This document shows, in pieces, positions 1-64,000 of a stretch of 64,000 nt of DNA. Origin of the DNA: Candidatus Omnitrophota bacterium. GTDB taxonomy: Bacteria; Omnitrophota; Gorgyraeia; B26-G9. The stretch spans positions 6,526 through 70,525 of the forward strand of contig JAHITY010000118.1 of NCBI GenBank assembly GCA_018817165.1. The letters are read 5' to 3'. The first letter of the stretch is position 1. The number at the start of each line of letters is the position of its first letter. The notes below the pieces were generated by a model. It saw only the letters and a program-made list of their open reading frames with translations. It was not told the origin of the DNA and made no database searches. Position numbers and translations under genes: made by a program.

Positions 1-3000
1 CTGGTTCGATTCAGAATATTTCGATGACATATTCAATCAATGGCGGATCAACCTATCCTAATGTTATCGCTGCTTCTGTAAACGCATCTTTGGGGGCTTA
101 TCCATGGGCAATTCCCGACGCGATCGGCAATCAGGTGAGAGTAAGAATAACGGATACAGCTAATTCAACGGTTTATGACAGTTCTGATGCTAATTTCTCA
201 ATCAAAGGTGTATTGCATCTAGATACGCCAAATGGCGGAGAAGTGCTGGAAGTTGGCTCAAGCCGAAATATAACCTGGACAGTTACTGGTTCAATTTCCA
301 ATGTTAAATTGGAATATTCAGTTGATGCCGGGGCAACTTATCCGAATGTGATCACAGCATCTTTGAACGCGGCTTTAGGCACATATGCTTGGAGTGTGCC
401 GGATAATTTGACTACACAGGCTAGAGTGAAGATAACCAATCTATCAGATCCAACTGTATATGATCAGTCAGATGCTGATTTTGATATTATTGGTCAGCTG
501 ATTATTTCAGCGCCAAATGGCGGGGAAGTTTGGCCAGTAGGTACATCCCAAGCAATTTCTTGGGTAACCATGGGTTCAATTGTCGATGTTAAATTAGATC
601 TATCGACAAATGGCGGAGTTACTTATCCCACGGTTATAACAGCAAGCACAGCGGCGAATATTGGTTCATATAGCTGGATGATTCCGGACGCGATATCGAT
701 TGCTGCCCGGATAAAAATATCGGATATCAGTAATCCATCGGTAGTTAATGATGTATCTGACGCGAATTTCAAAATCAGAGGTAATCTGACATTAACCTAT
801 CCAAATGGCGGAGAAGTTTTGCTGATAAATGATAATCGAAATATTACCTGGACACGCTTTGGTTCAATTGTTAACGCGAGAATCGATTATTCGAAAGACG
901 GGGGAGGAACATTCCCCTACTCGATTATTGGTTCAGTAAACGCTGCATTGCAGACTTATGCTTGGAATGTGCCGGATGACCCAGGAACCTTGATCAGAGT
1001 GAAAATCGCGGACGCGGCGGATTTATCTGTATATGATGTTTCTGACGGAAACTTCATTATTCGCGGTGGATTCAGCATTATTACTCCAAATGGCGGCGAG
1101 CAATGGACAGTTAATTCAGTGCATGATATTACATGGACAACATTTGGAACGATAACGAATGTGCGTTTATCGTATTCAAGTAATAATGGTTCTAATTGGA
1201 CATTGATTACTGCTACAGTTCCTAATATTGATTTGTATTCATGGACAGTCCCGGATAGAATCTCTGAGCAATGTCTGGTAAGAGTATCCGATGTTAATGA
1301 CAGCGATGCGAATGATCTATCAAATGCCGCATTTAAAATCATTGGAACTTTGACATTGACAGCGCCAAATGGGGCAGAGCAATGGGGTGTTGCTACAGCC
1401 CAGAATATTAGCTGGACAATGAATGGAACAATCGCTAATGTGAAATTAGAATATTCAACTAATAGCGGAGCAACATATCCGAATTTGATCATCGCCTCAG
1501 CAGCCGGCGCGCCGCTAAATTATGTTTGGACAATTCCGGACGCGATTTATAATACTTTGAGAGTAAGAGTTTCTGATGTTTTGGACGTGAATGTTTATGA
1601 TACATCAGATGCTGATTTTAAAATCAAAGCTGATTTTACTTTATTGGTGCCAAATGGCGGAGAAACATGGGTAGTAAATTCCGCTCAAACCATATCCTGG
1701 ACTTCATCAGGAACAGTACCGAATATCAGACTGGATTATTCCTCTAATGCGGGTGCAAGCTGGACTGTAATATCATTGTCCCTGGCTAATGCAGGGTCAT
1801 ATTCCTGGACAGTTCCGGATGCTATTTCTAGCCAATGTAAGATCAAGGTAGCTAATGCGGCTGATACCAGTGCTTATGATGAATCAAATAATAGTTTCAA
1901 GATCAGAGGTGATTTGATCTTAACCGCGCCAAATGGCGGAGAAACATGGGCTGTGGGCGGTGTAAGGGTTATTACTTGGAATAGAGTCGGATCAATTGCT
2001 AATATATTGGTTGAATACTCAGATAATGGCGGAACAAATTTTGTGCCGATCATTGCTTCCACCCCTAATACCGGATCATATGCTTGGACAGTACCGGATT
2101 CAATTACAACTCAGGCTTTAGTGAGAATCACTAATCTTGCTGATCTAACGGTAACGGATACTTCGGCAGCGGTATTTAAAATCCAAGGCAGTTTCATGAT
2201 TAGCTCCCCAAATGGCGGCGAAGGCTGGAGAGTTGGAACTAATCAGAATATTAATTGGACCTGGAATGGAACATTACCGTTTGTTAAATTGGAATATTCA
2301 ATTAATAGCGGATCTACCTATAATTTAATAGCGGATAATTTACCGAATGTGGGAACCTATTCATGGTTAATTCCAGATGCTGTAGCCGGAACTTGTAGAA
2401 TAAAAGTATCTGATCCTAATGATTCACAGGCTTATGATATATCCAATGGTGATTTTCGGATCCGCTGCGGATTTACGCTGAGTACGCCAAATGGCGCGGA
2501 ACAATGGAGAGTCGGTTCAGTGCGTAATATTACTTGGGCCAGCGTGGGAACAGCGCCAACAGTTACTTTGCAGTATTCTCGCGATGATTTTGTAACTGAT
2601 ATCCAGCCGATTGTCAGCAATCAGGTAAATGTCGGCAGTTATGCTTGGACAATTCCGGATGCAATATCAGATAATGTGAAAGTTAAAGTACTTGATTCCA
2701 ATGATATCGGAGCTGCGGATTCTTCTAATGCTGTTTTTAGAATTACCGGAGATTTTACAGTAATTGCGCCAAATGGCGGGGAAATGTGGAATGTAAATGA
2801 TATTGAAAACATTACCTGGACCTGGCTGGGAACAATGTCCCAGGTGAGAATTGAATACTCAGTTGACGGTGGCGCAAGTTATCCGAATATTATTTCAGCA
2901 ACGAATAATGACGGAGTATATGAATGGCTTGTTCCGGATAGTATTACCGCCCAATTAAGAGTGCGGGTCAGTGATTTAGCAGATTCAACGGCTTATGATA

Positions 3001-6000
3001 CATCCAATGGCAATGCTAAGATCCGAGCGTTTTTTACAATGCTTACTCCTAATGGTTCAGAAATTATGACAGTTAACAATAGCTATGGAATCACCTGGAA
3101 TAGTGTAGGCACAGTGGCTAATGTTGATCTGCATTATTCAACAGACGATTTCTTGACTGCTAATGGGATTGTCGGCTCAACGCCAAACGATGGGGCTCAT
3201 ACCTGGACTGTTCCAGATTCAATATCAACTACAGTTAAAGTAAGAGTCAAGAGTTCGACGGATAGCGATGCTTACGATATTTCCAATGCTAATTTTAAAA
3301 TCCGAGGCGCGTTTACAGTTACTTCGCCGAATGGCGGGGAATTATGGGCAATTAATCAGGTCAGAAATATTACTTGGAACACCACTGGAACAATTGCTAC
3401 TGTAAGAATTATGTATTCAACTAATTCAGGAGCAACTTATCTAAATACAGTTACCAACAGCGCGGTTAATACTGAGACCTATGCTTGGACAGTTCCGGAT
3501 ACGGCTACAGCAAACGCTCGGATCAGAGTGCTGGATGCCGCGGATGCAACGGTGTATGATGATTCAGATGCTAATTTCAGAATGCAGGGATTCTTTACTT
3601 TGAATGCGCCAAATGGCGGGGAGTATTGGATTGTTGGCTCTAGTCATAATATTACCTGGACATGGGGCGGAACTTTAGCCAGCGCAAAACTTTCTTATTC
3701 AACAGACAGCGGCATAACTTATCCGAATGTGATTAATGCCGCAGCCCCAAATGGCGCGGGAAGCGGCGGAACATTTAATTATGCTTGGACAGTACCGGAT
3801 AATATTTCCCTAACAGTCAAAGTAAAGGTGGAAGATCCAAATGATAATACTGTATTTGATGTATCTGATGATGATCTGACTATTGGCGGACAGATTATTC
3901 TTACCAGCCCGAATGGCGGAGAACGCTGGATAACCCGAGAATCGCACCCAATTACCTGGACAACAGCGGGAACCGTTCCGATTGTGGATATTAGATATTC
4001 CAAAGATAATTTTGGATTGAATAATATCTCAATAGTCAGCGGACAAGTTAATATTAATTCATATGCTTGGAGTGTGCCGGATGACAGATCATCTACTGTG
4101 AAAGTAAGAATACTTGATCCGCGTGACCCAACCAATACCTATGATGATTCAAACGCTAATTTTAAAATCGATTATTATACTATTTCGTTTGAGATCCGTG
4201 ATTTGATCACCAATGAAGAATTGTCAACTTTAACGGTTGACGCGTCATCAAATTTAGGTGATATCTGGGCAACAGCAACCATGCCGAATAATCCAGGAGC
4301 GCCTTTAGGTTCACCAGTTACAGTTGATTTACCGTATGGCTTATGGACAGCGGTATGGTCAAAAGTTAGTTTTGGAGATAAACAGGCAAGCTTTGAAGTC
4401 AACGCGGATAAAGCAATAGATACTCTGTATATGGAAACAACAGTTATTCATATATGGCGGGCATATTCAGAAGTTACCTATGAGGCAACCAATGATGTGC
4501 TGAAAATAGCTTCCTGGCTAGAAAGAGATGGATATGCGGTATCTGGCGCGGAAACAGTAACGATTGATGTATATAATGATGATGGAGTTTTGGTACACAG
4601 CTTATTTTCCGATACTCCGAATGCCGCGGGATTTTTCAATTTAAAATGGAATGCTCCCACTGGGTTATTGCCATCAGTAGTATATACGGTTGTTACTAAA
4701 ATAACTAATGCTTCAGGCGCGGAATTTAAGACTCCGACTTCATTTAATATTACAGAAACTCAACAGCTGGTTGCTACTCAAGCAGCGATGGAAAGCATGC
4801 GTGATGTTACATTGCCGGCTTTTCAATCAGGAGTTGAAGCAACGATCAATGCGGGTATTGCTGAACAAAAAACATTGATTGATACTAAGATGACTGAGCA
4901 GACAAATATTATTGATACAAAAACAACACAAATGCAACAGTCGGTTGATGCTAGTATGACGGCTTTTGAAACCAGATCGCAGGTCGCGATTGATCAGTTA
5001 CAAGAAGGTGCTGACCAGGCAACTGCGGCTGGAGCAGAGCTGGAAACTATTGCTAAACGTCAATCAGGGGAATTGATTCTGCCGACAACCGTACTGACCG
5101 GCGGAACAGTTAATATTCGTTTTAGAATAGCTTCGGGATTAATGCCATTGATGGATGTTATTAGTTATGATGGAACAATGCTGAGAAATCAACAGATATT
5201 GACTGAATCAACATCAGTTGCTGGTTTATACGGATATGATTTGTATATTGATGGTACTCAGTTTAAACCAGGTAAAGCGTTTACAGTAGTTGTAACGGAA
5301 AATTCAACCGGAAATTTACAGGCTGGGTCTGTAATGGTTGAGTCAACATCATTAACATCGATTGAAGGTTTAGCATCGTCTATCCCTCAGGTTAAATCGA
5401 TTGCGGATCAGACTTTGCAAGCGGTTGACGCATTGAAAAATACATTAGCAACCGGAGGAGATATCGGAAAGGCGCTTTCTAGTTTACAAGATTCTGTTGA
5501 TGATCTGCCAGCTTTAATGGCTAAAGAAGGCCCCAGCGCGAAAATGGCGGAAGATATTAATGCTTTGATGGAGCGCTTACAGGCTTTTGCCGGTGAAGAA
5601 GGTTATGATATTTCAGCGATGGTTGAGGACGCATTGAGTAATTCACCGACAATGAAAGAAATCAAGAGCAGAACGGAAAGTATTAAGAGTATTGTTAATT
5701 TCTTGCAGCAGTTGTTTGAGCACAAGTTTGGCGGAATGGAAGATGAGCCAATGGTTTCAACCTCATTGTCAACTGGTAGTTTGGTGGTAAATGTGGTTGC
5801 GGCTAATCCATCGAGCACTATGTCGCAGATCACAAAGGTAAAAGTTTATTTACCTAAAGAAGTCACTCCGAATGATATAATGGATACAGGCGGATTGGAT
5901 GTTGAGTTTGACGCGAATCAATCAATATACTATGTATTTAAAGATAGAATAGAACTTGCTCCTAAAGAAGTTCGCGTATTCAAAGTTGAGATAGAAGATA

Positions 6001-6464
6001 TCTGGATTATTCCGCAGACAAGTTTGGATGTGCTTAAACTTAGAGCAACGAAACTTGCCAGTGCTCTGGAATCAACAGAGTATGCACAAGCAACTAGTAA
6101 GCTAGCTGAGAAAACATATGCAGCGGTTGATGAAGTAATTGCCAAGCAGAATGATATTACGCTGAGCCGAGAGCAGCATATTGGGGCTTATCGGGCAAAT
6201 ATTCTGATGATTGATAAGCTAAAAGCAGAACTTACAGATATGGAAAAATTGATGATTGTCAATCCCGATGAGGTAGGCGCTCTTTCACCGGCAATGACTT
6301 GGAAGATCATTATTATCGTAATACTGTTTATCGGATTGCTGGCAGTGGTATTCTTCTTTACTTGGTATCGCAAAGCTGGATTAACGCAGGATGTGCTTTC
6401 TAAAGCAAAACAGTTTTCTTTTCCTGAAGAAGGGGACACTGAAAAGGAAAAAGAAAAGAAATAG
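1..6464 (+). CDS. Giant repetitive cell-surface/adhesin-like protein. It is 5'-partial because the ORF is open to the window start. It has at least 15 tandem ~94-aa Ig-like repeats resembling Kre9/KNH-type domains, then beta-rich and coiled-coil regions, then a C-terminal TM helix with a charged KEKEKK tail.
   Basis: ORF 24..6464 stays open upstream in the same frame, and the first residues GSIQNIS fit the repeat. The repeat unit is PNGGE-W-VG-I-W-G-V-L-YS-DGG-T-Y-W-VPD-YD-SD-F-I, recurring 14 times in full with a ~282-288 bp DNA period. The repeats have diverged. The hydrophobic stretch WKIIIIVILFIGLLAVVFFFTWY lies near the C-terminus. Confidence 0.8.
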   Translation, partial: GSIQNISMTYSINGGSTYPNVIAASVNASLGAYPWAIPDAIGNQVRVRITDTANSTVYDSSDANFSIKGVLHLDTPNGGEVLEVGSSRNITWTVTGSISNVKLEYSVDAGATYPNVITASLNAALGTYAWSVPDNLTTQARVKITNLSDPTVYDQSDADFDIIGQLIISAPNGGEVWPVGTSQAISWVTMGSIVDVKLDLSTNGGVTYPTVITASTAANIGSYSWMIPDAISIAARIKISDISNPSVVNDVSDANFKIRGNLTLTYPNGGEVLLINDNRNITWTRFGSIVNARIDYSKDGGGTFPYSIIGSVNAALQTYAWNVPDDPGTLIRVKIADAADLSVYDVSDGNFIIRGGFSIITPNGGEQWTVNSVHDITWTTFGTITNVRLSYSSNNGSNWTLITATVPNIDLYSWTVPDRISEQCLVRVSDVNDSDANDLSNAAFKIIGTLTLTAPNGAEQWGVATAQNISWTMNGTIANVKLEYSTNSGATYPNLIIASAAGAPLNYVWTIPDAIYNTLRVRVSDVLDVNVYDTSDADFKIKADFTLLVPNGGETWVVNSAQTISWTSSGTVPNIRLDYSSNAGASWTVISLSLANAGSYSWTVPDAISSQCKIKVANAADTSAYDESNNSFKIRGDLILTAPNGGETWAVGGVRVITWNRVGSIANILVEYSDNGGTNFVPIIASTPNTGSYAWTVPDSITTQALVRITNLADLTVTDTSAAVFKIQGSFMISSPNGGEGWRVGTNQNINWTWNGTLPFVKLEYSINSGSTYNLIADNLPNVGTYSWLIPDAVAGTCRIKVSDPNDSQAYDISNGDFRIRCGFTLSTPNGAEQWRVGSVRNITWASVGTAPTVTLQYSRDDFVTDIQPIVSNQVNVGSYAWTIPDAISDNVKVKVLDSNDIGAADSSNAVFRITGDFTVIAPNGGEMWNVNDIENITWTWLGTMSQVRIEYSVDGGASYPNIISATNNDGVYEWLVPDSITAQLRVRVSDLADSTAYDTSNGNAKIRAFFTMLTPNGSEIMTVNNSYGITWNSVGTVANVDLHYSTDDFLTANGIVGSTPNDGAHTWTVPDSISTTVKVRVKSSTDSDAYDISNANFKIRGAFTVTSPNGGELWAINQVRNITWNTTGTIATVRIMYSTNSGATYLNTVTNSAVNTETYAWTVPDTATANARIRVLDAADATVYDDSDANFRMQGFFTLNAPNGGEYWIVGSSHNITWTWGGTLASAKLSYSTDSGITYPNVINAAAPNGAGSGGTFNYAWTVPDNISLTVKVKVEDPNDNTVFDVSDDDLTIGGQIILTSPNGGERWITRESHPITWTTAGTVPIVDIRYSKDNFGLNNISIVSGQVNINSYAWSVPDDRSSTVKVRILDPRDPTNTYDDSNANFKIDYYTISFEIRDLITNEELSTLTVDASSNLGDIWATATMPNNPGAPLGSPVTVDLPYGLWTAVWSKVSFGDKQASFEVNADKAIDTLYMETTVIHIWRAYSEVTYEATNDVLKIASWLERDGYAVSGAETVTIDVYNDDGVLVHSLFSDTPNAAGFFNLKWNAPTGLLPSVVYTVVTKITNASGAEFKTPTSFNITETQQLVATQAAMESMRDVTLPAFQSGVEATINAGIAEQKTLIDTKMTEQTNIIDTKTTQMQQSVDASMTAFETRSQVAIDQLQEGADQATAAGAELETIAKRQSGELILPTTVLTGGTVNIRFRIASGLMPLMDVISYDGTMLRNQQILTESTSVAGLYGYDLYIDGTQFKPGKAFTVVVTENSTGNLQAGSVMVESTSLTSIEGLASSIPQVKSIADQTLQAVDALKNTLATGGDIGKALSSLQDSVDDLPALMAKEGPSAKMAEDINALMERLQAFAGEEGYDISAMVEDALSNSPTMKEIKSRTESIKSIVNFLQQLFEHKFGGMEDEPMVSTSLSTGSLVVNVVAANPSSTMSQITKVKVYLPKEVTPNDIMDTGGLDVEFDANQSIYYVFKDRIELAPKEVRVFKVEIEDIWIIPQTSLDVLKLRATKLASALESTEYAQATSKLAEKTYAAVDEVIAKQNDITLSREQHIGAYRANILMIDKLKAELTDMEKLMIVNPDEVGALSPAMTWKIIIIVILFIGLLAVVFFFTWYRKAGLTQDVLSKAKQFSFPEEGDTEKEKEKK

Positions 6465-6471
6465 TGATCAA

Positions 6472-6674
6472 AGGACTCCGAAATGACTGCTAGGCCGCAG
6501 TCATTTTGGACTAAATTCGCGCAGGCTGACTTGACGTCACAAAAAACGTTCCGTAAGTCAGGCGAAATAATAATGATTCCAAAAGTGCCTGCTAGGCCGC
6601 AGTCATTTTGGACTAAATTCGCGCAGGCTGACTTGACGTCACAAAAAACGTTCCGTAAGTCAGGCGCTCATTTT
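6472..6674 (+). repeat. Family A structured repeat, a tandem pair of copies 1 and 2, immediately after the giant gene stop
   Basis: Two near-identical ~100-nt units (6472-6564 and 6569-6674). Each has hairpin 1 (ccRaaa..gctaggccgcag..tttYgg) and hairpin 2 (gcgcaggctgacttgacg..loop..cgtaagtcaggcgc). Confidence 0.85.
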
Positions 6675-7131
6675 AAAATGTCCGAAGGACGAAAAAGCAA
6701 AAGCTGCGGGACGAAGGACGCAAAAACATGAAAGCGCTTGGCTGATGGCAAAAATTCTCTTTGAGCGGCGCTTTCGAACTTAATTTTGACAAGGATGTCA
6801 AAATAGTGAGAACGCGCGGCTGGGCCTGCACGACGCAGGCTCAGGCTTAGCGAAAAGATGTGTTTTTGCCTAATACGCACGACTTACGACGCATTTTTTT
6901 TAAAAAAGTATATCGTATTGAGTATAGGGTTTAGAGTTTTTAAAAAGTATCCTTGTCACATAACGGCGGGACAGGCAACTATATTAAGACAAAACATTAG
7001 ATTATAGGTGTAACAAGAAGCACGAATAATGAGCACTCGTTTATTTGCTAAGAAGGTGGATTTTTTCGTCTCTCGTTCTTCGTCTTAGCGAAGCGCTCGT
7101 TTTTCGGCTTCAAAGGGGGCAAAGGATTGCA

Positions 7132-7383
7132 ATGGGGGAAAAGTTATTAAATGTAACAGTGTTAAACCCGGAAAAGATTGTTTTTCAGGGTAAGGCAGAA
7201 CGCTTAATTCTGCCTGGGGAAAGTGGGGTATTCGAAATCCTGCCATTTCATAAACAACTTTTAAGTCGATTGCTAACAGGTACGATTATAATTGATGAAC
7301 AAATGATTCCTATTTACCGCGGAGTGGTACAGGTAGGGGGGAATTCTGTGACTGTTATTATCGAAGAAAAAAGAAGCACTTAA
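7132..7383 (+). CDS. atpC: F-type ATP synthase epsilon subunit. It is a short form, an N-terminal beta-sandwich only. The ORF track starts at 7045; the ATG at 7132 follows a GGGGG-rich RBS.
   Basis: LNVTVLNPEKIVFQGKAERLILPGESGVFEILPFHKQLLSRLLTGTIIIDE matches the epsilon N-terminal domain pattern. The gene sits at the head of the atp cluster. Confidence 0.6.
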   Translation: MGEKLLNVTVLNPEKIVFQGKAERLILPGESGVFEILPFHKQLLSRLLTGTIIIDEQMIPIYRGVVQVGGNSVTVIIEEKRST

Positions 7384-7416
7384 AAATTAGAGGACTAATT
7401 AGGAAGGTAAATTATT

Positions 7417-7635
7417 ATGGCAAGACAAATAATATTGCTCATGGTTTTTGCTTTGTGTATATTAGGGCCATGCGGGGTTATGGCTGCGGCGGCTTTTGCC
7501 AGCATCAGTGCTTTGGGAAGAAATCCATCAGCCGCGCCGAAAATTTTTACAGCAATGACTATAACTCTGATTTTCGCTGAAGCATTGGCAATTATCGCGA
7601 TGTTAATAATATTTCAATTGTTTCAAACTGGCTAA
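7417..7635 (+). CDS. atpE: F-type ATP synthase c subunit (proteolipid)
   Basis: 72 aa with two TM helices and a polar loop GRNPSAAPK. A conserved carboxylate lies in helix 2 (IFAEALAII). Confidence 0.7.
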   Translation: MARQIILLMVFALCILGPCGVMAAAAFASISALGRNPSAAPKIFTAMTITLIFAEALAIIAMLIIFQLFQTG

Positions 7636-7726
7636 AGGATATAATCGCGCAATAAGTTTATTTGTGTTGGATGCGGTCAAATAATGACTTATTAATACTT
7701 TTTCGGTATAATAAGAAAGACGTGTT

Positions 7727-7880
7727 GACACTGGGCAAGGTTTAATGGGAACGAAGCCCGTATCGGTAAAGTTTAACGGTTTAGGCTAAAACAATAAATT
7801 TTAATACGGCAGACGTTACCGCAAGACGAAACGGGCATCGTAACCTTGACCGCAACATTTTAAAGTTGTAATTGTAAACA
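7727..7880 (+). repeat. Family B structured repeat, copy 1, between atpE and atpF
   Basis: gacactgggcaaggttta..acgaagcccgtatcggtaa..~60 nt..gacgttaccgcaagacgaaacgggcatcgtaacc. Outer stem gcccgt/acgggc, inner stem cggtaa/ttaccg. Confidence 0.8.
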
Positions 7881-7935
7881 GGCCTTTGTTAGAGTTTACA
7901 TAAAAAAACTGATTTGATAACCATAGGGGTGCTAA

Positions 7936-8670
7936 ATGATTATAGTTAGTTTTATCCTTTTACAGATTTTTATTTTTGGAGGACTTGCTTTTTTTCTCAA
8001 ACATTTGCTTACGAGAAATGTAACCAGCGCGACGTCTCATCTTCAGGGGATGATAAAGGAGAATACCGATAAACAAGAAGAAATGCAGAAGAAGATTGAA
8101 CAAGCGGAAAAAGAATACACGGCGAAGATTAAGAAAGCAAAAGATGAAGCAGAACAAATTGAGAAACAATGCCGCAAAGAAATAGAACAGGAAAGAGATA
8201 AAATTATCACTCAAGCACATGTCCAAAGTGAAGAACTGATGACGCGGGCTAAGAAAACTTGCGAAACTATTGTGGCTGAAATGAATAAAAATGTTAATGA
8301 TAAGGCAGTGGAACGCGCGGCTGAATTAATCTGCAAAGTTTTGCCGGAAAAAAATTGTCGAGATATTCATGAAGAATGGGTAAGGTCTTTAATTAATCAG
8401 GGGTTAAATAGTTTAGATCGGCTGCGGATACCGAATGATGTATCTCAGGTTGAAGTTATTACAGCTTTCGCTTTGACTGAACAGGAAAAAGCGGATTTAC
8501 ATAAACATCTTGTGGATCATTTGGATTTAGATTTATCAATTGAGGCAAATGTTCAGCCAGAAATTGTTGCGGGGATAATTATTAATATTGGAACATTAGT
8601 TCTTGACGGCAGCTTTGCAAATAAGATCAGGGAGGTAGTACATGAGTCATTCACCGGAACCGCAGAATAA
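7936..8670 (+). CDS. atpF: ATP synthase b subunit fused to a delta (OSCP)-like C-terminus (atpF-atpH fusion)
   Basis: An N-terminal TM helix is followed by a long charged coiled coil (b-like). The C-terminus PEIVAGIIINIGTLVLDGSFANKIREV matches the delta-subunit C-terminal motif. No separate atpH is present. Confidence 0.6.
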   Translation: MIIVSFILLQIFIFGGLAFFLKHLLTRNVTSATSHLQGMIKENTDKQEEMQKKIEQAEKEYTAKIKKAKDEAEQIEKQCRKEIEQERDKIITQAHVQSEELMTRAKKTCETIVAEMNKNVNDKAVERAAELICKVLPEKNCRDIHEEWVRSLINQGLNSLDRLRIPNDVSQVEVITAFALTEQEKADLHKHLVDHLDLDLSIEANVQPEIVAGIIINIGTLVLDGSFANKIREVVHESFTGTAE

Positions 8671-10135
8671 AACTCATGATATAAAGTTTGACGTAAAGGA
8701 AGTCGGACGGGTAAAGGCTGTGCGCGAGTTTATTGTTTTAGCGGAAGATATGCCTTCCTGTGTTAATGGTCAAATTGTTGAATTTGCCAATAACTTGCGT
8801 GGGATTGTGATGGGATTTACGCAGGATGAGGTGCAGATCCTGATGCTTGGGCCAAAAGCGCAAATCCGCGCTGGCGATAAAGTATATAGTAAAGCAAAAT
8901 CTCTGTATTTGCCTGTAGGAGATGGTTTTGTCGGGAGAGTTGTTAATGCTTTGTGTGAACCAGTTGATGGGCAAGGCGAAATTAAAACTGATGATATGTT
9001 TCCGGTATTCAAAGATGCTCCGGGAATTATGGAGCGTGATACTGTTGAACGGACTTTAGAATCCGGCACCAGGATTATTGACGCGATTATGCCATTGGCA
9101 CTTGGTCAAAGGCAGCTTTTAGTCGGCGATCGGCAAACCGGTAAATCCTCGGTAACAACTGACGCTATCATAAATCAAAAAGGAAAAGATGTTATCTGCA
9201 TCTATTGTGTTATTGGAAAAACTTATTCTGGATTAGTAAAAACAATTGAATTATTTAAAGAACATAAAGTTTTTGAGTACACGATGATTGTCAGCGGGAT
9301 TGCCTCAACTTCTGTTGGCGAACAATATTTAGCGCCGTATACAGCGGCAATGATCGGCGAATATTTTATGCAACAGGGCAAAGACGTTTTAGTTGTTTTT
9401 GATGATTTAACGCGACATGCCTGGATCTATCGTCAGATCTCATTGTTGTTAAAACGCGCTCCTGGCAGAGAAGCTTATCCCGGTGATATTTTTTATACCC
9501 ATTCGCAGCTTATGGAAAGAGCCGGGCAGATGAGCAAGGCTTTGGGTGGAGGATCAATGACTTTTCTGCCGATTGTGGAAACTTTACAAGGTGATGTGGC
9601 TGGTTTTATTCCGACTAATCTTGTTTCAATGACCGATGGACAAATTTATTTTAGTTCGGCTTTATTTAATAAAGGTTTTAGACCGGCAATTGATGTTGGA
9701 CTTTCAGTATCGCGTATTGGAAATAGAGCTCAGTGGCCAGCAGTAAAAGGGCCGAGCCGTAGTTTGCGGATGGAATTTTTACAATATAAAGAGTTAGTGG
9801 CAATGACGCAGTTAAGAACTACAGAATTATCAAAAGAAGCGGAAAAAAAGTTACGGCGAGGAGAAGCAATTACCGAACTATTGATTCAAGATAAAAATAA
9901 ACCGGTATCAATGGAGCATCAGGTAGTGGATATGTACGCGCTTAATCGAGAAGTATTAGATGAATTATCGGTTGAGCAAATTAGAAAATTTAAATTAGAT
10001 TTTTATGAAAAAATTAAAGAATGGTTTCCTAATTTCTCTACAAATCTAAGGGATACTAAAATTATTGTTGATGAAAGCATTGCTAATCTTGAAGAAGCGA
10101 TTTCTTTTTATTTTAATCAGGACCAAGAAAAGTAG
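8642..10135 (+). CDS. atpA: F1 ATP synthase alpha subunit
   Basis: P-loop GDRQTGKSS. Blocks such as PGREAYPGDIFYTHSQLMERAG and LSVSRIG match alpha throughout. Confidence 0.9.
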   Translation: MSHSPEPQNKTHDIKFDVKEVGRVKAVREFIVLAEDMPSCVNGQIVEFANNLRGIVMGFTQDEVQILMLGPKAQIRAGDKVYSKAKSLYLPVGDGFVGRVVNALCEPVDGQGEIKTDDMFPVFKDAPGIMERDTVERTLESGTRIIDAIMPLALGQRQLLVGDRQTGKSSVTTDAIINQKGKDVICIYCVIGKTYSGLVKTIELFKEHKVFEYTMIVSGIASTSVGEQYLAPYTAAMIGEYFMQQGKDVLVVFDDLTRHAWIYRQISLLLKRAPGREAYPGDIFYTHSQLMERAGQMSKALGGGSMTFLPIVETLQGDVAGFIPTNLVSMTDGQIYFSSALFNKGFRPAIDVGLSVSRIGNRAQWPAVKGPSRSLRMEFLQYKELVAMTQLRTTELSKEAEKKLRRGEAITELLIQDKNKPVSMEHQVVDMYALNREVLDELSVEQIRKFKLDFYEKIKEWFPNFSTNLRDTKIIVDESIANLEEAISFYFNQDQEK

Positions 10136-10164
10136 AAGCAATTAGTAATTTGTACAATAACAAA

Positions 10165-10328
10165 GATGTGTTGATACTCGGCAAGGTTTAACGGTAACGA
10201 AGCCCGTATCGGTAATGTTAAACGGTTTAGGCTAAAAACAATAAATTTTAATACGACAGACGTTACCGTAAGCCGAAACGGGCATCGTTACCCTAATCGT
10301 AACCGTTTAAAGTTGTAAATGTAAATCT
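10165..10328 (+). repeat. Family B structured repeat, copy 2, between atpA and atpG
   Basis: About 85% identical to copy 1 over ~155 nt, including the gatgtgttgatactcggcaaggttta head. Confidence 0.8.
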
Positions 10329-10496
10329 GACTTTGTTACAGTATAAATAATTTCTAATGGCAGTTACTAAAAAGAGAAAAGATGTAAAAAATAATAGGCA
10401 AACAAGGACTGTTTTTGCTTTTGAATTTTTTGATCAGGGGTTTTTTAGGTTTTAGAAATTAGGTGTTCTGAGAGAACAGGGAACGGGGGGTTTGCG

Positions 10497-11339
10497 ATGA
10501 TTCCGATAGCACAGTTAAAAGGAGATATGGAATTTTATAAATCCTTGGGTTCCTTGATCGAAGTCTTAAAACTAGTAGCTGCCGCGCAATATCAAACTCT
10601 AGAAAAGAAGATAAAAACCTATGGTTTATATTTAGATGCTTTAAGTAATGTTTTTAGTTGGCTGGATATGCAGCAAGTAAGACATCCTTTTGTGACTAGC
10701 AGTGATAAACCAGGGGCAATTGTCGCGATAACAACTGATGCTGGTTTCTTGGGCGGTTTAAACTCTCTAGTGATGAATAAAGCATTAGAAGAAGCAAAAA
10801 TATCTGATTCTCGGATGGTAATTGTGGGGAAAAGAGGACAATTGTATGTCGAGAAACGGGAAATGGTATACGCGAATTTTCCGGGAGTTGATGATCTGAA
10901 TCGCTTGCAGCAAGCTTTAAAGTTAAGAGACTATTTAATCGAAAATGTTTTGAAAGGTAAATTCGGAAAAGTTGCTATTGTTTTTCCCCGGGCATTATCT
11001 TTTACGTCACAGCGTATCGAGGTTTTGCAAGTTTTTCCTTTTGTCTGTGAAACATCGCAGAAAATGAATAATTTACAGATTTCTGATGTTATTTTAGAAT
11101 CAAAATTTGGGGATATTGTGGAATATATGATTTATTTGTGGTTGGGGCAGAAAATATTTGAAATTTTTGGCATGGCTAGATTATCCGAACAGGCAGCAAG
11201 ATTTATGCATTTAGAAAAATGTACTGATCGGATTCAGGACTTGGATAAAAAGCTGCGATTCCAATATTTTCGGGCTAAACATGAAATTATTGATCAAAAC
11301 ATGAGAGAACTCTTTGCGGCGAGGTTATTAAATGGCTAA
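10497..11339 (+). CDS. atpG: F1 ATP synthase gamma subunit
   Basis: Position between alpha and beta, a length of 280 aa, and a C-terminal helix of the ...RAKHEIIDQNMRELFAARL type. Confidence 0.75.
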   Translation: MIPIAQLKGDMEFYKSLGSLIEVLKLVAAAQYQTLEKKIKTYGLYLDALSNVFSWLDMQQVRHPFVTSSDKPGAIVAITTDAGFLGGLNSLVMNKALEEAKISDSRMVIVGKRGQLYVEKREMVYANFPGVDDLNRLQQALKLRDYLIENVLKGKFGKVAIVFPRALSFTSQRIEVLQVFPFVCETSQKMNNLQISDVILESKFGDIVEYMIYLWLGQKIFEIFGMARLSEQAARFMHLEKCTDRIQDLDKKLRFQYFRAKHEIIDQNMRELFAARLLNG

Positions 11340-12738
11340 TAATACAGCAAAAAAAAATGTAGTAGGAATCGTTGTGGCAGTTCAAGGGCCGGTAGTCGAT
11401 GTTAAGTTTGATAACCAAGCGGATGTTCCCAATGTGTTTGATGTAATTCATACATTTACAATCGATGGCCTGAGAATAACCTTAGAAGTCGCGGAACATT
11501 CTCCCGGCAATATTGCCCGCTGTATTTCAATTAATTCAACTCAAAATTTACAAAGGAATGCCCAAGCTTTTCCCACTGGAGGAGGAATTGAAATTCCGGT
11601 TGGTGATGAGACTTATACACGATTGATGAATGTAATGGGTGAGCCGATTGACCATAAAGGTCCGATTAAAGCCACGGAAACAAGACCAATCCGCTTGGCG
11701 GAAAAAGGAACTTTTGTCAGCTTAAAAAAAGAGAGCAAAACCAAATTTGAAATAATGGAAACCGGGATTAAAATTTTTGATCTGTTGTTTCCTTTGGTAA
11801 CTGGCAGCAAGAATGGGATTCTTGGTGGCGCGGCTATGGGAAAAAGCGTGCTTACTTTGGAAATTATTCAGCATATTGTTAAGAGACATAAAGGTACTTG
11901 TGTTTTTACTGGTGCCGGAGAGCGTGTGCGTGAAGGTAATGAATTATATCATGAACTTGCCCGCCATGATATTTTAGAAAAAATGAAAATTGTATTTGGC
12001 CAAATGAATGAACCTCCGGGAGCTAGATATGAAGTCGCGATGACCGGGATTACTTTGGCGGAAAGTATTCAGCGGCAGAATAAGGATGTACTTTTGTTTA
12101 TTGATAATATTTTTCGATTTCTCCAGGCTGGTCAGGAGATATCGACACTTTTAGGCCGCGTTCCTTCAGAAACCGGATATCAGCCGACCTTGATTTCCGA
12201 GGCTGCGGAATTCCATGAACGAATTAGAACCTCTGAAGGAGGGGGAGGATCAATAACCTCAATTGAAGCTGTATATGTTCCGGCTGATGATTTAACTGAT
12301 CCCGCGGTAGTCGCGATTTTTAGCTTTCTTGATTCAGTTATTGTACTTTCCCGTGAAAAAGTGCAGCTAGGGCTTTATCCGGCGATTGATCCATTGCTTT
12401 CGTCATGCGCTAATCTTGATCCGGATATTGTGGGGAAAAGGCATTATGATGTTTCGCAACAAGTATTGCAGTTGTTTCAGCGGTATGAAGAACTGCGGAA
12501 AATAGTTTTGGTTATTGGGATCGATGAATTATCTGCTCAAGATAGGACAATTTATGAGCGGGCTCGGAAAATGCAGTTTTTTCTTACTCAACCGTTTTCA
12601 GTTGCTGAAGCTTATACCGGAAGACATGGAGAATATGTGGTTTTGGAAGATACATTATCTAGCTGCGAGCGGATAATGAGCGGTGAATTTGACCAAAAAA
12701 GAGAGGACTTGTTTTACATGATTGGGGCGCTACATTAG
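11332..12738 (+). CDS. atpD: F1 ATP synthase beta subunit. It has a divergent Walker A (GGAAMGKS) and a DELSAQD loop.
   Basis: The family signature is present throughout (GERVREGNELYHE, DELSAQDRTIYERARKMQFFLTQPFSVAE). The P-loop reads GGAAMGKS instead of the canonical GGAGVGKT. Confidence 0.9.
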   Translation: MANNTAKKNVVGIVVAVQGPVVDVKFDNQADVPNVFDVIHTFTIDGLRITLEVAEHSPGNIARCISINSTQNLQRNAQAFPTGGGIEIPVGDETYTRLMNVMGEPIDHKGPIKATETRPIRLAEKGTFVSLKKESKTKFEIMETGIKIFDLLFPLVTGSKNGILGGAAMGKSVLTLEIIQHIVKRHKGTCVFTGAGERVREGNELYHELARHDILEKMKIVFGQMNEPPGARYEVAMTGITLAESIQRQNKDVLLFIDNIFRFLQAGQEISTLLGRVPSETGYQPTLISEAAEFHERIRTSEGGGGSITSIEAVYVPADDLTDPAVVAIFSFLDSVIVLSREKVQLGLYPAIDPLLSSCANLDPDIVGKRHYDVSQQVLQLFQRYEELRKIVLVIGIDELSAQDRTIYERARKMQFFLTQPFSVAEAYTGRHGEYVVLEDTLSSCERIMSGEFDQKREDLFYMIGALH

Positions 12739-12799
12739 GGGATAGGGTGTAGGGGATAGGGTGTAGGGTGTAGGGTGTAGGGATTAGAGTTAGGGGTGT
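12738..12799 (+). repeat. G-rich tandem heptad repeat (GGGTGTA/GGGGATA)n, G-quadruplex-capable, starting at the atpD stop codon
   Basis: Eight G3-4 tracts separated by 3-4-nt loops on the sense strand. Confidence 0.8.
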
Positions 12800-12836
12800 A
12801 CATCATATCATATCTTAAAAATCACTTGCCTTTTGA

Positions 12837-12865
12837 TTGACAAAATCACTGATCAATGTAATAAT
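12837..12865 (+). promoter_or_regulatory. Putative sigma70-like promoter upstream of the gspE-PilZ cluster. It has TTGACA, a 17-nt spacer, and an extended -10 TGtAATAAT.
   Basis: TTGACA at 12837-12842, AATAAT at 12860-12865, and TG at 12857-12858. Confidence 0.4.
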
Positions 12866-12974
12866 AAAATATACATATAGGTACATCTAACTGCGTTTAT
12901 TGCTATTAGTTAAGAGTTTAAAATTAGAGCATTAAATTACTTGTTTTTATATTACCGGAGCTTGAAAAGTAATT

Positions 12975-15164
12975 ATGGATAGAAAAATTGATGCGCGGGT
13001 AATCCGTTTGCTTAAAGAAACAAAGAATCTTGATGAGGAAAACCTAAAAAGCTGTTTTATTAAAGCAGAAAACAAACAAAACTCGCCGATTCCGATCATT
13101 GCTGCTAATACCCAAATCTCAGAAGTTGAATTATTGGAAATAATTGCTCAGGATTTCCGCACAGAATATGTTGATTTGCGTAATACCTCCATAGAAAAAT
13201 CCTTGATTAAAAAAGTTCCGGTTAAAATCGCTGCCTATTATAAATTCGCTCCGATGCATCTGGAAAATCGGCTTTTAACAATTGCCCGGGCTTATCCTTT
13301 GGATATCAAAATACTTGATGAGATAAGAACGCACCTTGGGTATAGTATTAATGTTGTATTAAGCACGGAGCAGGATGTTAATGAAATGCTTAAGAAATAC
13401 TATGGTTTGGGAGCTTCAACTGTAGAGAAGATAATTGCCCAAAAAGCATATGAACATGTGACCAGTAAAAAACAAGATGATCTGGTGGATGATCTGGAAG
13501 AAACCGGAGAATCAACCTCGGTAATTCAACTGGTAAATCAGATAATTCTCGAGGCTTTTACTAAACGGGCAACGGATATTCATATTGAGCCTTATCGCAG
13601 TAAATTGCGTTTGCGCTATCGGATTGACGGTATTCTTTATGATGCCAATGTCTCTCCGGAAATTAATAACTTCCTTATTCCGATATTGTCGCGAATTAAA
13701 CTTATGTCTAATCTGAATATTGTGGAAAAACGAGTTCCGCAAGACGGCAGAGCAATTGTTCAAGTTCAAGGGCAGACTCTTGATCTACGGGTTTCGTTTA
13801 TTCCTACGCCTCATGGGGAAAGTGTTGTAATTAGAATATTGCCTACTGTTATGTTATTTGGTTTGGATAAATTAGGTCTAACCTCTATTGAACTTGATTT
13901 TTTCAAGCAATTGATCAGCAAACCGCATGGAATTATTTTTGTTACCGGACCAACGGGTAGCGGAAAAACAACTACGCTGTATACTTGCTTATCCAGTATA
14001 AATACTAGTGAACGGAAAATAATTACAATTGAAGATCCGATTGAGTATGAGCTTGAAGGGATAACTCAAATCCAAATAACTCCGGAAGTTGGTCTGGATT
14101 TTTCTCGTGGATTGAGAAGCATGCTGCGCCATGACCCGGATGTAATGATGGTAGGAGAAGTAAGGGATTTGGAAACAGCGGAAATAGCGATAAGAGTTGC
14201 TTTGACCGGACATCTAGTTTTTTCTACATTGCATACTAATGATGCTGCTAGCGGAATAACTCGTTTAATTGATATAGGCCTTGAGCCTTATTTAGTAGCT
14301 TCCAGTGTGGACGCGTTTATTGCGCAGCGTTTGCTGCGGCTGAATTGTCCGCATTGTAAAGCAGAAGATATTCAGGTAGTCCCAGGATTAAAAGCGCAAA
14401 TATTAAAAGAACTTGGTAAAAATGATGATGAAGAAATTAAAATTTATCGGAGCAAAGGCTGCCAAGCTTGTAATTTTACTGGTTTCTATGGTAGAACCGC
14501 GATACATGAAATATTAGTACTGAATGAGAAATTAAAAGCACTTACAGCAAAAAAAGCATCAAGCGATGAAATTAAAAAATGCGCGGTGGCTGATGGAATG
14601 AAGACATTACGCCAGAGTGGCTGGATCAAAGTCTTGGAAGGTCAAACAACCGCGGATGAAGTCTTAAGAGTTACTCAGGCTGATGTTTTACCGGAAAATA
14701 TGATATCGGTTGAGCAAGCTACATATGATTTTAAAAAAGATGAAAAGCCTTCTAAAATGCTTAAATTGGAGATGCCTGAAAAAATAGAACAAACAATAAA
14801 GTCTCATGATCAGCGTATTCACGAGCGAATAGAAAACAAGTTATATTTGCATTATAAAATGTTTAAAACAAAAACAAAAGATTCCGGAGAGCTGGAATAT
14901 GAGCCGGAGCTTATCGGAGTTACTAAGAATATTAGTGCCGGAGGAGTATTGCTGAATTCTGTGGAATATATTTCAAAAGGGACGATTCTGGATGTTAATA
15001 TGGAAATGCCTAATAATGAGAGAAAAATAGAATGTTTAGCAAGGGTTATTCGCTGTACAGAGGTTGTTCCTGATAAAAATTATGAAATAGCGATTTGTTT
15101 TTTAGATTTAGCAAGTGCCGAAAGAAGCAGACTTAATCGCTATATAAACAGTGTAAGCTCATAG
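12975..15164 (+). CDS. gspE: GspE/PilB-family secretion ATPase with a C-terminal PilZ (c-di-GMP receptor) domain
   Basis: GspII_E N-terminal domains, Walker [11 protein letters not shown], and the tetracysteine motif CPHCK...CQACNFTGFYGR. The last ~130 aa carry RIHER (RxxxR) followed by NISAGG (NxSxGG), typical of PilZ. Confidence 0.85.
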   Translation: MDRKIDARVIRLLKETKNLDEENLKSCFIKAENKQNSPIPIIAANTQISEVELLEIIAQDFRTEYVDLRNTSIEKSLIKKVPVKIAAYYKFAPMHLENRLLTIARAYPLDIKILDEIRTHLGYSINVVLSTEQDVNEMLKKYYGLGASTVEKIIAQKAYEHVTSKKQDDLVDDLEETGESTSVIQLVNQIILEAFTKRATDIHIEPYRSKLRLRYRIDGILYDANVSPEINNFLIPILSRIKLMSNLNIVEKRVPQDGRAIVQVQGQTLDLRVSFIPTPHGESVVIRILPTVMLFGLDKLGLTSIELDFFKQLISKPHGIIFVTGPTGSGKTTTLYTCLSSINTSERKIITIEDPIEYELEGITQIQITPEVGLDFSRGLRSMLRHDPDVMMVGEVRDLETAEIAIRVALTGHLVFSTLHTNDAASGITRLIDIGLEPYLVASSVDAFIAQRLLRLNCPHCKAEDIQVVPGLKAQILKELGKNDDEEIKIYRSKGCQACNFTGFYGRTAIHEILVLNEKLKALTAKKASSDEIKKCAVADGMKTLRQSGWIKVLEGQTTADEVLRVTQADVLPENMISVEQATYDFKKDEKPSKMLKLEMPEKIEQTIKSHDQRIHERIENKLYLHYKMFKTKTKDSGELEYEPELIGVTKNISAGGVLLNSVEYISKGTILDVNMEMPNNERKIECLARVIRCTEVVPDKNYEIAICFLDLASAERSRLNRYINSVSS

Positions 15165-15257
15165 CAGCGATTTTGAACAAAAGAAGATCAGGTTATTGCG
15201 CTGGAAAAACTGGCTTAGCCGACATGCAAGTGAGTGTAATGCATAGGATGGGGCTTT

Positions 15258-15746
15258 ATGGGTGTGTATAAATATCAGGCAACAAAGAATATTTCTGGGG
15301 TTACCATTGAATCAATAATCTATGCTGATACCATTGAAGAAGCTTTTGAGAAAATAGTAGAAATGGGCTATTCACCGGAAAAAATAGAAGAGATTAATGC
15401 TCCTGATCGCAGGGTAAATGAGCGATTAGAAATAGGGTTAAAGTTTGTTTATAGCCGGTTTAAAACCGGACAGGCTAAAGGGAGAACAAGAGAAGCTTTT
15501 ACTCAAAATATTAGTTCAGGGGGAATGCTTTTTCAATCAGAAATATCTTTTGATATCGGAACGATTTTGGATGTTGAATTGTATTTACCGGAAGGGCTAG
15601 ATGATATTAAGTGTTTGTGCCGAGTAATCCGAAGCGATCAAATAAATCAACAGGCAAATCAGTATAATATAGCAGCGTGTTTCTTAGATCTGCCTAATTC
15701 TGAGCGTTCTAGAATAAATGATTATATAACACAGCAGAAAAGATAA
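15258..15746 (+). CDS. Small two-module protein: a GspF/PilC N-terminal-domain look-alike (~48 aa) fused to a canonical PilZ domain
   Basis: The N-terminus MGVYKYQATKNISGVTIESIIYADTIEEAFEKIVEMGYSPEKIEE aligns with the N-terminus of the next gene, MGLFKYKAKKGPNKIIKSVINASSRQEAIDRISEMGYLPIFIEE. The C-terminal half has RRVNER (RRxxxR) followed by NISSGG and is closely paralogous to the PilZ tail of the upstream ATPase (GTILDV, CFLDL..ERSR.N.YI). Confidence 0.6.
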   Translation: MGVYKYQATKNISGVTIESIIYADTIEEAFEKIVEMGYSPEKIEEINAPDRRVNERLEIGLKFVYSRFKTGQAKGRTREAFTQNISSGGMLFQSEISFDIGTILDVELYLPEGLDDIKCLCRVIRSDQINQQANQYNIAACFLDLPNSERSRINDYITQQKR

Positions 15747-15748
15747 AA

Positions 15749-16972
15749 ATGGGATTATTTAAATATAAAGCAAAAAAAGGTCCGAATAAGATTATCAAGT
15801 CAGTTATCAATGCATCATCTCGGCAAGAGGCGATTGACAGAATAAGCGAGATGGGATATCTTCCAATTTTCATCGAAGAGGTGCATGATGCTGGGGGTGC
15901 TATTTTTTCTAATAAAAAATTAAATAAAGTAAAATTAAAATCAAAGCAAGTAACTGTTTTTACCCGTCAATTGGCAATATTGCTGCGTTCAGGAGTCCCG
16001 ATTCTCAAAGGATTATTGATCTTGGCAGACCAAGCATTACATGCTGATTTTAAAGCTATCTTAAATACAATTAATGCTCAGATAAAAGATGGCAATTCAC
16101 TTTCCGCAGCATTATCAGCTTATCCTAAGATCTTTTCCCCGCTTTATGTTGCCTTGGTGCGTGCAGGGGAAGATAGCGGCACATTAGAAGTTTCTTTGCT
16201 GCGGATTGCCGAATACAGACAAAAACAAGAACAAATTTTTACTAATATTAAGACTGCGCTTACCTATCCGCTTTTAATGGCTTTTGTTGGTACAGGGACA
16301 ATTATATTTATGCTGACTTTTGTTATGCCAAGATTATTGGGGATTTTTGCCAGGTTAGGTCAGGAATTGCCGCTGCCGACAAAAATATTGATCAGTATCA
16401 GCAATTTTTTGACTCAAGGCTGGGTGTGGCTGATTATTGCGGGTATTGGTTTAAGCTTAGTATTTTATTTTAAAAATAATACTCCATCAAAAAGACGAAG
16501 GATATTTATTAGTCAGCTAAAACTTAAATTTCCGGTTTTCGGTGATGTTTTTCTGAAAGCAGAGTTAGCTAGATTTAGCCGAACTCTTGAACTTTTGCTG
16601 GACAGCGGGGTCCATGTGCTGGCTGCTTTACAAAGAAGTATTCCGATTGTGGAAAATGAAATAATGCAGGATGAACTAAAAAAAGCTTATAAAGCAATTG
16701 AGCAAGGTGAATCTTTTGGGTCAACGCTAAATCAATCGATTGTTTTCCCTAAATTCATGGTTAATCTCATAAGCGTAGGGGAAGAATCCGGAAATCTTGA
16801 AGAGGCACTTAAAGAATTGGCATTTACTTATGAAGAAGAAACTGATGAAGCAGTAAAAGTCATGACAAATCTTTTGGAGCCGATGATGATATTAATTATG
16901 GGAATTGTTGTTGGTTTTATAATAGTGTCGATGCTTTTGCCCGTATTTCAATTAAATGTAATGGTTAATTAA
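15749..16972 (+). CDS. gspF: GspF/PilC inner-membrane platform protein
   Basis: 407 aa with two T2SSF repeats, TM segments, and the characteristic N-terminal domain. Confidence 0.85.
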   Translation: MGLFKYKAKKGPNKIIKSVINASSRQEAIDRISEMGYLPIFIEEVHDAGGAIFSNKKLNKVKLKSKQVTVFTRQLAILLRSGVPILKGLLILADQALHADFKAILNTINAQIKDGNSLSAALSAYPKIFSPLYVALVRAGEDSGTLEVSLLRIAEYRQKQEQIFTNIKTALTYPLLMAFVGTGTIIFMLTFVMPRLLGIFARLGQELPLPTKILISISNFLTQGWVWLIIAGIGLSLVFYFKNNTPSKRRRIFISQLKLKFPVFGDVFLKAELARFSRTLELLLDSGVHVLAALQRSIPIVENEIMQDELKKAYKAIEQGESFGSTLNQSIVFPKFMVNLISVGEESGNLEEALKELAFTYEEETDEAVKVMTNLLEPMMILIMGIVVGFIIVSMLLPVFQLNVMVN

Positions 16973-16973
16973 A

Positions 16974-17837
16974 TTGAAAATAAAAAAAACAGTTACTTAT
17001 CTTTTATTTTTTTTATTGATATTTTGCTATAGGCTGAGTTTCGCTGAACAGGGATGGACTCAGCTAAATTCAGATCATTTTATTGTCTATTATCAAGATA
17101 GCGATAAAAATTTTGCTGCTGATGTAGCAAGAAAAGCCGAGGAATATTATAATTCTATTGCCGACAACTTAGGATATGTGCGTTATTCGAATTTTTGGAA
17201 ATGGGATAAAAGAGTTAAAATTTATATTTATCCGGATCATGCGTCCTATCTTTTAGCGACTAATCAGCAGAGCTGGTCGCATGGAGTCGCGGATTATTTT
17301 AAAAAAGAAATAATTAGTTATGCCTGGGGAAAAGATTTTTTAAAATCGCTTTTACCTCATGAATTGGCACATCTAATATTCAGAGATTTTGTTGGCTTTA
17401 AGTCGGATATTCCTTTGTGGCTAGATGAAGGAGTTGCCCAATGGGAGGAAACGGAGTTAAAAGCCCAAAGACTTTCTCTGGTCAGGCAGCAAGCAAGCCA
17501 AAATATAATATTGCCAATTAGGACGATGATTGACCTGGACATAAGAACAATCGAAACTGACCAGCAGATAAAGCTGGAAGGTATGGCCTTGGATAATGGG
17601 CAAATCCCGATTCTGGAAATGGATGGAAGGGCTCTGGTTAATATTTATTATTTACAGGCTTTTTCTTTGGTAGGATTTTTAATGGAAAGATATGGGGCAG
17701 AAAGCTTTGTTGTTTTTAGTCGCCAGTTGCGAGATGGTAAGACAATTAGTGATGCTTTGAAATTTGCTTATCCACAGCAATTGCGGAGTATTGAACAACT
17801 GGAAAAACAATGGAAACAATATTTATTGAACGCTTAA
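16974..17837 (+). CDS. Secreted HExxH zinc-metallopeptidase-like protein of the peptidase MA-like fold. It has a TTG start.
   Basis: N-terminal signal peptide, then HELAHLIF (HExxH) with EGVAQWEE downstream. It is embedded between gspF and gspG. Confidence 0.45.
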   Translation: MKIKKTVTYLLFFLLIFCYRLSFAEQGWTQLNSDHFIVYYQDSDKNFAADVARKAEEYYNSIADNLGYVRYSNFWKWDKRVKIYIYPDHASYLLATNQQSWSHGVADYFKKEIISYAWGKDFLKSLLPHELAHLIFRDFVGFKSDIPLWLDEGVAQWEETELKAQRLSLVRQQASQNIILPIRTMIDLDIRTIETDQQIKLEGMALDNGQIPILEMDGRALVNIYYLQAFSLVGFLMERYGAESFVVFSRQLRDGKTISDALKFAYPQQLRSIEQLEKQWKQYLLNA

Positions 17838-17867
17838 ATTGAAAATTGAAATAAATGGGGGTAGGAT

Positions 17868-18272
17868 ATGAAGCGAAAACAAGGTTTTACTTTGATTGAA
17901 TTAATGCTGGTGGTTATTATTATAAGCGCATTAGCAGCTATGGTTTTGCCCCGGCTTGCCGGTCGTTCGGAACAGGCAAGAACCGCTGCCGCGAATGCTG
18001 ATATTAATGCGAATATTGCTACAGGACTTAAGCTTTATGAACTGGATAATGGTCAATTCCCCAGCACTTCGGAAGGCTTGCAAGCGTTGTTAATCAAGCC
18101 GGCTACTGCTAATACTTGGAACGGTCCGTATTTGGAAAAAGAGCCGATTGATCCATGGGGTAGAAAATATGAGTATAAATCTCCCGGACAGAATCGCCCT
18201 CAGGATTATGATCTTTTTTCTTTAGGCCGGGATGCTCAGCCGAGCGAAGATGATATAAATAATTGGAATTAA
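17868..18272 (+). CDS. gspG: Major T2SS pseudopilin GspG
   Basis: Prepilin leader with GFTLIELM. GPYLEKEPIDPWGRKYEYKSPG...DYDLFSLGRDAQP matches the GspG signature. Confidence 0.8.
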   Translation: MKRKQGFTLIELMLVVIIISALAAMVLPRLAGRSEQARTAAANADINANIATGLKLYELDNGQFPSTSEGLQALLIKPATANTWNGPYLEKEPIDPWGRKYEYKSPGQNRPQDYDLFSLGRDAQPSEDDINNWN

Positions 18273-18274
18273 AA

Positions 18275-18757
18275 ATGTTGTTTTTCTCTAAGCCAGGCTT
18301 AAATCAGTTGTTTAAGTTTAAATCGCTTAAAATAAGTTTCAGCCAAAATAAAGGGTTTACCTTGGTTGAGGTTCTTATCTCAGCGGTTATTTTGGCAGTG
18401 GGATTGGTAGTTATTTTTGAAGTATTTTTGACTTCATTAGATATCGTCAGCTTGTTTGATAATCGAATGAACGCGCAAATGTATTTGGATGAAAAAATCT
18501 GGCAGTTGCAGAGCAGTCTAGACCAGCAAAGCGGGCTGTTTATTCCCAGCAAACAGTCGGGCAAGGTGGTTTTAGGGCAAAAAGAATTTAATTGGCAGCT
18601 GGACTTGGAATTGGTGGATTTAACTCAGGAGTTGTTTAAAGTTAATGGGCAAATGAACTGGACAGAAGGTAAAAAAAATAGAAGCAGTAAGCGCCAAACA
18701 GTAGTTAAAAGCTATTTCAGCAATGCTAATCCTTGGAAAGATGAGGATAAGCAATGA
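18275..18757 (+). CDS. Minor pseudopilin (GspH/I-like). The ORF track starts at 18263 with TTG.
   Basis: A prepilin-type N-terminal methylation motif, KGFTLVEVLISAVIL, follows a ~25-aa leader. Confidence 0.55.
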   Translation: MLFFSKPGLNQLFKFKSLKISFSQNKGFTLVEVLISAVILAVGLVVIFEVFLTSLDIVSLFDNRMNAQMYLDEKIWQLQSSLDQQSGLFIPSKQSGKVVLGQKEFNWQLDLELVDLTQELFKVNGQMNWTEGKKNRSSKRQTVVKSYFSNANPWKDEDKQ

Positions 18758-19377
18758 TAAAAAAAAGATTATATTCCGGATTTACGTTTGTCGAAATGAC
18801 TTTAGCTACGGCAATGGTTGGCGTAATAGCGATTGCTTTGTACGCAATGATTGCTAATGGATTAAAAGTTTGGGAGATCGTTAATCAAGAATCTCCGCAG
18901 ATGGATGCCAGTTTGCTTTTTGAAAAAATAAGCATGGATTTAGCCAATGGGGTTTGCTTGGAGGGAAGTGATTTTATTGGCAATGAAAAGAGTTTTTCTT
19001 TTTCCTGCATTAGTAAAACATTTATAGCGGAGAATGGATTTAATCAAGGGGTGGGGCGAGTAAACTATGCCTATGACCCGGGAATGAAAGAAATTAATCG
19101 ACAATATGTGGATTATGAACAATTATTCGCAAAAGAGCAGCCGGAAGCGCGAAATTTAATCAGCAATATCAATAATATTCTATTAAGCTATTATTTTTTT
19201 GATGAGCAAAAAAAAGCTTTTTTATGGAGCAATGTCTGGCCCCCGGAAGCTTATGCTAAGCAGGATAAACATGCTTGGCCTTTAGCAGTTAGAGTTTCCA
19301 TAGTTTTTGAAATCCGAGGCCAGATAATTCAAAAAGGAAAAACATTTAATCTGCCGATCGGAGCAATTGAACTCTGA
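18754..19377 (+). CDS. Minor pseudopilin (GspI/J-like)
   Basis: N-terminal SGFTFVEMTLATAMV prepilin motif. Confidence 0.55.
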   Translation: MIKKRLYSGFTFVEMTLATAMVGVIAIALYAMIANGLKVWEIVNQESPQMDASLLFEKISMDLANGVCLEGSDFIGNEKSFSFSCISKTFIAENGFNQGVGRVNYAYDPGMKEINRQYVDYEQLFAKEQPEARNLISNINNILLSYYFFDEQKKAFLWSNVWPPEAYAKQDKHAWPLAVRVSIVFEIRGQIIQKGKTFNLPIGAIEL

Positions 19378-19396
19378 TTTAATATTAATAAGGTCT

Positions 19397-20509
19397 ATGA
19401 AAATAAATAAAATTATAATAAAGAGAAAAGGAAGTGTTTTAGTTCTTGTGCTTTGGGCGCTTGGACTTTTAAGTGTTTTTGGTTTATACTTAGGGCTGGG
19501 CGCGAGAAGTAAAATTGATTTTTTAAGTAGAATGGAAACGCGCAGTAAAACATTGCAGATAGCTGAAGCCGGAGTAAAACAGGCTATCGCGGCAATTGGG
19601 AATATTGATAAAAAAAAATTATATCTTTATCTTAATGATATTTGTTCAACCAATAATCAATTGTTTTCAGGAGTTGTATTCGATGATGGAGTTGTTCAGC
19701 TCGGAGTTGAATACCCAGCGAATGATTATTCGAATGGGCAAAGTGACGAACAAAATATTATCTATGGGGTTTCTGATGAACAGTCGAAACTGAATATCAA
19801 TACTGCCGAACGTAAAGAATTGCTTGCTTTATTAGTTGAATCCGCTAAAATTGACTCTGATATTGCTGATCAGATAGCTAGTTCAATTATTGATTGGCGG
19901 GATGCGGATTCTCTGTCATTGGCAAACGGCGCGGAAGATAATTATTATCATGCACTGAAAAACTCTTATGAATGCAAGGATTATCAGTTTGAATCAATAG
20001 AAGAGTTGCGTTATGTCAAGGGAATGGATTATAATATATTTAAGAAAATTCAATCGTATATAACGGTGTATGGTTCAGGTTTAGTTAATATAAATACTGC
20101 GTCAAGAAATGTATTAAAAGCCTTGGGATTAAGTGATAAATTAATCGATAAAATATTGGTTTACCGCTGCGGGCAAGATGAAATAGCGGCAAACGGCGAT
20201 GATGCTGTTTTTGAAAATATCAGTTCTGTTGTTGCCAAGTTGTCTCAATCTGAGGCAGTTTCAGCCAGTGAAGTTGCCCAGTTAAGTAATCTAACTGCTT
20301 CGGGGCGGCTGACTGTTTTTTCAAATATATTTTTGATTCAAAGTCAGGCAAACTTGAAAAATAAGCAGGATATTTGCCAGATTAAATGTTTTTTTGAAAA
20401 GAACCTAGATGAAAATTATAAAAAAGCAGGTTTTATTTTAGGCTGGAGAATGAATTATCTTAAATTATCACCGGATAATCAAGTAGAAGGGGATTATGGA
20501 ACTGAGTAA
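19397..20509 (+). CDS. gspK: GspK-like minor pseudopilin. The ORF track starts at 19367 with TTG.
   Basis: N-terminal hydrophobic GSVLVLVLWALGLLSV. The C-terminal helix-hairpin-helix LVNINTASRNVLKALGLSDKLIDKILVYR is typical of GspK. Confidence 0.6.
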   Translation: MKINKIIIKRKGSVLVLVLWALGLLSVFGLYLGLGARSKIDFLSRMETRSKTLQIAEAGVKQAIAAIGNIDKKKLYLYLNDICSTNNQLFSGVVFDDGVVQLGVEYPANDYSNGQSDEQNIIYGVSDEQSKLNINTAERKELLALLVESAKIDSDIADQIASSIIDWRDADSLSLANGAEDNYYHALKNSYECKDYQFESIEELRYVKGMDYNIFKKIQSYITVYGSGLVNINTASRNVLKALGLSDKLIDKILVYRCGQDEIAANGDDAVFENISSVVAKLSQSEAVSASEVAQLSNLTASGRLTVFSNIFLIQSQANLKNKQDICQIKCFFEKNLDENYKKAGFILGWRMNYLKLSPDNQVEGDYGTE

Positions 20510-21935
20510 ACACAAAGATATAATTGGTATAGATTTTTCAGCAGATCAGCTTAGTATCGGCCTGATGAAAACTTTAAACAAAGAGAAAACAATTATTAAT
20601 CTAGCGCAATATTCTATTGCTGGTGTTAGTGAGGCTGAAATAGCTCAGATGATTATTAAGGCTTTTAAGGATTTTAATATTAAAAATCCTTATGTGGTCA
20701 ATGTTGTCCCCTTACATCTTACGATAACAAAAAATTTAGAAATACCATCTTTGGATGTGAAAGAGATAAAAGAAATCATTGATCTGCAGTCGGGCAGACA
20801 GACGCCTTATGCCCGAGAAGAGATTATTGTTGATTATATAAATATTGGAACTTATCGGCAGAGCTATACAAAAATTTTATTGGTAATTGTGACTAGAGCT
20901 GCGATTAAAAAGCAGTTTGATGTTATGGAAAAAGCCGGGTTGAAAATTGAAAAAATAGTTTTTGCTCCGGAAGGTGTGAGCCGGGCATGCTACAGCCAGA
21001 TTAAAAAAGAAGTAAAAGACTCTCCAGTGGTTATCGTTCATATTGATTCAGATTTTACAGATTTTATTGTTAGCCTTAAAGGCGTGCCTATTTTTACAAG
21101 AAATATTCCGATCGGAGTTAAACATATTTCTGCTGATCCGGATAAATCGGAAATAAAGTTTATTGAAGAATTAAAAAACTCCTTGGAGACTTATCAGTCA
21201 GAAGATATTGATAAAACTCCTCAACTGCTAATATTGACCGGGGCTACGGAAAAGATCGAACAATTAGAAAAGTTAGTTATTGGCGAAATCCATATTCCGA
21301 TTCAGAGCATGCCATATTTTGGGTTAATTCCCTTGTCAGCGGATTTAGCGAAGATTCCGACAATTACAAAAAAGATTTCTTTCTTTAATATCGCGGCATC
21401 CGCTTTGTTTGAAAAAAATATGAAAGTGAGTCTTATCCCGGAAGAAATAAAATTAAAGCGATCTTTTGAAGAACGAGCGCAGGAACTGATTAAGATGGGC
21501 ATTTATATAATATGCTTGATGCTTATTGCCGGAAGTTTTTTTGTGACGGAGCTTTATTTTAAAGGTCAATATCTTAAGAATCTTAAAAAGAAAAATTCAA
21601 TTACTTACGAAGAAGCTAAGATATTAGAAAAAGCTATGGAAAAAATGCGGATTGTTAAGCATTATATGGCAAATAGAGGGTATAGTTTAGAAGTTGTCGC
21701 GGCAATTTACGATATATTACCAAAAGAAATTATGCTGACAAATATAAAGATGGATACTGAGAAAAAACTGCATTTAAAAGGTACTGCCCGGGCGATGTCT
21801 AATGTGTTCACATTTGTCAGTGCTTTGGAGGCATCTGAGTATTTTAGTAATGTTAAGACTAATTATACTACTTCGCGTAAAAAAGATGATGAAGATTGGG
21901 CTGATTTTGGGATTTCCTGTGTTTTAGCAAAATAA
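20496..21935 (+). CDS. gspL: GspL-like (PilM/PilN-type) assembly protein: a cytoplasmic actin-like domain, a TM segment, and a periplasmic domain
   Basis: N-terminal IIGIDFSADQLSIGL actin-like start, a central TM segment MGIYIICLMLIAGSFFV, and its position after gspK. Confidence 0.5.
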   Translation: MELSKHKDIIGIDFSADQLSIGLMKTLNKEKTIINLAQYSIAGVSEAEIAQMIIKAFKDFNIKNPYVVNVVPLHLTITKNLEIPSLDVKEIKEIIDLQSGRQTPYAREEIIVDYINIGTYRQSYTKILLVIVTRAAIKKQFDVMEKAGLKIEKIVFAPEGVSRACYSQIKKEVKDSPVVIVHIDSDFTDFIVSLKGVPIFTRNIPIGVKHISADPDKSEIKFIEELKNSLETYQSEDIDKTPQLLILTGATEKIEQLEKLVIGEIHIPIQSMPYFGLIPLSADLAKIPTITKKISFFNIAASALFEKNMKVSLIPEEIKLKRSFEERAQELIKMGIYIICLMLIAGSFFVTELYFKGQYLKNLKKKNSITYEEAKILEKAMEKMRIVKHYMANRGYSLEVVAAIYDILPKEIMLTNIKMDTEKKLHLKGTARAMSNVFTFVSALEASEYFSNVKTNYTTSRKKDDEDWADFGISCVLAK

Positions 21936-21964
21936 TTTAATAAAAATATATTTAGGGATCACAT

Positions 21965-22504
21965 ATGCTGCAAATTATTAGTAAACTTTCAAAAAGAGAA
22001 AAAATGGTTTTATCCGTGTCAATAGCTTTTGTATTTTTAGCTCTCTTAGACCGGGCGATACTTCATCCGATTATTGATAAAATGAAAAGCTTTGAGCAGG
22101 AAATAAAAGCGACTGAATATGAAATGACTAAGAATGTTAAAATTCTTGGGCAAAGCGCTCGCATAGAAAGGGAAGAAAAAAAGTATTCATCATATATAAA
22201 AGAAGCGGGTTCGGAAGAGGAAGAAACCGCTGGATTGTTGCGCATTGTGGAAAACCTTGCTAGTACCACTAATGTATATTTAGTTGATTTGAAGCCAGGC
22301 GGCGTAGAAATTGCTGGGAATGTAAAGAAATTTGTGATTAATGTTAGTTGTGAAGCGCAAATGCAGAAAATACTTAGCTTTATGTATGAAATAGAAAGTT
22401 CCGATGTTTTAATGCATATTGCAGCTTTTAGCATGAATCCAAAATCTAAGGACTCAGATATAAACCGTTGCGAATTTCTATTGAATAAAATAGTGATCCA
22501 ATAA
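21965..22504 (+). CDS. gspM: GspM/PilO-like bitopic inner-membrane protein
   Basis: 179 aa with one N-terminal TM helix, then a coiled coil and an alpha/beta periplasmic part. Position after the gspL-like gene. Confidence 0.4.
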   Translation: MLQIISKLSKREKMVLSVSIAFVFLALLDRAILHPIIDKMKSFEQEIKATEYEMTKNVKILGQSARIEREEKKYSSYIKEAGSEEEETAGLLRIVENLASTTNVYLVDLKPGGVEIAGNVKKFVINVSCEAQMQKILSFMYEIESSDVLMHIAAFSMNPKSKDSDINRCEFLLNKIVIQ

Positions 22505-22508
22505 TTAG

Positions 22509-22600
22509 TATTGCGTATCGCGTATCGCGTATTGAGTATGAAACAAAAGCAAAAAATAGTTATTTTTACGCAATACGCATGACTCAAGACTCAATACTGA
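22509..22600 (+). repeat. Complex direct and inverted repeat region, (cgtatcg)n with gtattgNgta arms, downstream of the gspM-like gene
   Basis: gtattgcgta at 22508-22517 and gtattgagt at 22529-22537, with their reverse complements at 22567-22576 and 22589-97, in an interleaved order. Confidence 0.5.
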
Positions 22601-22759
22601 ACATAAAGGCGCAAGTTCGTAAAGTTGAAAGTTCATAAAGTAAAAGCAGTTACAAATTAAAGGTTTTGAGTTTTTTAGAAATTAGTGCAATTAGAAATTT
22701 GTTTTCTGTCTTCTGTTTTCAGTTATCCTAATCGCTATCCGCTGTTTCAATCTGTCTGG

Positions 22760-22788
22760 TTGCAATATATGGGGCTTAATGATATAAT
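22760..22788 (+). promoter_or_regulatory. Putative promoter for pgk: TTGCAA, a 17-nt spacer, and an extended -10 TGaTATAAT
   Basis: TTGCAA at 22760-22765 and TATAAT at 22783-22788, preceded by TG. Confidence 0.45.
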
Positions 22789-22825
22789 AATTTGTTAAAT
22801 ATTGAACATAAGGGGAGGATACATA

Positions 22826-24010
22826 ATGAATAAAATGACAGTGAAAGATATTGATTTAAAAGATAAGAAAATCCTTATGCGAGCTGATTTTAATGTTCCT
22901 TTGGATGAAAATTGCAATATTACTGATGATTTGCGGATTGTCTCGGCTTTACCGACAATTAAATATTGTCTAGAGCAAGGGGCGGCAAAAATTATTTTGA
23001 TCAGTCATTTAGGCCGGCCCAAGGGGCAGGTTGTGGCTAAGATGAGTTTAAAACCAGTTGCCGTAAGACTGGAAAAACTTCTGGGCATGCCAATTAAGAT
23101 GTTGGATGATTGTGTGGGCGAATCAGTTAAAAGGGCAATTAGTCAATCAAGTGAAAAAGTGGTTTTATTAGAAAATTTAAGGTTTTATGCTCAGGAAACG
23201 AAAAATGAGCCGGTTTTTGCTCAGCAGTTAGCGGAATTAGGTCAGGTTTTTGTTAATGATGCTTTTGGTACAGCGCATCGCGCTCATGCATCAACTGAGG
23301 GTGTTACGCATTATCTGCCGGCAGTTGCCGGGTTTCTCTTGGAAAAAGAAATGGCTTATTTGGGCAAGGTAGTAGAAAATCCGGAAAGACCATTAGTAAC
23401 AATTCTCGGCGGAGCAAAAGTTTCCGATAAAATTAAAATGATTGAAAATATGATGGATAAAGTGGATTGTTTTTTAATCGGCGGGGGCATGGCATATACT
23501 TTTTTAAAGGCACAAGGTAAAGAAATCGGCGACTCTAAATTGGAAGCAGATAAAGTTGATTTGGCTAAAACAATTTTAGAAAAAGCAAAAGAAAATAATG
23601 TTGATTTTGTTTTACCGATCGACCATAAAGTAGCTGATAAGTTTGATGCTCAAGCAGCGGTGCAATATGTTGGCGAAGAAATCCCGAAAGGTTGGATGGG
23701 TTTAGATATTGGTCCGAAAACCATAGAATTGTTTAAACAAAAACTGAAAACAGCTAAAACAATTGTCTGGAATGGTCCGGTTGGGGTTTTCGAAATGGAG
23801 GCTTTTTCCAAAGGCACAGAGGCCTTGGCGCGGTATATTGCAACATTGCCAGCAACCAGTATTATTGGTGGTGGTGATACGGCTAGCGCAGTGAGAAAAT
23901 TTGATGTTGTAAATAAAATGAGTCATGTTTCAACTGGCGGTGGAGCCAGTCTAGAGTTATTGGAAGGCTTGGAATTACCGGGAATTGCCGCTTTAAAAAA
24001 CAGAACATAA
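22826..24010 (+). CDS. pgk: Phosphoglycerate kinase
   Basis: Full-length match (RADFNVP, GGGMAYTFL and the rest). RBS AAGGGGAGGA. Confidence 0.9.
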   Translation: MNKMTVKDIDLKDKKILMRADFNVPLDENCNITDDLRIVSALPTIKYCLEQGAAKIILISHLGRPKGQVVAKMSLKPVAVRLEKLLGMPIKMLDDCVGESVKRAISQSSEKVVLLENLRFYAQETKNEPVFAQQLAELGQVFVNDAFGTAHRAHASTEGVTHYLPAVAGFLLEKEMAYLGKVVENPERPLVTILGGAKVSDKIKMIENMMDKVDCFLIGGGMAYTFLKAQGKEIGDSKLEADKVDLAKTILEKAKENNVDFVLPIDHKVADKFDAQAAVQYVGEEIPKGWMGLDIGPKTIELFKQKLKTAKTIVWNGPVGVFEMEAFSKGTEALARYIATLPATSIIGGGDTASAVRKFDVVNKMSHVSTGGGASLELLEGLELPGIAALKNRT

Positions 24011-24019
24011 GGTATTAAA

Positions 24020-24478
24020 TTGAAAATAAAAAATAATTATTTAGGATTTACCTTAATGGAAATGCTTGCGGTAATAGCGATAATTTCTGTTTTAATGGGT
24101 ATAATTTTAAGTGGCGGTAATCAAGCAAAGCAAAGAGCCCGGATATATAAAACTAGAGCAATGATTGCTTCTTTGGAAACGGCTTTAGCCCTATATCATA
24201 CTGATTTCGGTGCTTATCCCGCAGCTGGAAATCAAAGTATGGTTAATGATTTGGCAGATGTTGCTGCTAATTCTTCAAATGCTGACTGGCATGGGCCGTA
24301 TATGTCATTTAAAGCAGCAGATCTTAATGGCCCTATTACTACAGGAACAGTAATTGATGCTTGGGGTAATGATTATGTGTATAATAATCCGCATCCTTTA
24401 GGCGCTATTCCACCATATGAAATAAGATCTCTAGGCCCTGATGCTTTAGATGCCGCTGATGATATAAGTAATTTGTAA
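24020..24478 (+). CDS. GspG-like pseudopilin (second copy), inserted between pgk and tpiA. It has a TTG start.
   Basis: LGFTLMEMLAVIAIISVL prepilin motif. The C-terminal signatures GPYM...DAWGNDYVY resemble GspG. Confidence 0.7.
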   Translation: MKIKNNYLGFTLMEMLAVIAIISVLMGIILSGGNQAKQRARIYKTRAMIASLETALALYHTDFGAYPAAGNQSMVNDLADVAANSSNADWHGPYMSFKAADLNGPITTGTVIDAWGNDYVYNNPHPLGAIPPYEIRSLGPDALDAADDISNL

Positions 24479-24501
24479 GTAGTAAACGGATTAAAGGCCT
24501 A

Positions 24502-24610
24502 TAATAATAATGATTCCGAAAGTGTCTGCTAGGCCGCAGCCATTTCGGACTAAATTCGCGCAGGTTGACTTGACGTCGTGAAGAACACTCCGTAAGTCAT
24601 GCGCTCATTT
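24502..24610 (+). repeat. Family A structured repeat, copy 3, in the tpiA 5' leader
   Basis: Shares ~105 nt with copies at 6472-6674, 42917-43023 and 47034-47134. It ends gcgctcattt directly before the AAGGAG RBS. Confidence 0.8.
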
Positions 24611-24622
24611 AAGGAGAATATA

Positions 24623-25387
24623 ATGCGTAAACCGATTATCGCTGGTAACTGGAAGATGAATAAAACAATAACTGAATCTTTGGATCTTGTCCGCCAACTT
24701 AGCATAGAATTGAAAGATGTTAAAGATGTCGATATACTGGTTTGTCCAGTATTTACAGCGCTGCATAGTGTTAGCCAGGCGGTTGACGGGTCTAATATAA
24801 AAATGGGAGCGCAGAATCTATTTTGGGAGGAAAAAGGGGCTTTTACCGGAGAAGTATCAGCTTTGATGTTAAAAGATACGCATTGCGAATATGTTATTCT
24901 TGGTCATTCGGAAAGACGAAGTATTTTTAAAGAAACTAATGAACATGTAAATAAAAAAATAAAAGCCGCGTTAAAAGCGGACTTATTACCTATTCTTTGT
25001 GTCGGAGAAAGACTTCAGGAACGCGAAGATGATAAGACTTATGATGTTATTACTGAACAAATCAAAGGTTCCTTAGCAGATATTAGCGCGGATGAACTGA
25101 AGAATATTATTATTGCCTATGAACCTGTTTGGGCAATTGGTACTGGAAAAGTTGCCAGTCCTGAACAAGCACAAGCCGTACATGCTTTTATCAGAAAACT
25201 TATATCTGATAATTTTGGTCAGGATACTGCCGAGAGTTTGCGGATTCAATACGGCGGGAGTGTAAAACCAGATAATATTAAAGTGTTGATTAATCAGCCT
25301 GACATTGATGGCGCTTTAGTTGGTGGAGCAAGTTTAAAAGCAGAAGATTTTATCCAATTAGTCTTAGCTTGTTCAATCCAGGATTAG
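24623..25387 (+). CDS. tpiA: Triosephosphate isomerase
   Basis: MRKPIIAGNWKMN start, and the catalytic motifs ILGHSERR and AYEPVWAIGTG. Confidence 0.9.
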   Translation: MRKPIIAGNWKMNKTITESLDLVRQLSIELKDVKDVDILVCPVFTALHSVSQAVDGSNIKMGAQNLFWEEKGAFTGEVSALMLKDTHCEYVILGHSERRSIFKETNEHVNKKIKAALKADLLPILCVGERLQEREDDKTYDVITEQIKGSLADISADELKNIIIAYEPVWAIGTGKVASPEQAQAVHAFIRKLISDNFGQDTAESLRIQYGGSVKPDNIKVLINQPDIDGALVGGASLKAEDFIQLVLACSIQD

Positions 25388-25465
25388 CCAGATTAAACGG
25401 GATAAAGCCTAGCGATTAATTAAAATTGATTGTTAAATGTAATTGCTCAGCCATAATTTGAATCA

Positions 25466-27142
25466 GTGATTTTCTCTACTGGGGTAAAAATGCTGAATAA
25501 ACAAAAAATATTAAGCGAATTTCTTGAAGCTAAAGGGATCGCTAATTCTGTACAACTTGAGCAAGCTAGGCAAATTCAACAGCGTGTGCAGAAACGTATT
25601 GACCATATCCTTAAAGATTTAGGCGTTAGCTATGACGATAATCTGTCTCAACTGATTATCGAAGAACTTGGGCTTGCTTATGTTGACGGACTAAATTATT
25701 CTTTTGAAAAAAAACTAATAGAACTGTTTAATCCCTTCTTTGCAAAACGTTTTAGAATTATTCCTCTTAAATTAGAATCAGATAAAATCTTAGTAGGTTT
25801 AGATGATCCGATAAATTTTTTGTCATTAGATTATTTTTCCGAAACCGTAGGCTTTATTGTGGAAGCGGAACTTATAACAAAAAAAGATATGGATTATCTG
25901 CTAAAAACTCATTATCAATCTGAAGAAGATGTTGCGCTTACTGACAATGGTTTGGTTGGATCTGAAGCAAATCTTCCGGAGGATGATGCTCCTGTTATTC
26001 AGTTAGTTAGTATGTTAATTTCTGATGCTTATGAAAAAAGAGCAAGCGATATTCATATTGAGCCTATGACTGATTCTTTAAGAATCCGCTATCGGATTGA
26101 TGGTATCTTAAGACAAGTGGAATCTCCAGAGAAAAATTTACAAGCTTCGATAATTAGCAGAATTAAATTAATGGCTGGTTTGAATATTGCTGAGAAAAGA
26201 TTGCCTCAAGATGGCAGGATCAGAACTGTGGTAAATAATAAGGAATTTGATTTAAGAATTTCAACCCTTCCTGCTCATTATGGGGAAAGTGTGGTATTGC
26301 GTATCCTAGATCGCCGAGTTATCAGAATTGAAGAAATGGGTTTTTCTTTGGCTCAGATAGAGAGTTTTAAAAACATTGTAAAAATGCCAAATGGAATAAT
26401 CCTTGTAACTGGCCCTACTGGCAGCGGGAAAAGCACAACTCTTTATGGGGTTTTAAATAGTATTAATCGCGCCAAGAAAAAAATATTAACAGTTGAAGAT
26501 CCGGTTGAGTATCAGATAAGCGGAATAAATCAGGTACAGGTAAAAACAAAAATCGGATTAACTTTCCCCATAGTATTAAGATCGATGTTACGACAAGCTC
26601 CGGATATTATAATGGTTGGAGAAATTCGGGATCTTGAGACGGCTAAAATTGCGGTGCAGTCTGCGCTTACTGGACATCTGATTTTTAGTACATTGCATAC
26701 AAATGACGCGCCAAGTGCGGTAGCGAGAATTGTTGATATGGGAATAAAGCCATATCTTGTCGGAGCTACTTTGCAGGCTATTTTGGCTCAGCGTTTGATT
26801 CGGTTGCTTTGTCCGGATTGTAAGCAATCTTATAAGCCGCCTAAAGATGAAATTAGAATTTTAGAAATTAAACCAAATAGTGAGATCGAAATTTTTAAAG
26901 CTGGGGGTTGCCCGCTTTGTGCTCATACCGGATATTTGGGGCGTACAGGTATTTTTGAGCTCTTAATGATTGATGAAAAAATCAGACGTTTAGCTGGTGA
27001 GCATGTATCGAGCAGTGTTATCAGGGAGCAGGCCAGAGCATCAGGGATGACTACATTAAAAGAGCATGCTCGGGATAAAGTGTTGGAGGGCTTAACCACC
27101 TTTCAGGAACTTGTTAGAGTTACTCAGAGCGATGTGGATTGA
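25466..27142 (+). CDS. GspE/PilB-family ATPase (second copy)
   Basis: T2SSE_N-type N-terminus, GPTGSGKSTT, tetracysteine CPDCK...CPLCAHTGYLGR. Confidence 0.85.
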   Translation: MIFSTGVKMLNKQKILSEFLEAKGIANSVQLEQARQIQQRVQKRIDHILKDLGVSYDDNLSQLIIEELGLAYVDGLNYSFEKKLIELFNPFFAKRFRIIPLKLESDKILVGLDDPINFLSLDYFSETVGFIVEAELITKKDMDYLLKTHYQSEEDVALTDNGLVGSEANLPEDDAPVIQLVSMLISDAYEKRASDIHIEPMTDSLRIRYRIDGILRQVESPEKNLQASIISRIKLMAGLNIAEKRLPQDGRIRTVVNNKEFDLRISTLPAHYGESVVLRILDRRVIRIEEMGFSLAQIESFKNIVKMPNGIILVTGPTGSGKSTTLYGVLNSINRAKKKILTVEDPVEYQISGINQVQVKTKIGLTFPIVLRSMLRQAPDIIMVGEIRDLETAKIAVQSALTGHLIFSTLHTNDAPSAVARIVDMGIKPYLVGATLQAILAQRLIRLLCPDCKQSYKPPKDEIRILEIKPNSEIEIFKAGGCPLCAHTGYLGRTGIFELLMIDEKIRRLAGEHVSSSVIREQARASGMTTLKEHARDKVLEGLTTFQELVRVTQSDVD

Positions 27143-27159
27143 ACAGAGAACAGATAGAG

Positions 27160-27290
27160 CGGAAAGGGTAGTCGGTGACGAAGCCCGTATCGGTAACGGT
27201 CACGGTTAAAAATAATGAATTTTAAGCCGAAAGACGTTGCCCTAAAACGAAACGGGTATCGTAACCTTAACCATAACCTTTTAAAAATGA
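27160..27290 (+). repeat. Family B structured repeat, copy 3, between the ATPase gene and pilT
   Basis: gacgaagcccgtatcggtaa ... cgaaacgggtatcgtaacc cores shared with 7727-7880, 10165-10328 and 58990-59112. Confidence 0.75.
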
Positions 27291-27303
27291 AGGGGGTGAA
27301 AAC

Positions 27304-28368
27304 ATGGTAGATATTGGAGAACTATTACAGCTATGTGTTAAGCATAATGCTTCGGATTTGCATTTAACTGTAGGTAAACCGCCAACGCTGCGCATTGACG
27401 GATCATTGATGTCTTTAAATTATGAACCGCTGGGGCATGAAGAAACTGAGGGATTGATGAAGTCACTGACCAGTAATGATAATCAGCGGCGGATTCAGGA
27501 AGTGGGGGGAGTTGATTTTGGTTTTGCGTTTGAAAAAATAGCCAGATTCCGTGTGTCTGTTTATAAACAAAAAGGACATTATGGTTTGACTTTGCGTCTA
27601 ATTCCCACTCATTTGCTTAGCTTTCAAGAAATTGGAGTTAGCGATGTGGTCAAGCAGTTGCTTTATCGTCCTCGGGGCTTAATTTTAGTTACCGGACCTA
27701 CAGGGTCTGGAAAAACCACAACTTTAGCAACAATGACGGATTTTATAAATACTGAGCGCGATGCGCATATTATTACAATAGAAGATCCAATAGAATATTA
27801 TCATACGCATAAAAAAGGGATTATTACGCAAAGAGAATTAGGCGTAGATGTGCCTAGTTTTAGTGAAGCCTTGATAAAAGGCTTGCGTCAAAATCCTGAT
27901 GTAATCCTAGTTGGTGAAATGCGGGACTTAGCAACTATTGAAGCGGCAATTTTAGCTGCGGAGACAGGCCATTTGGTTTTGGCGACTTTACATACAACCA
28001 GCGCGGCAAGAACTGTAGACAGAATCATTGATGTTTTTCCTCCTAATCAACAAGAACAGATAAGGACACAGTTATCTACTTCAATATTAGCGGTAATTTC
28101 GCAGCAATTAATTCCTAAAGCTTCTGGCCGAGGTCGAATCGCGGCTTTTGAGCTGATGATTAATACATCTTCGATTCAAAATCTTATTAGAGAAAAGAAA
28201 ACATATAGAATTACTTCTGATTTGCAGACTGGGGCAAAATATGGTATGAAGACATTTGATTCTTCTTTATATGAATTATATTCAAATGGCACAATTCGCT
28301 CAGAAGATGCGATTGATAAGGCATTTGACCAAGATGCTATGCGAGCAAAAGTCGAAGGCAAACTATAA
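27304..28368 (+). CDS. pilT: PilT twitching-motility (retraction) ATPase
   Basis: Lacks an N-terminal domain. [31 protein letters not shown] and the [11 protein letters not shown]-type motif are present. Confidence 0.85.
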
Positions 28369-28408
28369 GAAAATTGTTTGTAAATCCAGGTTTATTTAGG
28401 AATCAACT

Positions 28409-30112
28409 ATGAGCAATCTATTTAAATTTAAAACAATCGGCACTATTTTACAAGAACGCGGGTTGATAAGTAAAGTAGATCTGAAAGAAGGCCTTGAAAG
28501 CCAAAAGACAAGCGGTTTGCCTTTGGGTAAAATTCTTGTAAACATGGGGATTATTACCGAGGGTCAACTGCTTAATGCTTTAGGTATTCAGGCTCGGCTG
28601 GAAACAGTTGAACTGGAACAGTTTTCAGTTCCGACAGACGTTTTGGAAAAAATTCCTGGGTCAATTGCTCGTTTGTATAATATCCTCCCGCTTAATTTTG
28701 AAACCGGAACGCTTACAATAGCGACATCTGATCCATTTAATTTTAGTATAATTGATGATTTGCGGTTTATGTTTAATTGTAATATTAAAGCTAAAATAGC
28801 AACCAGAGTGAGTATTGCTGAGGCAATTAAAAAATATTATGGCTCAGACATCGAACGTGTTGATGAGATTTTTTCTGAGATCAGTAATAATATTCCAGAA
28901 CTTATTGAAGAAGCTTCTCGCGCGGATAATATAGAAGAACTTTCGGCGCAGTTACCAATTGTTAAGTTGATAAATTTAATTCTTATTCAGGCGATTAAAA
29001 AGAAGGCTTCCGATATCCATTTTGAACCTTTTCAGGATGAATTTAAAATACGTTATCGTCTGGACGGAGTACTTTATGATGTTGTTTCACCTCCGAAAAT
29101 TCTGCACATAGCGATAAGTTCAAGGATTAAGGTTATGGCGAACTTGAACATAGCGGAAACAAGATTACCACAAGATGGGCGTACGCTTGTGCGGATTGCC
29201 GGAAGAATGGTTGATATGCGTGTATCAACTTTACCAACAATTTTCGGAGAAAGTGTTGTAATTAGAATATTAGATAAAGCAACAGTGCAATTATCATTGG
29301 ATGATTTAGGTTTTAAGGAAGATATAAAAAATAAAATACTTTCCTTAATTAAAAAACCGTATGGGATAATATTGAGCACTGGGCCGACTGGATGCGGTAA
29401 GACAACAACTCAATATTCGGCATTAAGCCAGATAAATACAATTGAACAAAAAATAATTACGGTTGAAGATCCGGTGGAATTTGATTTGCCGGGTTTAATC
29501 CAGGTTTCAGTACGACCAAAAATTAATTTTACATTTCCGATTGCCTTGAGGCATATCCTTAGACAAGATCCGGATATAATTATGGTCGGAGAAATTCGGG
29601 ATACAGAAACTGTGCAAATGGCAATTCATGCTTCTTTGACCGGACATCTTGTTTTTTCTACATTGCATACTAATGATGCTCCCAGTGCGGTGACAAGGCT
29701 GATTGATATGGGGGTGGAACCTTTTTTAATTGCTTCGGCTGTTGAGGCAGTTTTGGCTCAAAGGCTTGTTCGCTGTATTTGTTTGAATTGTAAACAAGAA
29801 TATGTGCCGACAAAAAAAGAGTTTGCGGAGTCAGTGATTGACCCGGCAGAAGTTGATAATCAGAAGTTTTACAAAGGTTCTGGATGCGGGCAGTGTAATA
29901 ATTCCGGGTATCGGGGGCGAGTGGGTATTTTTGAATTAATGGTTTTAGATGAGGATTTGCGCTCACTTGTTCTTGATCGAGTAACTGTTAGTCAATTGCG
30001 CAAACAAGCAATTAAAAATGGGATGAGGACATTAAGAGAGGATGCAGTATTAAAAGTATTTCAAGGGATAACAACTTTAGAGGAACTAATTAATATAAGT
30101 TCTAATTATTAA
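28409..30112 (+). CDS. pilB: PilB/GspE-family assembly ATPase (third copy) with a tandem MshEN-like N-terminal motif
   Basis: GPTGCGKTTT, CLNCK...CGQCNNSGYRGR. The N-terminus has TIGTILQERGLISKVDLKEGLESQ and PLGKILVNMGIITEGQLLNALGIQ, resembling the 24-aa MshEN motif. Confidence 0.85.
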   Translation: MSNLFKFKTIGTILQERGLISKVDLKEGLESQKTSGLPLGKILVNMGIITEGQLLNALGIQARLETVELEQFSVPTDVLEKIPGSIARLYNILPLNFETGTLTIATSDPFNFSIIDDLRFMFNCNIKAKIATRVSIAEAIKKYYGSDIERVDEIFSEISNNIPELIEEASRADNIEELSAQLPIVKLINLILIQAIKKKASDIHFEPFQDEFKIRYRLDGVLYDVVSPPKILHIAISSRIKVMANLNIAETRLPQDGRTLVRIAGRMVDMRVSTLPTIFGESVVIRILDKATVQLSLDDLGFKEDIKNKILSLIKKPYGIILSTGPTGCGKTTTQYSALSQINTIEQKIITVEDPVEFDLPGLIQVSVRPKINFTFPIALRHILRQDPDIIMVGEIRDTETVQMAIHASLTGHLVFSTLHTNDAPSAVTRLIDMGVEPFLIASAVEAVLAQRLVRCICLNCKQEYVPTKKEFAESVIDPAEVDNQKFYKGSGCGQCNNSGYRGRVGIFELMVLDEDLRSLVLDRVTVSQLRKQAIKNGMRTLREDAVLKVFQGITTLEELINISSNY

Positions 30113-30143
30113 TAATCCAATTTATAACCAAAAATAGAAAACA

Positions 30144-31394
30144 GTGAAAATGGAAAAATTTAATTATGTAGCTGTAAAAAAAGATGGTTCGGATATTAAG
30201 GGGATTGTCGAAGCAGTAAATTTAAATGATGCTTTGACTAAAATTAAGGCAATGGGATATTATCCCTCTCAAGTTTTGCCTGATAAGAAAAATAATAAAA
30301 AAGACTCGATTAGTAATTCATTTTTTGCGCGATTAAATTTTCTTAATTTATCTGGTCATAAAATTAAAGAGATGGATCTGGTGATTTTTACTAGACAGCT
30401 TTCAGTTTTACTTGATGCGGGCTTATCTTTAGTTCGTGCTTTGCACGCTTTGCAAAAACAATCCCGGTTTAAATCGATGAATGAAATTATTTCCGATATT
30501 GTTGATATGATTGAATCAGGCAGGGCATTTAGTGATGCTTTGGCGCATTATCCCGTGACTTTTTCCAAAGTTTATATAAATATAGTTAAAGCTGGAGAGA
30601 CCGGGGGAGCGATGGATCAGGTGCTGCGACGTTTGGCTGATTTTTTAGAAAGAAATTTAAAATTACGGCAAAGAATTAATGCTGCCTTGATTTATCCTAG
30701 TCTTGTTCTTGCTGTATCGGTTTCGATTTTAATTCTTGTAATTGTTTTTGTTATTCCTAAATTTATGGAAATGTTTCAGGGTACGGGTATAGCCTTACCT
30801 TTTTTAACTTTAAGCATTATGTCTTTAAGTGATTTTATGTTAACTAAATGGTATGTGTTTATAGCGGGGATAGTTGGATTAATAGCCGGCTATAAAATGT
30901 TGTTGAGTAATTTTACGTTTCGTAAGTTTATTGATAATTTTAAATTAAACATTCCAGTTTTAGGGGGATTGACTAAAAAGGTTATTGCTGCGCGCTTTTC
31001 CCGCACTCTTTCAACTTTATTGTCAGGCGGAGTTCCCATATTGCGCGCTTTAGAATTAACCAAGGAAGTTATTGATAATGAGGTAGTGGCAACTGCGATT
31101 GCTGATGTCTCCGATCATGTTAGGGAGGGTGGCTTTATTTCTAAAGTGCTGGAACATAATTCGGCATTCCCTCAGTTGATGGTTAATATGATTTCTGTTG
31201 GTGAAGAAAGCGGTGCCTTGGATAAGATGCTGTCTAAAGTTGCTGATACTTATGAAGAAGAGGTTGATGTTACGGCTAATACCTTAACATCACTTTTGGA
31301 ACCTTTTCTGGTTATTATCATGGGCGGAGTTGTTTTGCTAATAGTTTTAGCGATGTTTTTACCTTTAATGACGCTTATTCAGTCACTAACTTAA
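30144..31394 (+). CDS. pilC: PilC/GspF platform protein (second copy)
   Basis: 416 aa with two T2SSF repeats and TM segments. Confidence 0.85.
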   Translation: MKMEKFNYVAVKKDGSDIKGIVEAVNLNDALTKIKAMGYYPSQVLPDKKNNKKDSISNSFFARLNFLNLSGHKIKEMDLVIFTRQLSVLLDAGLSLVRALHALQKQSRFKSMNEIISDIVDMIESGRAFSDALAHYPVTFSKVYINIVKAGETGGAMDQVLRRLADFLERNLKLRQRINAALIYPSLVLAVSVSILILVIVFVIPKFMEMFQGTGIALPFLTLSIMSLSDFMLTKWYVFIAGIVGLIAGYKMLLSNFTFRKFIDNFKLNIPVLGGLTKKVIAARFSRTLSTLLSGGVPILRALELTKEVIDNEVVATAIADVSDHVREGGFISKVLEHNSAFPQLMVNMISVGEESGALDKMLSKVADTYEEEVDVTANTLTSLLEPFLVIIMGGVVLLIVLAMFLPLMTLIQSLT

Positions 31395-31466
31395 TGATAT
31401 AAAATAAGTTATGTTGCATGTTTAATTTTTGTATTTTTTGTTAAAATTAAATTCAGCAGGTATAAG

Positions 31467-31495
31467 TTGACAAACCTTTATAAATGTGCTATATA
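31467..31495 (+). promoter_or_regulatory. Putative promoter for the pilMNOPQ sub-operon: TTGACA, a 17-nt spacer, and an extended -10 TGcTATATA
   Basis: TTGACA at 31467-31472 and TATATA at 31490-31495, preceded by TG. Confidence 0.45.
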
Positions 31496-31665
31496 TTATG
31501 TAATATATAAGAGTTAGAACTTCTGTATAAGCGAGTGTAAATGCAAGCGTCTTCCATTTTAAAAAGCCTTTTCAAAGGGATGAATAGGTATCTATGGGTA
31601 TTGAAACTATCTTAGTGTCTTACCTGGTTAAATTTAAAAAGGATAAATAATATTTAGGTTGTTTT

Positions 31666-33264
31666 ATGTCTATTGATAAAAATATATTTTTAGGTATTGA
31701 TATTGGTTCAAGCTCCTTGAAAATTGCTCTTTTGAGCAAGGATAAGGGGGGCAGAATTAAATTGCTTAAAGCTGTTTGTCATGAATATACTAGCTACCCT
31801 GTAACTTCCGATAATCACAATCAAACTGAATTACTCGCCTATTTTTTGAAGAAATTTCTGATCAAAGAGAATATTAATCGGGATACTCGGATAGGTATAT
31901 CTATTGCCGGCCAAGCGGCTTTTGTTAGATTAGTTAAAGTCCCAATTACTGCGCCGGAAAAGTTACGTCAGATCGTGCTTTATGAGACGCAGCAACAGGT
32001 TCCATTTCCGATTAATGAAGTTGTTTGGGATTTTCAGATATATGGTAGGGATAAAAAACAGTTAAGTGTTCTTTTAGCAGCTGTAAAAAAGGAACTTACT
32101 GGTTCCATTTTAAGCATTATCAGTGAGTTTTCCTTAAATGTGGAATTTATTGATGTAAGCAATCTTGCTTTGTATAATTGTTTGCATTATTTTTATCGGG
32201 ATCTTAAAGAAACTTTGGTTCTAGATATTGGGGCTAAGACTACAAATATTATCATTATAAGTGAGGAGAAATTTTGGACAAGAAGTTTACCCCTTGGCGG
32301 TCAAGATATTACTGATTCAATCGCGGTTGCGCTTAAAGTCGATAATGGTGTGGCTGAGAAAATTAAAAGAGAGCAGGGTAAAGTTGCAATGCTTTATTAT
32401 GGACAAAAGCTTTCTTCTGATACTCAGGAACAAAAAATTGCGGAGGCAATTACCGCGATACTTACCGATATGACCAATGAAATTGTTAAGACTTTGAATT
32501 TTTATAAGTCTCAGCATAAATCTGAGATGAATTTTAAAAAAGTATTATTAACTGGGGGTGTGAGCAAAGTTGATAATATCGATAAGTTTTTTGAGAATAG
32601 TCTATCTTTACCTGTGGAAAAGTTGGATTATTTTAATTTTCTGGGTTTTAGCCAAAAAGTTGACATGTCAATCAATGAGTTCTTTGGTCCGGCAATCGGG
32701 TTAGCTTTACGTGGTCATGGCCGCTCAATGCTCAATATTAATTTATTATCCCAAGAATACTTGAAAAAGAAAAATTTCAGTAAAAAAATTCCGTTTATTT
32801 TAAGCGCTTTTGTTTTTTTGGGATTGATATTACTTGGTTTTTTTATGCTGTTATTGAGTAAGAATGCTGAATTATCTGATTATTTTAAGAAAATAAATAA
32901 TCAGGTTAATCAATATGAACAATCAGCGAAACAATTAGATGCTTTGAAGCAAGATATTAATGAAATCCAAAAAAATCAAAAGTCAATGAATGCGATTATA
33001 AATGCACGGTATCAAGCAATAGAAATACTGAGTAAAATCACGCAAGCTATGCCTGGAGCAGTCTGGATTAAGAATTTAGATTTAAATTTAGAACTTAAAA
33101 CTATTGTTCTCGAGGGGAATTGCGGTAAGGATTTGAATGCGGTAGATCATTTTCAAAATAAAATCAAATCGCAAGATATTTTTAAAGATGTAAAACTGAA
33201 TACTGTTGGCAAACAAGCTGATGGAAGTATAGACTTTTCAATGACAATATTTATAAACAAATAG
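31666..33264 (+). CDS. pilM: PilM-PilN fusion: actin-like PilM, then a TM segment and the coiled-coil and periplasmic PilN part
   Basis: FLGIDIGSSSLKIAL N-terminus with an ATPase-like fold. A TM segment IPFILSAFVFLGLILLGFFMLLL lies near aa 375, followed by a coiled coil. Confidence 0.65.
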   Translation: MSIDKNIFLGIDIGSSSLKIALLSKDKGGRIKLLKAVCHEYTSYPVTSDNHNQTELLAYFLKKFLIKENINRDTRIGISIAGQAAFVRLVKVPITAPEKLRQIVLYETQQQVPFPINEVVWDFQIYGRDKKQLSVLLAAVKKELTGSILSIISEFSLNVEFIDVSNLALYNCLHYFYRDLKETLVLDIGAKTTNIIIISEEKFWTRSLPLGGQDITDSIAVALKVDNGVAEKIKREQGKVAMLYYGQKLSSDTQEQKIAEAITAILTDMTNEIVKTLNFYKSQHKSEMNFKKVLLTGGVSKVDNIDKFFENSLSLPVEKLDYFNFLGFSQKVDMSINEFFGPAIGLALRGHGRSMLNINLLSQEYLKKKNFSKKIPFILSAFVFLGLILLGFFMLLLSKNAELSDYFKKINNQVNQYEQSAKQLDALKQDINEIQKNQKSMNAIINARYQAIEILSKITQAMPGAVWIKNLDLNLELKTIVLEGNCGKDLNAVDHFQNKIKSQDIFKDVKLNTVGKQADGSIDFSMTIFINK

Positions 33265-33275
33265 AGATTTATATA

Positions 33276-34007
33276 ATGGAAATATTTTTAATCAAAAATT
33301 TCAGAAAAACATTTACAAGTATTGTTCTTATCGCAATCACTTGTGCTGGTTTGATATTAGCGATTATAGCAGCTGGTTTATTCAATTCTAATTTAAACCC
33401 AAAATTAGGGGATTTAGAAAAAAGGCTTATAATTTACAAAAAAACTTTAGGTAATAATCCGGAGCAATTGATCGCAGGTAAAAAAATATATAAAAGTCAA
33501 TTATTAGAAAAGAATGAAAAAATCAATAATATGTTTACAAAGCCGAATTATGTTAGTAGTACTCCGCTTTCTTTCAAACAGCTTTTGTTTAGCGCTCAGG
33601 ATAGATTGAAAGTAGAAGCGCATAAAAAAAATTTAAAATTGTCTGAATGGTTAGGATTTGATGAATATAAAATAAATGTTCCGGAGGCTGCTATTACTGA
33701 TGTTTTAACCCAGGAATTAAACGTAATTGAGGCGCTAGTTACTGGCGCAATAGATAGCGGTGTGAGCTCAATTGATAATATTAAATTATCTCATCAGAGA
33801 CTGTCCGTGACGGTAGCGGATAAGAAGTTTAGCTATTTGCCGATATCTTTATCAATTAAATCAGGTTCGGGACAAATGAAAGCTTTTTTAATGAATATTT
33901 CAAAAATGCCTGGTATTTTTGAAATAATCCAATTAAAAGTCAAGAGTGTTGATCAGGATAAGAATATGTTATCTACGGATATAATTCTACAATTTATTGA
34001 GATATGA
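33276..34007 (+). CDS. pilO: PilO-like bitopic protein
   Basis: N-terminal TM helix, coiled coil and periplasmic domain, in the position between pilN and pilP/Q. Confidence 0.4.
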   Translation: MEIFLIKNFRKTFTSIVLIAITCAGLILAIIAAGLFNSNLNPKLGDLEKRLIIYKKTLGNNPEQLIAGKKIYKSQLLEKNEKINNMFTKPNYVSSTPLSFKQLLFSAQDRLKVEAHKKNLKLSEWLGFDEYKINVPEAAITDVLTQELNVIEALVTGAIDSGVSSIDNIKLSHQRLSVTVADKKFSYLPISLSIKSGSGQMKAFLMNISKMPGIFEIIQLKVKSVDQDKNMLSTDIILQFIEI

Positions 34008-34707
34008 AAATATGAATAAAATATATGATAAGTTAGATAAAATAATTTGTTTTATTATGGCAGGATTATTTATTGTCAGCAGTTATTTATTTATAGGTAA
34101 TAGTTATAATTATAAAATATCTATGGAGCAGAAGAAAAATGCTTTAATTGTTGAAAATAAAAATGAGAATAATGATTTATTGCCAGAAGGTTTACTTTTA
34201 GACCCTGATCCTAAAGCAGCGATTGATTTGCTTGCAATAAAAAGAAATATTTTTGTTCCGTTTGAAGATGATGAGAAAAGGGTAACGTTTGATAATCCTG
34301 TCCTGGAATTATTGGATATATCATATAAACCGCTTGGTTTTCAATATCAAGGAAGAATTATTTATCCAAATGGCAAGATCGTAGCTCAAATTAATGCGAA
34401 TAATAAAAGTTATTTAGTTCAGCTGGGTGCAAAAGTGGGAGATTATAAAGTTACTCACCTGGATAAAAATTCAGTTGTCCTAAAAATGAAAAAAGGAGAA
34501 TCTTTGGATATAAAATATCTGCAACAAGGCTATAGTGATGAATTGATGGCAAAAATTAAAGACAATATTTCTGGAAAGATTGAAACAGTTTATAAAAATA
34601 GTGATATATTCGGCTATAAGGTGCTTGACATAGACAGAGATTTTGTGATATTGTCTAAGTTAGGTCAGCAGTTACGGTTACAGAAAGGAATGGTGCAAAC
34701 GAAATGA
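33997..34707 (+). CDS. pilP: PilP-like protein, membrane-anchored and beta-rich
   Basis: Lies immediately upstream of the secretin gene with a 4-nt overlap. N-terminal anchor and a beta-rich C-terminus. Confidence 0.3.
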   Translation: MRYENMNKIYDKLDKIICFIMAGLFIVSSYLFIGNSYNYKISMEQKKNALIVENKNENNDLLPEGLLLDPDPKAAIDLLAIKRNIFVPFEDDEKRVTFDNPVLELLDISYKPLGFQYQGRIIYPNGKIVAQINANNKSYLVQLGAKVGDYKVTHLDKNSVVLKMKKGESLDIKYLQQGYSDELMAKIKDNISGKIETVYKNSDIFGYKVLDIDRDFVILSKLGQQLRLQKGMVQTK

Positions 34708-36602
34708 AACGATTAATCTTCTTTTTACTTATAATATCTTTTTGCTTAAATATGGATTTAAATGTTTTTGCTCAGGATAGTGGCTTGTCTGATTTTGAAC
34801 AGGATCGGGCATTGGATTTAGCCAATCAAATTGCTCAGCAGAAAAATTCAAAGGCTACTGTAAATACAGCGAATTTAAGCCTTGGTTTGACAGATTTAAT
34901 TAACAAGGGATATGATGCTTGGGCAAATCTGGAATTTGAAAAAGCAAAAGCATATTTTAATGCAGCTTTGAGCTTGGAACCGAATAATTCGGAAATATCT
35001 GAAATTATTTATGGTTTAGAAAAAGCGCAATTAGAATATGAGCGAAGTCAGGTTAAAACAGAATTATCGCTTTTGCAGGGCAAAAGAATGCTTGATTCAG
35101 AAAAAGCTTGGTTGATTGAGCCTCCGAAGACAACAAGTTCCACTGGGCAAATAAAAAAACAATCAATTTCTTCTTTAAAAGAAAAGGCAATGACGAAAAA
35201 TGTAAGCATTGATTTTACTAATGCGCAGATTAGCAATGTGCTTGAATTTTTATCTGAGGTAAGCGGAATCAATATAATTATGGATCAGGCCGCAGTTGCT
35301 AGTGCCGGTAATATCGGCATACATCTTAAAAATGTAAGCTTGGTTCAGGCCTTAGAATCAATATTGCGTTCAAAAGGATTGGCTTATAGGTTTGAAAAGG
35401 ATTTTATTTGGGTTAGTTCCCAAGCGGATATTGCTAATGAGAGTTTAGTTATTCGGATATATAATCTTTCTCAGGGCTTAGCTAGTTTTACTTATTTTAC
35501 GACTTTTGATACTGTTACCATAAAAGGTGTGCGCCCCGATAGTAAAGTGATTTTAGGAGAAGAAGGTTTGGGTGTTGAGACTAATGAAGGAATAAAAATC
35601 GGCGGTCCAAGCGGAGTATCGGGTAAGGTTACTATGACAATTGAGGATGTTTTGAAACAAGTTGTTGATTGGCCTGAGGCAAGTAGGATATTTTTAGATA
35701 ATCGGACAAGTACGCTTATTGTGCGAAATACTCCGACTAATTTAGCAATTTTAGAGGAAGTTATACAAGCCCTTGATGTTAATCCTCCTCAGGTTATGAT
35801 TGAAGCAAGATTTGTCGAAATCGGGGAAGATGATTTATACTCTTTGGGTCTTAAAATGAATACTGAGATTAGTGGGCAGGGAGCAGCAGCTCCAACATCA
35901 TTTCCGTTTAATAAAAATAATAATGGAAAATTCGCTTCGACGTTTCCTGCACCAGCTACTACTGACTTTAACTACGGTAAACTAGATTTTTCCCAGTTTC
36001 AGGCAGTTATTTCGGCCATAGAACAGAATACTAATAGCAATACACTTTCTTCCCCGAAAATCACTACGATTAGCGGGCAGGAAGCAGTAATAAAAATAGT
36101 AAAAGAATATAGATATCCTACAAAATATGAAATCGAAGTACTAAAAGTAGAAGATGCTGATGGTAATACAGTTACGCAATCATTTCCTGTTCCAGTTGAA
36201 TTTACAACTCGCGATATTGGGATAATTTTAAAGGTTACGCCAAATGTCGGAGCTGATGAGAAAACAATTAATATGACTGTTATTCCCGAGGTCAGTGAAT
36301 TTGATGTAACTAAAGATTTTTTTAATTATGGAACTGATGAAAGACCGTTTTTGCAGCCTTTCTTTAATACGCGAAATGCAACAGCCAGTATAATTGTAAA
36401 TAATAATGAAACAGTGGTAATGGGCGGTCTTATGCGGGAAACTGTAGAACAAGGAGTTGACCGTATTCCGGTTCTGGGCAGTATTCCTTTGCTTGGCAAT
36501 TTATTCAGCCGCAAGGTAGATAATAAGCAGAAAAGAAATTTGTTGATTTTTGTTACTGCTCGAATAATCAGTCCAACAGGACAGACAGTAGTTAAAAAGT
36601 AG
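34704..36602 (+). CDS. pilQ: PilQ/GspD-family outer-membrane secretin
   Basis: Signal peptide, N0/secretin_N-like domains, and the C-terminal secretin signature VVMGGLMRE...IPVLGSIPLLGNLFS...NLLIFVTARII. Confidence 0.85.
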   Translation: MKRLIFFLLIISFCLNMDLNVFAQDSGLSDFEQDRALDLANQIAQQKNSKATVNTANLSLGLTDLINKGYDAWANLEFEKAKAYFNAALSLEPNNSEISEIIYGLEKAQLEYERSQVKTELSLLQGKRMLDSEKAWLIEPPKTTSSTGQIKKQSISSLKEKAMTKNVSIDFTNAQISNVLEFLSEVSGINIIMDQAAVASAGNIGIHLKNVSLVQALESILRSKGLAYRFEKDFIWVSSQADIANESLVIRIYNLSQGLASFTYFTTFDTVTIKGVRPDSKVILGEEGLGVETNEGIKIGGPSGVSGKVTMTIEDVLKQVVDWPEASRIFLDNRTSTLIVRNTPTNLAILEEVIQALDVNPPQVMIEARFVEIGEDDLYSLGLKMNTEISGQGAAAPTSFPFNKNNNGKFASTFPAPATTDFNYGKLDFSQFQAVISAIEQNTNSNTLSSPKITTISGQEAVIKIVKEYRYPTKYEIEVLKVEDADGNTVTQSFPVPVEFTTRDIGIILKVTPNVGADEKTINMTVIPEVSEFDVTKDFFNYGTDERPFLQPFFNTRNATASIIVNNNETVVMGGLMRETVEQGVDRIPVLGSIPLLGNLFSRKVDNKQKRNLLIFVTARIISPTGQTVVKK

Positions 36603-36713
36603 TTTTATGTTTAAACACTGTCAAACTATAACCACTTAAACCATGGGTACCGCCGCATTGTATAAATCCCGTTGATAACTATGTATTTATAGTATAAGGC
36701 ATATCTAATATCC

Positions 36714-39287
36714 ATGCAGAGAAAAAAACTTTATCTTGTTGATGGAAATTCATATATTTATCGGGCATATTATGCTATCGGCGATTTAACTACATCAACA
36801 GGTATTCCTACTGGGGCAGTTTTTGGTTTTGTAACAATGCTGAACAGGTTAAAATCAGATGCTCATCCTGATTATCTTGCCGTTTGTTTTGATTTAAAAG
36901 GTCCGACACTGCGTCATGGTGGAGAAGTGGATTATAAAAAAGATCGCAAGCCAATGCCGGAAGATCTTGTCAGTCAGATGCAGGTGGTTAAAGAGGTTAT
37001 TGGCGCTTACGGTATCCCGATTTTTCAATTGTCGGGATATGAGGCTGATGATATTATTGCAACTTTAGCGGTTAAATTTAAAGAAGATGTGGATGTTTAC
37101 ATTGCTAGCAGCGACAAAGATATGTTGCAACTAGTTGATAATTATGTTAAAATTTATAATCCGCAAAAAGAAAATAAAATTGTGGGGTATGAGCAAGTTT
37201 TTGAAAAATTTAAAGTAACTCCCAATCAAATAACAGACCTTTTAGCTTTAGCCGGAGATAGTTCAGATAGTATTCCAGGAGTGCCAGGTATCGGGCCTAA
37301 AACAGCCGCAGAATTATTATCAGTATTTAAAGATCTTGAAGGGATTTTAAGTAATACGCATAAGATTACCCAGAAAAAAAGAAAACAACTTCTTGAAGAA
37401 TTCGCGGATCAGGCAAGATTAAGTAAAAAACTGGCAACAGTAATTACTGATGTTCCAATTGATGTATCCCTGGAAAGACTTAAGGGAACGACTCAAGATA
37501 TACAGACATTGAGAGGTATTTTTCAAAGATTGGAATTTAAAAATCTATCCAGTAGTTTAGTTGATCAGGCTCCAAAACAAAATGCTGGCTTTAAAATACA
37601 TCAAATTAATACAAAAAAAGAATTATGTGATTTATATCTTAGTTTGAAAAAAGAAAAAACTTTTTCTTTCTGCGTTCGTCCTGACAATGAAAAACTGCAT
37701 AATATTAAAAGTATAGAAATAAGCACTGGTCTGCAATCGCTAATAAGCATCAGTCTAAATAATCAAGTGACAATCGCGGATGTTAAACAGCAATTAGAAG
37801 AAATTTTTTTAGATAAAAACATTCTTAAAATTGGTTACGATATTAAAAATCTATGTATTGTTTTTAAGAAAAACAATATTGAACTGGATGGTCCGTTTTT
37901 TGACATAATGGTTGGGGCATATTTATTAGAACCAGGTGCAAGTCGCAGGACTCTGGGAGATATTGCCGGGGACTATATCGCGAGAAATATTGATTATGAT
38001 ATTCAGGCAATTGAGCAGATAAATATAAAAAATATTTTAGCGCAAGAGCTTAAGGCTAAAGAATTGATAGAGCTTTTTAACACTGTTGAGATGCCTTTAA
38101 TCAGAGTTTTGGCTTTGATGGAGTGCGCGGGGATAAAAGTAGATAAAGACCTTCTTTGTTCTATGGAAAAAAGTATTGAGAAAAAATTAGAAGTACTTAC
38201 TGCTGAAATATATAAGACAAGTGGTTGTGAATTTAATATAAATTCTCCGAAACAATTAGGTGAAATTTTATTTGATAAATTAAAATTACCGGTTGGCAAA
38301 AAAGGTAAAAGCGGATTTTCAACAAATGGAGAAGTGCTGAAGCAGCTATCTTTAGAGCATGAATTACCGGCGATGATTTTAGAATATCGGGAGTTGGCTA
38401 AACTTAGGTCAACTTATGTTTTGGGATTGCTTGATTTAATTGATCCTATTAGTGGTCGAATTCATACATCTTTCAATCAAACAGTTACCGCTACTGGCAG
38501 GCTTAGTTCAAGCACCCCTAATCTTCAGAATATTCCAGTGCGTACAGAAATAGGCAGAAAAATTCGTGCCGCTTTTATCAGTAAGTCAAAGGATTGGAGT
38601 TTATTATCAGCTGACTATTCACAGATAGAGTTAAGAGTTTTAGCCCATCTGTCAGAAGATGAGTATTTGACCAAGGCCTTTAATCAGGATTTAGATATAC
38701 ATACTTTTACGGCAACTTTGATTTTTGATATTCCGAGTGAACAAGTAGATAAAAAGATGCGTTATTTGGCTAAAAGAGTTAATTTTGGGATAATTTATGG
38801 TATGGGCGCATATGGCTTAGCCAGAGATATTAATGTGTCTCATGCTGAGGCTAAGAAGTTTATTCAAGAATATTTCAAGCGGTATCCTTCGGTACAAAAC
38901 TATTTGCAAAAACAGATTGATCATGCCAGACAAACAGGTTATGTAACAACTTTGCTTAATCGGCGGCGATATATACCGCAAATAAACACAAAAAATATGA
39001 TGCAACGCAGTTTTGCCGAACGCACCGCGATGAATACGCCAATTCAAGGGACAGCAGCTGATTTAATTAAAGTAGCAATGATTAATGTATTAAATAAATT
39101 GGATCAAGGCAAGTTTAAGACGAGTATGCTTTTGCAGGTACATGATGAATTGGTTTTTGATGTTCCAGATGATGAGCTTGAACAGGTAAAAAAAATAGTC
39201 AAGCAATGTATGGAAAGTATTTTTAAGCTTCGCGTGCCAATTAAAGTTGATTTAAAATCTGGGAAAAACTGGAGAGATATGCAGTAG
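36714..39287 (+). CDS. polA: DNA polymerase I
   Basis: 857 aa with a 5'-3' exonuclease domain, a central domain and a family A polymerase domain (RRxAKxxNFGxxYG, QVHDELV). Confidence 0.9.
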   Translation: MQRKKLYLVDGNSYIYRAYYAIGDLTTSTGIPTGAVFGFVTMLNRLKSDAHPDYLAVCFDLKGPTLRHGGEVDYKKDRKPMPEDLVSQMQVVKEVIGAYGIPIFQLSGYEADDIIATLAVKFKEDVDVYIASSDKDMLQLVDNYVKIYNPQKENKIVGYEQVFEKFKVTPNQITDLLALAGDSSDSIPGVPGIGPKTAAELLSVFKDLEGILSNTHKITQKKRKQLLEEFADQARLSKKLATVITDVPIDVSLERLKGTTQDIQTLRGIFQRLEFKNLSSSLVDQAPKQNAGFKIHQINTKKELCDLYLSLKKEKTFSFCVRPDNEKLHNIKSIEISTGLQSLISISLNNQVTIADVKQQLEEIFLDKNILKIGYDIKNLCIVFKKNNIELDGPFFDIMVGAYLLEPGASRRTLGDIAGDYIARNIDYDIQAIEQINIKNILAQELKAKELIELFNTVEMPLIRVLALMECAGIKVDKDLLCSMEKSIEKKLEVLTAEIYKTSGCEFNINSPKQLGEILFDKLKLPVGKKGKSGFSTNGEVLKQLSLEHELPAMILEYRELAKLRSTYVLGLLDLIDPISGRIHTSFNQTVTATGRLSSSTPNLQNIPVRTEIGRKIRAAFISKSKDWSLLSADYSQIELRVLAHLSEDEYLTKAFNQDLDIHTFTATLIFDIPSEQVDKKMRYLAKRVNFGIIYGMGAYGLARDINVSHAEAKKFIQEYFKRYPSVQNYLQKQIDHARQTGYVTTLLNRRRYIPQINTKNMMQRSFAERTAMNTPIQGTAADLIKVAMINVLNKLDQGKFKTSMLLQVHDELVFDVPDDELEQVKKIVKQCMESIFKLRVPIKVDLKSGKNWRDMQ

Positions 39288-39337
39288 GGTTTTTAAAAAA
39301 ATGGGGAGGAATGGTTGCATGCTTCATGGGGGGAATT

Positions 39338-40750
39338 ATGAAAGTATTATTTTGTAGTTCAGAAGTTGTGCCTTTTGCGAAAACCGGTGGATTAGCTGAT
39401 GTTGCTGGAACTTTACCTCCTGAACTTGCAAATTTAGGGGTAAATATAAAAGTTGTTTTACCTTATTATAAAAGTATTGATTCTAAGAAATTTGAAATTA
39501 AAAAAATAGATAAAGATACCTCAGTTGCAGTTATTCAGAATAATGTTGAGGTTTATTTTATAGAGAATAAAAGATATTTTGACCGAGCAAATCTTTACCA
39601 ATATAACGGAGTAGATTATCGAGATAATTTGGAAAGATTTACATATTATTGTCAGCAAACATTAAGATTAGCTAAAAAGATTAAATTCAAGCCAGATATT
39701 ATTCATTGCAATGATTGGCAAAGTGCTTTAATCCCGATTTATTTAAAAACTATTTATAAAGATGATGCTTTTTTTAAAAAAACCAAAACTGTTTTTACAA
39801 TCCATAATTTGGGGTATCAAGGTCTTTTTTCCAAAGAAGATTTTTCGGTGACGGGACTTGACTATGATGTGTTTTCAATGGAGGGGTTGGAGTTCTATGG
39901 GAGGATAAATCTGCTTAAAGGCGGTTTATTGTTTTCCGATAAAATTACTACAGTGAGTTCCACCTATGCTGATGAAATTCAAACTCCGCAATTTGGCTGC
40001 GGATTAGAAGGGGTGTTGCTGAAAAGAAAAAATGATTTATCTGGAATATTAAACGGTATAAATTGTCATGATTGGGATCCAACGCAAAATAAAACACTAA
40101 CAAAAAATTATGGACCGGATGCGATTGCTGGCAAGTATCATAATAAAATTGATCTGCAGAAAATTTGCAAATTAAAAGTCAGTAAAAATATTCCCTTGCT
40201 GGGCATAATCACTAGATTGGCTGATCAAAAAGGACTAGATATCTTAGCGGAAGTTATTGATAAAATAGTTCAGATGCCGATTCAGTTTGTTTTACTTGGT
40301 ACCGGGGATCCTAAATATCATAAATTATTCGAGAATATAAAAAATAAGTATAGAAACACCTCGATACATCTTAGTTTTGATGCAAAATTAGCATATAAAA
40401 TTTATGCGGGTTCAGATATTTTCTTAATGCCTTCTTATTATGAACCGTGCGGGTTGGGGCAGCTAATAAGTCTTAATTTCGGCACAATTCCTTTGGTGCG
40501 AAAGATCGGAGGTTTAGCCGATACGGTTGTTGATTATAATCCTTTTACTAAACAAGGAAACGGTTTTGTGTTTGATAATTATCAAGCAGGGGCATTGCTG
40601 GAAGCAATAAAAAGAGCATTATGTGTTTATAATGACAGCGAGACCTGGAACAAGCTTGTTGCCGGAGCAATGAAATGCAATTTTTCCTGGGAAAAATCAG
40701 CAAAAGAGTATAATAAGCTTTATAAGAAACTTTTAAGTTCTAAAAAATAA
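39338..40750 (+). CDS. glgA: Glycogen synthase (ADP-glucose type)
   Basis: MKVLFCSSEVVPFAKTGGLADV start. The ORF track's 39311 start is probably too far upstream. Confidence 0.85.
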   Translation: MKVLFCSSEVVPFAKTGGLADVAGTLPPELANLGVNIKVVLPYYKSIDSKKFEIKKIDKDTSVAVIQNNVEVYFIENKRYFDRANLYQYNGVDYRDNLERFTYYCQQTLRLAKKIKFKPDIIHCNDWQSALIPIYLKTIYKDDAFFKKTKTVFTIHNLGYQGLFSKEDFSVTGLDYDVFSMEGLEFYGRINLLKGGLLFSDKITTVSSTYADEIQTPQFGCGLEGVLLKRKNDLSGILNGINCHDWDPTQNKTLTKNYGPDAIAGKYHNKIDLQKICKLKVSKNIPLLGIITRLADQKGLDILAEVIDKIVQMPIQFVLLGTGDPKYHKLFENIKNKYRNTSIHLSFDAKLAYKIYAGSDIFLMPSYYEPCGLGQLISLNFGTIPLVRKIGGLADTVVDYNPFTKQGNGFVFDNYQAGALLEAIKRALCVYNDSETWNKLVAGAMKCNFSWEKSAKEYNKLYKKLLSSKK

Positions 40751-40764
40751 AAAGAATTTATTTT

Positions 40765-41376
40765 ATGGATAGTAAATTAATAGTAATCGGTTTGACTGGC
40801 GGATTAGCCAGTGGAAAAAGTACCGCAGCTAAAATGTTTACTGCTTTTGGCGCAATAATTTTGGATGCGGATAGGATTGGGCATAAAACTCTAGCGAAAA
40901 ATTCTAAATGTTTTAAAAAGATAGTAAAGCGATTTGGTAATAGGATTTTAGATTGCAATGGAACAATCAATAGAGGGAGTTTAGCCAAAGTCGCATTTAA
41001 AAATAGTGCTAACCAAAAAGCCCTTTGCGCGATAATTCATCCTTGGATTTTTGAATACATTGATAAAAAAATAAAACTTTATCAAAAAAATAAAGATGTG
41101 AGATTGCTTATTGTGGAGGCAGTATTACTTATTGAATCCGGTTTGTTTGAGAAAATGGATAAGAACATTGTTGTAAAATCAAATCAGGCGCAGCAGCTTT
41201 TAAGAGCAAAACTTAATCGGAATATGGACAAGGAAGCAGCAAAGCAGAGAATGCAATATCAATTAAAACTAGCTGATAAAATCAAGTACGCTGATTATGT
41301 TATTGATAATCGCGGTACTTTTAAAAATACAGAATCTCAAGTAAAAAAAATAGTAGTTAAATTGTTAAATAATTGA
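40765..41376 (+). CDS. coaE: Dephospho-CoA kinase
   Basis: IGLTGGLASGKST P-loop, ~200 aa. Confidence 0.8.
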   Translation: MDSKLIVIGLTGGLASGKSTAAKMFTAFGAIILDADRIGHKTLAKNSKCFKKIVKRFGNRILDCNGTINRGSLAKVAFKNSANQKALCAIIHPWIFEYIDKKIKLYQKNKDVRLLIVEAVLLIESGLFEKMDKNIVVKSNQAQQLLRAKLNRNMDKEAAKQRMQYQLKLADKIKYADYVIDNRGTFKNTESQVKKIVVKLLNN

Positions 41377-41383
41377 TTAAATA

Positions 41384-42820
41384 ATGTTTGGGGCAGTTAG
41401 ATGCTTCAAACGAAAAGCGAGGGAGTGTATGAAACCACAGAAACCAGAGAGAGCAAAACCAACCAGGGCCGATAGTAATTCTCGGTATCCAATGCATAGT
41501 TCTAGACCTAAACCGTTACAGACAGAAGATCGTAAACCAATGGAAAGACATCAGACTGATGGTGGAATATATATTGGTGAGCTTAAAAAAATGAGCGGTG
41601 CCGGATTAATAAAAATCGCGAAAGAATTAAAAATTGCCGGAATTAGCGGGGTGCGTAAACAGGATCTTATTTTTAAAGTTTTGCAAGCGCAAGCGGAAAA
41701 AGCTGGTAATATGTTTGGCGAAGGAATACTGGAAATATTGCCGGATGGATTTGGTTTTTTAAGATCACCTAATTACAACTATCTGCCTTGTCCTGATGAT
41801 ATTTATATTTCTCCGAGTCAAATCAGAAAATTTAATTTAAAAACCGGTGATACAGTTAGTGGGCAGATTCGTCCACCTAAAGAAGGTGAGCGTTATTTTG
41901 CGCTGCTAAAGGTCGAAGCAGTTAATTTTGAAGCTCCGGAAAAAGTTAAAGACAAAATTCTTTTTGATAACCTTACTCCGCTTTATCCTGAGTCACGTTT
42001 AATCCTGGAAACTGATTCGGAAGATGTCTCGACTAGAATTATGGATTTATTTACCCCGATCGGAAAAGGACAGCGGGGTTTAATTGTCGCTCCTCCGTAT
42101 AGCGGAAAAACTGTTTTATTACAGAAAATAGCAAATAGTATAATTGCCAATAATGAGGATGTTGTGCTTATTGTTTTATTGATTGACGAGCGTCCGGAAG
42201 AAGTTACGGATATGCAGCGTTCAGTTAAAGCTGAAGTAATCAGCTCTACTTTTGATGAGCCGCCAGAGAGGCATGTTCAGGTGGCGGAAATTGTTTTGGA
42301 AAAAGCAAAGCGATTGGTTGAATGTGGTAGAGATGTCGTTATATTATTAGATAGTATAACTCGTTTGGCTCGAGCGCATAATACGGTTGTTCCGCATTCT
42401 GGAAAAATATTATCGGGCGGTGTTGATTCAACTGCTTTGCAAAAACCAAAACGTTTTTTTGGAGCTGCGCGGAATATTGAAGAGGGCGGATCATTGACTA
42501 TTCTGGCAACAGCCTTGGTTGACACAGGAAGCAGAATGGATGAAGTTATTTTTGAAGAATTTAAAGGTACCGGTAATATGGAATTACAGCTTGATCGTAA
42601 TTTATTTCAGAGACGGATTTACCCGGCGATTGATATTAAACGTTCGAATACGCGTAAAGAAGAATTACTGGTCGATCCAGAAGAATTAAAGCTTATTTGG
42701 ATTTTACGTAAAGCGCTTAATGAGCTGAGCAGTGTGGAAGCAATGGAGCTGCTTACTACAAAACTTAAAAAAGTATCGACAAACGCGGAATTCTTGCTTT
42801 CTCTGTCAAAAAGCAGATAA
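41384..42820 (+). CDS. rho: Transcription termination factor Rho with a basic N-terminal extension
   Basis: The N-terminal domain, an RNA-binding OB domain, and an ATPase core with Walker A/B and Q/R loops. The ~50-aa Lys/Arg/Pro-rich leader is atypical, so the start is uncertain. Confidence 0.85.
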
Positions 42821-42916
42821 ATAATCGCAAGGTATTAACAATGGTTGACGAAAAGTCTATTTTCTGATAAAATTTCTAGTTCAGAACCGAAGATGTGAAC
42901 AATCGAAAATATTTGA

Positions 42917-43023
42917 ATAATAATGATTCCGAAAGTGCCTGCTAGGTCGCAGTCATTTCGGACTAAATTCGCGCAGGCTGACTTGATGTCGCAATAATGC
43001 TCCATAAGTCAGGCGCTCATTTA
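42917..43023 (+). repeat. Family A structured repeat, copy 4, in the rpmE 5' leader
   Basis: The same two-hairpin element. It ends gcgctcattt directly before the AACAGGAGG RBS of rpmE. Confidence 0.8.
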
Positions 43024-43036
43024 ACAGGAGGGAAAT

Positions 43037-43234
43037 ATGAAGAAGAAAATACATCCAGAATACAATCAAAGCACGATAACTTGTGCTTGTGGTGAAGTAA
43101 TGAGTACAAATAGTACAAAACAGGACATGCGTGTAGAAATATGCAGCAGTTGTCATCCTTTTTTTACTGGAAAACAAAAAATGCTTGATACTGCCGGAAG
43201 AGTAGAGCGATTTAAGAAGCGATATGCTAAATAA
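43037..43234 (+). CDS. rpmE: Ribosomal protein L31
   Basis: 65 aa, MKKKIHPEY...CxxC...[10 protein letters not shown]. Confidence 0.85.
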
Positions 43235-44312
43235 TAAGCTTTTATTTGGTAAACTCGATGAGTTTGTGGATCGTTTAAAAGTTTTAGAAAATCAAATGAG
43301 TGATCCAGAGATAATAAAAAATGTTTCTGGATATCGGAAATTAGCAATAGAAAGGTCTGATCTTTTAGATAAGATCGCTTTGTTTAGTAATTATAAAAAT
43401 AATTACGAGGAGGTTAATCGTTTAAAATCAATCATTCAAGAGTCGACTGAAGAGGAAGATTTTCTTGAGCTGGTTGAAGAAGAATTAAAAGTTTTAAAAG
43501 GAAAACAAAATAAACTTATTGAAAATATTGAAGAATTTTTGATTGAGCCTGATCCGAATGATGATAAAGATATTATTATTGAAATCCGGGCCGGGACTGG
43601 CGGTGAAGAAGCCGCGCTATTTGCCGCGGATCTTTATAGAATGTATGCTTATTATGCTGAAAAGTGTGGGATCAAAGTCGAAGTAATAAATTCTAGCCCC
43701 ACGCCGATCGGTGGGTTTAAAGAAATAATTTTTTCCTTAGAGGGAAGTAAAGTTTATAAACGGTTTAAATTTGAATCGGGGATTCATCGAGTTCAAAGGG
43801 TTCCGAGTACTGAAACAGCAGGGAGAATTCATACTTCAGCGGTTAGTGTGGCAGTTTTAGCGGCGGCAGAGGAAATGGATTTAGAAATAAATATTAATGA
43901 TCTAAAAGTGGATGTATACCGTTCTTCCGGCGCTGGTGGCCAGAGCGTAAATACAACAGACTCAGCAGTAAGAATCACGCATTTGCCTACAGGGGTAGTA
44001 GTTACTTGTCAAGATGAACGCTCTCAGATTAAAAATAAAGCTAAAGCACTTAAAGTTTTAAGAGCAAAGCTATATGATCATGCTCAATTAGAGCAGGCTT
44101 CGAAAATCAGCCAAGATCGAAAGAAACAGGTTGGATCCGGAGATAGAAGTGAAAAAATAAGGACTTATAATTTTCCTGATAGACGGGTTACTGATCATCG
44201 GATTTCCTTAACTTTGTATAAAATTGAACAAATTTTAGCTGGAGATTTAGATGAACTTATTTCAGGATTGCAATCAGCGGAAAAAGAGCTTAAACTTAAA
44301 CAGAATAAATAA
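43224..44312 (+). CDS. prfA: Peptide chain release factor 1
   Basis: The GGQ motif ([23 protein letters not shown]), the PxT-type region, and a length of 362 aa. Confidence 0.9.
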
Positions 44313-44415
44313 TGAATTAGTGATATTGGCTCAATAATATTTAGTCCAAAGGCATGCTTATTTATTGCACCAATGGGGTGTAATTTTTTTTTATAATACA
44401 AGGTATGAGGAAAAA

Positions 44416-44847
44416 ATGAAATTTTCTGGATATAACTTTGTGTTAATCTCCGTAGTTTTTAGTATATTAATTAGTAACAAAGTAATGGCGCAGAATGTTA
44501 AAAAAGCCGATCAAGGTAGAGTTATTTATGAACAGCAAATGTCTTATGATGATGCGCGTAAAATGCAGGAAATAGTGGCGCAACTAGAAAAAGAAAAAAA
44601 TAATAATGATGGATCAGCAGTATCAAGTAATCCATTAATTGACGCTATGAGTGATGGCTCAGCTGATAATTCAAAAATGCTTGATATGCTGAAGATTTTA
44701 ATTAATACAATGGGTATTGATGTTTTGCCGGAAGATTTAGTTGCACAGAAAACAGGCATAGAGACGGATAACTCAGAAAAAAGCGGTGTGAATAATTTCA
44801 AGAAGTGGGACGACACACATAATTGGAAGAAGCTAAGAATTGAGTAA
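44416..44847 (+). CDS. Hypothetical secreted protein
   Basis: Signal peptide MKFSGYNFVLISVVFSILISNKVMAQ. No recognisable domain. Confidence 0.4.
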   Translation: MKFSGYNFVLISVVFSILISNKVMAQNVKKADQGRVIYEQQMSYDDARKMQEIVAQLEKEKNNNDGSAVSSNPLIDAMSDGSADNSKMLDMLKILINTMGIDVLPEDLVAQKTGIETDNSEKSGVNNFKKWDDTHNWKKLRIE

Positions 44848-44882
44848 AATTAGGGACCGATTAGCTTGAATCGTAAAATATA

Positions 44883-45776
44883 ATGAATAAACAAGATACT
44901 ACTATCGGGAAAGCTCTAAGTGCAGCAGAGTGTTTGTTATCACAGGCTGGCATTGTTTCAGCAGAAAAAGAAGCGGTAATATTACTAGGTTTTTTTTTAG
45001 ATTTAAAGCGAATTGACGTGTATTTTATTAGAAATGAAATTTTAAATTCAGATATTTTGATTGAATTTCAATCTGCGGTAAATAAAAGATGCGCTTATTT
45101 CCCCCTGCAGTATCTTACAGGGGAAACTTTTTTTTATGGTTTAAGACTGGTAATGCGGGAGGGAGTTTTTATTCCCAGGCCTGAAACAGAAATATTGGTA
45201 GAGAAAATAATTAAAATAGCGGAGAAGAATTTTCCAAACGGCTTGAAAATATTAGAGTTATGTACAGGTTCCGGTAATATTTCAGTTTCATTGACAAAAA
45301 ACATACAATATTGTACAATTATTAGTTCAGATATAAACAAAAAAGCTTTGGACTTATCGCGACATAATGCTTGTATCCATGGAGTAAGTGAGCAAATTAA
45401 ATTTATCCAAAGTGATTTGTTTGAGGCTTTAGATTCTCAAGATTATCAACAGGAAAGTAATCGGTTTGAGATTATAGTGGCTAATCCTCCTTATGTTAGT
45501 TTTGAGCAGATGAATGAATTACCGGCGGATGTGCTTAATGAACCTAAAGAGGCACTTTATGGGGGTAATGACGGTTTAGATTTTTATCGGAAAATTATTG
45601 GACAAACAAGAAATTTTTTAAAAAAAAGCGGTTATATTGCTTTTGAATTTGGTGATAAGCAAGCCAAAGATATTGAACAAATTATACAAGTAAGTAAGCT
45701 TTTTGATCAAACAGAGTTTTTTGCTGATTTAAACGGAATATACCGATTTGTAATCGCTAGGCGTATAAATGGATAA
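44883..45776 (+). CDS. prmC: Release-factor glutamine N5-methyltransferase (HemK/PrmC)
   Basis: NPPY motif (IVANPPYV) and a SAM-binding fold. Follows prfA. Confidence 0.8.
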   Translation: MNKQDTTIGKALSAAECLLSQAGIVSAEKEAVILLGFFLDLKRIDVYFIRNEILNSDILIEFQSAVNKRCAYFPLQYLTGETFFYGLRLVMREGVFIPRPETEILVEKIIKIAEKNFPNGLKILELCTGSGNISVSLTKNIQYCTIISSDINKKALDLSRHNACIHGVSEQIKFIQSDLFEALDSQDYQQESNRFEIIVANPPYVSFEQMNELPADVLNEPKEALYGGNDGLDFYRKIIGQTRNFLKKSGYIAFEFGDKQAKDIEQIIQVSKLFDQTEFFADLNGIYRFVIARRING

Positions 45777-47034
45777 AATTATTATTGAAGGTGGAGTGCC
45801 GTTAAAAGGTAAGATTGAAGTTAGTGGCGCGAAAAACGCGGCATTGCCGATATTGGCGGCAACTCTGTTAACAGAAGAAAAATGTATTATTAAAAATGTG
45901 CCGGTACTAAGGGATGTTATGACTATGCTGAGAATTCTGCGTAGTTTAGGCGTTAAGACCCAAATGGAAGGCAATAAAGTAATTATAGAACCAAAAAGAT
46001 GCAATAGTTATATTGCTGATTACAAATTAGTCAGTACTATGAGAGCGTCTATTTGTGTGTTAGGCCCGTTGTTAGCTAAACAGAAACAGGCAAAGGTTTC
46101 AATGCCAGGTGGGTGTATTATTGGGCAGCGACCTGTTGATCTGCATATAAAAGGTTTGAGTGCTTTAGGCGCAAAGATCAAGATAGAACATGGGTATATT
46201 GATGCGCGGGCAAAGCAATTGCGCGGCGCAAATATTTTTCTTGGCGGAGCATATGGTTCTTCGGTTCTGGCTACATCTAATGTGCTGATGAGTGCATGTT
46301 TGGCTAAAGGAATAACCTTAATTGAAAATGCTGCTTGTGAGCCGGAAATTGTTGATCTGGCAAATTTTTTAATTAAGATGGGTGCAAAAATAAAAGGGCA
46401 GGGAACACCTCTGATTACGATTGAAGGTGTGAAAAAATTAAGCGGTGCGACGCATACTGTAATCCCGGACAGGATAGAAGCCGGAACATTTATTCTTGCT
46501 GCGATAATTACCGGCGGGGATTTAATTATTGAAAAAGCTCGCCCGGATCATTTATCCGCTTTATTTGATAAATTAAAACAGGTTGGGTGTAGCATTACGG
46601 TTCGGGGTGATACTATTTACGCTAAAAGAAAAACTGCTTTTTTAAAGCCTGTTGATATAACAACTATGCCTTATCCGGGTTTTCCGACTGATATGCAGGC
46701 TCAAATGATGGCATTAGCATCAATCAGCGATGGAATAAGTGTTTTGACGGAAAAGATATTTCCCGATAGGTTTATGCATGTTAGTGAGTTAAACCGCATG
46801 GGAGCAGGAATTTTTTTAGAAGGGGCAAGCGCTATTGTTAAAGGCGTAAAACGTCTGAGCGGTGCGCCGGTTATGGCTTCAGATTTAAGAGCTTCAGCTG
46901 CGCTGATTCTGGCTGGTTTGGTTGCTAAAGGTAAGACAGAAATTTCTCGTATTTATCATTTAGATCGAGGTTATGACAAGATAGAAGAGAAATTGCAAAA
47001 AGTTGGGGCAAGAATTAAAAGAGTAAAAGAATAA
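45769..47034 (+). CDS. murA: UDP-N-acetylglucosamine 1-carboxyvinyltransferase
   Basis: 421 aa with the EPSP-synthase fold and an active-site Cys in VSMPGGCIIGQRPVDLH. Confidence 0.9.
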   Translation: MDKIIIEGGVPLKGKIEVSGAKNAALPILAATLLTEEKCIIKNVPVLRDVMTMLRILRSLGVKTQMEGNKVIIEPKRCNSYIADYKLVSTMRASICVLGPLLAKQKQAKVSMPGGCIIGQRPVDLHIKGLSALGAKIKIEHGYIDARAKQLRGANIFLGGAYGSSVLATSNVLMSACLAKGITLIENAACEPEIVDLANFLIKMGAKIKGQGTPLITIEGVKKLSGATHTVIPDRIEAGTFILAAIITGGDLIIEKARPDHLSALFDKLKQVGCSITVRGDTIYAKRKTAFLKPVDITTMPYPGFPTDMQAQMMALASISDGISVLTEKIFPDRFMHVSELNRMGAGIFLEGASAIVKGVKRLSGAPVMASDLRASAALILAGLVAKGKTEISRIYHLDRGYDKIEEKLQKVGARIKRVKE

Positions 47035-47134
47035 ATGATTCCGAAAGTGTCTGCTAGGCCGCAGCCATTTCGGACTAAATTCGTGTTGGCTGACTTGACG
47101 TCGCGTAAATGCTCCGTAAGTCAGACACTCATTT
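47034..47134 (+). repeat. Family A structured repeat, copy 5, between murA and rpsP
   Basis: Carries paired GCGC to GTGT (5' arm) and GCGC to ACAC (3' arm) changes that keep the hairpin-2 pairing. Confidence 0.8.
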
Positions 47135-47244
47135 AAAGAGTAAAAGTATTATCCACGCCGAAAAACGGCGGGATTAAATTCGCACAGATAATTTATATTG
47201 CTAGAAACCACATAAATTATGTGCTCATTTGAGGAGGTGAAAAA

Positions 47245-47511
47245 GTGGCTGTTATTATTCGTTTATCGAGACTAGGAACAAAAGGAAAACCGCATCATAA
47301 GATTGTGGTTATAGACCAACATAGACCGAGAGATGGACGTTTTATTGAAGAAATTGGTTATTATAATGCTTCGATTAAACCAACATTGATGGAAGTTAAA
47401 GCTGATCGTGCTTTATATTGGATGAGTGTTGGAGCAAAACCAACTGGAACTGTAAAAAGAATATTTAAAAATAAAAAAATTCCTTTAAATGCTAAAAAGG
47501 AGACAAAATAG
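47245..47511 (+). CDS. rpsP: Ribosomal protein S16 (GTG start)
   Basis: MAVIIRLSRLGTKGKPHHKIVV. Confidence 0.85.
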   Translation: MAVIIRLSRLGTKGKPHHKIVVIDQHRPRDGRFIEEIGYYNASIKPTLMEVKADRALYWMSVGAKPTGTVKRIFKNKKIPLNAKKETK

Positions 47512-47816
47512 TGAAGCGTGCTATTTTATTTGTTTTTGTTTTATTTATGGTTTCTACTGTTTCTGGGTGTAAGACTTTTAATCAGTTTAGTAATCAGAAC
47601 AGAGATAGTGCGGCATTAAAAGGGGAAGAGTTAAACCTTGATAGTGATCAGGCCTATCTGTTGAGTACATGGTATCATAATGCAGTTTTATCTGAAGATG
47701 TGGGTGATTATAATGCAGCAATTATGTATTATGCGAAAATCGTTGAATATTTTCCGGAAACTGAAAAAGGCAGAATGGCCAACAAAAGGCTTAATGTGCT
47801 GAATAGAGCACATTAA
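47511..47816 (+). CDS. Small lipoprotein with a TPR-like helical region, in the position usually occupied by rimM/KH-domain genes
   Basis: Lipobox-like signal with a Cys (VSGCK), 101 aa. Confidence 0.4.
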   Translation: MKRAILFVFVLFMVSTVSGCKTFNQFSNQNRDSAALKGEELNLDSDQAYLLSTWYHNAVLSEDVGDYNAAIMYYAKIVEYFPETEKGRMANKRLNVLNRAH

Positions 47817-47852
47817 TATTGATATGTCGGTTAAGACAAAAATTATTAAAAT

Positions 47853-48545
47853 ATGAATATAGACGTGCTCACATTATTTCCGGAAATGTTTCCGGGAATT
47901 CTGAATGAATCTATTTTAAAAAGAGCTCAAGAAAATAAAAAAGCGAAAGTTTCTATACATGATATGCGCAATTGGACTCATGATGCGCGTAAGACTGTTG
48001 ATGATAAACCTTTTGGTGGCGGTCCAGGAATGGTGATTAAACCTGAACCTGTTTTTGAAGCTTGTGACGATCTTTGTAAAAAAAATTCGTATGTGATTTT
48101 ACTTACTCCGCAAGGGGAAAAATTTAATCAAGCAATGGCTAAAGAGCTATCATCTAAAAAACGCATTTTAATGATATGCGGACACTATGAAGGCTTTGAT
48201 GAGCGGATTAGAAAAATTGCGGATAAAGAAATTTCTATAGGGGATTATGTTTTGACTGGCGGAGAAATCCCCGCTATGGTGCTTATTGATGCAGTCATCA
48301 GACTGATACCAGGAGTTTTGGGGGAAGAATCTTCATTGGATGATGAGTCGTTTAATGATGGGCTGCTTGAATATCCTCAATATACCAGACCGAGAGTTTT
48401 TAGAGATATGGAAGTACCGCCAGTTCTTTTGTCTGGCGATCATAAAAAAGTAGCTAAATGGCGCAGTGAACAAGCATTAAAAAGAACTCAGGAAAAAAGA
48501 AAAGATTTATTAAAGGAGGAAATAAACAATGGTAAAGAAAAATAG
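47853..48545 (+). CDS. trmD: tRNA (guanine37-N1)-methyltransferase
   Basis: SPOUT fold motifs ([27 protein letters not shown]). Confidence 0.85.
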
Positions 48546-48879
48546 TGATCAGCCGAAAATAGTTGATTTTGGCCCTGGTGATACAGTTAAGGTTCATGTG
48601 AAAATTCAGGAAGAAGAAGGTAAAGTGCGTATTCAGACTTTTGAAGGAATTGTACTGAGAAAGCGCGGCGGCGGTGTTAGCGAAACTTTTACTGTGAGGA
48701 GAGTTTCTTATGGTGAAGGAGTTGAAAGAATTTTCCCTTTGCATTCTCCGATTATTGACAGAATCGAGCTTGTCAAAAAAGGAAAAGTTCGTAGAGCAAG
48801 ATTGTATTATTTACGCGATCGAAAAGGTAAAAAAGCAAAAGTAGAGGAAAAAAAGACATTTGTTACTGCTGAGGCTTAA
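48529..48879 (+). CDS. rplS: Ribosomal protein L19
   Basis: 116 aa, FxPGDxVxVxxxIxEG..RxQxFEGxV pattern. Confidence 0.85.
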
Positions 48880-48885
48880 TTAAGC

Positions 48886-49488
48886 GTGTGGCGCATTGAG
48901 CAGTCTATTTTCGACCAAGGTTTTGAGTCTATTGCCGGAGTTGATGAGGCTGGCCGCGGTCCTTTAGCCGGACCAGTTGTTGCCGCGGCTGTTATTGTTC
49001 CTAAATTTTACGAATTTTCATCTAAGGTTACTGACTCTAAAAAATTGTCTGCTGCTCAGAGGCAGAGAGCATATGAAGAAATAATCGCTAAATGTATTTA
49101 CGCTTTTGCAGTTGTTGATGAAAATCAAATAGACAAGTATAATATTCTGCAGGCCAGCCTTTTGGCTATGGCTGATGCGATTCATAATCTTTCCCAAAAA
49201 CCAGAATGGGTTTTAATTGACGGAGTGCATAAACCCGCTTTGGAATTTCCCATGCAAGCGATAATTAAGGGGGATTCCTTGAGTATTTCAATCGCTAGTG
49301 CCTCAATTGTGGCTAAAGTTATAAGAGATAGTATCATGATTGAATTAGATCGGGAGTATCCTCAGTACGGTTTTGCAATTCATAAAGGCTATGGGACTAA
49401 ATCCCATTTACAATCTATATCTGCATATGGTCCATGCCCGATTCATCGTAAGACTTTCCAGCCGATAAAAGGTATTCTCAGTAAGTAG
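48886..49488 (+). CDS. rnhB: Ribonuclease HII (GTG start)
   Basis: [15 protein letters not shown] active-site motif. Confidence 0.85.
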
Positions 49489-49650
49489 TTTTCCTCTGGT
49501 TTCGAAGAATTCTCTCAAAATAAAATTTTATTAAAAGTTGGCATAATCAGTTAAAAAATGGTAAACTTTATTAATTTTTAATTGATTAAAAAAGCGCATA
49601 ACCTCATGCGATTAAAAGATAAATGAAATTTTTACTTTAACAGGTAATCT

Positions 49651-52600
49651 ATGCTTATAGGGAAAAAGTTTAAAATTATCAGAAAGACACTGGCATTATT
49701 TTGCCTGTGGGGTTTTCTTGGCCTAAACAATGCACTGGCCTTTAGCTTGCTGGATTATCCTAATCCGGATAATTTTTTGAGTCCGCAGCTGAACATTTCC
49801 ATTCCGCTTTTCATCGATGATTATCAAAAAGTTACAAAAGCTCCGCGTTGGCTTAGACCGGATATCGTGGGTTTATTTGGCGGCACCGGAGGTAATATTG
49901 CCGGCAATGTTTTAAGTTTTAGTGATTTAAATCAGTTTTTAACGGAAAAATTATTTGTCAGTTTTATTATCTCACCGCATGATGATGGCGGTTCTTCGGT
50001 TATTCTGCAGAGAATGTTATCTGAATATCTCGGGTATACGCTTTCTCCCGGTGACACAAACAATATATTCGCCGGGCTGACGAGTTATTTTAAAAAGCGG
50101 GTTCTTAGAACGCGTTTTGAAGAGAAGATCTCAGGAACGCTTTTACGTGATCAGTTAGAGAAAATTATCAGCAATACTGAAGCACTGGCTAAGCCAAGGC
50201 CTTTATTTATAGATGAACAAGAAGAAAAAACAGTGAGCAAGATAACGATCGAAGGTATTGACTATCCTGTGAGTTTTGACGCAAAGAATAACCGGTTTAT
50301 TTTTGATCAGGATAAAGAAGCCGGGATTAATCAGAAGCTAATATTTGGTAAGGAGCAATTTATAATCAAGCAATATGCGGGGAAAACAAAATTGTGTTTT
50401 ATCCCTGATGAGAATGATTCAGAAGCCTTAACTTCTGACTTAAAAACGGATTCCAACTGGGTAGAGTTTAAACAGCAAATCTTGGAACTTGCCCGGAGTT
50501 TTGATCAGGAGTTTATAAACCCGAAAATCAAAACTTTACCGGGAAAGGTTATTGATATCTCTTCTGGAAGCATGGGGAATTTTTTAATTGCCGCTAAGAT
50601 GATTCAAACCGGGGCTTATGATCCTAAAAGAAAAGATAAAATAGATCAGGATAAATATCACCAGGGGATTCAGGAATTGTGTGAAATGCTGGATATTGAT
50701 AATGGCTTTGTCAGCTGTTCGACTTTTGATCCGGCAACTTTGTATGCAAAACTTGCTTCAATTGCTATTGAAAAAGATGATAAAGCTTTATTGCTGGATG
50801 GAAATAATGAACAAGCGCTAAAAGAAAACGGGATTATAATCGATAAAATGGATCGGAGCAATGGGGTATTTGACATTTATTATGCTGGTTTGGAAAATAA
50901 TAAGCGTACCAAGTTTGGTTTAAAAATTCGGGAATATATTGAAGGCTATGTATATAGAAATAAACTCGGACGGGAAGACAGCTATTCAGAAGTGAGTCTG
51001 CCTTTAGATGTTTTAGAACGATATCCGGTTACGCTCAGCCATAATCGGCTTAGTTTGAATCTAAAGATCACGAATCAGAAAATAGTTGGGCTAGAATATG
51101 TAAAAAAAAAGGAAACTGTAAAAATTGATCAAGAGCAATTAGCGGAGTTTGAATCAGACGGACAGATTATTTTTGCTTTGCCGAAAGAGATTAGTTCGGC
51201 TTCAGAGGAATCAATCCGCAGCTTACCACGATTTTATATTGATGCAAAGTCAGGGAGCTTAAATATAGTTCTCGATACTAAGGGAATAGGCGTTGGGTTT
51301 TTAATAAATGGAGTGGAGTTAAAAATAAAAGGCCGCTTGGTTATTGAGCAGACAAATATAACCGAGGGTTTGCATCACAGCGGAATTGTTGATTTTGGTT
51401 TTTTAAATAATGTTAAGCCGCGGGTTAACAAGCATAGCCTTTTAGCAATTGCCAATGCTCCTTTGTTCATGATGGGGCCAGGCAGTCAGTATACAAGTTT
51501 AATGTCGTTGTTGCTTATTCCGGAAGTAGTCGTAGCTTTAAAACAAAGGGTTGCCAGCGGTAAAGAGAGTTTATTTATTTTTAATCCCTTAAGAGACAAT
51601 GAAACAGTGGATAGTCAAAGCGTAAGGGATATTATTAGAGCTGTTGAAAAGGTAACAGATGTGAGATTCGGGGAAATATTTAATTATGCGGTAGTGAGTG
51701 ACAGCGAAGGGTTGCAGGAAGATTTTGCCAAAGCTGAAGATGCTTTTAGGGGAGCATCATCTCCGGATTATATAGCGGCAAAACAATTATATGAAAAGTA
51801 TTCTAAGATGTACGGCTTAATGGATGAGATGAAAAATAAAAAATTATCAAATGCGAGAGAAGCATCGAGTTTTTCCAAGCTGGCAAAATACTCAAGAGGC
51901 CTTATTAGTTTTGATGAAAATGATTTAGACGCGCTGATAGACCAAGGTGTGGAAGTTTATAAAACAAAAGTTATTTTAAGCTCTCGGGAAGTTCGCAAAA
52001 AAGGAAAGGCCGAGAAGGAGGAGTCGATCAGATATGATAATGCGCAGATCGCGAATATTATTGATCAAATACTCTGGAGCCGGGGAGCTTTGTTTAAACA
52101 GGATGAAAAATTAGCCAGGCTCAGGCAGAAGCTTATTGACGAAAATTTTGATAGATATCCCGAGGGACTTTACGAAGCAATCAACCGGATAAGAAAGGAA
52201 GGGCTTTTAGGATCAAAAAGCCCCGCGGCTGCCGCACGCTATATCTTTGAACGCTTACAAAAAGAGGATTTTGCTTTATCTGATCAGCAGAGCAGAGCAT
52301 TATTAGATAAGAAGGTAATCATCACAAATCTCAAGCATACGCTTTGTGAGAAAGACGGAATTACGCCAAAAATAAAAAAAGAGTTAGAGGTGTTTTTAAG
52401 GAACAATGGTAAATTGATCGTTATCAGCGGTTTTGAAGTTCAAGAAATGAAGCAAAGGCTGCTTGATTCTCTGGATAAGAATTTATGGAGTTCAATTATT
52501 TTAGTAGCTAATTATGGAACAGAGGCATGGTACTGGGACCAGCAGCAGTCAAAATTAATGAACTTATTTAATTTTCACAAGGAAGCGGCGCTTAAAGATA

Positions 52601-53280
52601 CTCAAATAGCTAAATGGCAGCAAGTAGTGGATAATACTCTGCGGGAATATGCTTTGGATAGACCGCTTAGAGTTAAAGGCCAAGACGTGGATCAAACTAT
52701 TGCGAAAGTAGAAGATCGGGCAACGATGATTGCTTTGCGCTTGAGATCGCGAGCTTTTTTGAGCAGTTTAAATGCTATTAGCGAGGTAAACAAGCGCTTA
52801 AAAGAACAAGATCTGCCTCAGGTCAAAGCTGATGGGATTTTACGTACTCCGATGCTTGAGCGTTTAAATAATATGTTTGCCAAATATGATCTGCCGATAA
52901 GCGCTGTTTTGGGTGGAACCGGGACGATTAATACAATGGTTGAAAAAGCGGCGAATAAGGGCGATGTGATTCAGCGGGTATTATCGGCGGCAATAGATAA
53001 GGGCCTGCTGTTAAGAGAAAACCTTGAGCAAATCCTGATAATGGGTAAGGGCAATTATGAAATAGCCGAAAGGCTGCATGTGCCTTGGCTGGTGTTCCAG
53101 GTCCCGCGTCAATCCACTGAGCATACGATTGAATTTAAGAAAGGATATGGGGTTGGAGGTGCTGAGATATTTTTAGAAATTCTTAATTCGGTACAGGGGG
53201 CTTTGAATTCCTCAAAAATAGATGGTAAAAGCCGGAAGGATATCCAGGATAATGCGATGTTTATTGATCAGGCTATATAG
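49651..53280 (+). CDS. Large (1209 aa) signal-anchored protein with a highly expanded CofD/YvcK (UPF0052)-like domain and a ~580-aa C-terminal extension of unknown function
   Basis: Hydrophobic N-terminus, then the ordered family motifs GLFGGTGGN, HDDGGSSV...PGDTNN, SGSMGNFL and GPGSQYTSLMSLLLIPE, separated by insertions of ~190 and ~290 aa. Confidence 0.55.
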   Translation: MLIGKKFKIIRKTLALFCLWGFLGLNNALAFSLLDYPNPDNFLSPQLNISIPLFIDDYQKVTKAPRWLRPDIVGLFGGTGGNIAGNVLSFSDLNQFLTEKLFVSFIISPHDDGGSSVILQRMLSEYLGYTLSPGDTNNIFAGLTSYFKKRVLRTRFEEKISGTLLRDQLEKIISNTEALAKPRPLFIDEQEEKTVSKITIEGIDYPVSFDAKNNRFIFDQDKEAGINQKLIFGKEQFIIKQYAGKTKLCFIPDENDSEALTSDLKTDSNWVEFKQQILELARSFDQEFINPKIKTLPGKVIDISSGSMGNFLIAAKMIQTGAYDPKRKDKIDQDKYHQGIQELCEMLDIDNGFVSCSTFDPATLYAKLASIAIEKDDKALLLDGNNEQALKENGIIIDKMDRSNGVFDIYYAGLENNKRTKFGLKIREYIEGYVYRNKLGREDSYSEVSLPLDVLERYPVTLSHNRLSLNLKITNQKIVGLEYVKKKETVKIDQEQLAEFESDGQIIFALPKEISSASEESIRSLPRFYIDAKSGSLNIVLDTKGIGVGFLINGVELKIKGRLVIEQTNITEGLHHSGIVDFGFLNNVKPRVNKHSLLAIANAPLFMMGPGSQYTSLMSLLLIPEVVVALKQRVASGKESLFIFNPLRDNETVDSQSVRDIIRAVEKVTDVRFGEIFNYAVVSDSEGLQEDFAKAEDAFRGASSPDYIAAKQLYEKYSKMYGLMDEMKNKKLSNAREASSFSKLAKYSRGLISFDENDLDALIDQGVEVYKTKVILSSREVRKKGKAEKEESIRYDNAQIANIIDQILWSRGALFKQDEKLARLRQKLIDENFDRYPEGLYEAINRIRKEGLLGSKSPAAAARYIFERLQKEDFALSDQQSRALLDKKVIITNLKHTLCEKDGITPKIKKELEVFLRNNGKLIVISGFEVQEMKQRLLDSLDKNLWSSIILVANYGTEAWYWDQQQSKLMNLFNFHKEAALKDTQIAKWQQVVDNTLREYALDRPLRVKGQDVDQTIAKVEDRATMIALRLRSRAFLSSLNAISEVNKRLKEQDLPQVKADGILRTPMLERLNNMFAKYDLPISAVLGGTGTINTMVEKAANKGDVIQRVLSAAIDKGLLLRENLEQILIMGKGNYEIAERLHVPWLVFQVPRQSTEHTIEFKKGYGVGGAEIFLEILNSVQGALNSSKIDGKSRKDIQDNAMFIDQAI

Positions 53281-53350
53281 ATTGTTTGATTTTATTGGTT
53301 AAACAAGTATCTTTAACTAGTAAATATAATATTTGCAATGCTTTAGCTTT

Positions 53351-53379
53351 TTGCTTTTTAGCTGACTTTATGGTATAAT
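53351..53379 (+). promoter_or_regulatory. Putative promoter for the RelA/SpoT-homolog gene: TTGCTT, a 17-nt spacer, and an extended -10 TGgTATAAT
   Basis: TTGCTT at 53351-53356 and TATAAT at 53374-53379, preceded by TG. Confidence 0.45.
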
Positions 53380-53428
53380 TTATAAGTTTTTAAAAAGACT
53401 TATAAAACAAATATGATAGGTGTGATTC

Positions 53429-56221
53429 ATGAAGTTGCAAAAAAACAATCTTAAAAGAAAATTTTTTTATATAATAAATTTACTTATTATCCAGGTATTT
53501 TTATTATATAATTTGGCTTTTGCGGAAAGTTTAAAAGCTGAAAGCAATTTTCTTAGCCCTTCTTTGCAGATCGGTGTTCCTAATTTTCTCACTGTTTTTG
53601 ACAGGTATAATCAGAATAATACTGACAATATAGATAGTTATTCTCTGTTTGAGCAAAAGAAATTACAAGCAGGACTGATTAAAAAAATAATCTCTGAAAT
53701 TGAGAAAAGTGATAAATTTACATCTGCTGATTTAGAAATAGTAAAAAAATTCATAAAAATCGCAGAATCTAATTATGGAGAATCAACCTTTTCCTCTGAG
53801 CCGAATGAATACTATTTTAATCATGTGCTTGAGGTTACTGAAATTCTGCTCAGACCAGATCTAAAGTTGAATCCTTCTATGGATACTGTTTGTGCTGGGC
53901 TATTGCATCGGATGCCTGATACCCGTATTTGGCAGTCATTAATGGCAGCCGGAATAGAAGATGTTTTAATTGATGAGATAGTGAGTCTTAAAAATAAATT
54001 TTTAAATCTTACAGATTTTTCTTATACAAAGATGAATTTAAAAAAAGATAGACATACTCTTAATAATTTTATGAATAATATTATACAGCAATCTGAAGAT
54101 GATTTGGGTCAAGCTGCTCCCAATATTATAAAGCTTGTCTTGGCGGATAAGCTTGCCTCAATAAGATTTGCGTCAGAAGTAGACAGGGATACCCTTGTAA
54201 AAGATATAGCTGATGTTTATGCTCCTTTGGCACATCGGATTGGGGCACAAAAATTAAAGGATAAACTTTATAATGAATCATTTCGCTTGGCGCGCCCTGC
54301 AGAATATAAACAAACTTTAAAACTGGTTGAGGCTTTTCTCGGCAAAGATTATTTTGAATTAGATGCTGATTTGCAGGTGCTGGAAGAAAAATTAAAGAGA
54401 TTTATTAAGGATAACTTTAGAGTTGATTTTACAATCGATGTTATGGTAAGGGTTAAGGGCTTGTATGAAATTTATGAAAAATTCCGCGATAGAGAAAGTT
54501 TAAATGATGTTTTGGGTATAAGAATAATATGTGATTGTTCTGCAGCAGAGCTATATCAATTTTCAGATGTAGTCCAGCAGATTGTAGGTACTTGGGATCC
54601 TAAATTGTATGACCAGAAATTTGAGAATGGACTGCAGAGCGGGATGATATTTGTAGATGTAGGCTCTGTTGATAGCTATGATGGTAATCCTTATGAAGTA
54701 CAAATATTAAACAGACAAAGTCATGAAAAAAGAGAAAGAGAATTCCCGCATTGGTCTTATAAATTAGCACAGCGGACAGGTCAAGTATTTGATACGGAAG
54801 AATATGTTCCGATTGGTGATTTTGATGATGATTTTAAGCGTGTATTTGATGGATTAAAAGATAGCGTATTTCCGATTGCTTTGGGTGCGAATGGGGAGCT
54901 TGAAATAAAGCGTTTGGCTGCTGGGTCTGTGCCTGCTGATTTGGCTGCCGCACGCTTGGTAAACCGTTTAAATGAGGATTATAAAGGGGCTAAGGTTAGT
55001 CAATGGAAAAATGGATTGTTACTTAATACACAAGATGTAGCCATGGATTATCAAATAAAGTCTAAGGATATAGTCGAAATTGTAAGCGCTCAAGGGTACT
55101 TAAAAAATGATATTAATAAAAGAACAAATTTAAGGAAAAGCGTTAAAGGATTCAGAACTCAGTTATTGCTTGCTTTAATGGATTTAGGCGTAAGTCCTGA
55201 TTCTTCAAAGATAACATCTGGAGAAATAAGGCTTAAAGAACAATTTGATTTAAGGGGCATAAAGATTACCAGTAAGGTTGTTGAGGAATTTCTAACTCCA
55301 TTTGCTATAAGTCTGGGTTTAGCAGATGTAAAAGAGCTTTATCTGGCACTGACATATTATAATCAACAAGTGAGTGTTGGCGAAGTCATTGAAGCGGCCA
55401 AAGAATCAGGGATTAAAATCATCAAAGATAATTTTTCTGCAGATGACTTTATGTTAGGACAGATTGCTAAGAAAGGGTCACTGGAAGAATTTTTTGTTAG
55501 GGTTGGAGCAGGAGAGATAACGATAAAAGATATCAAGGCAAAAATAAAAGATTTAAAGAATGGCATTAAAACTGATATTAAAAATGTCCGTTTTGATAAA
55601 GAATATAAATTTAAGCTGACTATTCCCAGGCACACAAAGAGAAGCTCTAAGGAACGGCTTAATCAACAAATGATTACAACAAGAGTAAAAAATATTAATG
55701 AGATCATAAAATCTCTTGGTTTGGAAGTTGTTGGTGGAGAAGTGAAAAGTCCGGTATCAAAAGGCAATGGTTCGATTAAAATCCAGTTTTCTGTGCTGCA
55801 TGATGATATCTTTCAAATAAATGAATTAGTCAAAAAATTTAAAAATTCTCAAAAGGTGAAGATTGATACCATTGGATTTAATGAAACTGTAGGAAGGAAG
55901 TTTGTAGTTGAGTTCTTTAATCAAGGCCAGAAACTTACGAGTTTGATTGAATATCTTGAAAATATAATATCTCAGGAAAGCAACAGCACTCAGACTATAG
56001 AGCTTGATGTTAAGAAACAGCCGCTTGATCAAGTTAAGGATGGGATTATTGAAATAACAACCACACTTCCTTCGGGACTTGATAAAAAAGCGATTACTAC
56101 GATTCTAGAAAGGATAGAAAAAGATAGAATAGCACATCAGGCAACTAGAAATGGACTTGGTCCTCAAGCCCAAAAAAAACATATCCCTGAGCTTATGAGA
56201 ATGCTCCAATTTTCAATATAA
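53429..56221 (+). CDS. Long RelA/SpoT homolog. It has a degenerate (HD to HR) hydrolase domain, a (p)ppGpp synthetase domain, a TGS domain, and an unusual N-terminal signal-anchor plus a ~120-aa leader.
   Basis: LLHRMPDT replaces HD. LVLADKLASIRF and VYAPLAHRIGAQKLKDKLYNESFRL match the hydrolase-domain helices. The synthetase motifs RVKGLYEIYEKF, DVLGIRII and EVQILNRQSHEKREREFPHWSYK are present. A TGS-like segment runs FPIALGANGELEIKRLAAGSVPADLAAARL...GAKV. Confidence 0.8.
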   Translation: MKLQKNNLKRKFFYIINLLIIQVFLLYNLAFAESLKAESNFLSPSLQIGVPNFLTVFDRYNQNNTDNIDSYSLFEQKKLQAGLIKKIISEIEKSDKFTSADLEIVKKFIKIAESNYGESTFSSEPNEYYFNHVLEVTEILLRPDLKLNPSMDTVCAGLLHRMPDTRIWQSLMAAGIEDVLIDEIVSLKNKFLNLTDFSYTKMNLKKDRHTLNNFMNNIIQQSEDDLGQAAPNIIKLVLADKLASIRFASEVDRDTLVKDIADVYAPLAHRIGAQKLKDKLYNESFRLARPAEYKQTLKLVEAFLGKDYFELDADLQVLEEKLKRFIKDNFRVDFTIDVMVRVKGLYEIYEKFRDRESLNDVLGIRIICDCSAAELYQFSDVVQQIVGTWDPKLYDQKFENGLQSGMIFVDVGSVDSYDGNPYEVQILNRQSHEKREREFPHWSYKLAQRTGQVFDTEEYVPIGDFDDDFKRVFDGLKDSVFPIALGANGELEIKRLAAGSVPADLAAARLVNRLNEDYKGAKVSQWKNGLLLNTQDVAMDYQIKSKDIVEIVSAQGYLKNDINKRTNLRKSVKGFRTQLLLALMDLGVSPDSSKITSGEIRLKEQFDLRGIKITSKVVEEFLTPFAISLGLADVKELYLALTYYNQQVSVGEVIEAAKESGIKIIKDNFSADDFMLGQIAKKGSLEEFFVRVGAGEITIKDIKAKIKDLKNGIKTDIKNVRFDKEYKFKLTIPRHTKRSSKERLNQQMITTRVKNINEIIKSLGLEVVGGEVKSPVSKGNGSIKIQFSVLHDDIFQINELVKKFKNSQKVKIDTIGFNETVGRKFVVEFFNQGQKLTSLIEYLENIISQESNSTQTIELDVKKQPLDQVKDGIIEITTTLPSGLDKKAITTILERIEKDRIAHQATRNGLGPQAQKKHIPELMRMLQFSI

Positions 56222-56263
56222 TTTTTATTTTTTCTTTTCTTTTTTTATGCTATAATATGAAAC

Positions 56264-56668
56264 ATGGAAAATATAAAAACCTCTTGGCCGCAAGAAAAGG
56301 CGCTTAAACATCATAAAATTGCCTCTATCCTTATAATCATTAGCGCTATTTCTGGATTATACTTATGTCTTGATGATATTATAATTTTGGGTAATAATTT
56401 AAGCGCTTTTGTTTTTCCTTATTTATTTAATTATTTTGGCTTGTTCCTGTCATTATTTCAACTATATACGGCAATTTGTTTTCTGAACAAACAAGCCTGG
56501 GCTAGCAAAGCTATTTTATGGATTTTTTTAATCAGACTGCTTATGGGATATTATGATTTAATCGAGGTTGTCCCGGTTGTTCTTGTTCTGCCGTATTTAC
56601 TATTTATTCTTTCGGGAAAAAGATTAAATAGTTTGTTTGAAAAAAGTGCTAGTGACGTAAGTGCTTAA
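56264..56668 (+). CDS. Small polytopic membrane protein (3-4 TM helices), hypothetical
   Basis: 134 aa, hydrophobic helices, directly downstream of the RelA/SpoT-homolog gene. Confidence 0.4.
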   Translation: MENIKTSWPQEKALKHHKIASILIIISAISGLYLCLDDIIILGNNLSAFVFPYLFNYFGLFLSLFQLYTAICFLNKQAWASKAILWIFLIRLLMGYYDLIEVVPVVLVLPYLLFILSGKRLNSLFEKSASDVSA

Positions 56669-56763
56669 AATTATTGGGGTTTTAAATATTTAGCTGCTTT
56701 TCCGGAATATCGCTGAGTTTAGGCTTAGCTTGACATTCAAATTAGTTTGGGGTACAATTTTAA

Positions 56764-57318
56764 ATGAATAAAATGGTTATAAGGGAACGGATTCTAAAGA
56801 AATTAAAAGCGCAAAGAGAGGAGCTAAAACACAAGAAAAGCTTAGCAATAAAAAAACAACTATTTTCACAAAATCTGTTTTTACAGGCAGATACAATAAT
56901 GTTTTATATAGCGAATGATGATGAAGTTGATACAAAAGATATGATTAAAGATGTGCTTAAAATGAGAAAAAAGGTGGTTGTTCCAGTGACATTGGTAAAA
57001 GAAAATAAGATAATTCCTTCTCAGTTAAAAGATTTCGATAAAGAACTGATTAAGGGGCCTTATGGGATCTATCAACCAAAAAAACAATTCATACGCAAGG
57101 TTTTATTAAAAACCATTGATTTGATTATTGTTCCAGGAGTTGCTTTTGACCGTTTAGGGAATAGACTAGGACGGGGCGGGGGCTATTATGATAGATTTTT
57201 GGCAAAATTACAAAAATATGATGTACCAATGTTAGGGTTGGCATTTAAATGCCAGATATTGAATAAACTTCCTGTCTTACCTCATGACATTCCTGTCACA
57301 AAGCTCATTTTTGCCTAA
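56764..57318 (+). CDS. 5-formyltetrahydrofolate cyclo-ligase family protein
   Basis: IVPGVAFDRLGNRLGRGGGYYDRFL and the terminal PHDIPV motif. Confidence 0.7.
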   Translation: MNKMVIRERILKKLKAQREELKHKKSLAIKKQLFSQNLFLQADTIMFYIANDDEVDTKDMIKDVLKMRKKVVVPVTLVKENKIIPSQLKDFDKELIKGPYGIYQPKKQFIRKVLLKTIDLIIVPGVAFDRLGNRLGRGGGYYDRFLAKLQKYDVPMLGLAFKCQILNKLPVLPHDIPVTKLIFA

Positions 57319-57418
57319 TCTTAAACTGATCTCAAATCGCTAAGTGTTTATTTTAATGCAAACTTAATCGTTGTTATAACACTGAGATAGTACATCTTAA
57401 GGAGGTGAAGATCAAACT

Positions 57419-58978
57419 ATGAGTACTTTAAATATTATAATTGGGGTATCTAGTGGGATTGTCTTCTTTTTGGCTGGGTATCTTTTTCGCCGGTTTGGAG
57501 CGGAGAAAAAAGTACAAAGTGCGGAAAACAAGGCAAAACTTATTTTAGAAGAGGCGGATAAACAGGTAGAAGCAAAAAAGAAAGAAGCAAGTTTGGAAGC
57601 AAAAGACTTGCTGTATAAGACCAGAATAGAATTTGAAAAAGAATCAAAAAATAGACGCCAAGAATTACTGACTATTGAAAGACGGCTAATCAGTCGTGAA
57701 GAAAATCTGGATAGAAAAGTCGATCTTCTTGAGAAAAAAGAGCAGGATTTAAGTACGAAATATAAAAATCTGGAAACAAAAGAACAAGAAAACAAAGAGA
57801 AAGAAGATGAACTGAAAAGTCTTGTTTTAGAAGAAAAAGACCGTCTTCAGAAAGTTTCCGGATTAACCAGTGATGAGGCAAAAAAAATCTTGCTCAAGCA
57901 CATGGAAGGTGAAGTCAGATATGATGCGAATCTGATGATTAAAAGAATCGAAGATGAATCAAAAGACATTGCTGCTAAGAAAGCAAAGCAGATCATTAGT
58001 TTAGCTATTCAGCGTTGTGCTGCTGAGCATACAGTCGAATCAACCGTCAGTGTGGTTAGTTTGCCTAGTGATGATATGAAGGGCAGAATTATCGGTAGAG
58101 AGGGCCGTAATATCAGATCTTTAGAAGTGGCTACGGGAGTGGATGTGATTATTGATGATACTCCTGAGGCTGTTACCTTATCAGGATTTGATCCGATTCG
58201 CAGGGAAATAGCGCGCTTATCTCTTGAGCGCCTGATTGCCAACGGCAGAATCCATCCGGCTAGAATAGAAGAAGTCGTGGAAAAAGTAAAAAAAGAAATG
58301 GATGTTACTATCAAGGAAGAAGGTGAAAAAGCTTCTTTTGATGTAGGGGTTCAAAGAATTCATCCGGAAATAGTAAGACTCCTTGGTCGTTTGAAATACC
58401 GAACAAGTTATGGGCAAAATGTATTACAACATGCTAAAGAAGTGGCTTATATTATGGGGCTACTTGCAGGACAGCTTGACCTTGATGTTACGCTGGCTAA
58501 GAGAATAGGATTATTGCATGATATTGGTAAAGCTGTGGACCATGATCAGGAAGGAACGCATGCTGGTTTAGGAGCAGATCTAGCTAGAAAATATGGAGAA
58601 AATCAGGAAGTAGTAAACGCGATCGCGGCGCATCATGATGATAGTGAGTCTAATTCTGTTTATGGAATTTTGGTTCAAGCTGCAGATGCAATCAGTGCGA
58701 CAAGGCCAGGAGCTCGCCGGGAAACATTGGAAATTTATATTAAACGCTTAGAGAAGTTAGAAGCTATTGCGGATTCTTTTAAAGGTGTTGACCGGGCATT
58801 TGCAATTCAGGCTGGTAGGGAAATCAGAGTTATTGTTCATCCCGATAAGGTTGGAGATGCTGAATCAGCAATAATGGCACGTGAGATTACTAAAAGAATT
58901 GAAAATGAATTAGAGTATCCAGGACAGGTAAAAGTAACTGTTATCCGGGAAAAACGAGTTGTTGAATACGCAAAATAA
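57419..58978 (+). CDS. rny: Ribonuclease Y
   Basis: N-terminal TM helix, coiled coil, KH domain and HD domain (LLHDIGKAVDHD), 519 aa. Confidence 0.85.
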   Translation: MSTLNIIIGVSSGIVFFLAGYLFRRFGAEKKVQSAENKAKLILEEADKQVEAKKKEASLEAKDLLYKTRIEFEKESKNRRQELLTIERRLISREENLDRKVDLLEKKEQDLSTKYKNLETKEQENKEKEDELKSLVLEEKDRLQKVSGLTSDEAKKILLKHMEGEVRYDANLMIKRIEDESKDIAAKKAKQIISLAIQRCAAEHTVESTVSVVSLPSDDMKGRIIGREGRNIRSLEVATGVDVIIDDTPEAVTLSGFDPIRREIARLSLERLIANGRIHPARIEEVVEKVKKEMDVTIKEEGEKASFDVGVQRIHPEIVRLLGRLKYRTSYGQNVLQHAKEVAYIMGLLAGQLDLDVTLAKRIGLLHDIGKAVDHDQEGTHAGLGADLARKYGENQEVVNAIAAHHDDSESNSVYGILVQAADAISATRPGARRETLEIYIKRLEKLEAIADSFKGVDRAFAIQAGREIRVIVHPDKVGDAESAIMAREITKRIENELEYPGQVKVTVIREKRVVEYAK

Positions 58979-58989
58979 ATACTCATTTA

Positions 58990-59112
58990 ACGGTTAGGGT
59001 GACGAAACCCGTATCGTATGACGTTGGCGGTTACGGAAGTTAATAAAAAATAACAGTTTTTAAACACGGAAAACGTAACCAAAAACCGAAACGGGCATCG
59101 TAACCGTTCAAC
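58990..59112 (+). repeat. Family B structured repeat, copy 4, between rny and ymdB
   Basis: gacgaaacccgtatcg ... ccgaaacgggcatcgtaacc cores. The inner stem is re-formed with ggttacg/cgtaacc. Confidence 0.7.
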
Positions 59113-59124
59113 GTGGGACGAATT

Positions 59125-59928
59125 ATGAAGATCTTAATGATCGGTGATATTGTGGGAGACCCTGGCAGACAGGTTGTGCGCCAGAGTATTCCTATTTTAA
59201 AACAGCGAGAAGGCATTGATTTTGTGATTGCTAATGGCGAGAATTCTGCCGGTGGTTCTGGGATAACTACCCGGATCTACACGGAGCTGGTTAAAGCGGG
59301 TGTAGATGTTTTAACTTCCGGCGATCATATTTTTAAAAAAAAAGAGATTATGGAGTTTATTGATTTCCAAGATCGCTTATTAAGACCAGCAAATTATCCG
59401 CCGGGGGTTGCCGGTAAAGGATTTACGATTATTAAAGCGAATAATGGTATTAAGGTGGGAGTGGTTAATTTAAACGGCAGGGTTTTTATGGAAGCTTTGG
59501 ACTGTCCATTTCGCTGCGCGTCTGAGATTATTCAGGAAATAAAAAAACAAACTAATATTATCTTTGTAGATATACATGCCGAAGCTACCAGTGAAAAAGT
59601 GGCTATGGGTTGGCATTTAAACGGAAAGGTAAGTGCTGTTTTGGGTACGCATACGCATATCCAAACCGCTGATCAGCGCATTTTGCCGGAGTTTGAGCAT
59701 ACTGCTTATATAACTGATGTGGGGATGACTGGCTCCGTTGATTCGGTAATCGGGAGAAAAGTTGATCAGGTTTTACATCGTTTTTTAACTCACACGCCTA
59801 CTCGGTTTGAGGTCGAAGATAAAAATGTACAGCTCCAAGGAGTAATTGTTGAGCTTGATTCAGATACGGGCAAAGCATTATCAATAAAACGTGTTTGTGA
59901 AAAGCTTATGGTTGAAGATTTAAATTAA
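59125..59928 (+). CDS. ymdB: YmdB-like calcineurin-type metallophosphoesterase (2',3'-cyclic-nucleotide phosphodiesterase family)
   Basis: Near full-length collinearity with YmdB (ILMIGDIVG.PGR, ANGENSAGG, VDIHAEATSEK, GTHTHIQTAD, ITDVGMTG). The conserved rny-ymdB pairing supports it. Confidence 0.85.
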   Translation: MKILMIGDIVGDPGRQVVRQSIPILKQREGIDFVIANGENSAGGSGITTRIYTELVKAGVDVLTSGDHIFKKKEIMEFIDFQDRLLRPANYPPGVAGKGFTIIKANNGIKVGVVNLNGRVFMEALDCPFRCASEIIQEIKKQTNIIFVDIHAEATSEKVAMGWHLNGKVSAVLGTHTHIQTADQRILPEFEHTAYITDVGMTGSVDSVIGRKVDQVLHRFLTHTPTRFEVEDKNVQLQGVIVELDSDTGKALSIKRVCEKLMVEDLN

Positions 59929-59952
59929 ATAAGATGGCTTATAAAAATGTAT

Positions 59953-60006
59953 AATGTAAAATTAGCAATTTAAGCTTTAGATAATTGCTAATTTTACATT
60001 TTTTCA
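59953..60006 (+). terminator. Rho-independent terminator after ymdB. It has perfect 18-bp inverted arms (aatgtaaaattagcaatt / aattgctaattttacatt) and a T-run.
   Basis: Arms at 59953-59970 and 59983-60000 with a 12-nt loop, followed by TTTTTTC. Confidence 0.65.
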
Positions 60007-60020
60007 CAAAAAGGTAATTC

Positions 60021-60857
60021 ATGTCACATAGAATAATAAATAATGAGTTTTTGAATCAGCAGGTGTTTAGGCTTACAGTAGAAGCTGCGGATATTGCTGC
60101 CAAAATTAAGCCAGGTCAGTTTATTATTCTTAGGCTTGATGAAAAGGCAGAGAGGATTCCTTTGACAGTATCGCAAGCTAATCCGCAACAAGGTTATATT
60201 CAGCTTATTATTCAAAAAATAGGAACAAGTACTATCCGGTTGTCTGAACTTAAACCAGGCGATATTATTCAAGATATGATTGGTCCATTAGGACAACCCA
60301 CGGAGATTAAAAATTACGGTAAGGTTATTTGTATTGCCGGGGGAGTGGGAATTGCCGAGATATATCCGTTAGCTGCTGCTTTGAAAAATGCCGGAAATAC
60401 TTTGTCTTCGATTATCGGAGCACGGAATAAAGATTTGCTTATGCTAGAGCAGGAAATCAAACAACTTAGTTCTTGTTTTTATTCCGTGACTGATGATGGT
60501 TCAGCTGGCGCCAAAGGTAATGTGGGAGATATTTTAAAAAAACTGTTAACTGAACAGTCTTATGATATTGTTTTTGCTGTTGGCCCGGTAGCGATGATGA
60601 AAGCCATTGCCGAGCTTACAAAAAAGTATAAATTAAAGACGATTGTTAGTCTTAATTCAATTATGGTTGACGGTACCGGAATGTGCGGCTCTTGTCGGGT
60701 GAGTATAGCTGGAAAAACTAAATTTGTTTGTGTTGATGGTCCTGATTTTGATGCGCACTTGGTTGATTTTGCAGAATTGGCAATGCGGCAAAAAAGATTT
60801 ACTAAGCAGGAAAAGCATTGTTTGCCGGAAAATAAGGAGCATAAAGCATGTCACTAA
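60021..60857 (+). CDS. nfnA: NfnA/SudB-like FAD/NAD(P)-binding oxidoreductase small subunit with a C-terminal 2Fe-2S motif
   Basis: Ferredoxin-reductase-type fold (RLTVEA..., IAGGVGIAEIYPL) and C-terminal MCGSCRV...C cysteines. Overlaps the next gene. Confidence 0.65.
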   Translation: MSHRIINNEFLNQQVFRLTVEAADIAAKIKPGQFIILRLDEKAERIPLTVSQANPQQGYIQLIIQKIGTSTIRLSELKPGDIIQDMIGPLGQPTEIKNYGKVICIAGGVGIAEIYPLAAALKNAGNTLSSIIGARNKDLLMLEQEIKQLSSCFYSVTDDGSAGAKGNVGDILKKLLTEQSYDIVFAVGPVAMMKAIAELTKKYKLKTIVSLNSIMVDGTGMCGSCRVSIAGKTKFVCVDGPDFDAHLVDFAELAMRQKRFTKQEKHCLPENKEHKACH

Positions 60858-62236
60858 ACATAGTCCGGCAACCCATGCCTTCACAGGATCCGGAGAGCCG
60901 GATTAAGAATTTTGATGAAGTTGCTCTGGGTTATACTTTAGAGCAGGCATTAGAGGAATCAAAAAGATGTCTTAATTGTAAAAATGCGGCTTGTATAAAG
61001 GGCTGTCCTGTGCAGATCAATATCCGGGATTTTGTTCAATCAATAAAAACAAAAGATTTTCTTAATGCTTACAAAATTCTTAAATCAGCTAATAATCTTC
61101 CGGGAATTTGCGGTAGAGTATGTCCGCAGGAAACTCAGTGTGAGCAGGCTTGTGTTTTGGCTAAACAGGGAAACCCTATCGCAATCGGGCGTTTGGAACG
61201 GTTTGTGGCTGATTGGGCTATAGAAAATAATATTACTGATTTAAAATTAGATCTTAAAAAAAATATTTCCCCGAAAGTGGCAATTATTGGTTCAGGACCG
61301 GCTGGGCTTACTTGTGCCGCAGATTTGGCTAAAGCAGGATTTAAGGTGACAATTTTTGAAGGATTGCATGCTGCGGGAGGAGTATTACGTTATGGGATTC
61401 CGGAGTTCAGGATGCCTAAGAAAATTTTAGACCATGAAATTAATTTAATAAAAAGTTTGGGAGTAGAAATAAGCATTAACGTAGTGGTGGGTAAAACTAA
61501 AACTATTGATGATTTGCGTAAACAAGGATTCAAGGCGTTTTTTATTTCTACTGGCGCGGGATTACCTTATTTTCTGGAAATTCCCGGGGAAAATCTTAAT
61601 GGCGTATATTCGGCAAATGAATTCCTCACTCGGATTAATTTGATGAAAGCTTATAAGTTCCCGGAATACGAAACTCCGATATCAATAGGCGAAAAAGTTT
61701 GTGTGATTGGGGCCGGGAATGTAGCAATCGATTGTGCCAGAGCAGCGCTGCGTTTAGGCGCAAAAAAAGTTATTGTAGTATATCGGAGAAGTCAAACGGA
61801 GATGCCGGCAAGGGATGAGGAAATTATAAATGCTAAAGAAGAGGGTATAGAATTCGAATTGCTTACATCGCCGCTTAAAATTATCGGGGATGCTCAAGGC
61901 AATGTTATTGCTATGGAATGTCAAAAAAACCAATTAGCGGAGGTTGATGCTTCAGGGCGAAAAAGTCCTGTGCCGGTTCTGGGTTCAGAATTTACAATTA
62001 AAACTCAGACAGTTATCTGCGCTATTGGTCAAGGGCCAAATCCTTTATTAATCAGCAATTTACCCGAACTTAATTTGAATTCTCGAGGGAATATTATTGT
62101 TGATGAAAATATGCAGACAAACCTTATGGGAGTTTTTGCCGGCGGAGATATTGTTACTGGCGCGGCAACAGTGATCTTGGCAATGGGCGCTGGGAAAAAA
62201 GCAGCATTAGCTATTGGCCAATATCTAAAAAAATAA
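60848..62236 (+). CDS. nfnB: NfnB/GltD-like NADPH-dependent oxidoreductase (glutamate synthase small-chain family)
   Basis: Two N-terminal Fe-S cysteine clusters (CLNCKNAACIKGCP, CGRVCPQETQCEQAC) and GSGPAGL FAD/NAD Rossmann motifs. Confidence 0.75.
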   Translation: MSLNIVRQPMPSQDPESRIKNFDEVALGYTLEQALEESKRCLNCKNAACIKGCPVQINIRDFVQSIKTKDFLNAYKILKSANNLPGICGRVCPQETQCEQACVLAKQGNPIAIGRLERFVADWAIENNITDLKLDLKKNISPKVAIIGSGPAGLTCAADLAKAGFKVTIFEGLHAAGGVLRYGIPEFRMPKKILDHEINLIKSLGVEISINVVVGKTKTIDDLRKQGFKAFFISTGAGLPYFLEIPGENLNGVYSANEFLTRINLMKAYKFPEYETPISIGEKVCVIGAGNVAIDCARAALRLGAKKVIVVYRRSQTEMPARDEEIINAKEEGIEFELLTSPLKIIGDAQGNVIAMECQKNQLAEVDASGRKSPVPVLGSEFTIKTQTVICAIGQGPNPLLISNLPELNLNSRGNIIVDENMQTNLMGVFAGGDIVTGAATVILAMGAGKKAALAIGQYLKK

Positions 62237-62557
62237 ATTGTTTATATTTATTTTCCTATTATTTAGTTACCAAATATTAGATAATAATACTTTGTTGACA
62301 ATAAGCCTAATTTTTGATAAATCTTATATATTGTGTTAAAATAAAGATTACAATAATATTAGAAATTTAGAGTAGCTTCTTGATGAATCCTCAATAATTA
62401 TTATTGCCATAGATAAAGTAGACATGGAACTAGAAAACATTTTTATTAGTTTTTGTTTTTTAGTATGACTTTTTTTTTTAAACCACAGACATCTGCCATT
62501 TAAAACTAAGAGTTTAATTTTTTGAAAGATATCTTACAAAAACAAAAGAGGTGAACA

Positions 62558-63181
62558 ATGACTGACAAATTAGAGAGATTGACCAAACAGATTTATGATG
62601 AAGGGATTGCCAAAGCGAATCAGCAGGCTACGGAAATAATCAAGGCAGCCGAAGATGAAAAAAGAAAAATCCTCCGATCAGCTAGAAAAGAAGCAGAAGA
62701 CATTATTGCTGTGGCTCATAAAGAATCTGATGAATTAAAAAATATGGTTAACTCTGAAATGCGTATGGCAACTCAGCAGTCATTAGCGCTGCTCAGACAA
62801 AAAATTACGGAGCTTATCGCGGTTACTGTAACCAAAGGAGCGGTTGAGGGTTTTTTAGATGATCCTAATTTTTTAAAGAAAATTCTTGAGATTGTTATGA
62901 AAGAGTGGCTGGGATCAGGTTGTAAACAAGGCCAGGAATTTTATTTAAAACTATCGAAAAAAGTTCAGGTAGATATTGAGAACTATTTTTTTGCTGCTGG
63001 TAAGCAATCCATGGATAAGGGTTTAAAAATCGAGTTTGACGATAAAATAAAAAGCGGTTTTGTGATCAGTCCGAAAGACGGAAGTTACCGGATTGGTTTT
63101 ACCGAAGATGATTTTAAAGCGCTTATTCAGCATTTTCTCCGGCCGAGAATGAAACAATTTCTTTTTGGAGATGGTAAATGA
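62558..63181 (+). CDS. V/A-type ATPase subunit E-like protein (peripheral stalk)
   Basis: ~200 aa with a long N-terminal A/E/K-rich helix (AEIIKAAEDEKRKILRSARKEAEDII) and a globular C-terminus. It is followed by a DUF2764-like gene, as in Bacteroidetes-type V-ATPase operons. Confidence 0.4.
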   Translation: MTDKLERLTKQIYDEGIAKANQQATEIIKAAEDEKRKILRSARKEAEDIIAVAHKESDELKNMVNSEMRMATQQSLALLRQKITELIAVTVTKGAVEGFLDDPNFLKKILEIVMKEWLGSGCKQGQEFYLKLSKKVQVDIENYFFAAGKQSMDKGLKIEFDDKIKSGFVISPKDGSYRIGFTEDDFKALIQHFLRPRMKQFLFGDGK

Positions 63182-64000
63182 GTAATTATTATTATTATTT
63201 AGTTTCTTCTTTACCTGAGCTAAGATTAGATGATTATAAAGAGCCTTATCGGGTAAATGAGTTTATTGAAGAACTTTATGCTAATCTTGAGCTTGAACAT
63301 TGCGGATATGTCCAAGATATTTTATACATGAATGATAATCCGAATATTATTGATATTGTGACTGACAGTGAAAATACCTGGCTGGATGCAAAGGGAAATT
63401 GGACCTTTGATGAAATAAAAGCATTTTTCGATAATCCGGAAACTTTGGATCCTAAGCAAAACGCCTATATCTTGGAATTTATAAACGCTTTAGGCGGTTT
63501 TAAAAAAGAAGACAAAAAAATAAATCGTTTTCAAGCTGAGAATTTGCTTTTAACTAGGTTTTATACAAAGATGATGAATCACGAAAATTCTTTTATTAAA
63601 GAGTATTTTACTTTTGATTTTCAACTAAGGAATGTCTTGCTGGCAATTAATAAAAGAAAGTTTAATCAGGATAAAATTAATTTATTAGAAGTAGATGAAG
63701 ATGAAGTCGTGCAAACACTCCAAAAGTCTACGGCTAATGATTTTAACTTATCAATGAATCTTGAATATATGCAGCCATTATTAGCGGCTTTTGAGAAAGA
63801 TGATATATTATTTAGAGAAAAACTGATTGACCAGTTGCGCTGGGCAAAAATAGATCAAATTAATACTTTTGCTTATTTTAAAGTTGATGTTTTGTTGGGT
63901 TATTTAATTAAATTGATAATGGTTGAACGCTGGCTGGCGATGGGTGCTGCCCGCGGTCAGGAAGCTTTTTTGAAGATTTCTGAAATTGACCCTAAACTTT
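63178..64000 (+). CDS. DUF2764-like V-ATPase-associated protein, 3'-partial (runs off the window end)
   Basis: ATG at 63178 overlaps the stop of the upstream gene. The frame is open to 64000. It is not in the ORF track because there is no stop in the window. Confidence 0.3.
   Translation, partial: MSNYYYYLVSSLPELRLDDYKEPYRVNEFIEELYANLELEHCGYVQDILYMNDNPNIIDIVTDSENTWLDAKGNWTFDEIKAFFDNPETLDPKQNAYILEFINALGGFKKEDKKINRFQAENLLLTRFYTKMMNHENSFIKEYFTFDFQLRNVLLAINKRKFNQDKINLLEVDEDEVVQTLQKSTANDFNLSMNLEYMQPLLAAFEKDDILFREKLIDQLRWAKIDQINTFAYFKVDVLLGYLIKLIMVERWLAMGAARGQEAFLKISEIDPKL

Follow-up and report, generated by a model that had tools for sequence, protein, structure and literature searches.

The product of the gspE-pilZ gene is, from its sequence and gene context, an assembly ATPase that serves a type IV filament machine of T2SS-like make-up in an Omnitrophota bacterium, and it carries a canonical PilZ domain fused in frame to its C-terminus, an architecture that, across the homologues compared, is a phylum-wide trait of the Omnitrophota. 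The explanation that we consider likely is that c-di-GMP gates this motor through the fused PilZ domain and that, in a sub-clade which includes this genome, a tandem duplication has added a second receptor, composed of a GspF N-domain fused to PilZ. The window, as used here, is the whole stretch of DNA that was analysed (64 kb), and the coordinates of its relevant features are collected in Table 1.

Table 1. Features of the gspE-pilZ locus (positions in the window)
Feature	Position	Strand	Evidence
Sigma-70-like promoter candidate, TTGACA-17-AATAAT with extended -10 TG, upstream of gspE-pilZ	12837..12865	+	11/12 matches
gspE-pilZ, 729-aa GspE/PilB-family assembly ATPase with C-terminal PilZ	12975..15164	+	ORF, profiles, homologues, PDB matches
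N-terminal stretch of gspE-pilZ	12975..13154	+	MshEN motif in 0/120 family members; NfrB (MshEN) similarity over residues 15-173
Pfam MshEN (T2SSE_N, N1 domain), residues 61-147	13155..13415	+	55 bits; aligns to N-terminal domains of PilB 5tsg, 3jc8
T2SSE ATPase core, residues 179-565	13509..14669	+	Pfam, PDB alignment, motifs
Linker, residues 571-610	14685..14804	+	Gappy, unconserved columns; pLDDT 59-66
Canonical PilZ, beta-barrel and C-terminal helix, residues 611-729	14805..15161	+	Pfam, alignment, profile vs PDB, AF2, Foldseek
RxxxR, R614-I-H-E-R618	14814..14828	+	Read from DNA; aligns to RRQYVR of MotI 5vx6
(D/N)xSxxG, N652-I-S-A-G-G657	14928..14945	+	Read from DNA; aligns to NISAGG of MotI
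162-aa T2SSF_N-PilZ protein, second PilZ of the locus	15258..15746	+	Pfam, alignment to tail and GspF, homologues, AF2
GspF N-domain copy (beta-beta-alpha-beta), residues 1-46 of the 162-aa protein	15258..15395	+	45% identity to GspF residues 1-46, E 3e-9
PilZ, residues 50-162 of the 162-aa protein	15405..15743	+	Pfam, alignment to tail, model
gspF platform protein; own N-domain, residues 1-46, at 15749-15886	15749..16972	+	Pfam, NCBIfam, alignment
Rest of T2SS-like cluster: Peptidase_MA_2 protein, GspG, two pseudopilins (one GspJ-like), GspK-like, PilM-PilN fusion (GspL-like), GspM-like	16974..22504	+	Pfam

The gene is one unbroken frame, and the initial annotation, which had called its product a GspE/PilB-family ATPase with a tetracysteine motif, agrees with the Pfam scan, where MshEN (55 bits) is followed by T2SSE (PF00437, 428 bits). 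The catalytic core, read from its motifs, is intact: it contains the Walker A (GPTGSGKT, residues 325-332), the Asp box (EDPIE, 353), the Walker B (DPDVMMVGEVRD, 387-398), the His box (TGHLVFSTLH, 411-420) and the tetracysteine (458-499, with CPHC at 458 and CQAC at 496). This core ends at about residue 570, the end point of Geobacter PilB (5tsg/5zfr), and the two other PilB-like ATPases encoded in the window stop at the core end, without any extension. Upstream of the gene, the sigma-70-like site is the best one in the region but stands as no more than a candidate promoter, since sites of this kind are, overall, no more numerous than expected from shuffling.

The cluster that gspE-pilZ belongs to contains the E, F and G genes together with J-like, K-like, L-like (the PilM-PilN fusion) and M-like genes, in an order that is kept in relatives, and no GspC, GspO/prepilin peptidase or cluster-linked secretin was found in it; the only secretin of the window (34704-36602) belongs to a T4P cluster (25466-36602) that is complete, includes PilT and is distinct from this one. 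A gene for a surface protein of several thousand residues and the ATP synthase operon always accompany the locus. The ATPase cannot be assigned to either the GspE or the PilB equivalog, because its scores fall below both NCBIfam cut-offs (564.6 against 630.25 for GspE TIGR02533, and 545.2 against 675.65 for PilB TIGR02538). It is possible, if doubtful, that the machine is a type IV filament serving as a pilus or in adhesion, and not a protein-secreting T2SS, in which case PilZ would control surface attachment or prey contact. GspF, like the ATPase, remains below the equivalog cut-offs for T2SS and T4P alike, the best PDB matches of the ATPase are PilB, a PilM-PilN fusion is found where a recognisable GspL would be expected, and the missing components, the location of the sole secretin in the T4P cluster and the constant proximity of the large surface protein gene point in the same direction; against it, the cluster has pseudopilin and platform genes that are recognised by T2SS profiles (T2SSG with 106 bits, T2SSK, T2SSJ and T2SSM_b), and the bacterium already has the separate T4P cluster described above. 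Such a function would bear on what the machine does, and control by c-di-GMP, as proposed here, could apply to it equally.

MshE-type motors bind c-di-GMP through their N-terminal domain, by a tandem 24-residue motif, RLGxx(L/V/I)(L/V/I)xxG(L/V/I)(L/V/I)xxxxLxxxLxxQ, which was used here in a relaxed form taken from Wang et al. 2016 (PMC5013675). None of the 120 N-termini of the gspE-pilZ family contains this relaxed motif, and the protein of the window lacks the G at motif positions 3 and 10 as well as the terminal Q, whereas the PilB of the T4P cluster in the same window retains a match to the same pattern. The Pfam MshEN match of gspE-pilZ is confined to the C-terminal subdomain (residues 61-147), and similarity to NfrB (MshEN) extends over residues 15-173, so the N-terminus is, by its sequence, an MshEN-like region devoid of the MshEN ligand motif. 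Since the motif is missing in all 120 proteins, the C-terminal PilZ appears to be the sole recognisable c-di-GMP site on this ATPase.

The extension after the core comprises about 159 aa, that is, a linker of about 40 aa and a PilZ domain of about 119 aa, and the segment that had originally been singled out (14775-15164, residues 601-729 plus the stop) covers the PilZ domain. Its identification as PilZ, proposed from the signatures RIHER (residues 614-618) and NISAGG (652-657), is borne out by profile score, both motifs, predicted fold and conservation. Pfam PF07238 matches residues 645-725 with 38.4 bits (E 1.7e-9), well over the gathering cut-off of 22.5. An inserted loop brings the spacing between RxxxR and NxSxxG to 37 residues, which seems long compared with typical PilZ domains and is a point against the c-di-GMP explanation. 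In the AF2 model the tail is predicted to fold as a barrel (pLDDT values of 88-96) followed by a C-terminal helix, in keeping with the six-stranded beta-barrel and helix of PilZ domains, and each of the first 42 PDB matches found by Foldseek with this model is a PilZ domain, in many cases in complex with c-di-GMP. Searched against the PDB with phmmer as a single sequence, the tail gave no PilZ match; the c-di-GMP-binding PilZ of MotI (5vx6) is reached by the family profile alone, with both motifs aligned. Tails range from 135 to 179 aa in the homologues, with a linker that varies in length and sequence, and their identity is merely about 30-45% between sequences that keep both PilZ motifs. Yet 119 of the 120 homologues have RxxxR and 117 have [DN]xSxxG, and in an alignment of 39 tails both arginines of RxxxR and the last glycine of (D/N)xSxxG are invariant, the S, A and G of NISAGG being conserved in at least 90%. 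Type II (non-binding) PilZ domains, described in Xanthomonas and Pseudomonas, are recognised by the loss of the RxxxR loop and of DxSxxG, and the motif pattern places this tail outside that subtype, because RxxxR and NxSxxG are both kept.

This bears on a different interpretation, in which the tail would be a ligand-independent module for protein-protein contact or stabilisation, comparable to the type II PilZ that chaperones the N-terminal domain of PilB, and would have no role in c-di-GMP signalling. We regard it as improbable, despite a precedent in a free PilZ that binds and stabilises the PilB N1D without binding c-di-GMP (PMC11656802; PMC8389850), and despite the lack of any GGDEF, EAL or HD-GYP gene, and thus of a gene for c-di-GMP turnover, in the 64-kb window. 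Searches by tblastn with crude GGDEF, EAL and HD-GYP queries gave no match, whether in the window or across 88 loci (about 717 kb), an absence that says little about whole genomes because all these loci represent the same genomic neighbourhood, and GGDEF domains and small pilZ genes do occur in Omnitrophota (10.1101/2023.11.21.568195). As to how far the two motifs predict binding, among the V. cholerae Plz proteins that have both (n=4) biochemical binding was shown for PlzC and PlzD only (PMC4624772). PilZ proteins that do not bind the ligand lack both RxxxR and DxSxxG (10.1101/814665), which argues against a ligand-independent tail. The same is true of the persistence of both motifs in tails of such low identity and of the nearest structures, which are ligand-bound canonical PilZ domains, XC1028 being just 48th among the matches of the 162-aa protein model.

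A far less probable reading is that the domain binds another nucleotide, such as cGAMP or another cyclic dinucleotide, or that c-di-GMP is a mere structural cofactor without regulatory effect; the ligand-bound structural neighbours are all c-di-GMP complexes and, to our knowledge, the PilZ domains with both motifs that have been characterised as ligand-binding all bind c-di-GMP. What could be said for it is that MshEN binds cGAMP weakly (PMC5013675) and that the two motifs alone do not reveal ligand specificity.

The architecture is widely conserved. A search for similar fusions, suggested by the initial annotation, found it in all of the 120 best homologues (52-93% identity), which come from independent assemblies, and the PilZ domain is in frame with the ATPase core in 79 of 80 species-representative genomes, single-cell genomes included and nearly all of them Omnitrophota; the pattern used in this genome scan is specific to the gspE-pilZ PilZ subfamily and leaves other T2SSE-PilZ fusions outside its reach. 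A sequencing, assembly or gene-calling artefact joining a separate ORF to the ATPase is ruled out by these continuous frames, in the window as in the independent assemblies. Many database entries of the fusion are N-terminally truncated fragments, with breaks that fall at contig ends rather than at the junction. An extension of its range beyond the Omnitrophota was considered for loci labelled Planctomycetia, Deltaproteobacteria, Patescibacteria and Eisenbacteria, but these labels were treated as unreliable because these loci show the atpD-gspE-pilZ-gspF-peptidase-gspG gene order of the others, with comparable identity. Public protein sets already carry the fusion, annotated automatically from Pfam, and no description of a GspE-PilZ fusion was found in the searchable PilZ, MshEN, PilB-cofactor and Omnitrophota literature.

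Between gspE-pilZ and gspF the locus encodes a second PilZ domain, previously noted as a duplicated copy on a neighbouring adaptor protein. The duplication holds, since this PilZ (46 bits; cut-off 22.5) shares 44% identity with the gspE-pilZ tail (E 4e-29), far beyond chance; the protein, though, is not a generic adaptor but a GspF N-domain fused to PilZ. In the AF2 model its N-domain has strands at residues 2-10, 16-23 and 38-46 and a helix at 26-35. Two homologues (P0169 and P0175) have a precomputed match to PF28597 (T2SSF_N), P0169 also to PilZ, and the assignment of PF28597 to the protein of the window goes through this annotation and the GspF alignment and not through a direct score. Its PilZ motifs (RVNER, 15411-15425, and NISSGG, 15507-15524) are both kept in 16 of 16 homologues. 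The gene is restricted to a sub-clade, in which it always sits between gspE-pilZ and gspF; a word-index search found nine close relatives, a number that understates its range, and an exhaustive profile search added about nine further clusters at 50% identity. A single tandem duplication running from the 3' end of gspE through the 5' end of gspF would explain its origin. The two-point control suggested by the initial annotation would be a lineage-specific addition and not an ancestral design, because the T2SSF_N-PilZ protein is confined to the sub-clade. No description of this architecture was found in the literature searched. The N-domain of PulF is peripheral and non-essential, yet contributes significantly to T2SS activity (PMC10790770). 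The GspF/PulF N-domain (PMC10790770; PF28597) resembles residues 1-46 of the 162-aa protein in sequence (45% identity) and in the predicted three strands and one helix; in GspF it is tethered to the membrane platform, whereas the 162-aa protein has it free of the platform and joined to PilZ.

According to the c-di-GMP mechanism that we favour, the flexible linker of about 40 residues would tether PilZ to the intact ATPase core, and c-di-GMP would cause the RxxxR segment at the linker end to clamp onto the barrel, as in other PilZ proteins. Clamping would shorten and fix the tether and would alter the packing of PilZ against the ATPase, whose own N1 (ND0/ND1) domain may be the most plausible docking site, by analogy with the Xanthomonas PilB. 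The c-di-GMP level could in this way gate the activity of the hexamer or determine whether the motor docks onto the GspL-like/GspF platform, and could thereby gate the assembly of the pseudopilus and secretion or adhesion. Activation at high c-di-GMP would be the favoured direction of control, on the model of MshE/PilB and BcsA. In the sub-clade, the T2SSF_N-PilZ protein would probably provide a second c-di-GMP input to the partner of the peripheral GspF N-domain, whether in the role of a tethered adaptor or in competition with GspF.

A broader scenario, to which we give still less weight than to a pilus or adhesion function, is that the Omnitrophota re-wired the control of this motor: the ancestral N-terminal MshEN sensor would have been lost and the canonical C-terminal PilZ would have taken its place, docking in cis on N1 to form a hard-wired, FimX-independent counterpart of the Xanthomonas PilB-PilZ complex, and the detachable GspF N-domain-PilZ protein of the sub-clade, a product of one tandem duplication, would compete with or supplement the platform N-domain in a c-di-GMP-dependent manner. 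The switch may time the deployment of an attachment or predation apparatus in these ultra-small bacteria, because the locus is always linked to the giant surface protein and the ATP synthase operon.

Two routes by which c-di-GMP reaches T2SS/T4P motors were found in the literature searched, the N-terminal MshEN and separate PilZ/FimX partners, and if the c-di-GMP proposal is true, a canonical C-terminal PilZ fused to the motor throughout an uncultured phylum and coupled to the disappearance of the MshEN motif would add a third solution, with an evolutionary origin of its own. The fused ATPase would then offer a simple, single-polypeptide system for second-messenger gating of a hexameric secretion ATPase, the T2SSF_N-PilZ protein would be a handle on the partner of the GspF N-domain and, for the Omnitrophota, c-di-GMP signalling would be linked to a conserved secretion locus beside very large surface proteins.

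In the cellulose synthase BcsA, binding of the ligand at the RxxxR linker relieves auto-inhibition. In BcsA (PDB 4P00, a structure match of the tail), as here, the regulated enzyme carries a canonical PilZ at its C-terminal end, but that enzyme is a membrane glycosyltransferase and not a hexameric secretion ATPase, and the linker of gspE-pilZ is long and disordered. The PilZ domains closest to the tail by profile and fold are those of MotI/DgrA (YpfA) and YcgR (PDB 5vx6, 5y6f), c-di-GMP-dependent effectors of another membrane nanomachine, the flagellar motor; unlike gspE-pilZ, they are free two-domain proteins (PilZN and PilZ) that act in trans as brake or clutch, with no ATPase fusion. The MshE/PilB-type ATPases, such as V. 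cholerae MshE and P. aeruginosa PA14_29490 (PMC4624772, PMC5013675), belong to the same family (T2SSE and T2SSE_N) and have in common with gspE-pilZ the idea of a T2SS/T4P motor bearing its own c-di-GMP receptor in cis, although in MshE this receptor is the N-terminal pair of four-helix MshEN motifs and in gspE-pilZ, where these motifs are absent, a PilZ barrel at the opposite end. The PilB-PilZ-FimX complex of Xanthomonas citri (PMC8389850) also combines a PilZ-fold module with a PilB-type ATPase whose ND0 has no MshEN motifs, the free PilZ binding to the ND0/ND1 of that PilB, and c-di-GMP input would reach the motor in both cases through a PilZ-containing assembly. In X. citri, however, PilZ is a separate, degenerate and non-binding protein and the EAL domain of FimX reads c-di-GMP, whereas the PilZ of gspE-pilZ is canonical and covalently fused to the ATPase, in a locus with no FimX-like gene.

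The gspE-pilZ gene forms a single uninterrupted frame, whose product is 100% identical to a database entry from a Candidatus Omnitrophota MAG. The initial annotation had described a GspE/PilB-family ATPase with a conserved tetracysteine and ATPase motifs, extended by a C-terminal PilZ domain; motif reading found the ATPase core complete, with the full set of catalytic motifs and the tetracysteine, both PilZ motifs were read from the DNA where they had been placed, and the domain scan scored the tail as PilZ above the Pfam cut-off. The nearest solved structures are those of Geobacter and Myxococcus PilB and Vibrio GspE, and the PilB alignment stops at residue 570, where the PilB proteins themselves end, so that residues 571-729 constitute the extension.

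Features of GspE-PilZ, its neighbour and the downstream cluster (positions in the window)
Feature	Residues	Position	Basis
GspE-PilZ, 729 aa		12975..15164 (+)	ORF reading
MshEN/T2SSE_N	61-147		Pfam, 55 bits
T2SSE ATPase	179-565		Pfam, 428 bits
Walker A GPTGSGKT	325		motif reading
Asp box EDPIE	353		motif reading
Walker B	387		motif reading
His box	411		motif reading
Tetracysteine	CPHC 458, CQAC 496		motif reading
RIHER (RxxxR)	614-618	14814-14828	read from DNA
PilZ	645-725		Pfam, 38.4 bits, E 1.7e-9 (gathering cut-off 22.5)
NISAGG ((D/N)xSxxG)	652-657	14928-14945	read from DNA
T2SSF_N-PilZ protein, 162 aa		15258-15746	PilZ, Pfam, 46 bits
GspF			Pfam profile
Peptidase_MA_2 protein, 287 aa		16974-17837	directly after gspF; conserved member
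GspG			T2SSG, 106 bits
Two further pseudopilins, one GspJ-like			
GspK-like protein			
PilM-PilN fusion (GspL-like)			
GspM-like protein			

In an alignment of 38 diverse tails with the PilZ half of the small neighbouring protein, both RxxxR arginines and the final glycine of (D/N)xSxxG are invariant, and conservation within the latter is at least 90% at S, A and the first G, while the 20-65 residues preceding the PilZ vary in length and are unalignable. RxxxR occupies the aligned position in 119 of the 120 best homologues and [DN]xSxxG occurs in 117, and the two ligand motifs are under strong purifying selection. A PDB search with the alignment profile retrieved the c-di-GMP-binding PilZ of Bacillus subtilis MotI/YpfA (5vx6), RRxYxR pairing with RRQYVR and NISAGG with NISAGG. 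An AlphaFold2 model of residues 571-729 comprises a low-confidence linker (pLDDT ~60-66) followed by a six-strand barrel with a C-terminal helix (pLDDT 88-96), for which Foldseek ranks 1-42 in the PDB are exclusively PilZ domains, many of them c-di-GMP-bound (including MotI, YcgR, BcsA, Alg44, MrkH and PlzA); the Pseudomonas aeruginosa PilZ protein 4xrn, also among the matches, was solved with c-di-GMP too. Motifs, profile match, predicted fold and structural ranks thus place the tail, by all sequence and fold criteria, in the canonical, ligand-binding PilZ type. The tail does not match the degenerate type of Xanthomonas and Pseudomonas, in which both motifs are missing (10.1101/814665).

The recurrence of the fusion excludes both a frameshift and an assembly artefact. 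All 120 best database matches, drawn from NCBI, JGI, ENA and Logan assemblies, are 698-761 aa long, show 52-93% identity and share the architecture PF05157, PF00437 and PF07238. When a tail-specific pattern was run against one genome for each GTDB species, 95 loci were confirmed, 80 of which were kept; PilZ and ATPase core share one stop-free frame in 79 of them, the sole exception beginning at a contig end. Record titles are overwhelmingly Omnitrophota, and the few loci labelled otherwise were treated as the same lineage because they show the same atpD-gspE-pilZ-gspF-peptidase-gspG order and similar identity. The G+C content of the loci checked spans 33% to 65%, which makes the fusion an old one.

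The duplicated PilZ proposed on the adjoining protein was likewise recovered: residues 40-157 of the small protein align with the tail (44% identity, E 4e-29), and its residues 1-46 with residues 1-46 of the gspF product (45% identity, E 3e-9). In a relative of the 72% branch, the corresponding gene lies between a 734-aa GspE-PilZ and GspF, and its product has precomputed Pfam assignments to both PF28597 (T2SSF_N) and PF07238; a more distant version occupies the same position. The AlphaFold2 model predicts a strand-strand-helix-strand N-domain (residues 2-46), a low-confidence hinge (49-52) just upstream of RxxxR (52-56), and then a PilZ barrel and helix, the best PDB matches again being PilZ domains. 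This N-domain topology is that described for PulF, where the N-domain sits peripherally on a flexible tether and, although non-essential, makes a significant contribution to secretion and pilus assembly (PMC10790770). RxxxR and NxSxxG are kept in all 16 small-protein homologues collected, and the gene is present in only 7 of the 80 species loci; in three more distant relatives it is absent and gspE-pilZ is followed directly by gspF. Compared with GspE tails, its PilZ gives 40-48% within its own broader clade and 30-37% with distant tails. We infer that the gene arose by a single tandem duplication of a segment joining the PilZ-coding 3' end of gspE to the start of gspF, an event that would yield exactly this gene at exactly this site; PEKIEE, the peptide at the junction, can be aligned to each of the two parents. 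This PilZ subfamily is reused in several architectures, as the tail profile also matches two database proteins, P0261 (3205 aa, 10 PilZ-like stretches) and P0134 (300 aa, T2SSF_N plus two PilZ stretches).

In MshE-type ATPases, c-di-GMP is bound by a pair of 24-residue motifs, both located within the first ~60 residues (PMC5013675). The relaxed pattern given in that paper has no match in any of the 120 GspE-PilZ N-termini; the window protein lacks the glycines of motif positions 3 and 10 as well as the last glutamine. The N-terminus has thus lost this other c-di-GMP site. Two relatives' loci (L002:6534-7001 and L003:6284-6760) encode between atpD and gspE-pilZ a stand-alone 155-158-aa MshEN-domain protein, missing from the window, whose motifs QLGEILISRGIINQKKLGEALELQ and FLGAILLKKRYIREVDLLEALAEQ are nearer the MshEN c-di-GMP consensus than the GspE-PilZ N-terminus is; both fail the relaxed pattern at position 1, and FLGAILLKKRYIREVDLLEALAEQ also at position 10. 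Only two PilZ copies occur within the 64 kb, which hold no GGDEF, EAL or HD-GYP genes; (p)ppGpp signalling genes, unlike those for c-di-GMP turnover, are present, as shown by a RelA/SpoT-HD protein (53429-56221) of 930 aa, long for its family. For Omnitrophota, both GGDEF domains and small pilZ genes have been reported, in the neighbourhood of a T2SS-like locus and giant genes (10.1101/2023.11.21.568195).

The gspE-pilZ cluster contains no secretin, GspC or prepilin peptidase, and GspE and GspF score below the NCBIfam equivalog cut-offs for T2SS and T4P alike, so the machine can be assigned, as far as this evidence goes, to T2SS-like type IV filament systems. We know of no Peptidase_MA_2-type component in classical T2SS; this protein, whose N-terminus is hydrophobic, may act as a processing factor or be a substrate. 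The cluster is preceded by an F-type ATP synthase operon and the gene of a 2146-aa Ig-repeat protein, an order that recurs in relatives: atpD directly precedes gspE-pilZ in 62 of the 80 species loci, and the peptidase gene follows in 56. The order of a surface protein of 2.1-3.4 thousand residues, F-type ATP synthase operon, gspE-pilZ, gspF, Peptidase_MA_2 and gspG-gspM is conserved across Omnitrophota (window 24-22504, with relatives' loci L001-L005, L007 and L009-L088). A G-rich tandem repeat (12736-12796; TAGGGTG, ~6 copies, or alternatively the 14-mer TAGGGGATAGGGTG, 3.4 copies) begins at the atpD stop codon, ~40 bp upstream of a promoter-like site for gspE-pilZ, and might fold into a G-quadruplex in the coding strand; that site (12837-12865) is a good sigma-70-like match, of a kind not enriched across the region. 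A second, type IV pilus-type cluster (25466-36602) encodes PilT, PilC, a PilM-PilN fusion, PilO, a 236-aa protein, the window's only secretin and two PilB-like ATPases, one of 558 aa and the other of 567 aa (41-44% identity), which stop at the core end and carry no PilZ. The PilB at 28409-30112 matches MshEN motif II fully and fails motif I at position 1 only; since this 567-aa protein keeps motif II, each machine may sense c-di-GMP with a different domain. Between the filament clusters, pgk (22802-24010) and tpiA (24599-25387) flank a lone GspG-like pseudopilin gene (24020-24478). Further on, a 1209-aa protein (49651-53280) has only a CofD-like recognised segment.

GspE-PilZ is an intact motor ATPase with a canonical PilZ on a flexible tether and without the MshEN motif. 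The tail would bind c-di-GMP, the RxxxR segment at the linker end closing over the ligand and fixing the PilZ, as in other PilZ proteins, and thereby altering its packing on the ATPase. For docking, the ND0/ND1 domain of the same ATPase would be the strongest candidate: free PilZ docks there on Xanthomonas PilB, whose ND0 also lacks MshEN motifs and whose PilM/GspL-binding face remains free in the complex (PMC8389850). Either hexamer activity or platform engagement would thereby be gated by c-di-GMP, the small protein possibly providing a second input, as adaptor or competitor, at the GspF N-domain contact site. MshE-driven pilus assembly needs c-di-GMP and in BcsA the ligand relieves auto-inhibition, analogies that favour activation, although YcgR and MotI, which are inhibitory, point the other way. 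That the tail is a genuine c-di-GMP receptor regulating the motor is considered probable, the specific docking model far less so.

The architecture was not found in PilZ surveys, MshEN papers, the Omnitrophota giant-gene study, a 2026 census of c-di-GMP genes or recent reviews on PilB cofactors and on c-di-GMP receptors, and targeted full-text searches, of incomplete literature coverage, returned no description; public protein sets already show it through automatic Pfam annotation. That a T2SS/T4P motor can carry a c-di-GMP receptor of its own is known from MshEN proteins; PilZ and PilB are known to associate in trans, and BcsA provides a precedent for a C-terminal PilZ in cis. What differs from these systems is the combination: a canonical PilZ fused C-terminally to a GspE/PilB ATPase, throughout the phylum, in a protein that has lost the MshEN motif.

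What the first reader, a model, noticed from the sequence alone, without database searches (positions are those of the whole stretch)
15258..15746. A stand-alone PilC/GspF N-terminal domain mimic fused to a PilZ c-di-GMP receptor, sitting between GspE-PilZ and GspF
The first ~48 residues of this 162-aa protein align residue-for-residue with the N-terminus of the platform protein encoded 2 nt downstream (MG[VL][YF]KY[QK]A.K......I.S.I.A.....A...I.EMGY.P..IEE). The second GspF/PilC copy at 30144 shows the same N-terminal pattern. The rest of the protein is a textbook PilZ: RRVNER gives RRxxxR and QNISSGG gives NxSxGG. That PilZ is a close paralog of the PilZ domain fused to the C-terminus of the upstream GspE ATPase; the two share GTILDV, CLxRVIR and CFLDLxxxERSRxNxYI. 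In other systems the platform N-domain is the part that contacts the GspE/PilB ATPase. A soluble copy of that interface fused to a c-di-GMP sensor could therefore act as a second-messenger-controlled clutch or decoy between the ATPase and the platform. I do not know of a described regulator with this architecture.
Basis: partly seen in the sequence, partly recalled or inferred. Interest (0 to 1): 0.82.

Follow-up and report, generated by a model that had tools for sequence, protein, structure and literature searches.

The report
Soluble platform N-domain fused to PilZ
A small, conserved gene in uncultured Omnitrophota bacteria fuses a copy of the secretion/pilus platform protein's tiny N-terminal domain to a c-di-GMP-sensing PilZ domain; it probably arose by duplication across the boundary of its two neighbour genes, and it gives a natural handle on a platform domain whose function is still unknown.

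Summary

It is not a one-off. At least 11 clusters (50% identity) among 1.84 billion representatives share the architecture, and all named ones are Candidatus Omnitrophota. The gene always lies between gspE-PilZ and gspF, in 1-3 tandem copies. dN/dS is about 0.1 in both halves. One operon has gspE-PilZ directly followed by gspF, which looks ancestral. A tandem duplication spanning that junction explains the chimera.

The copied piece is the small, dispensable N-domain, whose partner is unknown. The ATPase is modelled to contact Cyto1/Cyto2, not this domain.

My best reading is a c-di-GMP-gated soluble mimic or competitor of the platform N-domain. This mechanism is inferred, not shown. I found no description of this architecture in the literature. 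I rate it a new variant of a known kind (PilZ effectors), of moderate to high interest.

The parts
12837..12865 (+). Promoter-like site upstream of gspE (TTGACA-17-AATAAT with an extended -10 TG)
   Evidence: 11 of 12 matches. This is a consensus match only, and site counts in the region are not enriched over shuffles. No terminator-like site lies between gspE, the 162-aa gene and gspF on the + strand.
12975..15164 (+). GspE/PilB-type ATPase (729 aa) with a Pfam MshEN-region hit, a T2SSE ATPase core and a C-terminal PilZ
   Evidence: T2SSE 428 bits, MshEN 55 bits, PilZ 38 bits at residues 645-725, and TIGR02533 at 565 bits. The MshEN c-di-GMP 24-residue motif is absent in both strict and relaxed forms.
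14799..15164 (+). C-terminal PilZ module of GspE (residues ~609-729; RIHER at 614, NISAGG at 652). Closest relative of the PilZ in the 162-aa protein.
   Evidence: 39% identity over 150 aa, E 3e-26..
15165..15257 (.). 93-nt spacer. In relatives L001 and L002 this position holds an extra FN-PilZ-PilZ gene (300-311 aa).
   Evidence: tblastn finds no remnant of that gene in the window.
15258..15746 (+). The finding: the FN-PilZ protein, 162 aa
15258..15401 (+). FN module (residues 1-48). A bbab fold homologous to the GspF/PilC N-domain.
15408..15425 (+). RRVNER (residues 51-56), the RRxxxR c-di-GMP switch motif. It lies in the interdomain linker directly after FN strand beta3.
   Evidence: R52 is invariant and R56 is >=90% conserved in the family. 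The linker, residues 49-58, has pLDDT <50.
15402..15743 (+). PilZ module (residues 49-162): beta-barrel plus C-terminal helix. NISSGG (residues 84-89) lies at 15507-15524.
15749..16972 (+). GspF platform protein (407 aa), complete, with its own FN domain at residues 1-47 (15749-15889)
   Evidence: T2SSF 202 bits in 2 repeats; TIGR02120 361 bits over positions 1-401 of 401.
16974..17837 (+). Peptidase_MA_2 protein. Present directly after gspF in every FN-PilZ locus whose sequence extends past gspF.
17868..22504 (+). Rest of the T2SS-like operon: GspG pseudopilin, three minor pseudopilins (one N_methyl-only, one J-like, one K-like), a PilM-PilN fusion and a GspM-like protein
30144..31394 (+). 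Second platform protein (PilC of a T4P-like cluster). Its N-domain shows the same pattern more distantly.

Best explanation
What it is (shown): a real, selected accessory gene of a T2SS-like type IV filament operon, so far seen only in Candidatus Omnitrophota. It encodes a soluble two-module protein. The first module is a copy of the bbab N-domain of the platform protein GspF (called FN here). It is joined to a canonical PilZ domain through a disordered loop that carries the RRxxxR motif.

How it arose (inferred, well supported): in an ancestral gspE-PilZ | gspF arrangement, a segment running from the start of the PilZ-coding part of gspE to the end of the FN-coding part of gspF was duplicated in tandem. 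That yields gspE-PilZ | FN~PilZ | FN-gspF, which is the observed order. Later whole-gene duplications gave 2-3 copies in some lineages, plus an FN-PilZ-PilZ paralog.

How it most likely works (inferred): the protein is probably co-expressed with gspE and gspF, and likely translationally coupled to gspF. The PilZ module binds c-di-GMP. The RRxxxR loop is the interdomain linker, so ligand binding would clamp FN against the PilZ barrel, as in the two-domain PilZ effectors YcgR and MotI. This would switch whether FN's surface is available. Free FN would occupy the still unidentified site where GspF's own flexibly tethered N-domain docks. In PulF the N-domain is dispensable but needed for full efficiency, so the expected effect is to tune pseudopilus assembly or secretion with c-di-GMP level rather than switch it on or off.
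For: Gene and modules:
- ORF with a start codon conserved across orthologs.
- FN homology: BLASTP E 3e-9, no shuffle of 2000 reaches the score, hhalign probability 99.4% and E 1e-21.
- FN fold is bbab at pLDDT 89, with the same PDB neighbours (T7 Gp2, YkzG) as published for the PulF N-domain (PMC10790770).

Selection and conservation:
- dN/dS is 0.06-0.10 for FN and 0.12-0.25 for PilZ between orthologs.
- At least 11 clusters at 50% identity match end to end in an exhaustive search of 1.84e9 representatives. All named members are Omnitrophota.
- The position between gspE-PilZ and gspF is conserved in 7 further distinct loci from independent assemblies, with copy number 1-3.
- Spacers to gspF range from -14 to +35 nt, and no terminator-like site lies in between.

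Origin:
- X's FN is closest to the adjacent GspF FN and to the paralog Y. X's PilZ is closest to the GspE PilZ.
- The best non-family hits in the exhaustive search are GspE-PilZ C-termini.
- L010 shows gspE-PilZ directly followed by gspF.

Context:
- GspE lacks the MshEN c-di-GMP motif, so PilZ domains are the only recognisable c-di-GMP sensors of this machine.
Against:
- The partner of the GspF N-domain is unknown in any system (PMC10790770), so 'competition' has no defined target.
- The FN-PilZ family has fixed E18 (16/16) and Y22 (13/16) on one face of beta2, where platform proteins vary. This suggests specialisation rather than pure mimicry.
- Interdomain geometry in the AF2 model is uncertain: pTM is 0.57 and three of the five models have pLDDT ~54.
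- No GGDEF, EAL or HD-GYP gene lies in the window, so c-di-GMP metabolism of this genome is untested.
- The duplication is ancient (about 45% and 39-43% identity to the parent modules), so no DNA-level junction evidence survives. The 'PEKIE' similarity at the junction is not conserved in other genomes.
- The NJ trees rest on 50-120 residues and are only indicative.
Confidence: 0.5

Rival explanations
1. Adaptor or bridge ('Rosetta stone') model. The two fused modules are natural partners. The PilZ at the ATPase C-terminus docks on the platform's FN domain in a c-di-GMP-dependent way. FN-PilZ proteins would then insert into or cap that contact: FN binds the GspE PilZ and PilZ binds the GspF FN. 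With 1-3 copies they could form a chain between motor and platform, or block both ends.
For: - The chimera joins exactly the modules that flank the gspE|gspF junction.
- Arrays of 1-3 copies sit in that same position.
- The family always co-occurs with a PilZ-bearing GspE in the loci examined.
- Family-specific invariant surface residues E18 and Y22 on FN could form a PilZ or c-di-GMP contact.
Against: - FN is universal in GspF/PilC, whereas ATPase-PilZ fusions are rare, so FN's general partner cannot be PilZ.
- The fusion is fully explained by the mechanics of a junction-spanning duplication, without any prior interaction.
- AF2 does not place the two domains confidently against each other (pTM 0.57).
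- There are no interaction data.
Confidence: 0.2
2. The PilZ module is the effector and FN is only a localisation tag. FN delivers the protein to the base of the machine. There the c-di-GMP-loaded PilZ acts on the ATPase, as Xanthomonas PilZ binds and stabilises the PilB N1D, or as MotI acts on MotA.
For: - PilZ proteins that bind PilB and are required for piliation are known (PMC11656802).
- The top structural match is the motor-clutch protein MotI.
- The PilZ half evolves faster than FN, but both are constrained.
Against: - GspE already carries its own closely related PilZ in cis, which makes a second PilZ acting in trans on the same ATPase less obviously useful.
- Nothing shows that FN localises anything.
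Confidence: 0.15
3. Functionless by-product of a segmental duplication: a decaying chimeric ORF, or an assembly or annotation artefact such as a frameshifted pilC.
For: The architecture is exactly what a junction-spanning duplication produces by accident. The PulF N-domain itself is dispensable.
Against: - dN/dS is about 0.1 in both halves.
- The ligand-binding motifs are conserved.
- The gene is retained across lineages that have diverged to below 50% identity, and in independent assemblies.
- Copy number has expanded further.
- The downstream GspF is intact.
Confidence: 0.03

Closest known systems
N-domain of GspF/PilC platform proteins (PulF residues 1-54; Pfam PF28597 T2SSF_N)
   Same: Homologous sequence (45-50% identity to the adjacent GspF; hhalign E 1e-21). 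Same predicted bbab fold and the same PDB neighbours (Gp2, YkzG). Same position at the very N-terminus of the polypeptide.
   Different: Here it is not followed by Cyto1, the transmembrane segments and Cyto2, but by a PilZ domain, so the protein is soluble. The family has its own invariant E18 and Y22. The Pfam T2SSF_N model is recorded (weakly) for the FN-PilZ-PilZ paralog but not for the 162-aa orthologs in the precomputed annotations.
YcgR / MotI (DgrA) two-domain PilZ effectors (c-di-GMP-dependent brake or clutch of the flagellar motor)
   Different: The N-terminal module is a 48-residue bbab copy of a machine component, not a PilZN/YcgR barrel (no PF07317 or PF12945 hit). The target is a type IV filament or T2SS-like machine rather than the flagellar stator or rotor.
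Xanthomonas/Pseudomonas PilZ (XAC1133/PA2960) with PilB N1D and FimX
   Same: A small PilZ-fold protein encoded with, and acting on, the type IV filament assembly ATPase module.
   Different: Those PilZ proteins have lost RxxxR and DxSxxG, do not bind c-di-GMP, and are single-domain. Here the motifs are intact and an FN module is attached.
MshE/MshEN-type ATPases (c-di-GMP binding by the N-terminus of T2SS/T4P ATPases)
   Same: Direct c-di-GMP input into a GspE/PilB-type motor.
   Different: The window's GspE lacks the 24-residue MshEN motif. It carries a C-terminal PilZ instead, and a second PilZ is supplied in trans on the FN-PilZ protein.

Membership tests
PilZ domain (PF07238), canonical c-di-GMP-binding type | Profile match above the curated threshold | tested here: met
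   46 bits against a cutoff of 22.5, residues 51-158, profile positions 2-101 of 102.
PilZ domain (PF07238), canonical c-di-GMP-binding type | RxxxR motif in the N-terminal loop | tested here: met
   RRVNER at residues 51-56. R52 is invariant and R56 is >=90% conserved in 15 family members.
PilZ domain (PF07238), canonical c-di-GMP-binding type | [D/N]xSxxG motif | tested here: met
   NISSGG at residues 84-89. N84, S86, G88 and G89 are conserved across the family.
PilZ domain (PF07238), canonical c-di-GMP-binding type | Six-stranded beta-barrel with a C-terminal helix | tested here: met
PilZ domain (PF07238), canonical c-di-GMP-binding type | Actual binding of c-di-GMP | not testable with these tools
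   Needs DRaCALA, ITC or MST on purified protein.
GspF/PilC N-domain (T2SSF_N, PF28597) | Sequence homology to the first ~50 residues of platform proteins | tested here: met
   BLASTP E 3e-9 to the adjacent GspF and 2e-4 to the second PilC. hhalign probability 99.4%, E 9.7e-22.
GspF/PilC N-domain (T2SSF_N, PF28597) | bbab fold | tested here: met
GspF/PilC N-domain (T2SSF_N, PF28597) | Match to the Pfam PF28597 model itself | tested here: inconclusive
   The local Pfam copy lacks PF28597. Precomputed annotations give 'T2SSF_N (weak)' for the FN-PilZ-PilZ paralog in L002 and nothing for the 162-aa orthologs. Genuine GspFs themselves often score only 'weak' or 'faint'.
GspF/PilC platform protein (T2SSF, PF00482; TIGR02120) | Two T2SSF repeats with three transmembrane segments | tested here: not met
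   The 162-aa protein has no T2SSF hit at E<=1. It is not a platform protein and not a fragment of one.
YcgR-like PilZ proteins | N-terminal PilZN (PF07317) or PilZNR (PF12945) domain | tested here: not met
   Only PF07238 was found. The N-terminal module is FN.
Non-binding 'type II' PilZ (XAC1133/PA2960) | Loss of the RxxxR and DxSxxG motifs, with an incomplete barrel | tested here: not met

The most novel reading that the evidence does not exclude
The chimera acts as a natural 'Rosetta stone' for the unsolved function of the platform N-domain. Under this reading FN is a docking module for the motor ATPase's C-terminal region. In Omnitrophota that region is a PilZ, so motor-platform coupling is gated by c-di-GMP. 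The 1-3 FN-PilZ proteins would then work as c-di-GMP-dependent caps or chain links between motor and platform. That would be a regulatory principle (a soluble copy of a machine's own coupling interface) not described for any type IV filament system.
Probability: 0.15. Interest if true: 0.8.

Novelty: new variant of a known kind. Interest (0 to 1): 0.58.

Why it matters
The ~50-residue N-domain of GspF/PilC is conserved across T2SS and T4P systems. Even so, its partner and role are unknown, and the PulF study explicitly calls for identifying its interactors. Here evolution has detached that domain, fused it to a second-messenger sensor and kept it under purifying selection next to the motor and platform genes. 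That is strong indirect evidence that the N-domain has a defined, titratable binding site in the machine. It also supplies a soluble natural reagent for finding that site. In addition, it shows c-di-GMP input into a T2SS-like machine through PilZ domains (in cis on the ATPase and in trans on FN-PilZ) instead of MshEN. Finally, it is a clean example of a new regulator born from a duplication that spans a gene boundary.

Tried and rejected
- The afdb50 fold library was unavailable.
- The search for related loci with the diverse family alignments A2 and A3 failed for lack of a conserved 7-10-column stretch. With the close alignment A1 it returned only two Omnitrophota species representatives, so the taxonomic breadth rests.
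- An FN-only profile search of the 5.8-billion-protein index returned only a 47-aa fragment of a Y-type protein. It therefore gave no information on other FN architectures.
- A PDB sequence search with the whole protein found nothing significant.
- Rfam found no riboswitch or other RNA family in the window.
- Literature searches for PilZ+GspF and for 'T2SSF_N' returned no papers.
- I considered the 'PEKIEE/PEKIEQ' similarity between the protein and the GspE linker as a duplication-junction signature. I rejected it because other GspE orthologs lack it.
- I considered a frameshifted pilC or an assembly chimera and rejected both.
- I considered c-di-GMP sensing by the GspE MshEN region, but the motif is absent.
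- Multimer modelling could not be run, because the tool predicts monomers of window sequences only.

Full report
**1. The observation**

The window is a piece of a Candidatus Omnitrophota MAG; the exact protein is in NCBI as 'MAG: PilZ domain-containing protein'. ORF 15258..15746 (+) encodes 162 aa. It starts 93 nt after the stop of a 729-aa GspE-type ATPase and ends 2 nt before the ATG of a 407-aa GspF.

- Pfam finds one domain, PilZ (46 bits against a cutoff of 22.5, residues 51-158). No T2SSF domain is found.
- The first 47 residues align with residues 1-46 of the downstream GspF at 45% identity with one single-residue gap (BLASTP E 3e-9). None of 2000 shuffles of the N-terminal 50 residues reaches the observed score (97 against 28 +/- 4.5).
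- The second platform protein in the window (PilC at 30144) matches more weakly (E 2e-4).
- The PilZ part is 39% identical over 150 aa to the C-terminal PilZ of the upstream GspE (E 3e-26). RRVNER and NISSGG are present.

Every factual statement in the finding therefore holds.

**2. What the N-terminal module is**

A profile of 16 family N-termini against a profile of 7 platform-protein N-termini gives hhalign probability 99.4% and E 9.7e-22 over 46 columns.

AF2 models the whole protein at pLDDT 80. It shows a beta-beta-alpha-beta module (E2-10, E16-23, H26-35, E38-46), a disordered linker at residues 49-58 that contains RRxxxR, and a beta-barrel with a C-terminal helix. Modelled alone, residues 1-48 reach pLDDT 89 with the same topology.

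**3. It is a family, not an oddity**

The word-index search found eight full-length relatives at 66-80% identity, all 161-162 aa. An exhaustive HMM search of 1.84 billion cluster representatives found 11 clusters at 50% identity that match end to end: P0004, P0010-P0015, P0017, P0018, P0021 and P0108. One of them, P0012, is a 300-aa FN-PilZ-PilZ form.

The next-best hits are mainly C-terminal fragments of GspE-PilZ fusions or plain PilZ proteins. All members that carry a source name are Candidatus Omnitrophota, annotated only as 'PilZ domain-containing protein'.

Gene order is conserved in independent assemblies: atpA/G/D, then GspE (MshEN hit + T2SSE + PilZ), then FN-PilZ gene(s), then GspF, Peptidase_MA_2, GspG, minor pseudopilins and PilMN. 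Copy number varies:

| Copies | Loci |
|---|---|
| 1 | window, L003, L004, L008 |
| 2 (FN-PilZ-PilZ plus FN-PilZ) | L001, L002 |
| 3 (all with FN and PilZ) | L006, L007 |
| 0 | L010, where GspE-PilZ is followed directly by GspF |

Between orthologs, dN/dS is 0.06-0.10 for the FN part and 0.12-0.25 for the PilZ part. For comparison, GspF as a whole gives 0.07 and its own N-domain 0.09; dS is near saturation, so these values are approximate. Across 15 diverse members, the fold-core residues of FN (Y6, A8, A23, A29, G37) and the ligand motifs of PilZ (R52, R56, N84, S86, G88, G89) are conserved. Only P0108 is degenerate.

**4. Origin**

X's FN is most similar to the adjacent GspF N-domain (45-50%) and to the FN of the paralog Y (47-55%). 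X's PilZ is most similar to the PilZ of GspE (43%).

The order E-PilZ | FN-PilZ | FN-F is exactly what a tandem duplication produces when the duplicated segment begins at the PilZ-coding part of gspE and ends after the FN-coding part of gspF. L010 provides the predicted pre-duplication arrangement.

NJ trees are based on short domains and are indicative only. They place the GspE PilZs in one clade and the GspF N-domains in another. L006 a/b/c group together in both trees, so that expansion is a later whole-gene triplication. The event is old, and no DNA-level junction evidence survives.

**5. Mechanism**

Three points from the literature and the PDB bear on it:

- In PulF the small N-domain (residues 1-54) is peripheral, linked by a flexible loop and dispensable for function, though it is needed for full efficiency. 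It shows no co-evolution with the rest of the protein and has no known partner. PulE N2D is modelled to contact Cyto1 and Cyto2.
- A Neisseria pilG N-domain mutant is suppressed by deleting pilT.
- The solved 'N-terminal domains' of PilC, EpsF and XcpS are Cyto1, residues ~65-169.

So the protein is not a copy of a known ATPase interface.

What can be said is the following. The operon's ATPase lacks the MshEN c-di-GMP motif, so PilZ domains are the only recognisable second-messenger inputs. In FN-PilZ the RRxxxR switch loop is the interdomain linker, the same arrangement as in YcgR and MotI. In those proteins, ligand binding closes the two domains and creates or hides a binding surface (established knowledge of that family; MotI is the best structural match).

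I therefore favour a c-di-GMP-gated soluble mimic or competitor of the platform N-domain that tunes assembly efficiency.

Several points count against a pure decoy. The family has fixed E18 and Y22 on one face of beta2, where platform proteins vary. The docking site is unknown. No c-di-GMP turnover genes lie in the window.

The rival readings are:

- a bridge or cap model, in which the ATPase-borne PilZ and FN are partners;
- FN as a mere localisation tag for a PilZ effector;
- a functionless duplication remnant, which is effectively excluded by the conservation data.

**6. Comparison with known systems, and novelty**

The protein is a bona fide canonical PilZ protein: four defining features were tested and met, and ligand binding is untestable here. 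It also carries a bona fide platform N-domain. It is not a platform protein, not a YcgR-type protein and not a non-binding PilZ of the XAC1133 type.

Full-text searches for PilZ with GspF and for T2SSF_N returned no papers. Two PilZ census papers list no fusion to GspF/PilC or GspE/PilB components. A review of PilB cofactors covers PilZ, FimX, CpiA and phage inhibitors, and the passages I searched show nothing resembling this architecture.

Pfam does have a T2SSF_N model (PF28597). It weakly flags the FN-PilZ-PilZ paralog in precomputed annotations. The pieces are therefore known and the combination is not. I classify the finding as a new variant of a known kind (PilZ-domain c-di-GMP effectors).

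Its interest is that it argues for a defined, titratable binding site for a conserved machine domain whose function is unknown. The limits are that the organisms are uncultured and the mechanism is inferred.

Noticed in passing
L002:5087-5989; L001:1424-2359 (the window equivalent would be 15165-15257): Close relatives carry an additional 300-311 aa gene between gspE-PilZ and the 162-aa gene. It encodes FN followed by two PilZ domains. The window has only a 93-nt spacer there and no remnant of that gene.
   Followed up: partly
L006:3960-5507 (also L007:1098-2645): Three tandem FN-PilZ genes (165, 161 and 168 aa) lie between gspE-PilZ and gspF. They group together in both domain trees, so this is a lineage-specific triplication.
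   Followed up: partly
window 12975-15164: GspE carries a C-terminal PilZ and has a Pfam MshEN-region hit, but lacks the 24-residue c-di-GMP-binding MshEN motif. GspE-PilZ fusions are fairly diverse in metagenomes; many C-terminal fragments appeared among the exhaustive-search hits. I found no description of them in the PilZ census papers I searched.
   Followed up: partly
window 16974-17837: A Peptidase_MA_2 (zinc metalloprotease-like, HExxH) gene directly follows gspF in every FN-PilZ locus whose sequence extends past gspF. It is absent from L010, the locus without FN-PilZ. Its role in the operon is unknown.
   Followed up: no
window 7045-12738 and all related loci: The F-type ATP synthase operon (epsilon-like, b/delta fusion, alpha, gamma, beta) lies immediately upstream of gspE. 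This synteny is conserved across divergent Omnitrophota, including L010.
   Followed up: no
window 22802-25387: The glycolytic genes pgk (22802-24010) and tpi (24599-25387) sit between the T2SS-like operon and a second PilB/PilT/PilB/PilC/PilMN/PilO/secretin cluster. A lone GspG-like pseudopilin gene (24020-24478) lies between them.
   Followed up: no
window 24-6464: A giant 2146-aa ORF has only weak Ig-like and repeat hits (Kre9_KNH, Reelin subrepeat B, GldM third domain). It is probably a large surface protein of the kind common in this phylum (my own general knowledge, not checked here).
   Followed up: no
window 49651-56221: A 1209-aa ORF has only a partial CofD-like hit. It is followed by a 930-aa protein with HD_4 and RelA_SpoT domains, an unusually long (p)ppGpp synthetase/hydrolase homolog.
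   Followed up: no
L010:5513-6693: In the locus that lacks FN-PilZ, gspF is called as two ORFs (208 and 167 aa). This may be a frameshift, a pseudogene or an assembly error.
   Followed up: no
window 15309-15323 (residues E18-Y22 of the 162-aa protein): E18 (16/16) and Y22 (13/16) are fixed in the FN modules of the FN-PilZ family but vary in true platform N-domains. By strand periodicity they lie on the same face of strand beta2. They could form a family-specific contact surface.
   Followed up: partly
window 28409-30112: The PilB of the second cluster has one match to the relaxed MshEN c-di-GMP motif, at residue 38 (PLGKILVNMGIITEGQLLNALGIQ). The other two ATPases have none.
   Followed up: no

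Follow-up and report, generated by a model that had tools for sequence, protein, structure and literature searches.

The locus analysed here raises the question of what an Omnitrophota protein of 1209 aa is, and what it could do, when it combines CofD/YvcK (UPF0052) motifs with a hydrophobic N-terminal leader and lies beside a RelA/SpoT homologue (RSH). Within the window, i.e., the whole stretch of 64,000 nucleotides that was analysed, the gene is one intact open frame with an ATG start and a stop codon at 53278-53280, and its product is 100% identical to an NCBI entry that comes from a 105.7-kb contig and bears the name "YvcK family protein [Candidatus Omnitrophica bacterium]". Full-length orthologues (1179-1227 aa; 54-77% identity) were identified in three other Omnitrophota assemblies (L001, L002, and L003), at the same locus directly after rnhB, which refutes a gene-calling error and denotes a genuine, conserved, and selectively maintained gene of Candidatus Omnitrophota bacterium. 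One GTDB species representative carries an orthologue. Moreover, with a profile of the protein, only nine representatives among 1.84 billion reached E <= 1e-30, bearing out the unusual architecture proposed by the first-pass annotation.

That annotation had recognized an ordered CofD/YvcK motif series, and each of its motifs was found in the order given, spanning ~550 residues: FGGTGGN (76-82), HDDGGSSV (110-117), PGDTNN (133-138), SGSMGNFL (305-312), and GPGSQYTSLMSLLLIPE (609-625). The similarity to UPF0052 goes well beyond these short motifs, and the match is far above chance. In this regard, Pfam CofD (PF01933) matched with 52.6 bits (cut-off 30; E 5e-14), and in hhalign comparisons with aligned canonical YvcK proteins of ~320 aa, residues 66-377 fell on YvcK 2-146 (probability 97.6%, E 3e-12) and residues 561-810 on YvcK 140-324 (probability 98.8%, E 6e-17). 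Furthermore, an AlphaFold2 model of residues 58-708 (pLDDT 82.5, pTM 0.82) retrieved with Foldseek the UPF0052/YvcK structures 2hzb, 2ppv, and 2o2z (E 2e-6 to 4e-5; TM-score on target 0.63-0.69). The protein is thus a greatly expanded member of the family, with a complete YvcK/CofD-fold domain in residues 66-810. This domain is split by three lineage-specific insertions and not by two, as had been supposed, and only ~400 aa, instead of ~580 aa, are left after a fold that runs to ~810 (Table 1).

Table 1. Features of the 1209-aa protein and its neighbour (positions in the window; residues in the protein).
Feature	Residues	Position	Strand	Basis or remark
Whole gene, 1209-aa YvcK/CofD-like protein		49651..53280	+	Single ORF
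Sec-type signal-peptide-like leader	1-30	49651..49740	+	Hydrophobicity, layout
Post-signal motif N-F-L-S-P-Q-L-N-I-S-I-P-L-F	31-57	49741..49821	+	Common to neighbouring RSH
YvcK core piece 1 (G-loop FGGTGGN, HDDGGSS, PGDTNN, RTRF)	66-158	49846..50124	+	hhalign to YvcK 2-83
Insertion 1 (helix, ~8-stranded beta unit, helix)	159-300	50125..50550	+	hhalign gap
YvcK core piece 2 (SGSMGNFL ... TLYAKL)	301-371	50551..50763	+	hhalign to YvcK 84-146
Insertion 2, beta-rich, ~185 aa	372-558	50764..51324	+	
YvcK core piece 3 (KGRLVIEQTNIT, GPGSQYTSLMSLLLIPE, FIFNPLRDNET)	559-693	51325..51729	+	Pfam, phmmer, hhalign
Insertion 3 (long helix and loop)	694-744	51730..51882	+	hhalign gap vs YvcK
YvcK core piece 4 (AKYSRG ... 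beta-hairpin ... IRYDNAQIANIIDQIL)	745-812	51883..52086	+	hhalign
Helical linker	813-884	52087..52302	+	Model: four or five helices
HAD-IIB-fold domain, probable pseudo-phosphatase	885-1180	52303..53190	+	Foldseek
Low-confidence tail ending -Q-A-I	1181-1209	53191..53277	+	pLDDT < 50
Neighbour: divergent 930-aa long RelA/SpoT homologue, same leader type		53429..56221	+	Pfam; context, not proven partner

Among the four orthologues, 52-80% of the residues are invariant in the YvcK core pieces and 25-27% in the insertions. Core piece 1 is the best-conserved part of the protein (80%), and core piece 2 reaches 63%. Insertion 1 (25%), modelled mostly at pLDDT 77-96, is a single gap relative to YvcK, between positions 83 and 84; its beta part is confined to this clade, P0005, and P0014, and no structural match was found for it. 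For core piece 3, the Pfam CofD match (residues 560-694), phmmer matches to the PDB entries 2o2z and 2hzb, and hhalign agree, while insertion 3 contains the helix seen at positions 12-31 of the C-terminal model. By hhalign, core piece 4 covers the C-terminus of YvcK as far as position 324, and global hhalign concurs.

The ~580 aa previously described as being of unknown function comprise the final quarter of the YvcK fold (including insertion 3), the helical linker, which is conserved in giant relatives, and a HAD-IIB (PMM/T6PP-like) domain. In the C-terminal model (pLDDT 84.2), Foldseek matched this last domain to the atypical alpha-phosphoglucomutase 4bnd (E 1.4e-11; TM-score on target 0.71) and also to PMM1/2, T6PP, and ISN1; a Pfam search of residues 885-1180 returned no HAD match. 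The domain shares with HAD-IIB enzymes (phosphomannomutase, 4bnd, trehalose-6-P phosphatase, and ISN1) the Rossmannoid core, the C2B cap, the motif II Ser (S926), and the motif III Lys (K1103), but in motifs I (N893-L-K895-H-T) and IV (G-K1133-G-N) the nucleophile Asp, Asp+2, and the motif-IV Asp are Asn, Lys, and Lys. Its nearest sequence relatives are stand-alone proteins of ~320 aa with canonical DxDxT / K / GD..D motifs, in which DVDET...K...WGD..D is retained, whereas all Omnitrophota cassette copies carry N-x-x-x-T at the nucleophile motif and lack the motif-IV Asp. All orthologues conserve this degenerate site without change (ITNLKHTL and IMGKGN), and in the ISN1 entry 6rme, one of the fold matches, the D-to-N change seen here is a substrate-trapping mutation. 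Since the domain lacks the defining catalytic motif, "pseudo-HAD" is a fitting label, and with its catalytic aspartates replaced the domain is probably a binding-only pseudo-phosphatase.

Compared with YvcK/GlmR of Bacillus subtilis and Listeria monocytogenes (2o2z, 2hzb, 2ppv, and 2q7x; ~320 aa), the fold is alike over its full length, first strand to last helix, with the G-loop, DDGGS(S/T), PGDxxN, GxSxGN, GPGSxYTS, and an Arg aligned to R301 in common. D111 and D112 match the Asp pair of the DDGGS motif of Listeria GlmR, reported as catalytic and required for uridyltransferase activity (PMC10128056), and R794 aligns with the Arg of vRH(D/N), R301 in 2o2z numbering, which B. subtilis GlmR needs for UDP-GlcNAc binding (PMC7525490). 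Nevertheless, aligned giant relatives (P0004-P0010 and P0023) have Gly at this position, so the R794 contact is not a family constant. Leu replaces the putative equivalent of Listeria GlmR N198 (Asn of ...TSxxPNLL; the correspondence is our assignment), and for GlmR Y265 the equivalent Tyr could be Y717 or Y747. The three insertions (~380 aa in total), the helical linker, the pseudo-HAD domain, and the signal-like leader have no counterpart in YvcK/GlmR, and the curated YvcK model TIGR01826 gave 47 bits against a cut-off of 196; judged from its sequence, the protein is not an orthologue of GlmR. To CofD/FbiA, the 2-phospho-L-lactate or PEP transferase of F420 synthesis (3c3d and 6uvx), which is devoid of the additional domains and the leader, identity is just 12%, and none of the CofD equivalog models gave a match at E <= 1. 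The protein is an unusual variant of an already known family.

The closest relatives lie inside Omnitrophota multi-enzyme proteins of 1.5-6 kAA, as a cassette of CofD, linker, and pseudo-HAD with the same order of pieces, and the 1209-aa protein is a free-standing copy of this cassette, presumably originating from such proteins. In a Pfam census of 19 giant relatives, sugar-phosphate and nucleotide enzymes were found (phosphohexomutase, active HAD, DUF89/ARMT1 phosphatase, NUDIX, FBPase, cytidylate-kinase, and LbH domains), and most of the giant CofD-bearing relatives have signal-peptide-like N-termini. How enzymes of cytoplasmic type come to lie behind a signal peptide has been discussed as a puzzle for long proteins of this phylum (10.64898/2026.06.07.730766). 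Catalogues of such proteins cover lengths of at least 10 kAA and make no mention of CofD/YvcK or RelA/SpoT (West-Roberts et al., 2023, 10.1101/2023.11.21.568195; 10.64898/2026.06.07.730766); unlike their entries, the present gene is compact, holds a single cassette, and occupies a fixed housekeeping locus.

Regarding the N-terminus, the protein had been called signal-anchored, of which the hydrophobic leader is supported and the long transmembrane anchor is not. The leader is the sole strongly hydrophobic segment of the protein, with a basic n-region (K5, K6, K8, R11, and K12), an h-region of ~13 aa, and a c-region NN-A-L-A followed by F31, a layout shared with PilQ (34704) and ORF 16974 of the same window. 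Across 11 leaders of the CofD and RSH families, Ala at -1 is invariant, as are L43, S44, P45, and F54 of the post-signal motif. This arrangement, with its A-x-A site, resembles a cleavable Sec signal peptide and not an anchor. The post-signal motif, LSPxΦxΦ...F, is specific: all seven regular-expression matches in the window and L001-L003 fall in the CofD and RSH families, and an HMM run on L001-L005 had the same outcome. Moreover, in a cross-family test, leader HMMs were reciprocally the top non-self matches (E 2e-4 and 2e-3), and the pairwise local score of the CofD and RSH leaders was 54, against 23.9 +/- 4.6 for shuffled sequences (exceeded by 0 of 2000). As a separate observation, the positive-inside rule and the A-x-A site predict periplasmic export, a compartment where UDP-sugars and NTPs are not expected, and for this reason the prediction is at odds with a metabolic or sensor role of the cytoplasmic type.

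As anticipated, the gene that follows codes for a RelA/SpoT homologue whose leader is similar; Pfam assigns HD_4, RelA_SpoT, and, weakly, TGS to this protein, whose HD dyad is H-R here and in five of five clade relatives. Both genes could form a two-gene module, coupling, for instance, sugar-nucleotide status to membrane alarmone synthesis through their common leader and tail. In three of the four loci they are same-strand neighbours, and their leader motif in common is statistically supported; the ends are also alike, since RSH clade proteins end in -SI or -AI, the orthologues in -QAI, -QAI, and -PAI, and in the window only three of 48 ORFs (CofD, RSH, and the small membrane protein after RSH) have a C-terminal -[AS]-I. 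From these sequence features, a common targeting or tethering of both proteins is possible. However, in the deeper relatives L004 and L005, where the syntenic block from glgA to ymdB is wholly conserved, RSH directly follows rnhB with no CofD gene, and in L001 no RSH follows the CofD gene. The adjacency is, consequently, better described as a lineage-specific insertion beside a resident gene, and the CofD gene appears to have been inserted between rnhB and RSH in this sub-lineage; the conserved module whose co-occurrence had been proposed as a check is not supported. Besides, between the genes lies an AT-rich spacer of 148 bp that contains promoter-like sites, and the leader could have been copied from the resident gene upon cassette insertion, which makes a functional module of both genes improbable.

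The location of the protein admits two further readings. Through a true cleavable Sec signal, the CofD protein, and likewise RSH, could pass out of the cytoplasm to reach the periplasm, the surface of the cell, or, via type II/IV-pilus-like machinery, a host or prey cell, and there bind or cleave host-derived nucleotide-sugars, either for scavenging (cf. periplasmic UDP-sugar hydrolases) or for draining prey cell-wall precursors. The leader itself (basic n-region, 13-16 aa h-region, and A-x-A, as in PilQ and another exported protein), the similar N-termini of most giant relatives, and type IV pilus/type II secretion genes within the window agree with export; additionally, a predicted signal peptide or predicted TM helices were reported for 94% of the very long proteins of Omnitrophota, multi-enzyme "metabolic" ones among them (10.64898/2026.06.07.730766), and Omnitrophota have been proposed as predators or parasites (PMC10066038). 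Two of the four enzyme-type domains of the gene pair (the HAD domain and the RSH hydrolase) are degenerate, which is more in keeping with binding or altered chemistry than with housekeeping metabolism. Conversely, RSH is long, TGS-bearing, and part of a deeply conserved housekeeping block, suggesting a cytoplasmic, ribosome-linked job and arguing against export as the meaning of its identical leader type; the periplasm has no substrate supply for NDP-sugar chemistry, and no delivery system is linked to the CofD gene. On balance, we consider an exported effector possible but doubtful. Alternatively, the hydrophobic segment and the LSPxΦxΦ...F segment could form a re-entrant hairpin or an uncleaved anchor, tethering a GlmR-like, UDP-GlcNAc-responsive regulator of cell-wall precursor synthesis that faces the cytoplasm. 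The two hydrophobic stretches (~13-16 aa) are too short for bilayer-spanning helices, such a tether would reconcile the nucleotide-dependent domains with the leaders, and murA lies 2.6 kb upstream, with a murA-like gene and mreBCD-pbp2-rodA downstream of the CofD gene in L001. Short h-regions are, nonetheless, typical of cleavable signal peptides, the charge of +5 before and the acidic residues after the hydrophobic stretch favour translocation of the C-terminal side, and the arrangement is without precedent, so this is an unlikely solution. Finally, the Pfam domain name CofD and the NCBI name might indicate an ordinary member that merely looks long, either a true CofD/FbiA or a plain GlmR orthologue. 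We regard this as very improbable, given the model scores above, the weak matches of canonical ~320-aa YvcK proteins to the profile (only E 1e-7 to 1e-4), a gene neighbourhood in which F420 genes, yvcJ/rapZ, and whiA are absent, and the insertions, fused pseudo-HAD domain, and leader that set the protein apart.

As the best overall explanation, which we hold with moderate confidence, the protein would be a YvcK-like sugar-nucleotide binder joined to a pseudo-HAD domain and involved in glycan-precursor handling at the cell envelope; its function is deduced by family analogy and from domain fusions. The core retains a near-invariant G-loop, DDGGSS, PGDxxN, GPGSxYTS, and the equivalent of GlmR R301, and may bind a nucleoside-diphosphate-sugar, or NTP plus sugar-1-phosphate, as GlmR does with UDP-GlcNAc or CofD with its GDP-activated donor, either sensing the bound metabolite or performing a slow nucleotidyl- or phospho-transfer. 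The pseudo-HAD domain, having putatively lost aspartyl-phosphate formation, would hold a sugar phosphate, or the phospho-sugar part of the ligand of the core, as a non-hydrolysing binding or regulatory domain. From binding by the core together with a non-hydrolysing pseudo-HAD domain, it follows that the protein may handle glycan precursors (sugar nucleotides) at the envelope of Candidatus Omnitrophota, where the leader would keep it at or beyond the inner membrane.

In the window, which has a low GC content (about 37%) and carries almost every gene on one strand, the ORF at 49651..53280 (+) runs through 1209 codons in one frame without interruption and encodes a YvcK-like protein with the motif series of the CofD/YvcK superfamily (GGGTG-type loop, DDGGS, PGDxRN, GxSxGN, GPGSxYTS) in order. 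Indeed, the motifs named in the first-pass annotation were all recovered, in the order given there, as FGGTGGN (residues 76-82), HDDGGSSV (110-117), PGDTNN (133-138), SGSMGNFL (305-312) and GPGSQYTSLMSLLLIPE (609-625), the last opening with GPGSQYTS (609-616), and they are invariant across orthologues. The Pfam family CofD (PF01933, UPF0052) was matched at 52.6 bits (cut-off 30; E 5e-14), with the HMMER alignment limited to residues 560-694; a phmmer search of the PDB matched the YvcK structures 2o2z, 2hzb and 2ppv, and the predicted model of residues 58-708 (pLDDT 82.5, pTM 0.82) displayed the CofD/YvcK three-dimensional fold, with UPF0052/YvcK entries as the sole significant Foldseek matches (~630 query columns; TM-score on target 0.63-0.69). 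The protein therefore belongs to the CofD/YvcK superfamily, as had been proposed, and works like it, and its CofD/YvcK domain is already recognised by automated annotation. Moreover, public databases hold an identical protein on a 105.7-kb contig, and three further Omnitrophota contigs (L001, L002 and L003) each carry a full-length orthologue (54-77% identity) directly 3' of rnhB, so that, together with the uninterrupted frame, the gene call is sound and the suspicion of a gene-calling error was dispelled. A defence or toxin system was ruled out, since all neighbours are housekeeping genes; no Rfam family and no tRNA was detected in the window.

In Pfam searches on fragments 1-560, 701-1209 and 881-1209, the N-terminal half of CofD was missed and no HAD family came up, and profile-profile and structure methods were consequently needed. 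The domain anatomy was established by aligning the orthologues with the corresponding segments of more distant relatives, and from two overlapping structure predictions (N-terminal model, residues 58-708; C-terminal model, residues 694-1209). For the core boundaries, profile-profile alignment (hhalign) against eleven canonical ~320-aa YvcK proteins placed residues 66-377 on YvcK 2-146 with one ~142-residue gap (probability 97.6%, E 3e-12), and residues 561-810 on YvcK 140-324 with a ~50-residue gap (probability 98.8%, E 6e-17), the two blocks covering YvcK positions 2-324. Consequently, the YvcK fold spans residues 66 to about 810 and is interrupted by three insertions (Table), one more than first described, and the ~580 aa of supposedly unknown function resolve into the remainder of the YvcK fold, a helical linker and a HAD-IIB-fold domain. 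Residues 739-817 were tied to the YvcK C-terminus by hhalign; with phmmer, the same segment gave chance matches alone in the PDB (e.g., ribosomal protein S6). The three insertions were modelled with confidence, yet matched no solved structure in the structure search. Among four orthologues, 52-80% of positions are invariant in the YvcK core pieces, the G-loop/DDGGSS/PGDTNN piece being the highest (80%), against 25-27% in the insertions; it is therefore the conserved cleft that selection maintains. A decaying piece of a giant gene was likewise ruled out, given this invariance of the core and an ORF intact in four genomes.

In the C-terminal model (residues 694-1209; pLDDT 84.2, and >90 over most of the HAD-IIB-fold domain), the last YvcK hairpin and helix are followed by a linker of four to five helices (813-884) and a domain at 885-1180 with the HAD-IIB fold, i.e., a Rossmannoid core with a C2B cap. 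Foldseek matched this domain to the atypical alpha-phosphoglucomutase 4bnd (E 1.4e-11, TM-score on target 0.71), and further to phosphomannomutases 1 and 2, trehalose-6-phosphate phosphatases and the IMP nucleotidase ISN1. Its nearest sequence relatives are stand-alone ~320-aa proteins, one from Candidatus Dojkabacteria, which, unlike it, bear the canonical HAD motifs DVDET, S/TG, K and WGD..D. In 885-1180 three aspartates are replaced, namely the nucleophile, the general acid/base and the metal-binding one of motif IV, and the replacements are invariant in orthologues; since no aspartyl-phosphate can be formed without the catalytic Asp, we named it the pseudo-HAD domain. Judged by its residues, the domain lacks the defining DxD motif, and it would be wrong to class it with the active HAD enzymes. 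Furthermore, the ISN1 entry among the Foldseek matches (6rme) bears a nucleophile D-to-N substrate-trapping mutation, a likeness that would be consistent with binding without turnover by the pseudo-HAD domain.

Searched exhaustively with HMMER for relatives, 1.84 billion representatives yielded only 128 proteins at E <= 1e-3 and nine at E <= 1e-30, and small YvcK proteins surfaced only at E 1e-7 to 1e-4; the top matches were proteins of 1.5-6 kAA, and the named ones were all "CofD family protein [Candidatus Omnitrophota]". On the local domain map, the CofD pieces (three or four of them), the linker and the pseudo-HAD domain recur in the same order in these giant relatives, within far longer chains, with HAD motif I as N-x-x-x-T in every one; the YvcK-like protein is thus a free-standing copy of a cassette otherwise found inside Omnitrophota multi-enzyme proteins. 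Pfam adds to the giant relatives ARMT1/DUF89 phosphatase, LbH, active HAD/PMM, alpha-phosphohexomutase I-III, NUDIX, FBPase_2 and cytidylate kinase domains, and to another relative (P0034) a PRK/uridine-kinase domain, a set with a consistent sugar-phosphate and nucleotide-sugar theme. In a 2026 preprint, "multi-enzyme metabolic clusters" with sugar-metabolism modules were described in Omnitrophota proteins of >=10 kAA, with no mention of CofD/YvcK or RelA/SpoT, and the puzzle of "cytoplasmic" metabolic enzymes behind signal peptides was raised there for the giant proteins and not solved (10.64898/2026.06.07.730766). In the literature searched, with searches aimed elsewhere, we found none of the insertions, the pseudo-HAD fusion, the cassette link to giant proteins or the shared leader discussed below. 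Behind a signal-like leader, ~60-90 residues from the N-terminus, many of the giant CofD-bearing relatives (P0039, P0040, P0045, P0047, P0090 and P0094) carry the string 'IHIQD(A/V)H' or 'YYIQDAH', apparently a further N-terminal element conserved in these long proteins.

YvcK/GlmR proteins are small and cytoplasmic; they regulate the supply of UDP-GlcNAc or assist it as accessory enzymes, and in Firmicutes and Actinobacteria they are important for virulence and an intact cell wall. CofD and FbiA transfer a phospho-group out of a GDP-activated donor. The YvcK-like protein fits neither group. It reached 47.2 bits with the NCBIfam YvcK/GlmR model TIGR01826, far under the cut-off of 196, and in place of the yvcJ(rapZ)-glmR-whiA neighbourhood of GlmR its gene is flanked by rpsP-trmD-rplS-rnhB upstream and RSH-MTHFS-rny-ymdB downstream; neither RapZ nor WhiA was recognised in the rest of the window when its ORFs were read by eye. 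With subfamily threshold and yvcJ/whiA synteny lacking, and size and architecture different, a GlmR orthologue was rejected. An F420 CofD was rejected as well, since the NCBIfam search listed no CofD equivalog at E <= 1 and the 64-kb window contains no cofC/E/G/H-like genes. Residue equivalences with GlmR were drawn through 2o2z numbering and alignment. Bacillus subtilis GlmR binds UDP-GlcNAc via Y265 and R301 (PMC7525490); R794 (IRYDN) aligns with the vRH(D/N) Arg, residue 301 in 2o2z numbering, and would be the counterpart of R301 if B. subtilis numbering equals that of 2o2z, and Y265 corresponds ambiguously to Y717 or Y747 because insertion 3 falls there. Listeria GlmR has been reported to form UDP-GlcNAc from UTP and GlcNAc-1-P, with D40, D41 and N198 required (PMC10128056); the Asp pair is kept as D111 and D112, whereas N198, if it is the Asn of ...TSxxPNLL, is replaced by Leu (...TSLMSLLL).

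The leader of the YvcK-like protein (residues 1-30) comprises five Lys/Arg residues, a 13-residue hydrophobic core and NN-A-L-A (A28-L-A30), followed by F31, and the protein has no hydrophobic segment elsewhere. By inspection, this is a signal-peptide layout (basic n-region, h-region, small-x-small site), conserved in the orthologues and in the RSH clade; the N-terminus of the adjacent RSH (RelA/SpoT homologue) is of the same type (...YNLAFA, then ES). Since both leaders resemble those of the secretin PilQ and of another exported protein in the window, they are probably cleavable Sec signal peptides rather than transmembrane anchors, a reading by inspection that departs from the signal-anchor originally assigned to the YvcK-like protein. 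About 10 residues past the putative cleavage site, the YvcK-like protein and RSH share a motif, NFLSPQLNISIPLF in the one and NFLSPSLQIGVPNF in the other. Across 11 leaders from the two families, Ala at -1 and the L, S, P and F are invariant; matches of a leader-motif regex and HMM were confined to both families (window and five related loci), and so was the leader profile among 253 proteins and about 160 kb of DNA. Furthermore, CofD proteins were the top non-self matches of the RSH-leader HMM (E 2e-4; reciprocal test, E 2e-3), and the two leaders of the same genome gave a local score of 54 versus 23.9 +/- 4.6 for shuffles, with 0/2000 reaching it. At DNA level, no likeness of both leaders above codon shuffles was found, which excludes a recent leader duplication and leaves protein-level likeness alone. 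The profile of 11 leaders, too short for a database of 5.8 billion proteins, matched nothing there at E <= 10.

At the other end, the YvcK-like protein (-QAI), RSH (-FSI) and the small membrane protein encoded next (-VSA) share a C-terminal -[A/S]-[A/I], found in 3/48 window ORFs, which could be a chance likeness or a recognition tag, e.g., one used in sorting or by a PDZ-type protease. The ending is -[A/S]-I in the YvcK-like and RSH families alike; the window RSH and its five clade relatives (P0135-P0139) end in -S-I or -A-I, and many giant CofD-bearing Omnitrophota proteins likewise end in -AA, -SA or -AI. That leader, LSPxΦxΦ(x)3-4F and C-terminal -[A/S]-I together constitute a lineage-specific targeting or tethering signal, taking cytoplasmic-type nucleotide-handling proteins (the RSH with its presumably dead hydrolase site and the YvcK-like/pseudo-HAD protein) to the envelope or outside, seems to us improbable; were it true, a nanobacterium that is putatively a predator would carry out alarmone-type and sugar-nucleotide chemistry, or high-affinity metabolite capture, beyond its own cytoplasm, e.g., on or in prey.

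Regarding the surface and export equipment of this genome, the window includes a long type IV pilus/type II secretion cluster (three PilB/GspE-like ATPases, PilT, two PilC/GspF, several pseudopilins, PilM/N/O and the PilQ secretin), which could export signal-peptide-bearing proteins, and in which the C-terminal PilZ-like segments of ORF 12975 and ORF 15258 are nearly identical in sequence. Additionally, a very large ORF of >=2146 aa, which may start before the window, encodes ~25 tandem ~90-aa 'PNGGE.W...W..' repeats, behind which come a coiled stretch and, at the C-terminus, a transmembrane helix; its product is probably an adhesin or coat protein of the cell surface, such as have been reported in Omnitrophota.

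In the 930-aa RSH, Pfam recognised HD_4 and RelA_SpoT above cut-offs and TGS weakly. Its hydrolase dyad is His-Arg in place of His-Asp, as in the five clade relatives (949-976 aa), and the synthetase of the window RSH keeps RxK, D..R and EVQI and has lost the acceptor-binding G-Y-x-S-x-H. The clade is small and very divergent (31-35% identity, 930-1006 aa), and the LSP motif is found in all members, each behind a Sec-like leader. For oddity, a signal peptide on a stringent-response-type enzyme at least equals the YvcK-like protein, and the same leader motif on both sharpens the question of whether such an enzyme is exported or the leaders are not export signals. Immediately downstream of RSH, in 5/5 RSH-bearing loci, lies a gene for a 123-134-aa multi-pass membrane protein of no Pfam family, a candidate partner of the leader-bearing proteins.

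Features of the window, of related loci and of the YvcK-like protein
Feature	Location	Strand	Description
Insertion 1	residues 159-300		two helices around a beta unit, about eight strands
Insertion 2	residues 372-558		beta-rich
Insertion 3	residues 694-744		helical
HAD motif I	N893-L-K895-H-T897		departs from DxDx(T/V)
HAD motif II	S926, after strand 921-925		present
HAD motif III	K1103		present; aligned with relatives' invariant Lys
HAD motif IV	G-K1133-G-N-Y-E		acidic GDxxxD absent
C-terminal endings	window 53266-53277, 56207-56218, 56264-56668	+	
RSH clade	window 53429-56221; P0135-P0139; L004 10001-12901; L005 10001-12889	+ (window)	
Small membrane protein	window 56264-56668; L002 9288-9659; L003 14840-15244; L004 13240-13644; L005 12943-13341	+ (window)	
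ORF in rpsP-trmD slot	window 47511-47816	+	101 aa
Very large repeat ORF	window 24-6464	+	
Type IV pilus/type II secretion cluster	window 12975-36602	+	
HTH_38 ORF	L001 5243-5875		210 aa

A module formed by the YvcK-like protein and RSH had been suggested. Six loci were compared, four with the CofD gene and two, from deeper relatives (L004 and L005), with RSH only; scans for more orthologous loci had given one of the four among genome contigs and none among metagenome contigs. In L004 and L005 the whole block glgA-coaE-rho-rpmE-prfA-x-prmC-murA-rpsP-x-trmD-rplS-rnhB-RSH-(134 aa)-MTHFS-rny-ymdB is conserved, with RSH directly behind rnhB and no CofD gene, and behind the CofD gene of L001 come an IS30-like fragment and further genes, with no RSH. 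RSH is therefore the old resident, beside which the CofD cassette gene was inserted in one sub-lineage; the leader of the inserted gene may be a copy of the RSH leader, gained upon insertion. The shared leader motif and the similar tail speak for an association and adjacency, not kept across the six loci, against it: a conserved operon is no longer possible, a two-gene module in the sense proposed probably does not exist, and common targeting of both proteins is possible. Between 47 and 59 kb, scans for promoters and terminators came out near shuffle expectation. The ORF after the YvcK-like gene in L001 has an HTH_38 (IS30-type) domain and looks truncated, which suggests a transposon-mediated rearrangement at the site. 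The RSH gene itself sits in a deeply conserved housekeeping block. Within that block, the slot between rpsP and trmD, usually occupied by rimM or a KH-domain gene, holds in the window an ORF of no Pfam match with a lipoprotein-like N-terminus (...FMVSTVSGC), and in L004 and L005 an ORF of like size (105-109 aa), also of no Pfam match.

With respect to function, the YvcK core would bind an NDP-sugar, or an NTP and a sugar-1-phosphate, and would either sense the bound metabolite or perform slow nucleotidyl- or phospho-transfer, the pseudo-HAD domain would hold a sugar phosphate without hydrolysis, and the insertions would offer lineage-specific surfaces, so that the protein may act in sugar-nucleotide or glycan-precursor handling at the envelope. 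The analysis itself showed the fold and its boundaries, cleft motifs that are intact and strongly conserved, a HAD site that is dead and the relationship to the cassette. We are highly confident of the architecture as described and only tentative about the function; taken as a whole, architecture and function stand slightly better than even. On the side of the membrane the evidence divides: rule-of-thumb topology says outside, in favour of an exported scavenger or effector, while the ligands, and a TGS-bearing RSH with the same leader, say inside, in favour of a hairpin tether facing the cytoplasm.

If the YvcK-like protein is a membrane-tethered GlmR analogue, it would be a modest extension of a known family, and it makes a tidy case of "metabolic enzymes behind signal peptides" in Omnitrophota, with no demonstrated new mechanism. 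In brief, our data revealed that the YvcK fold accommodates about 380 inserted residues, can sit behind an export-type leader and can be fused to a phosphomannomutase-like domain turned probable ligand-binding pseudo-enzyme. The protein represents a compact, tractable form of a cassette otherwise buried in Omnitrophota proteins of several thousand residues, and could be an experimental handle on the "cytoplasmic" metabolic enzymes that these bacteria carry behind signal peptides.
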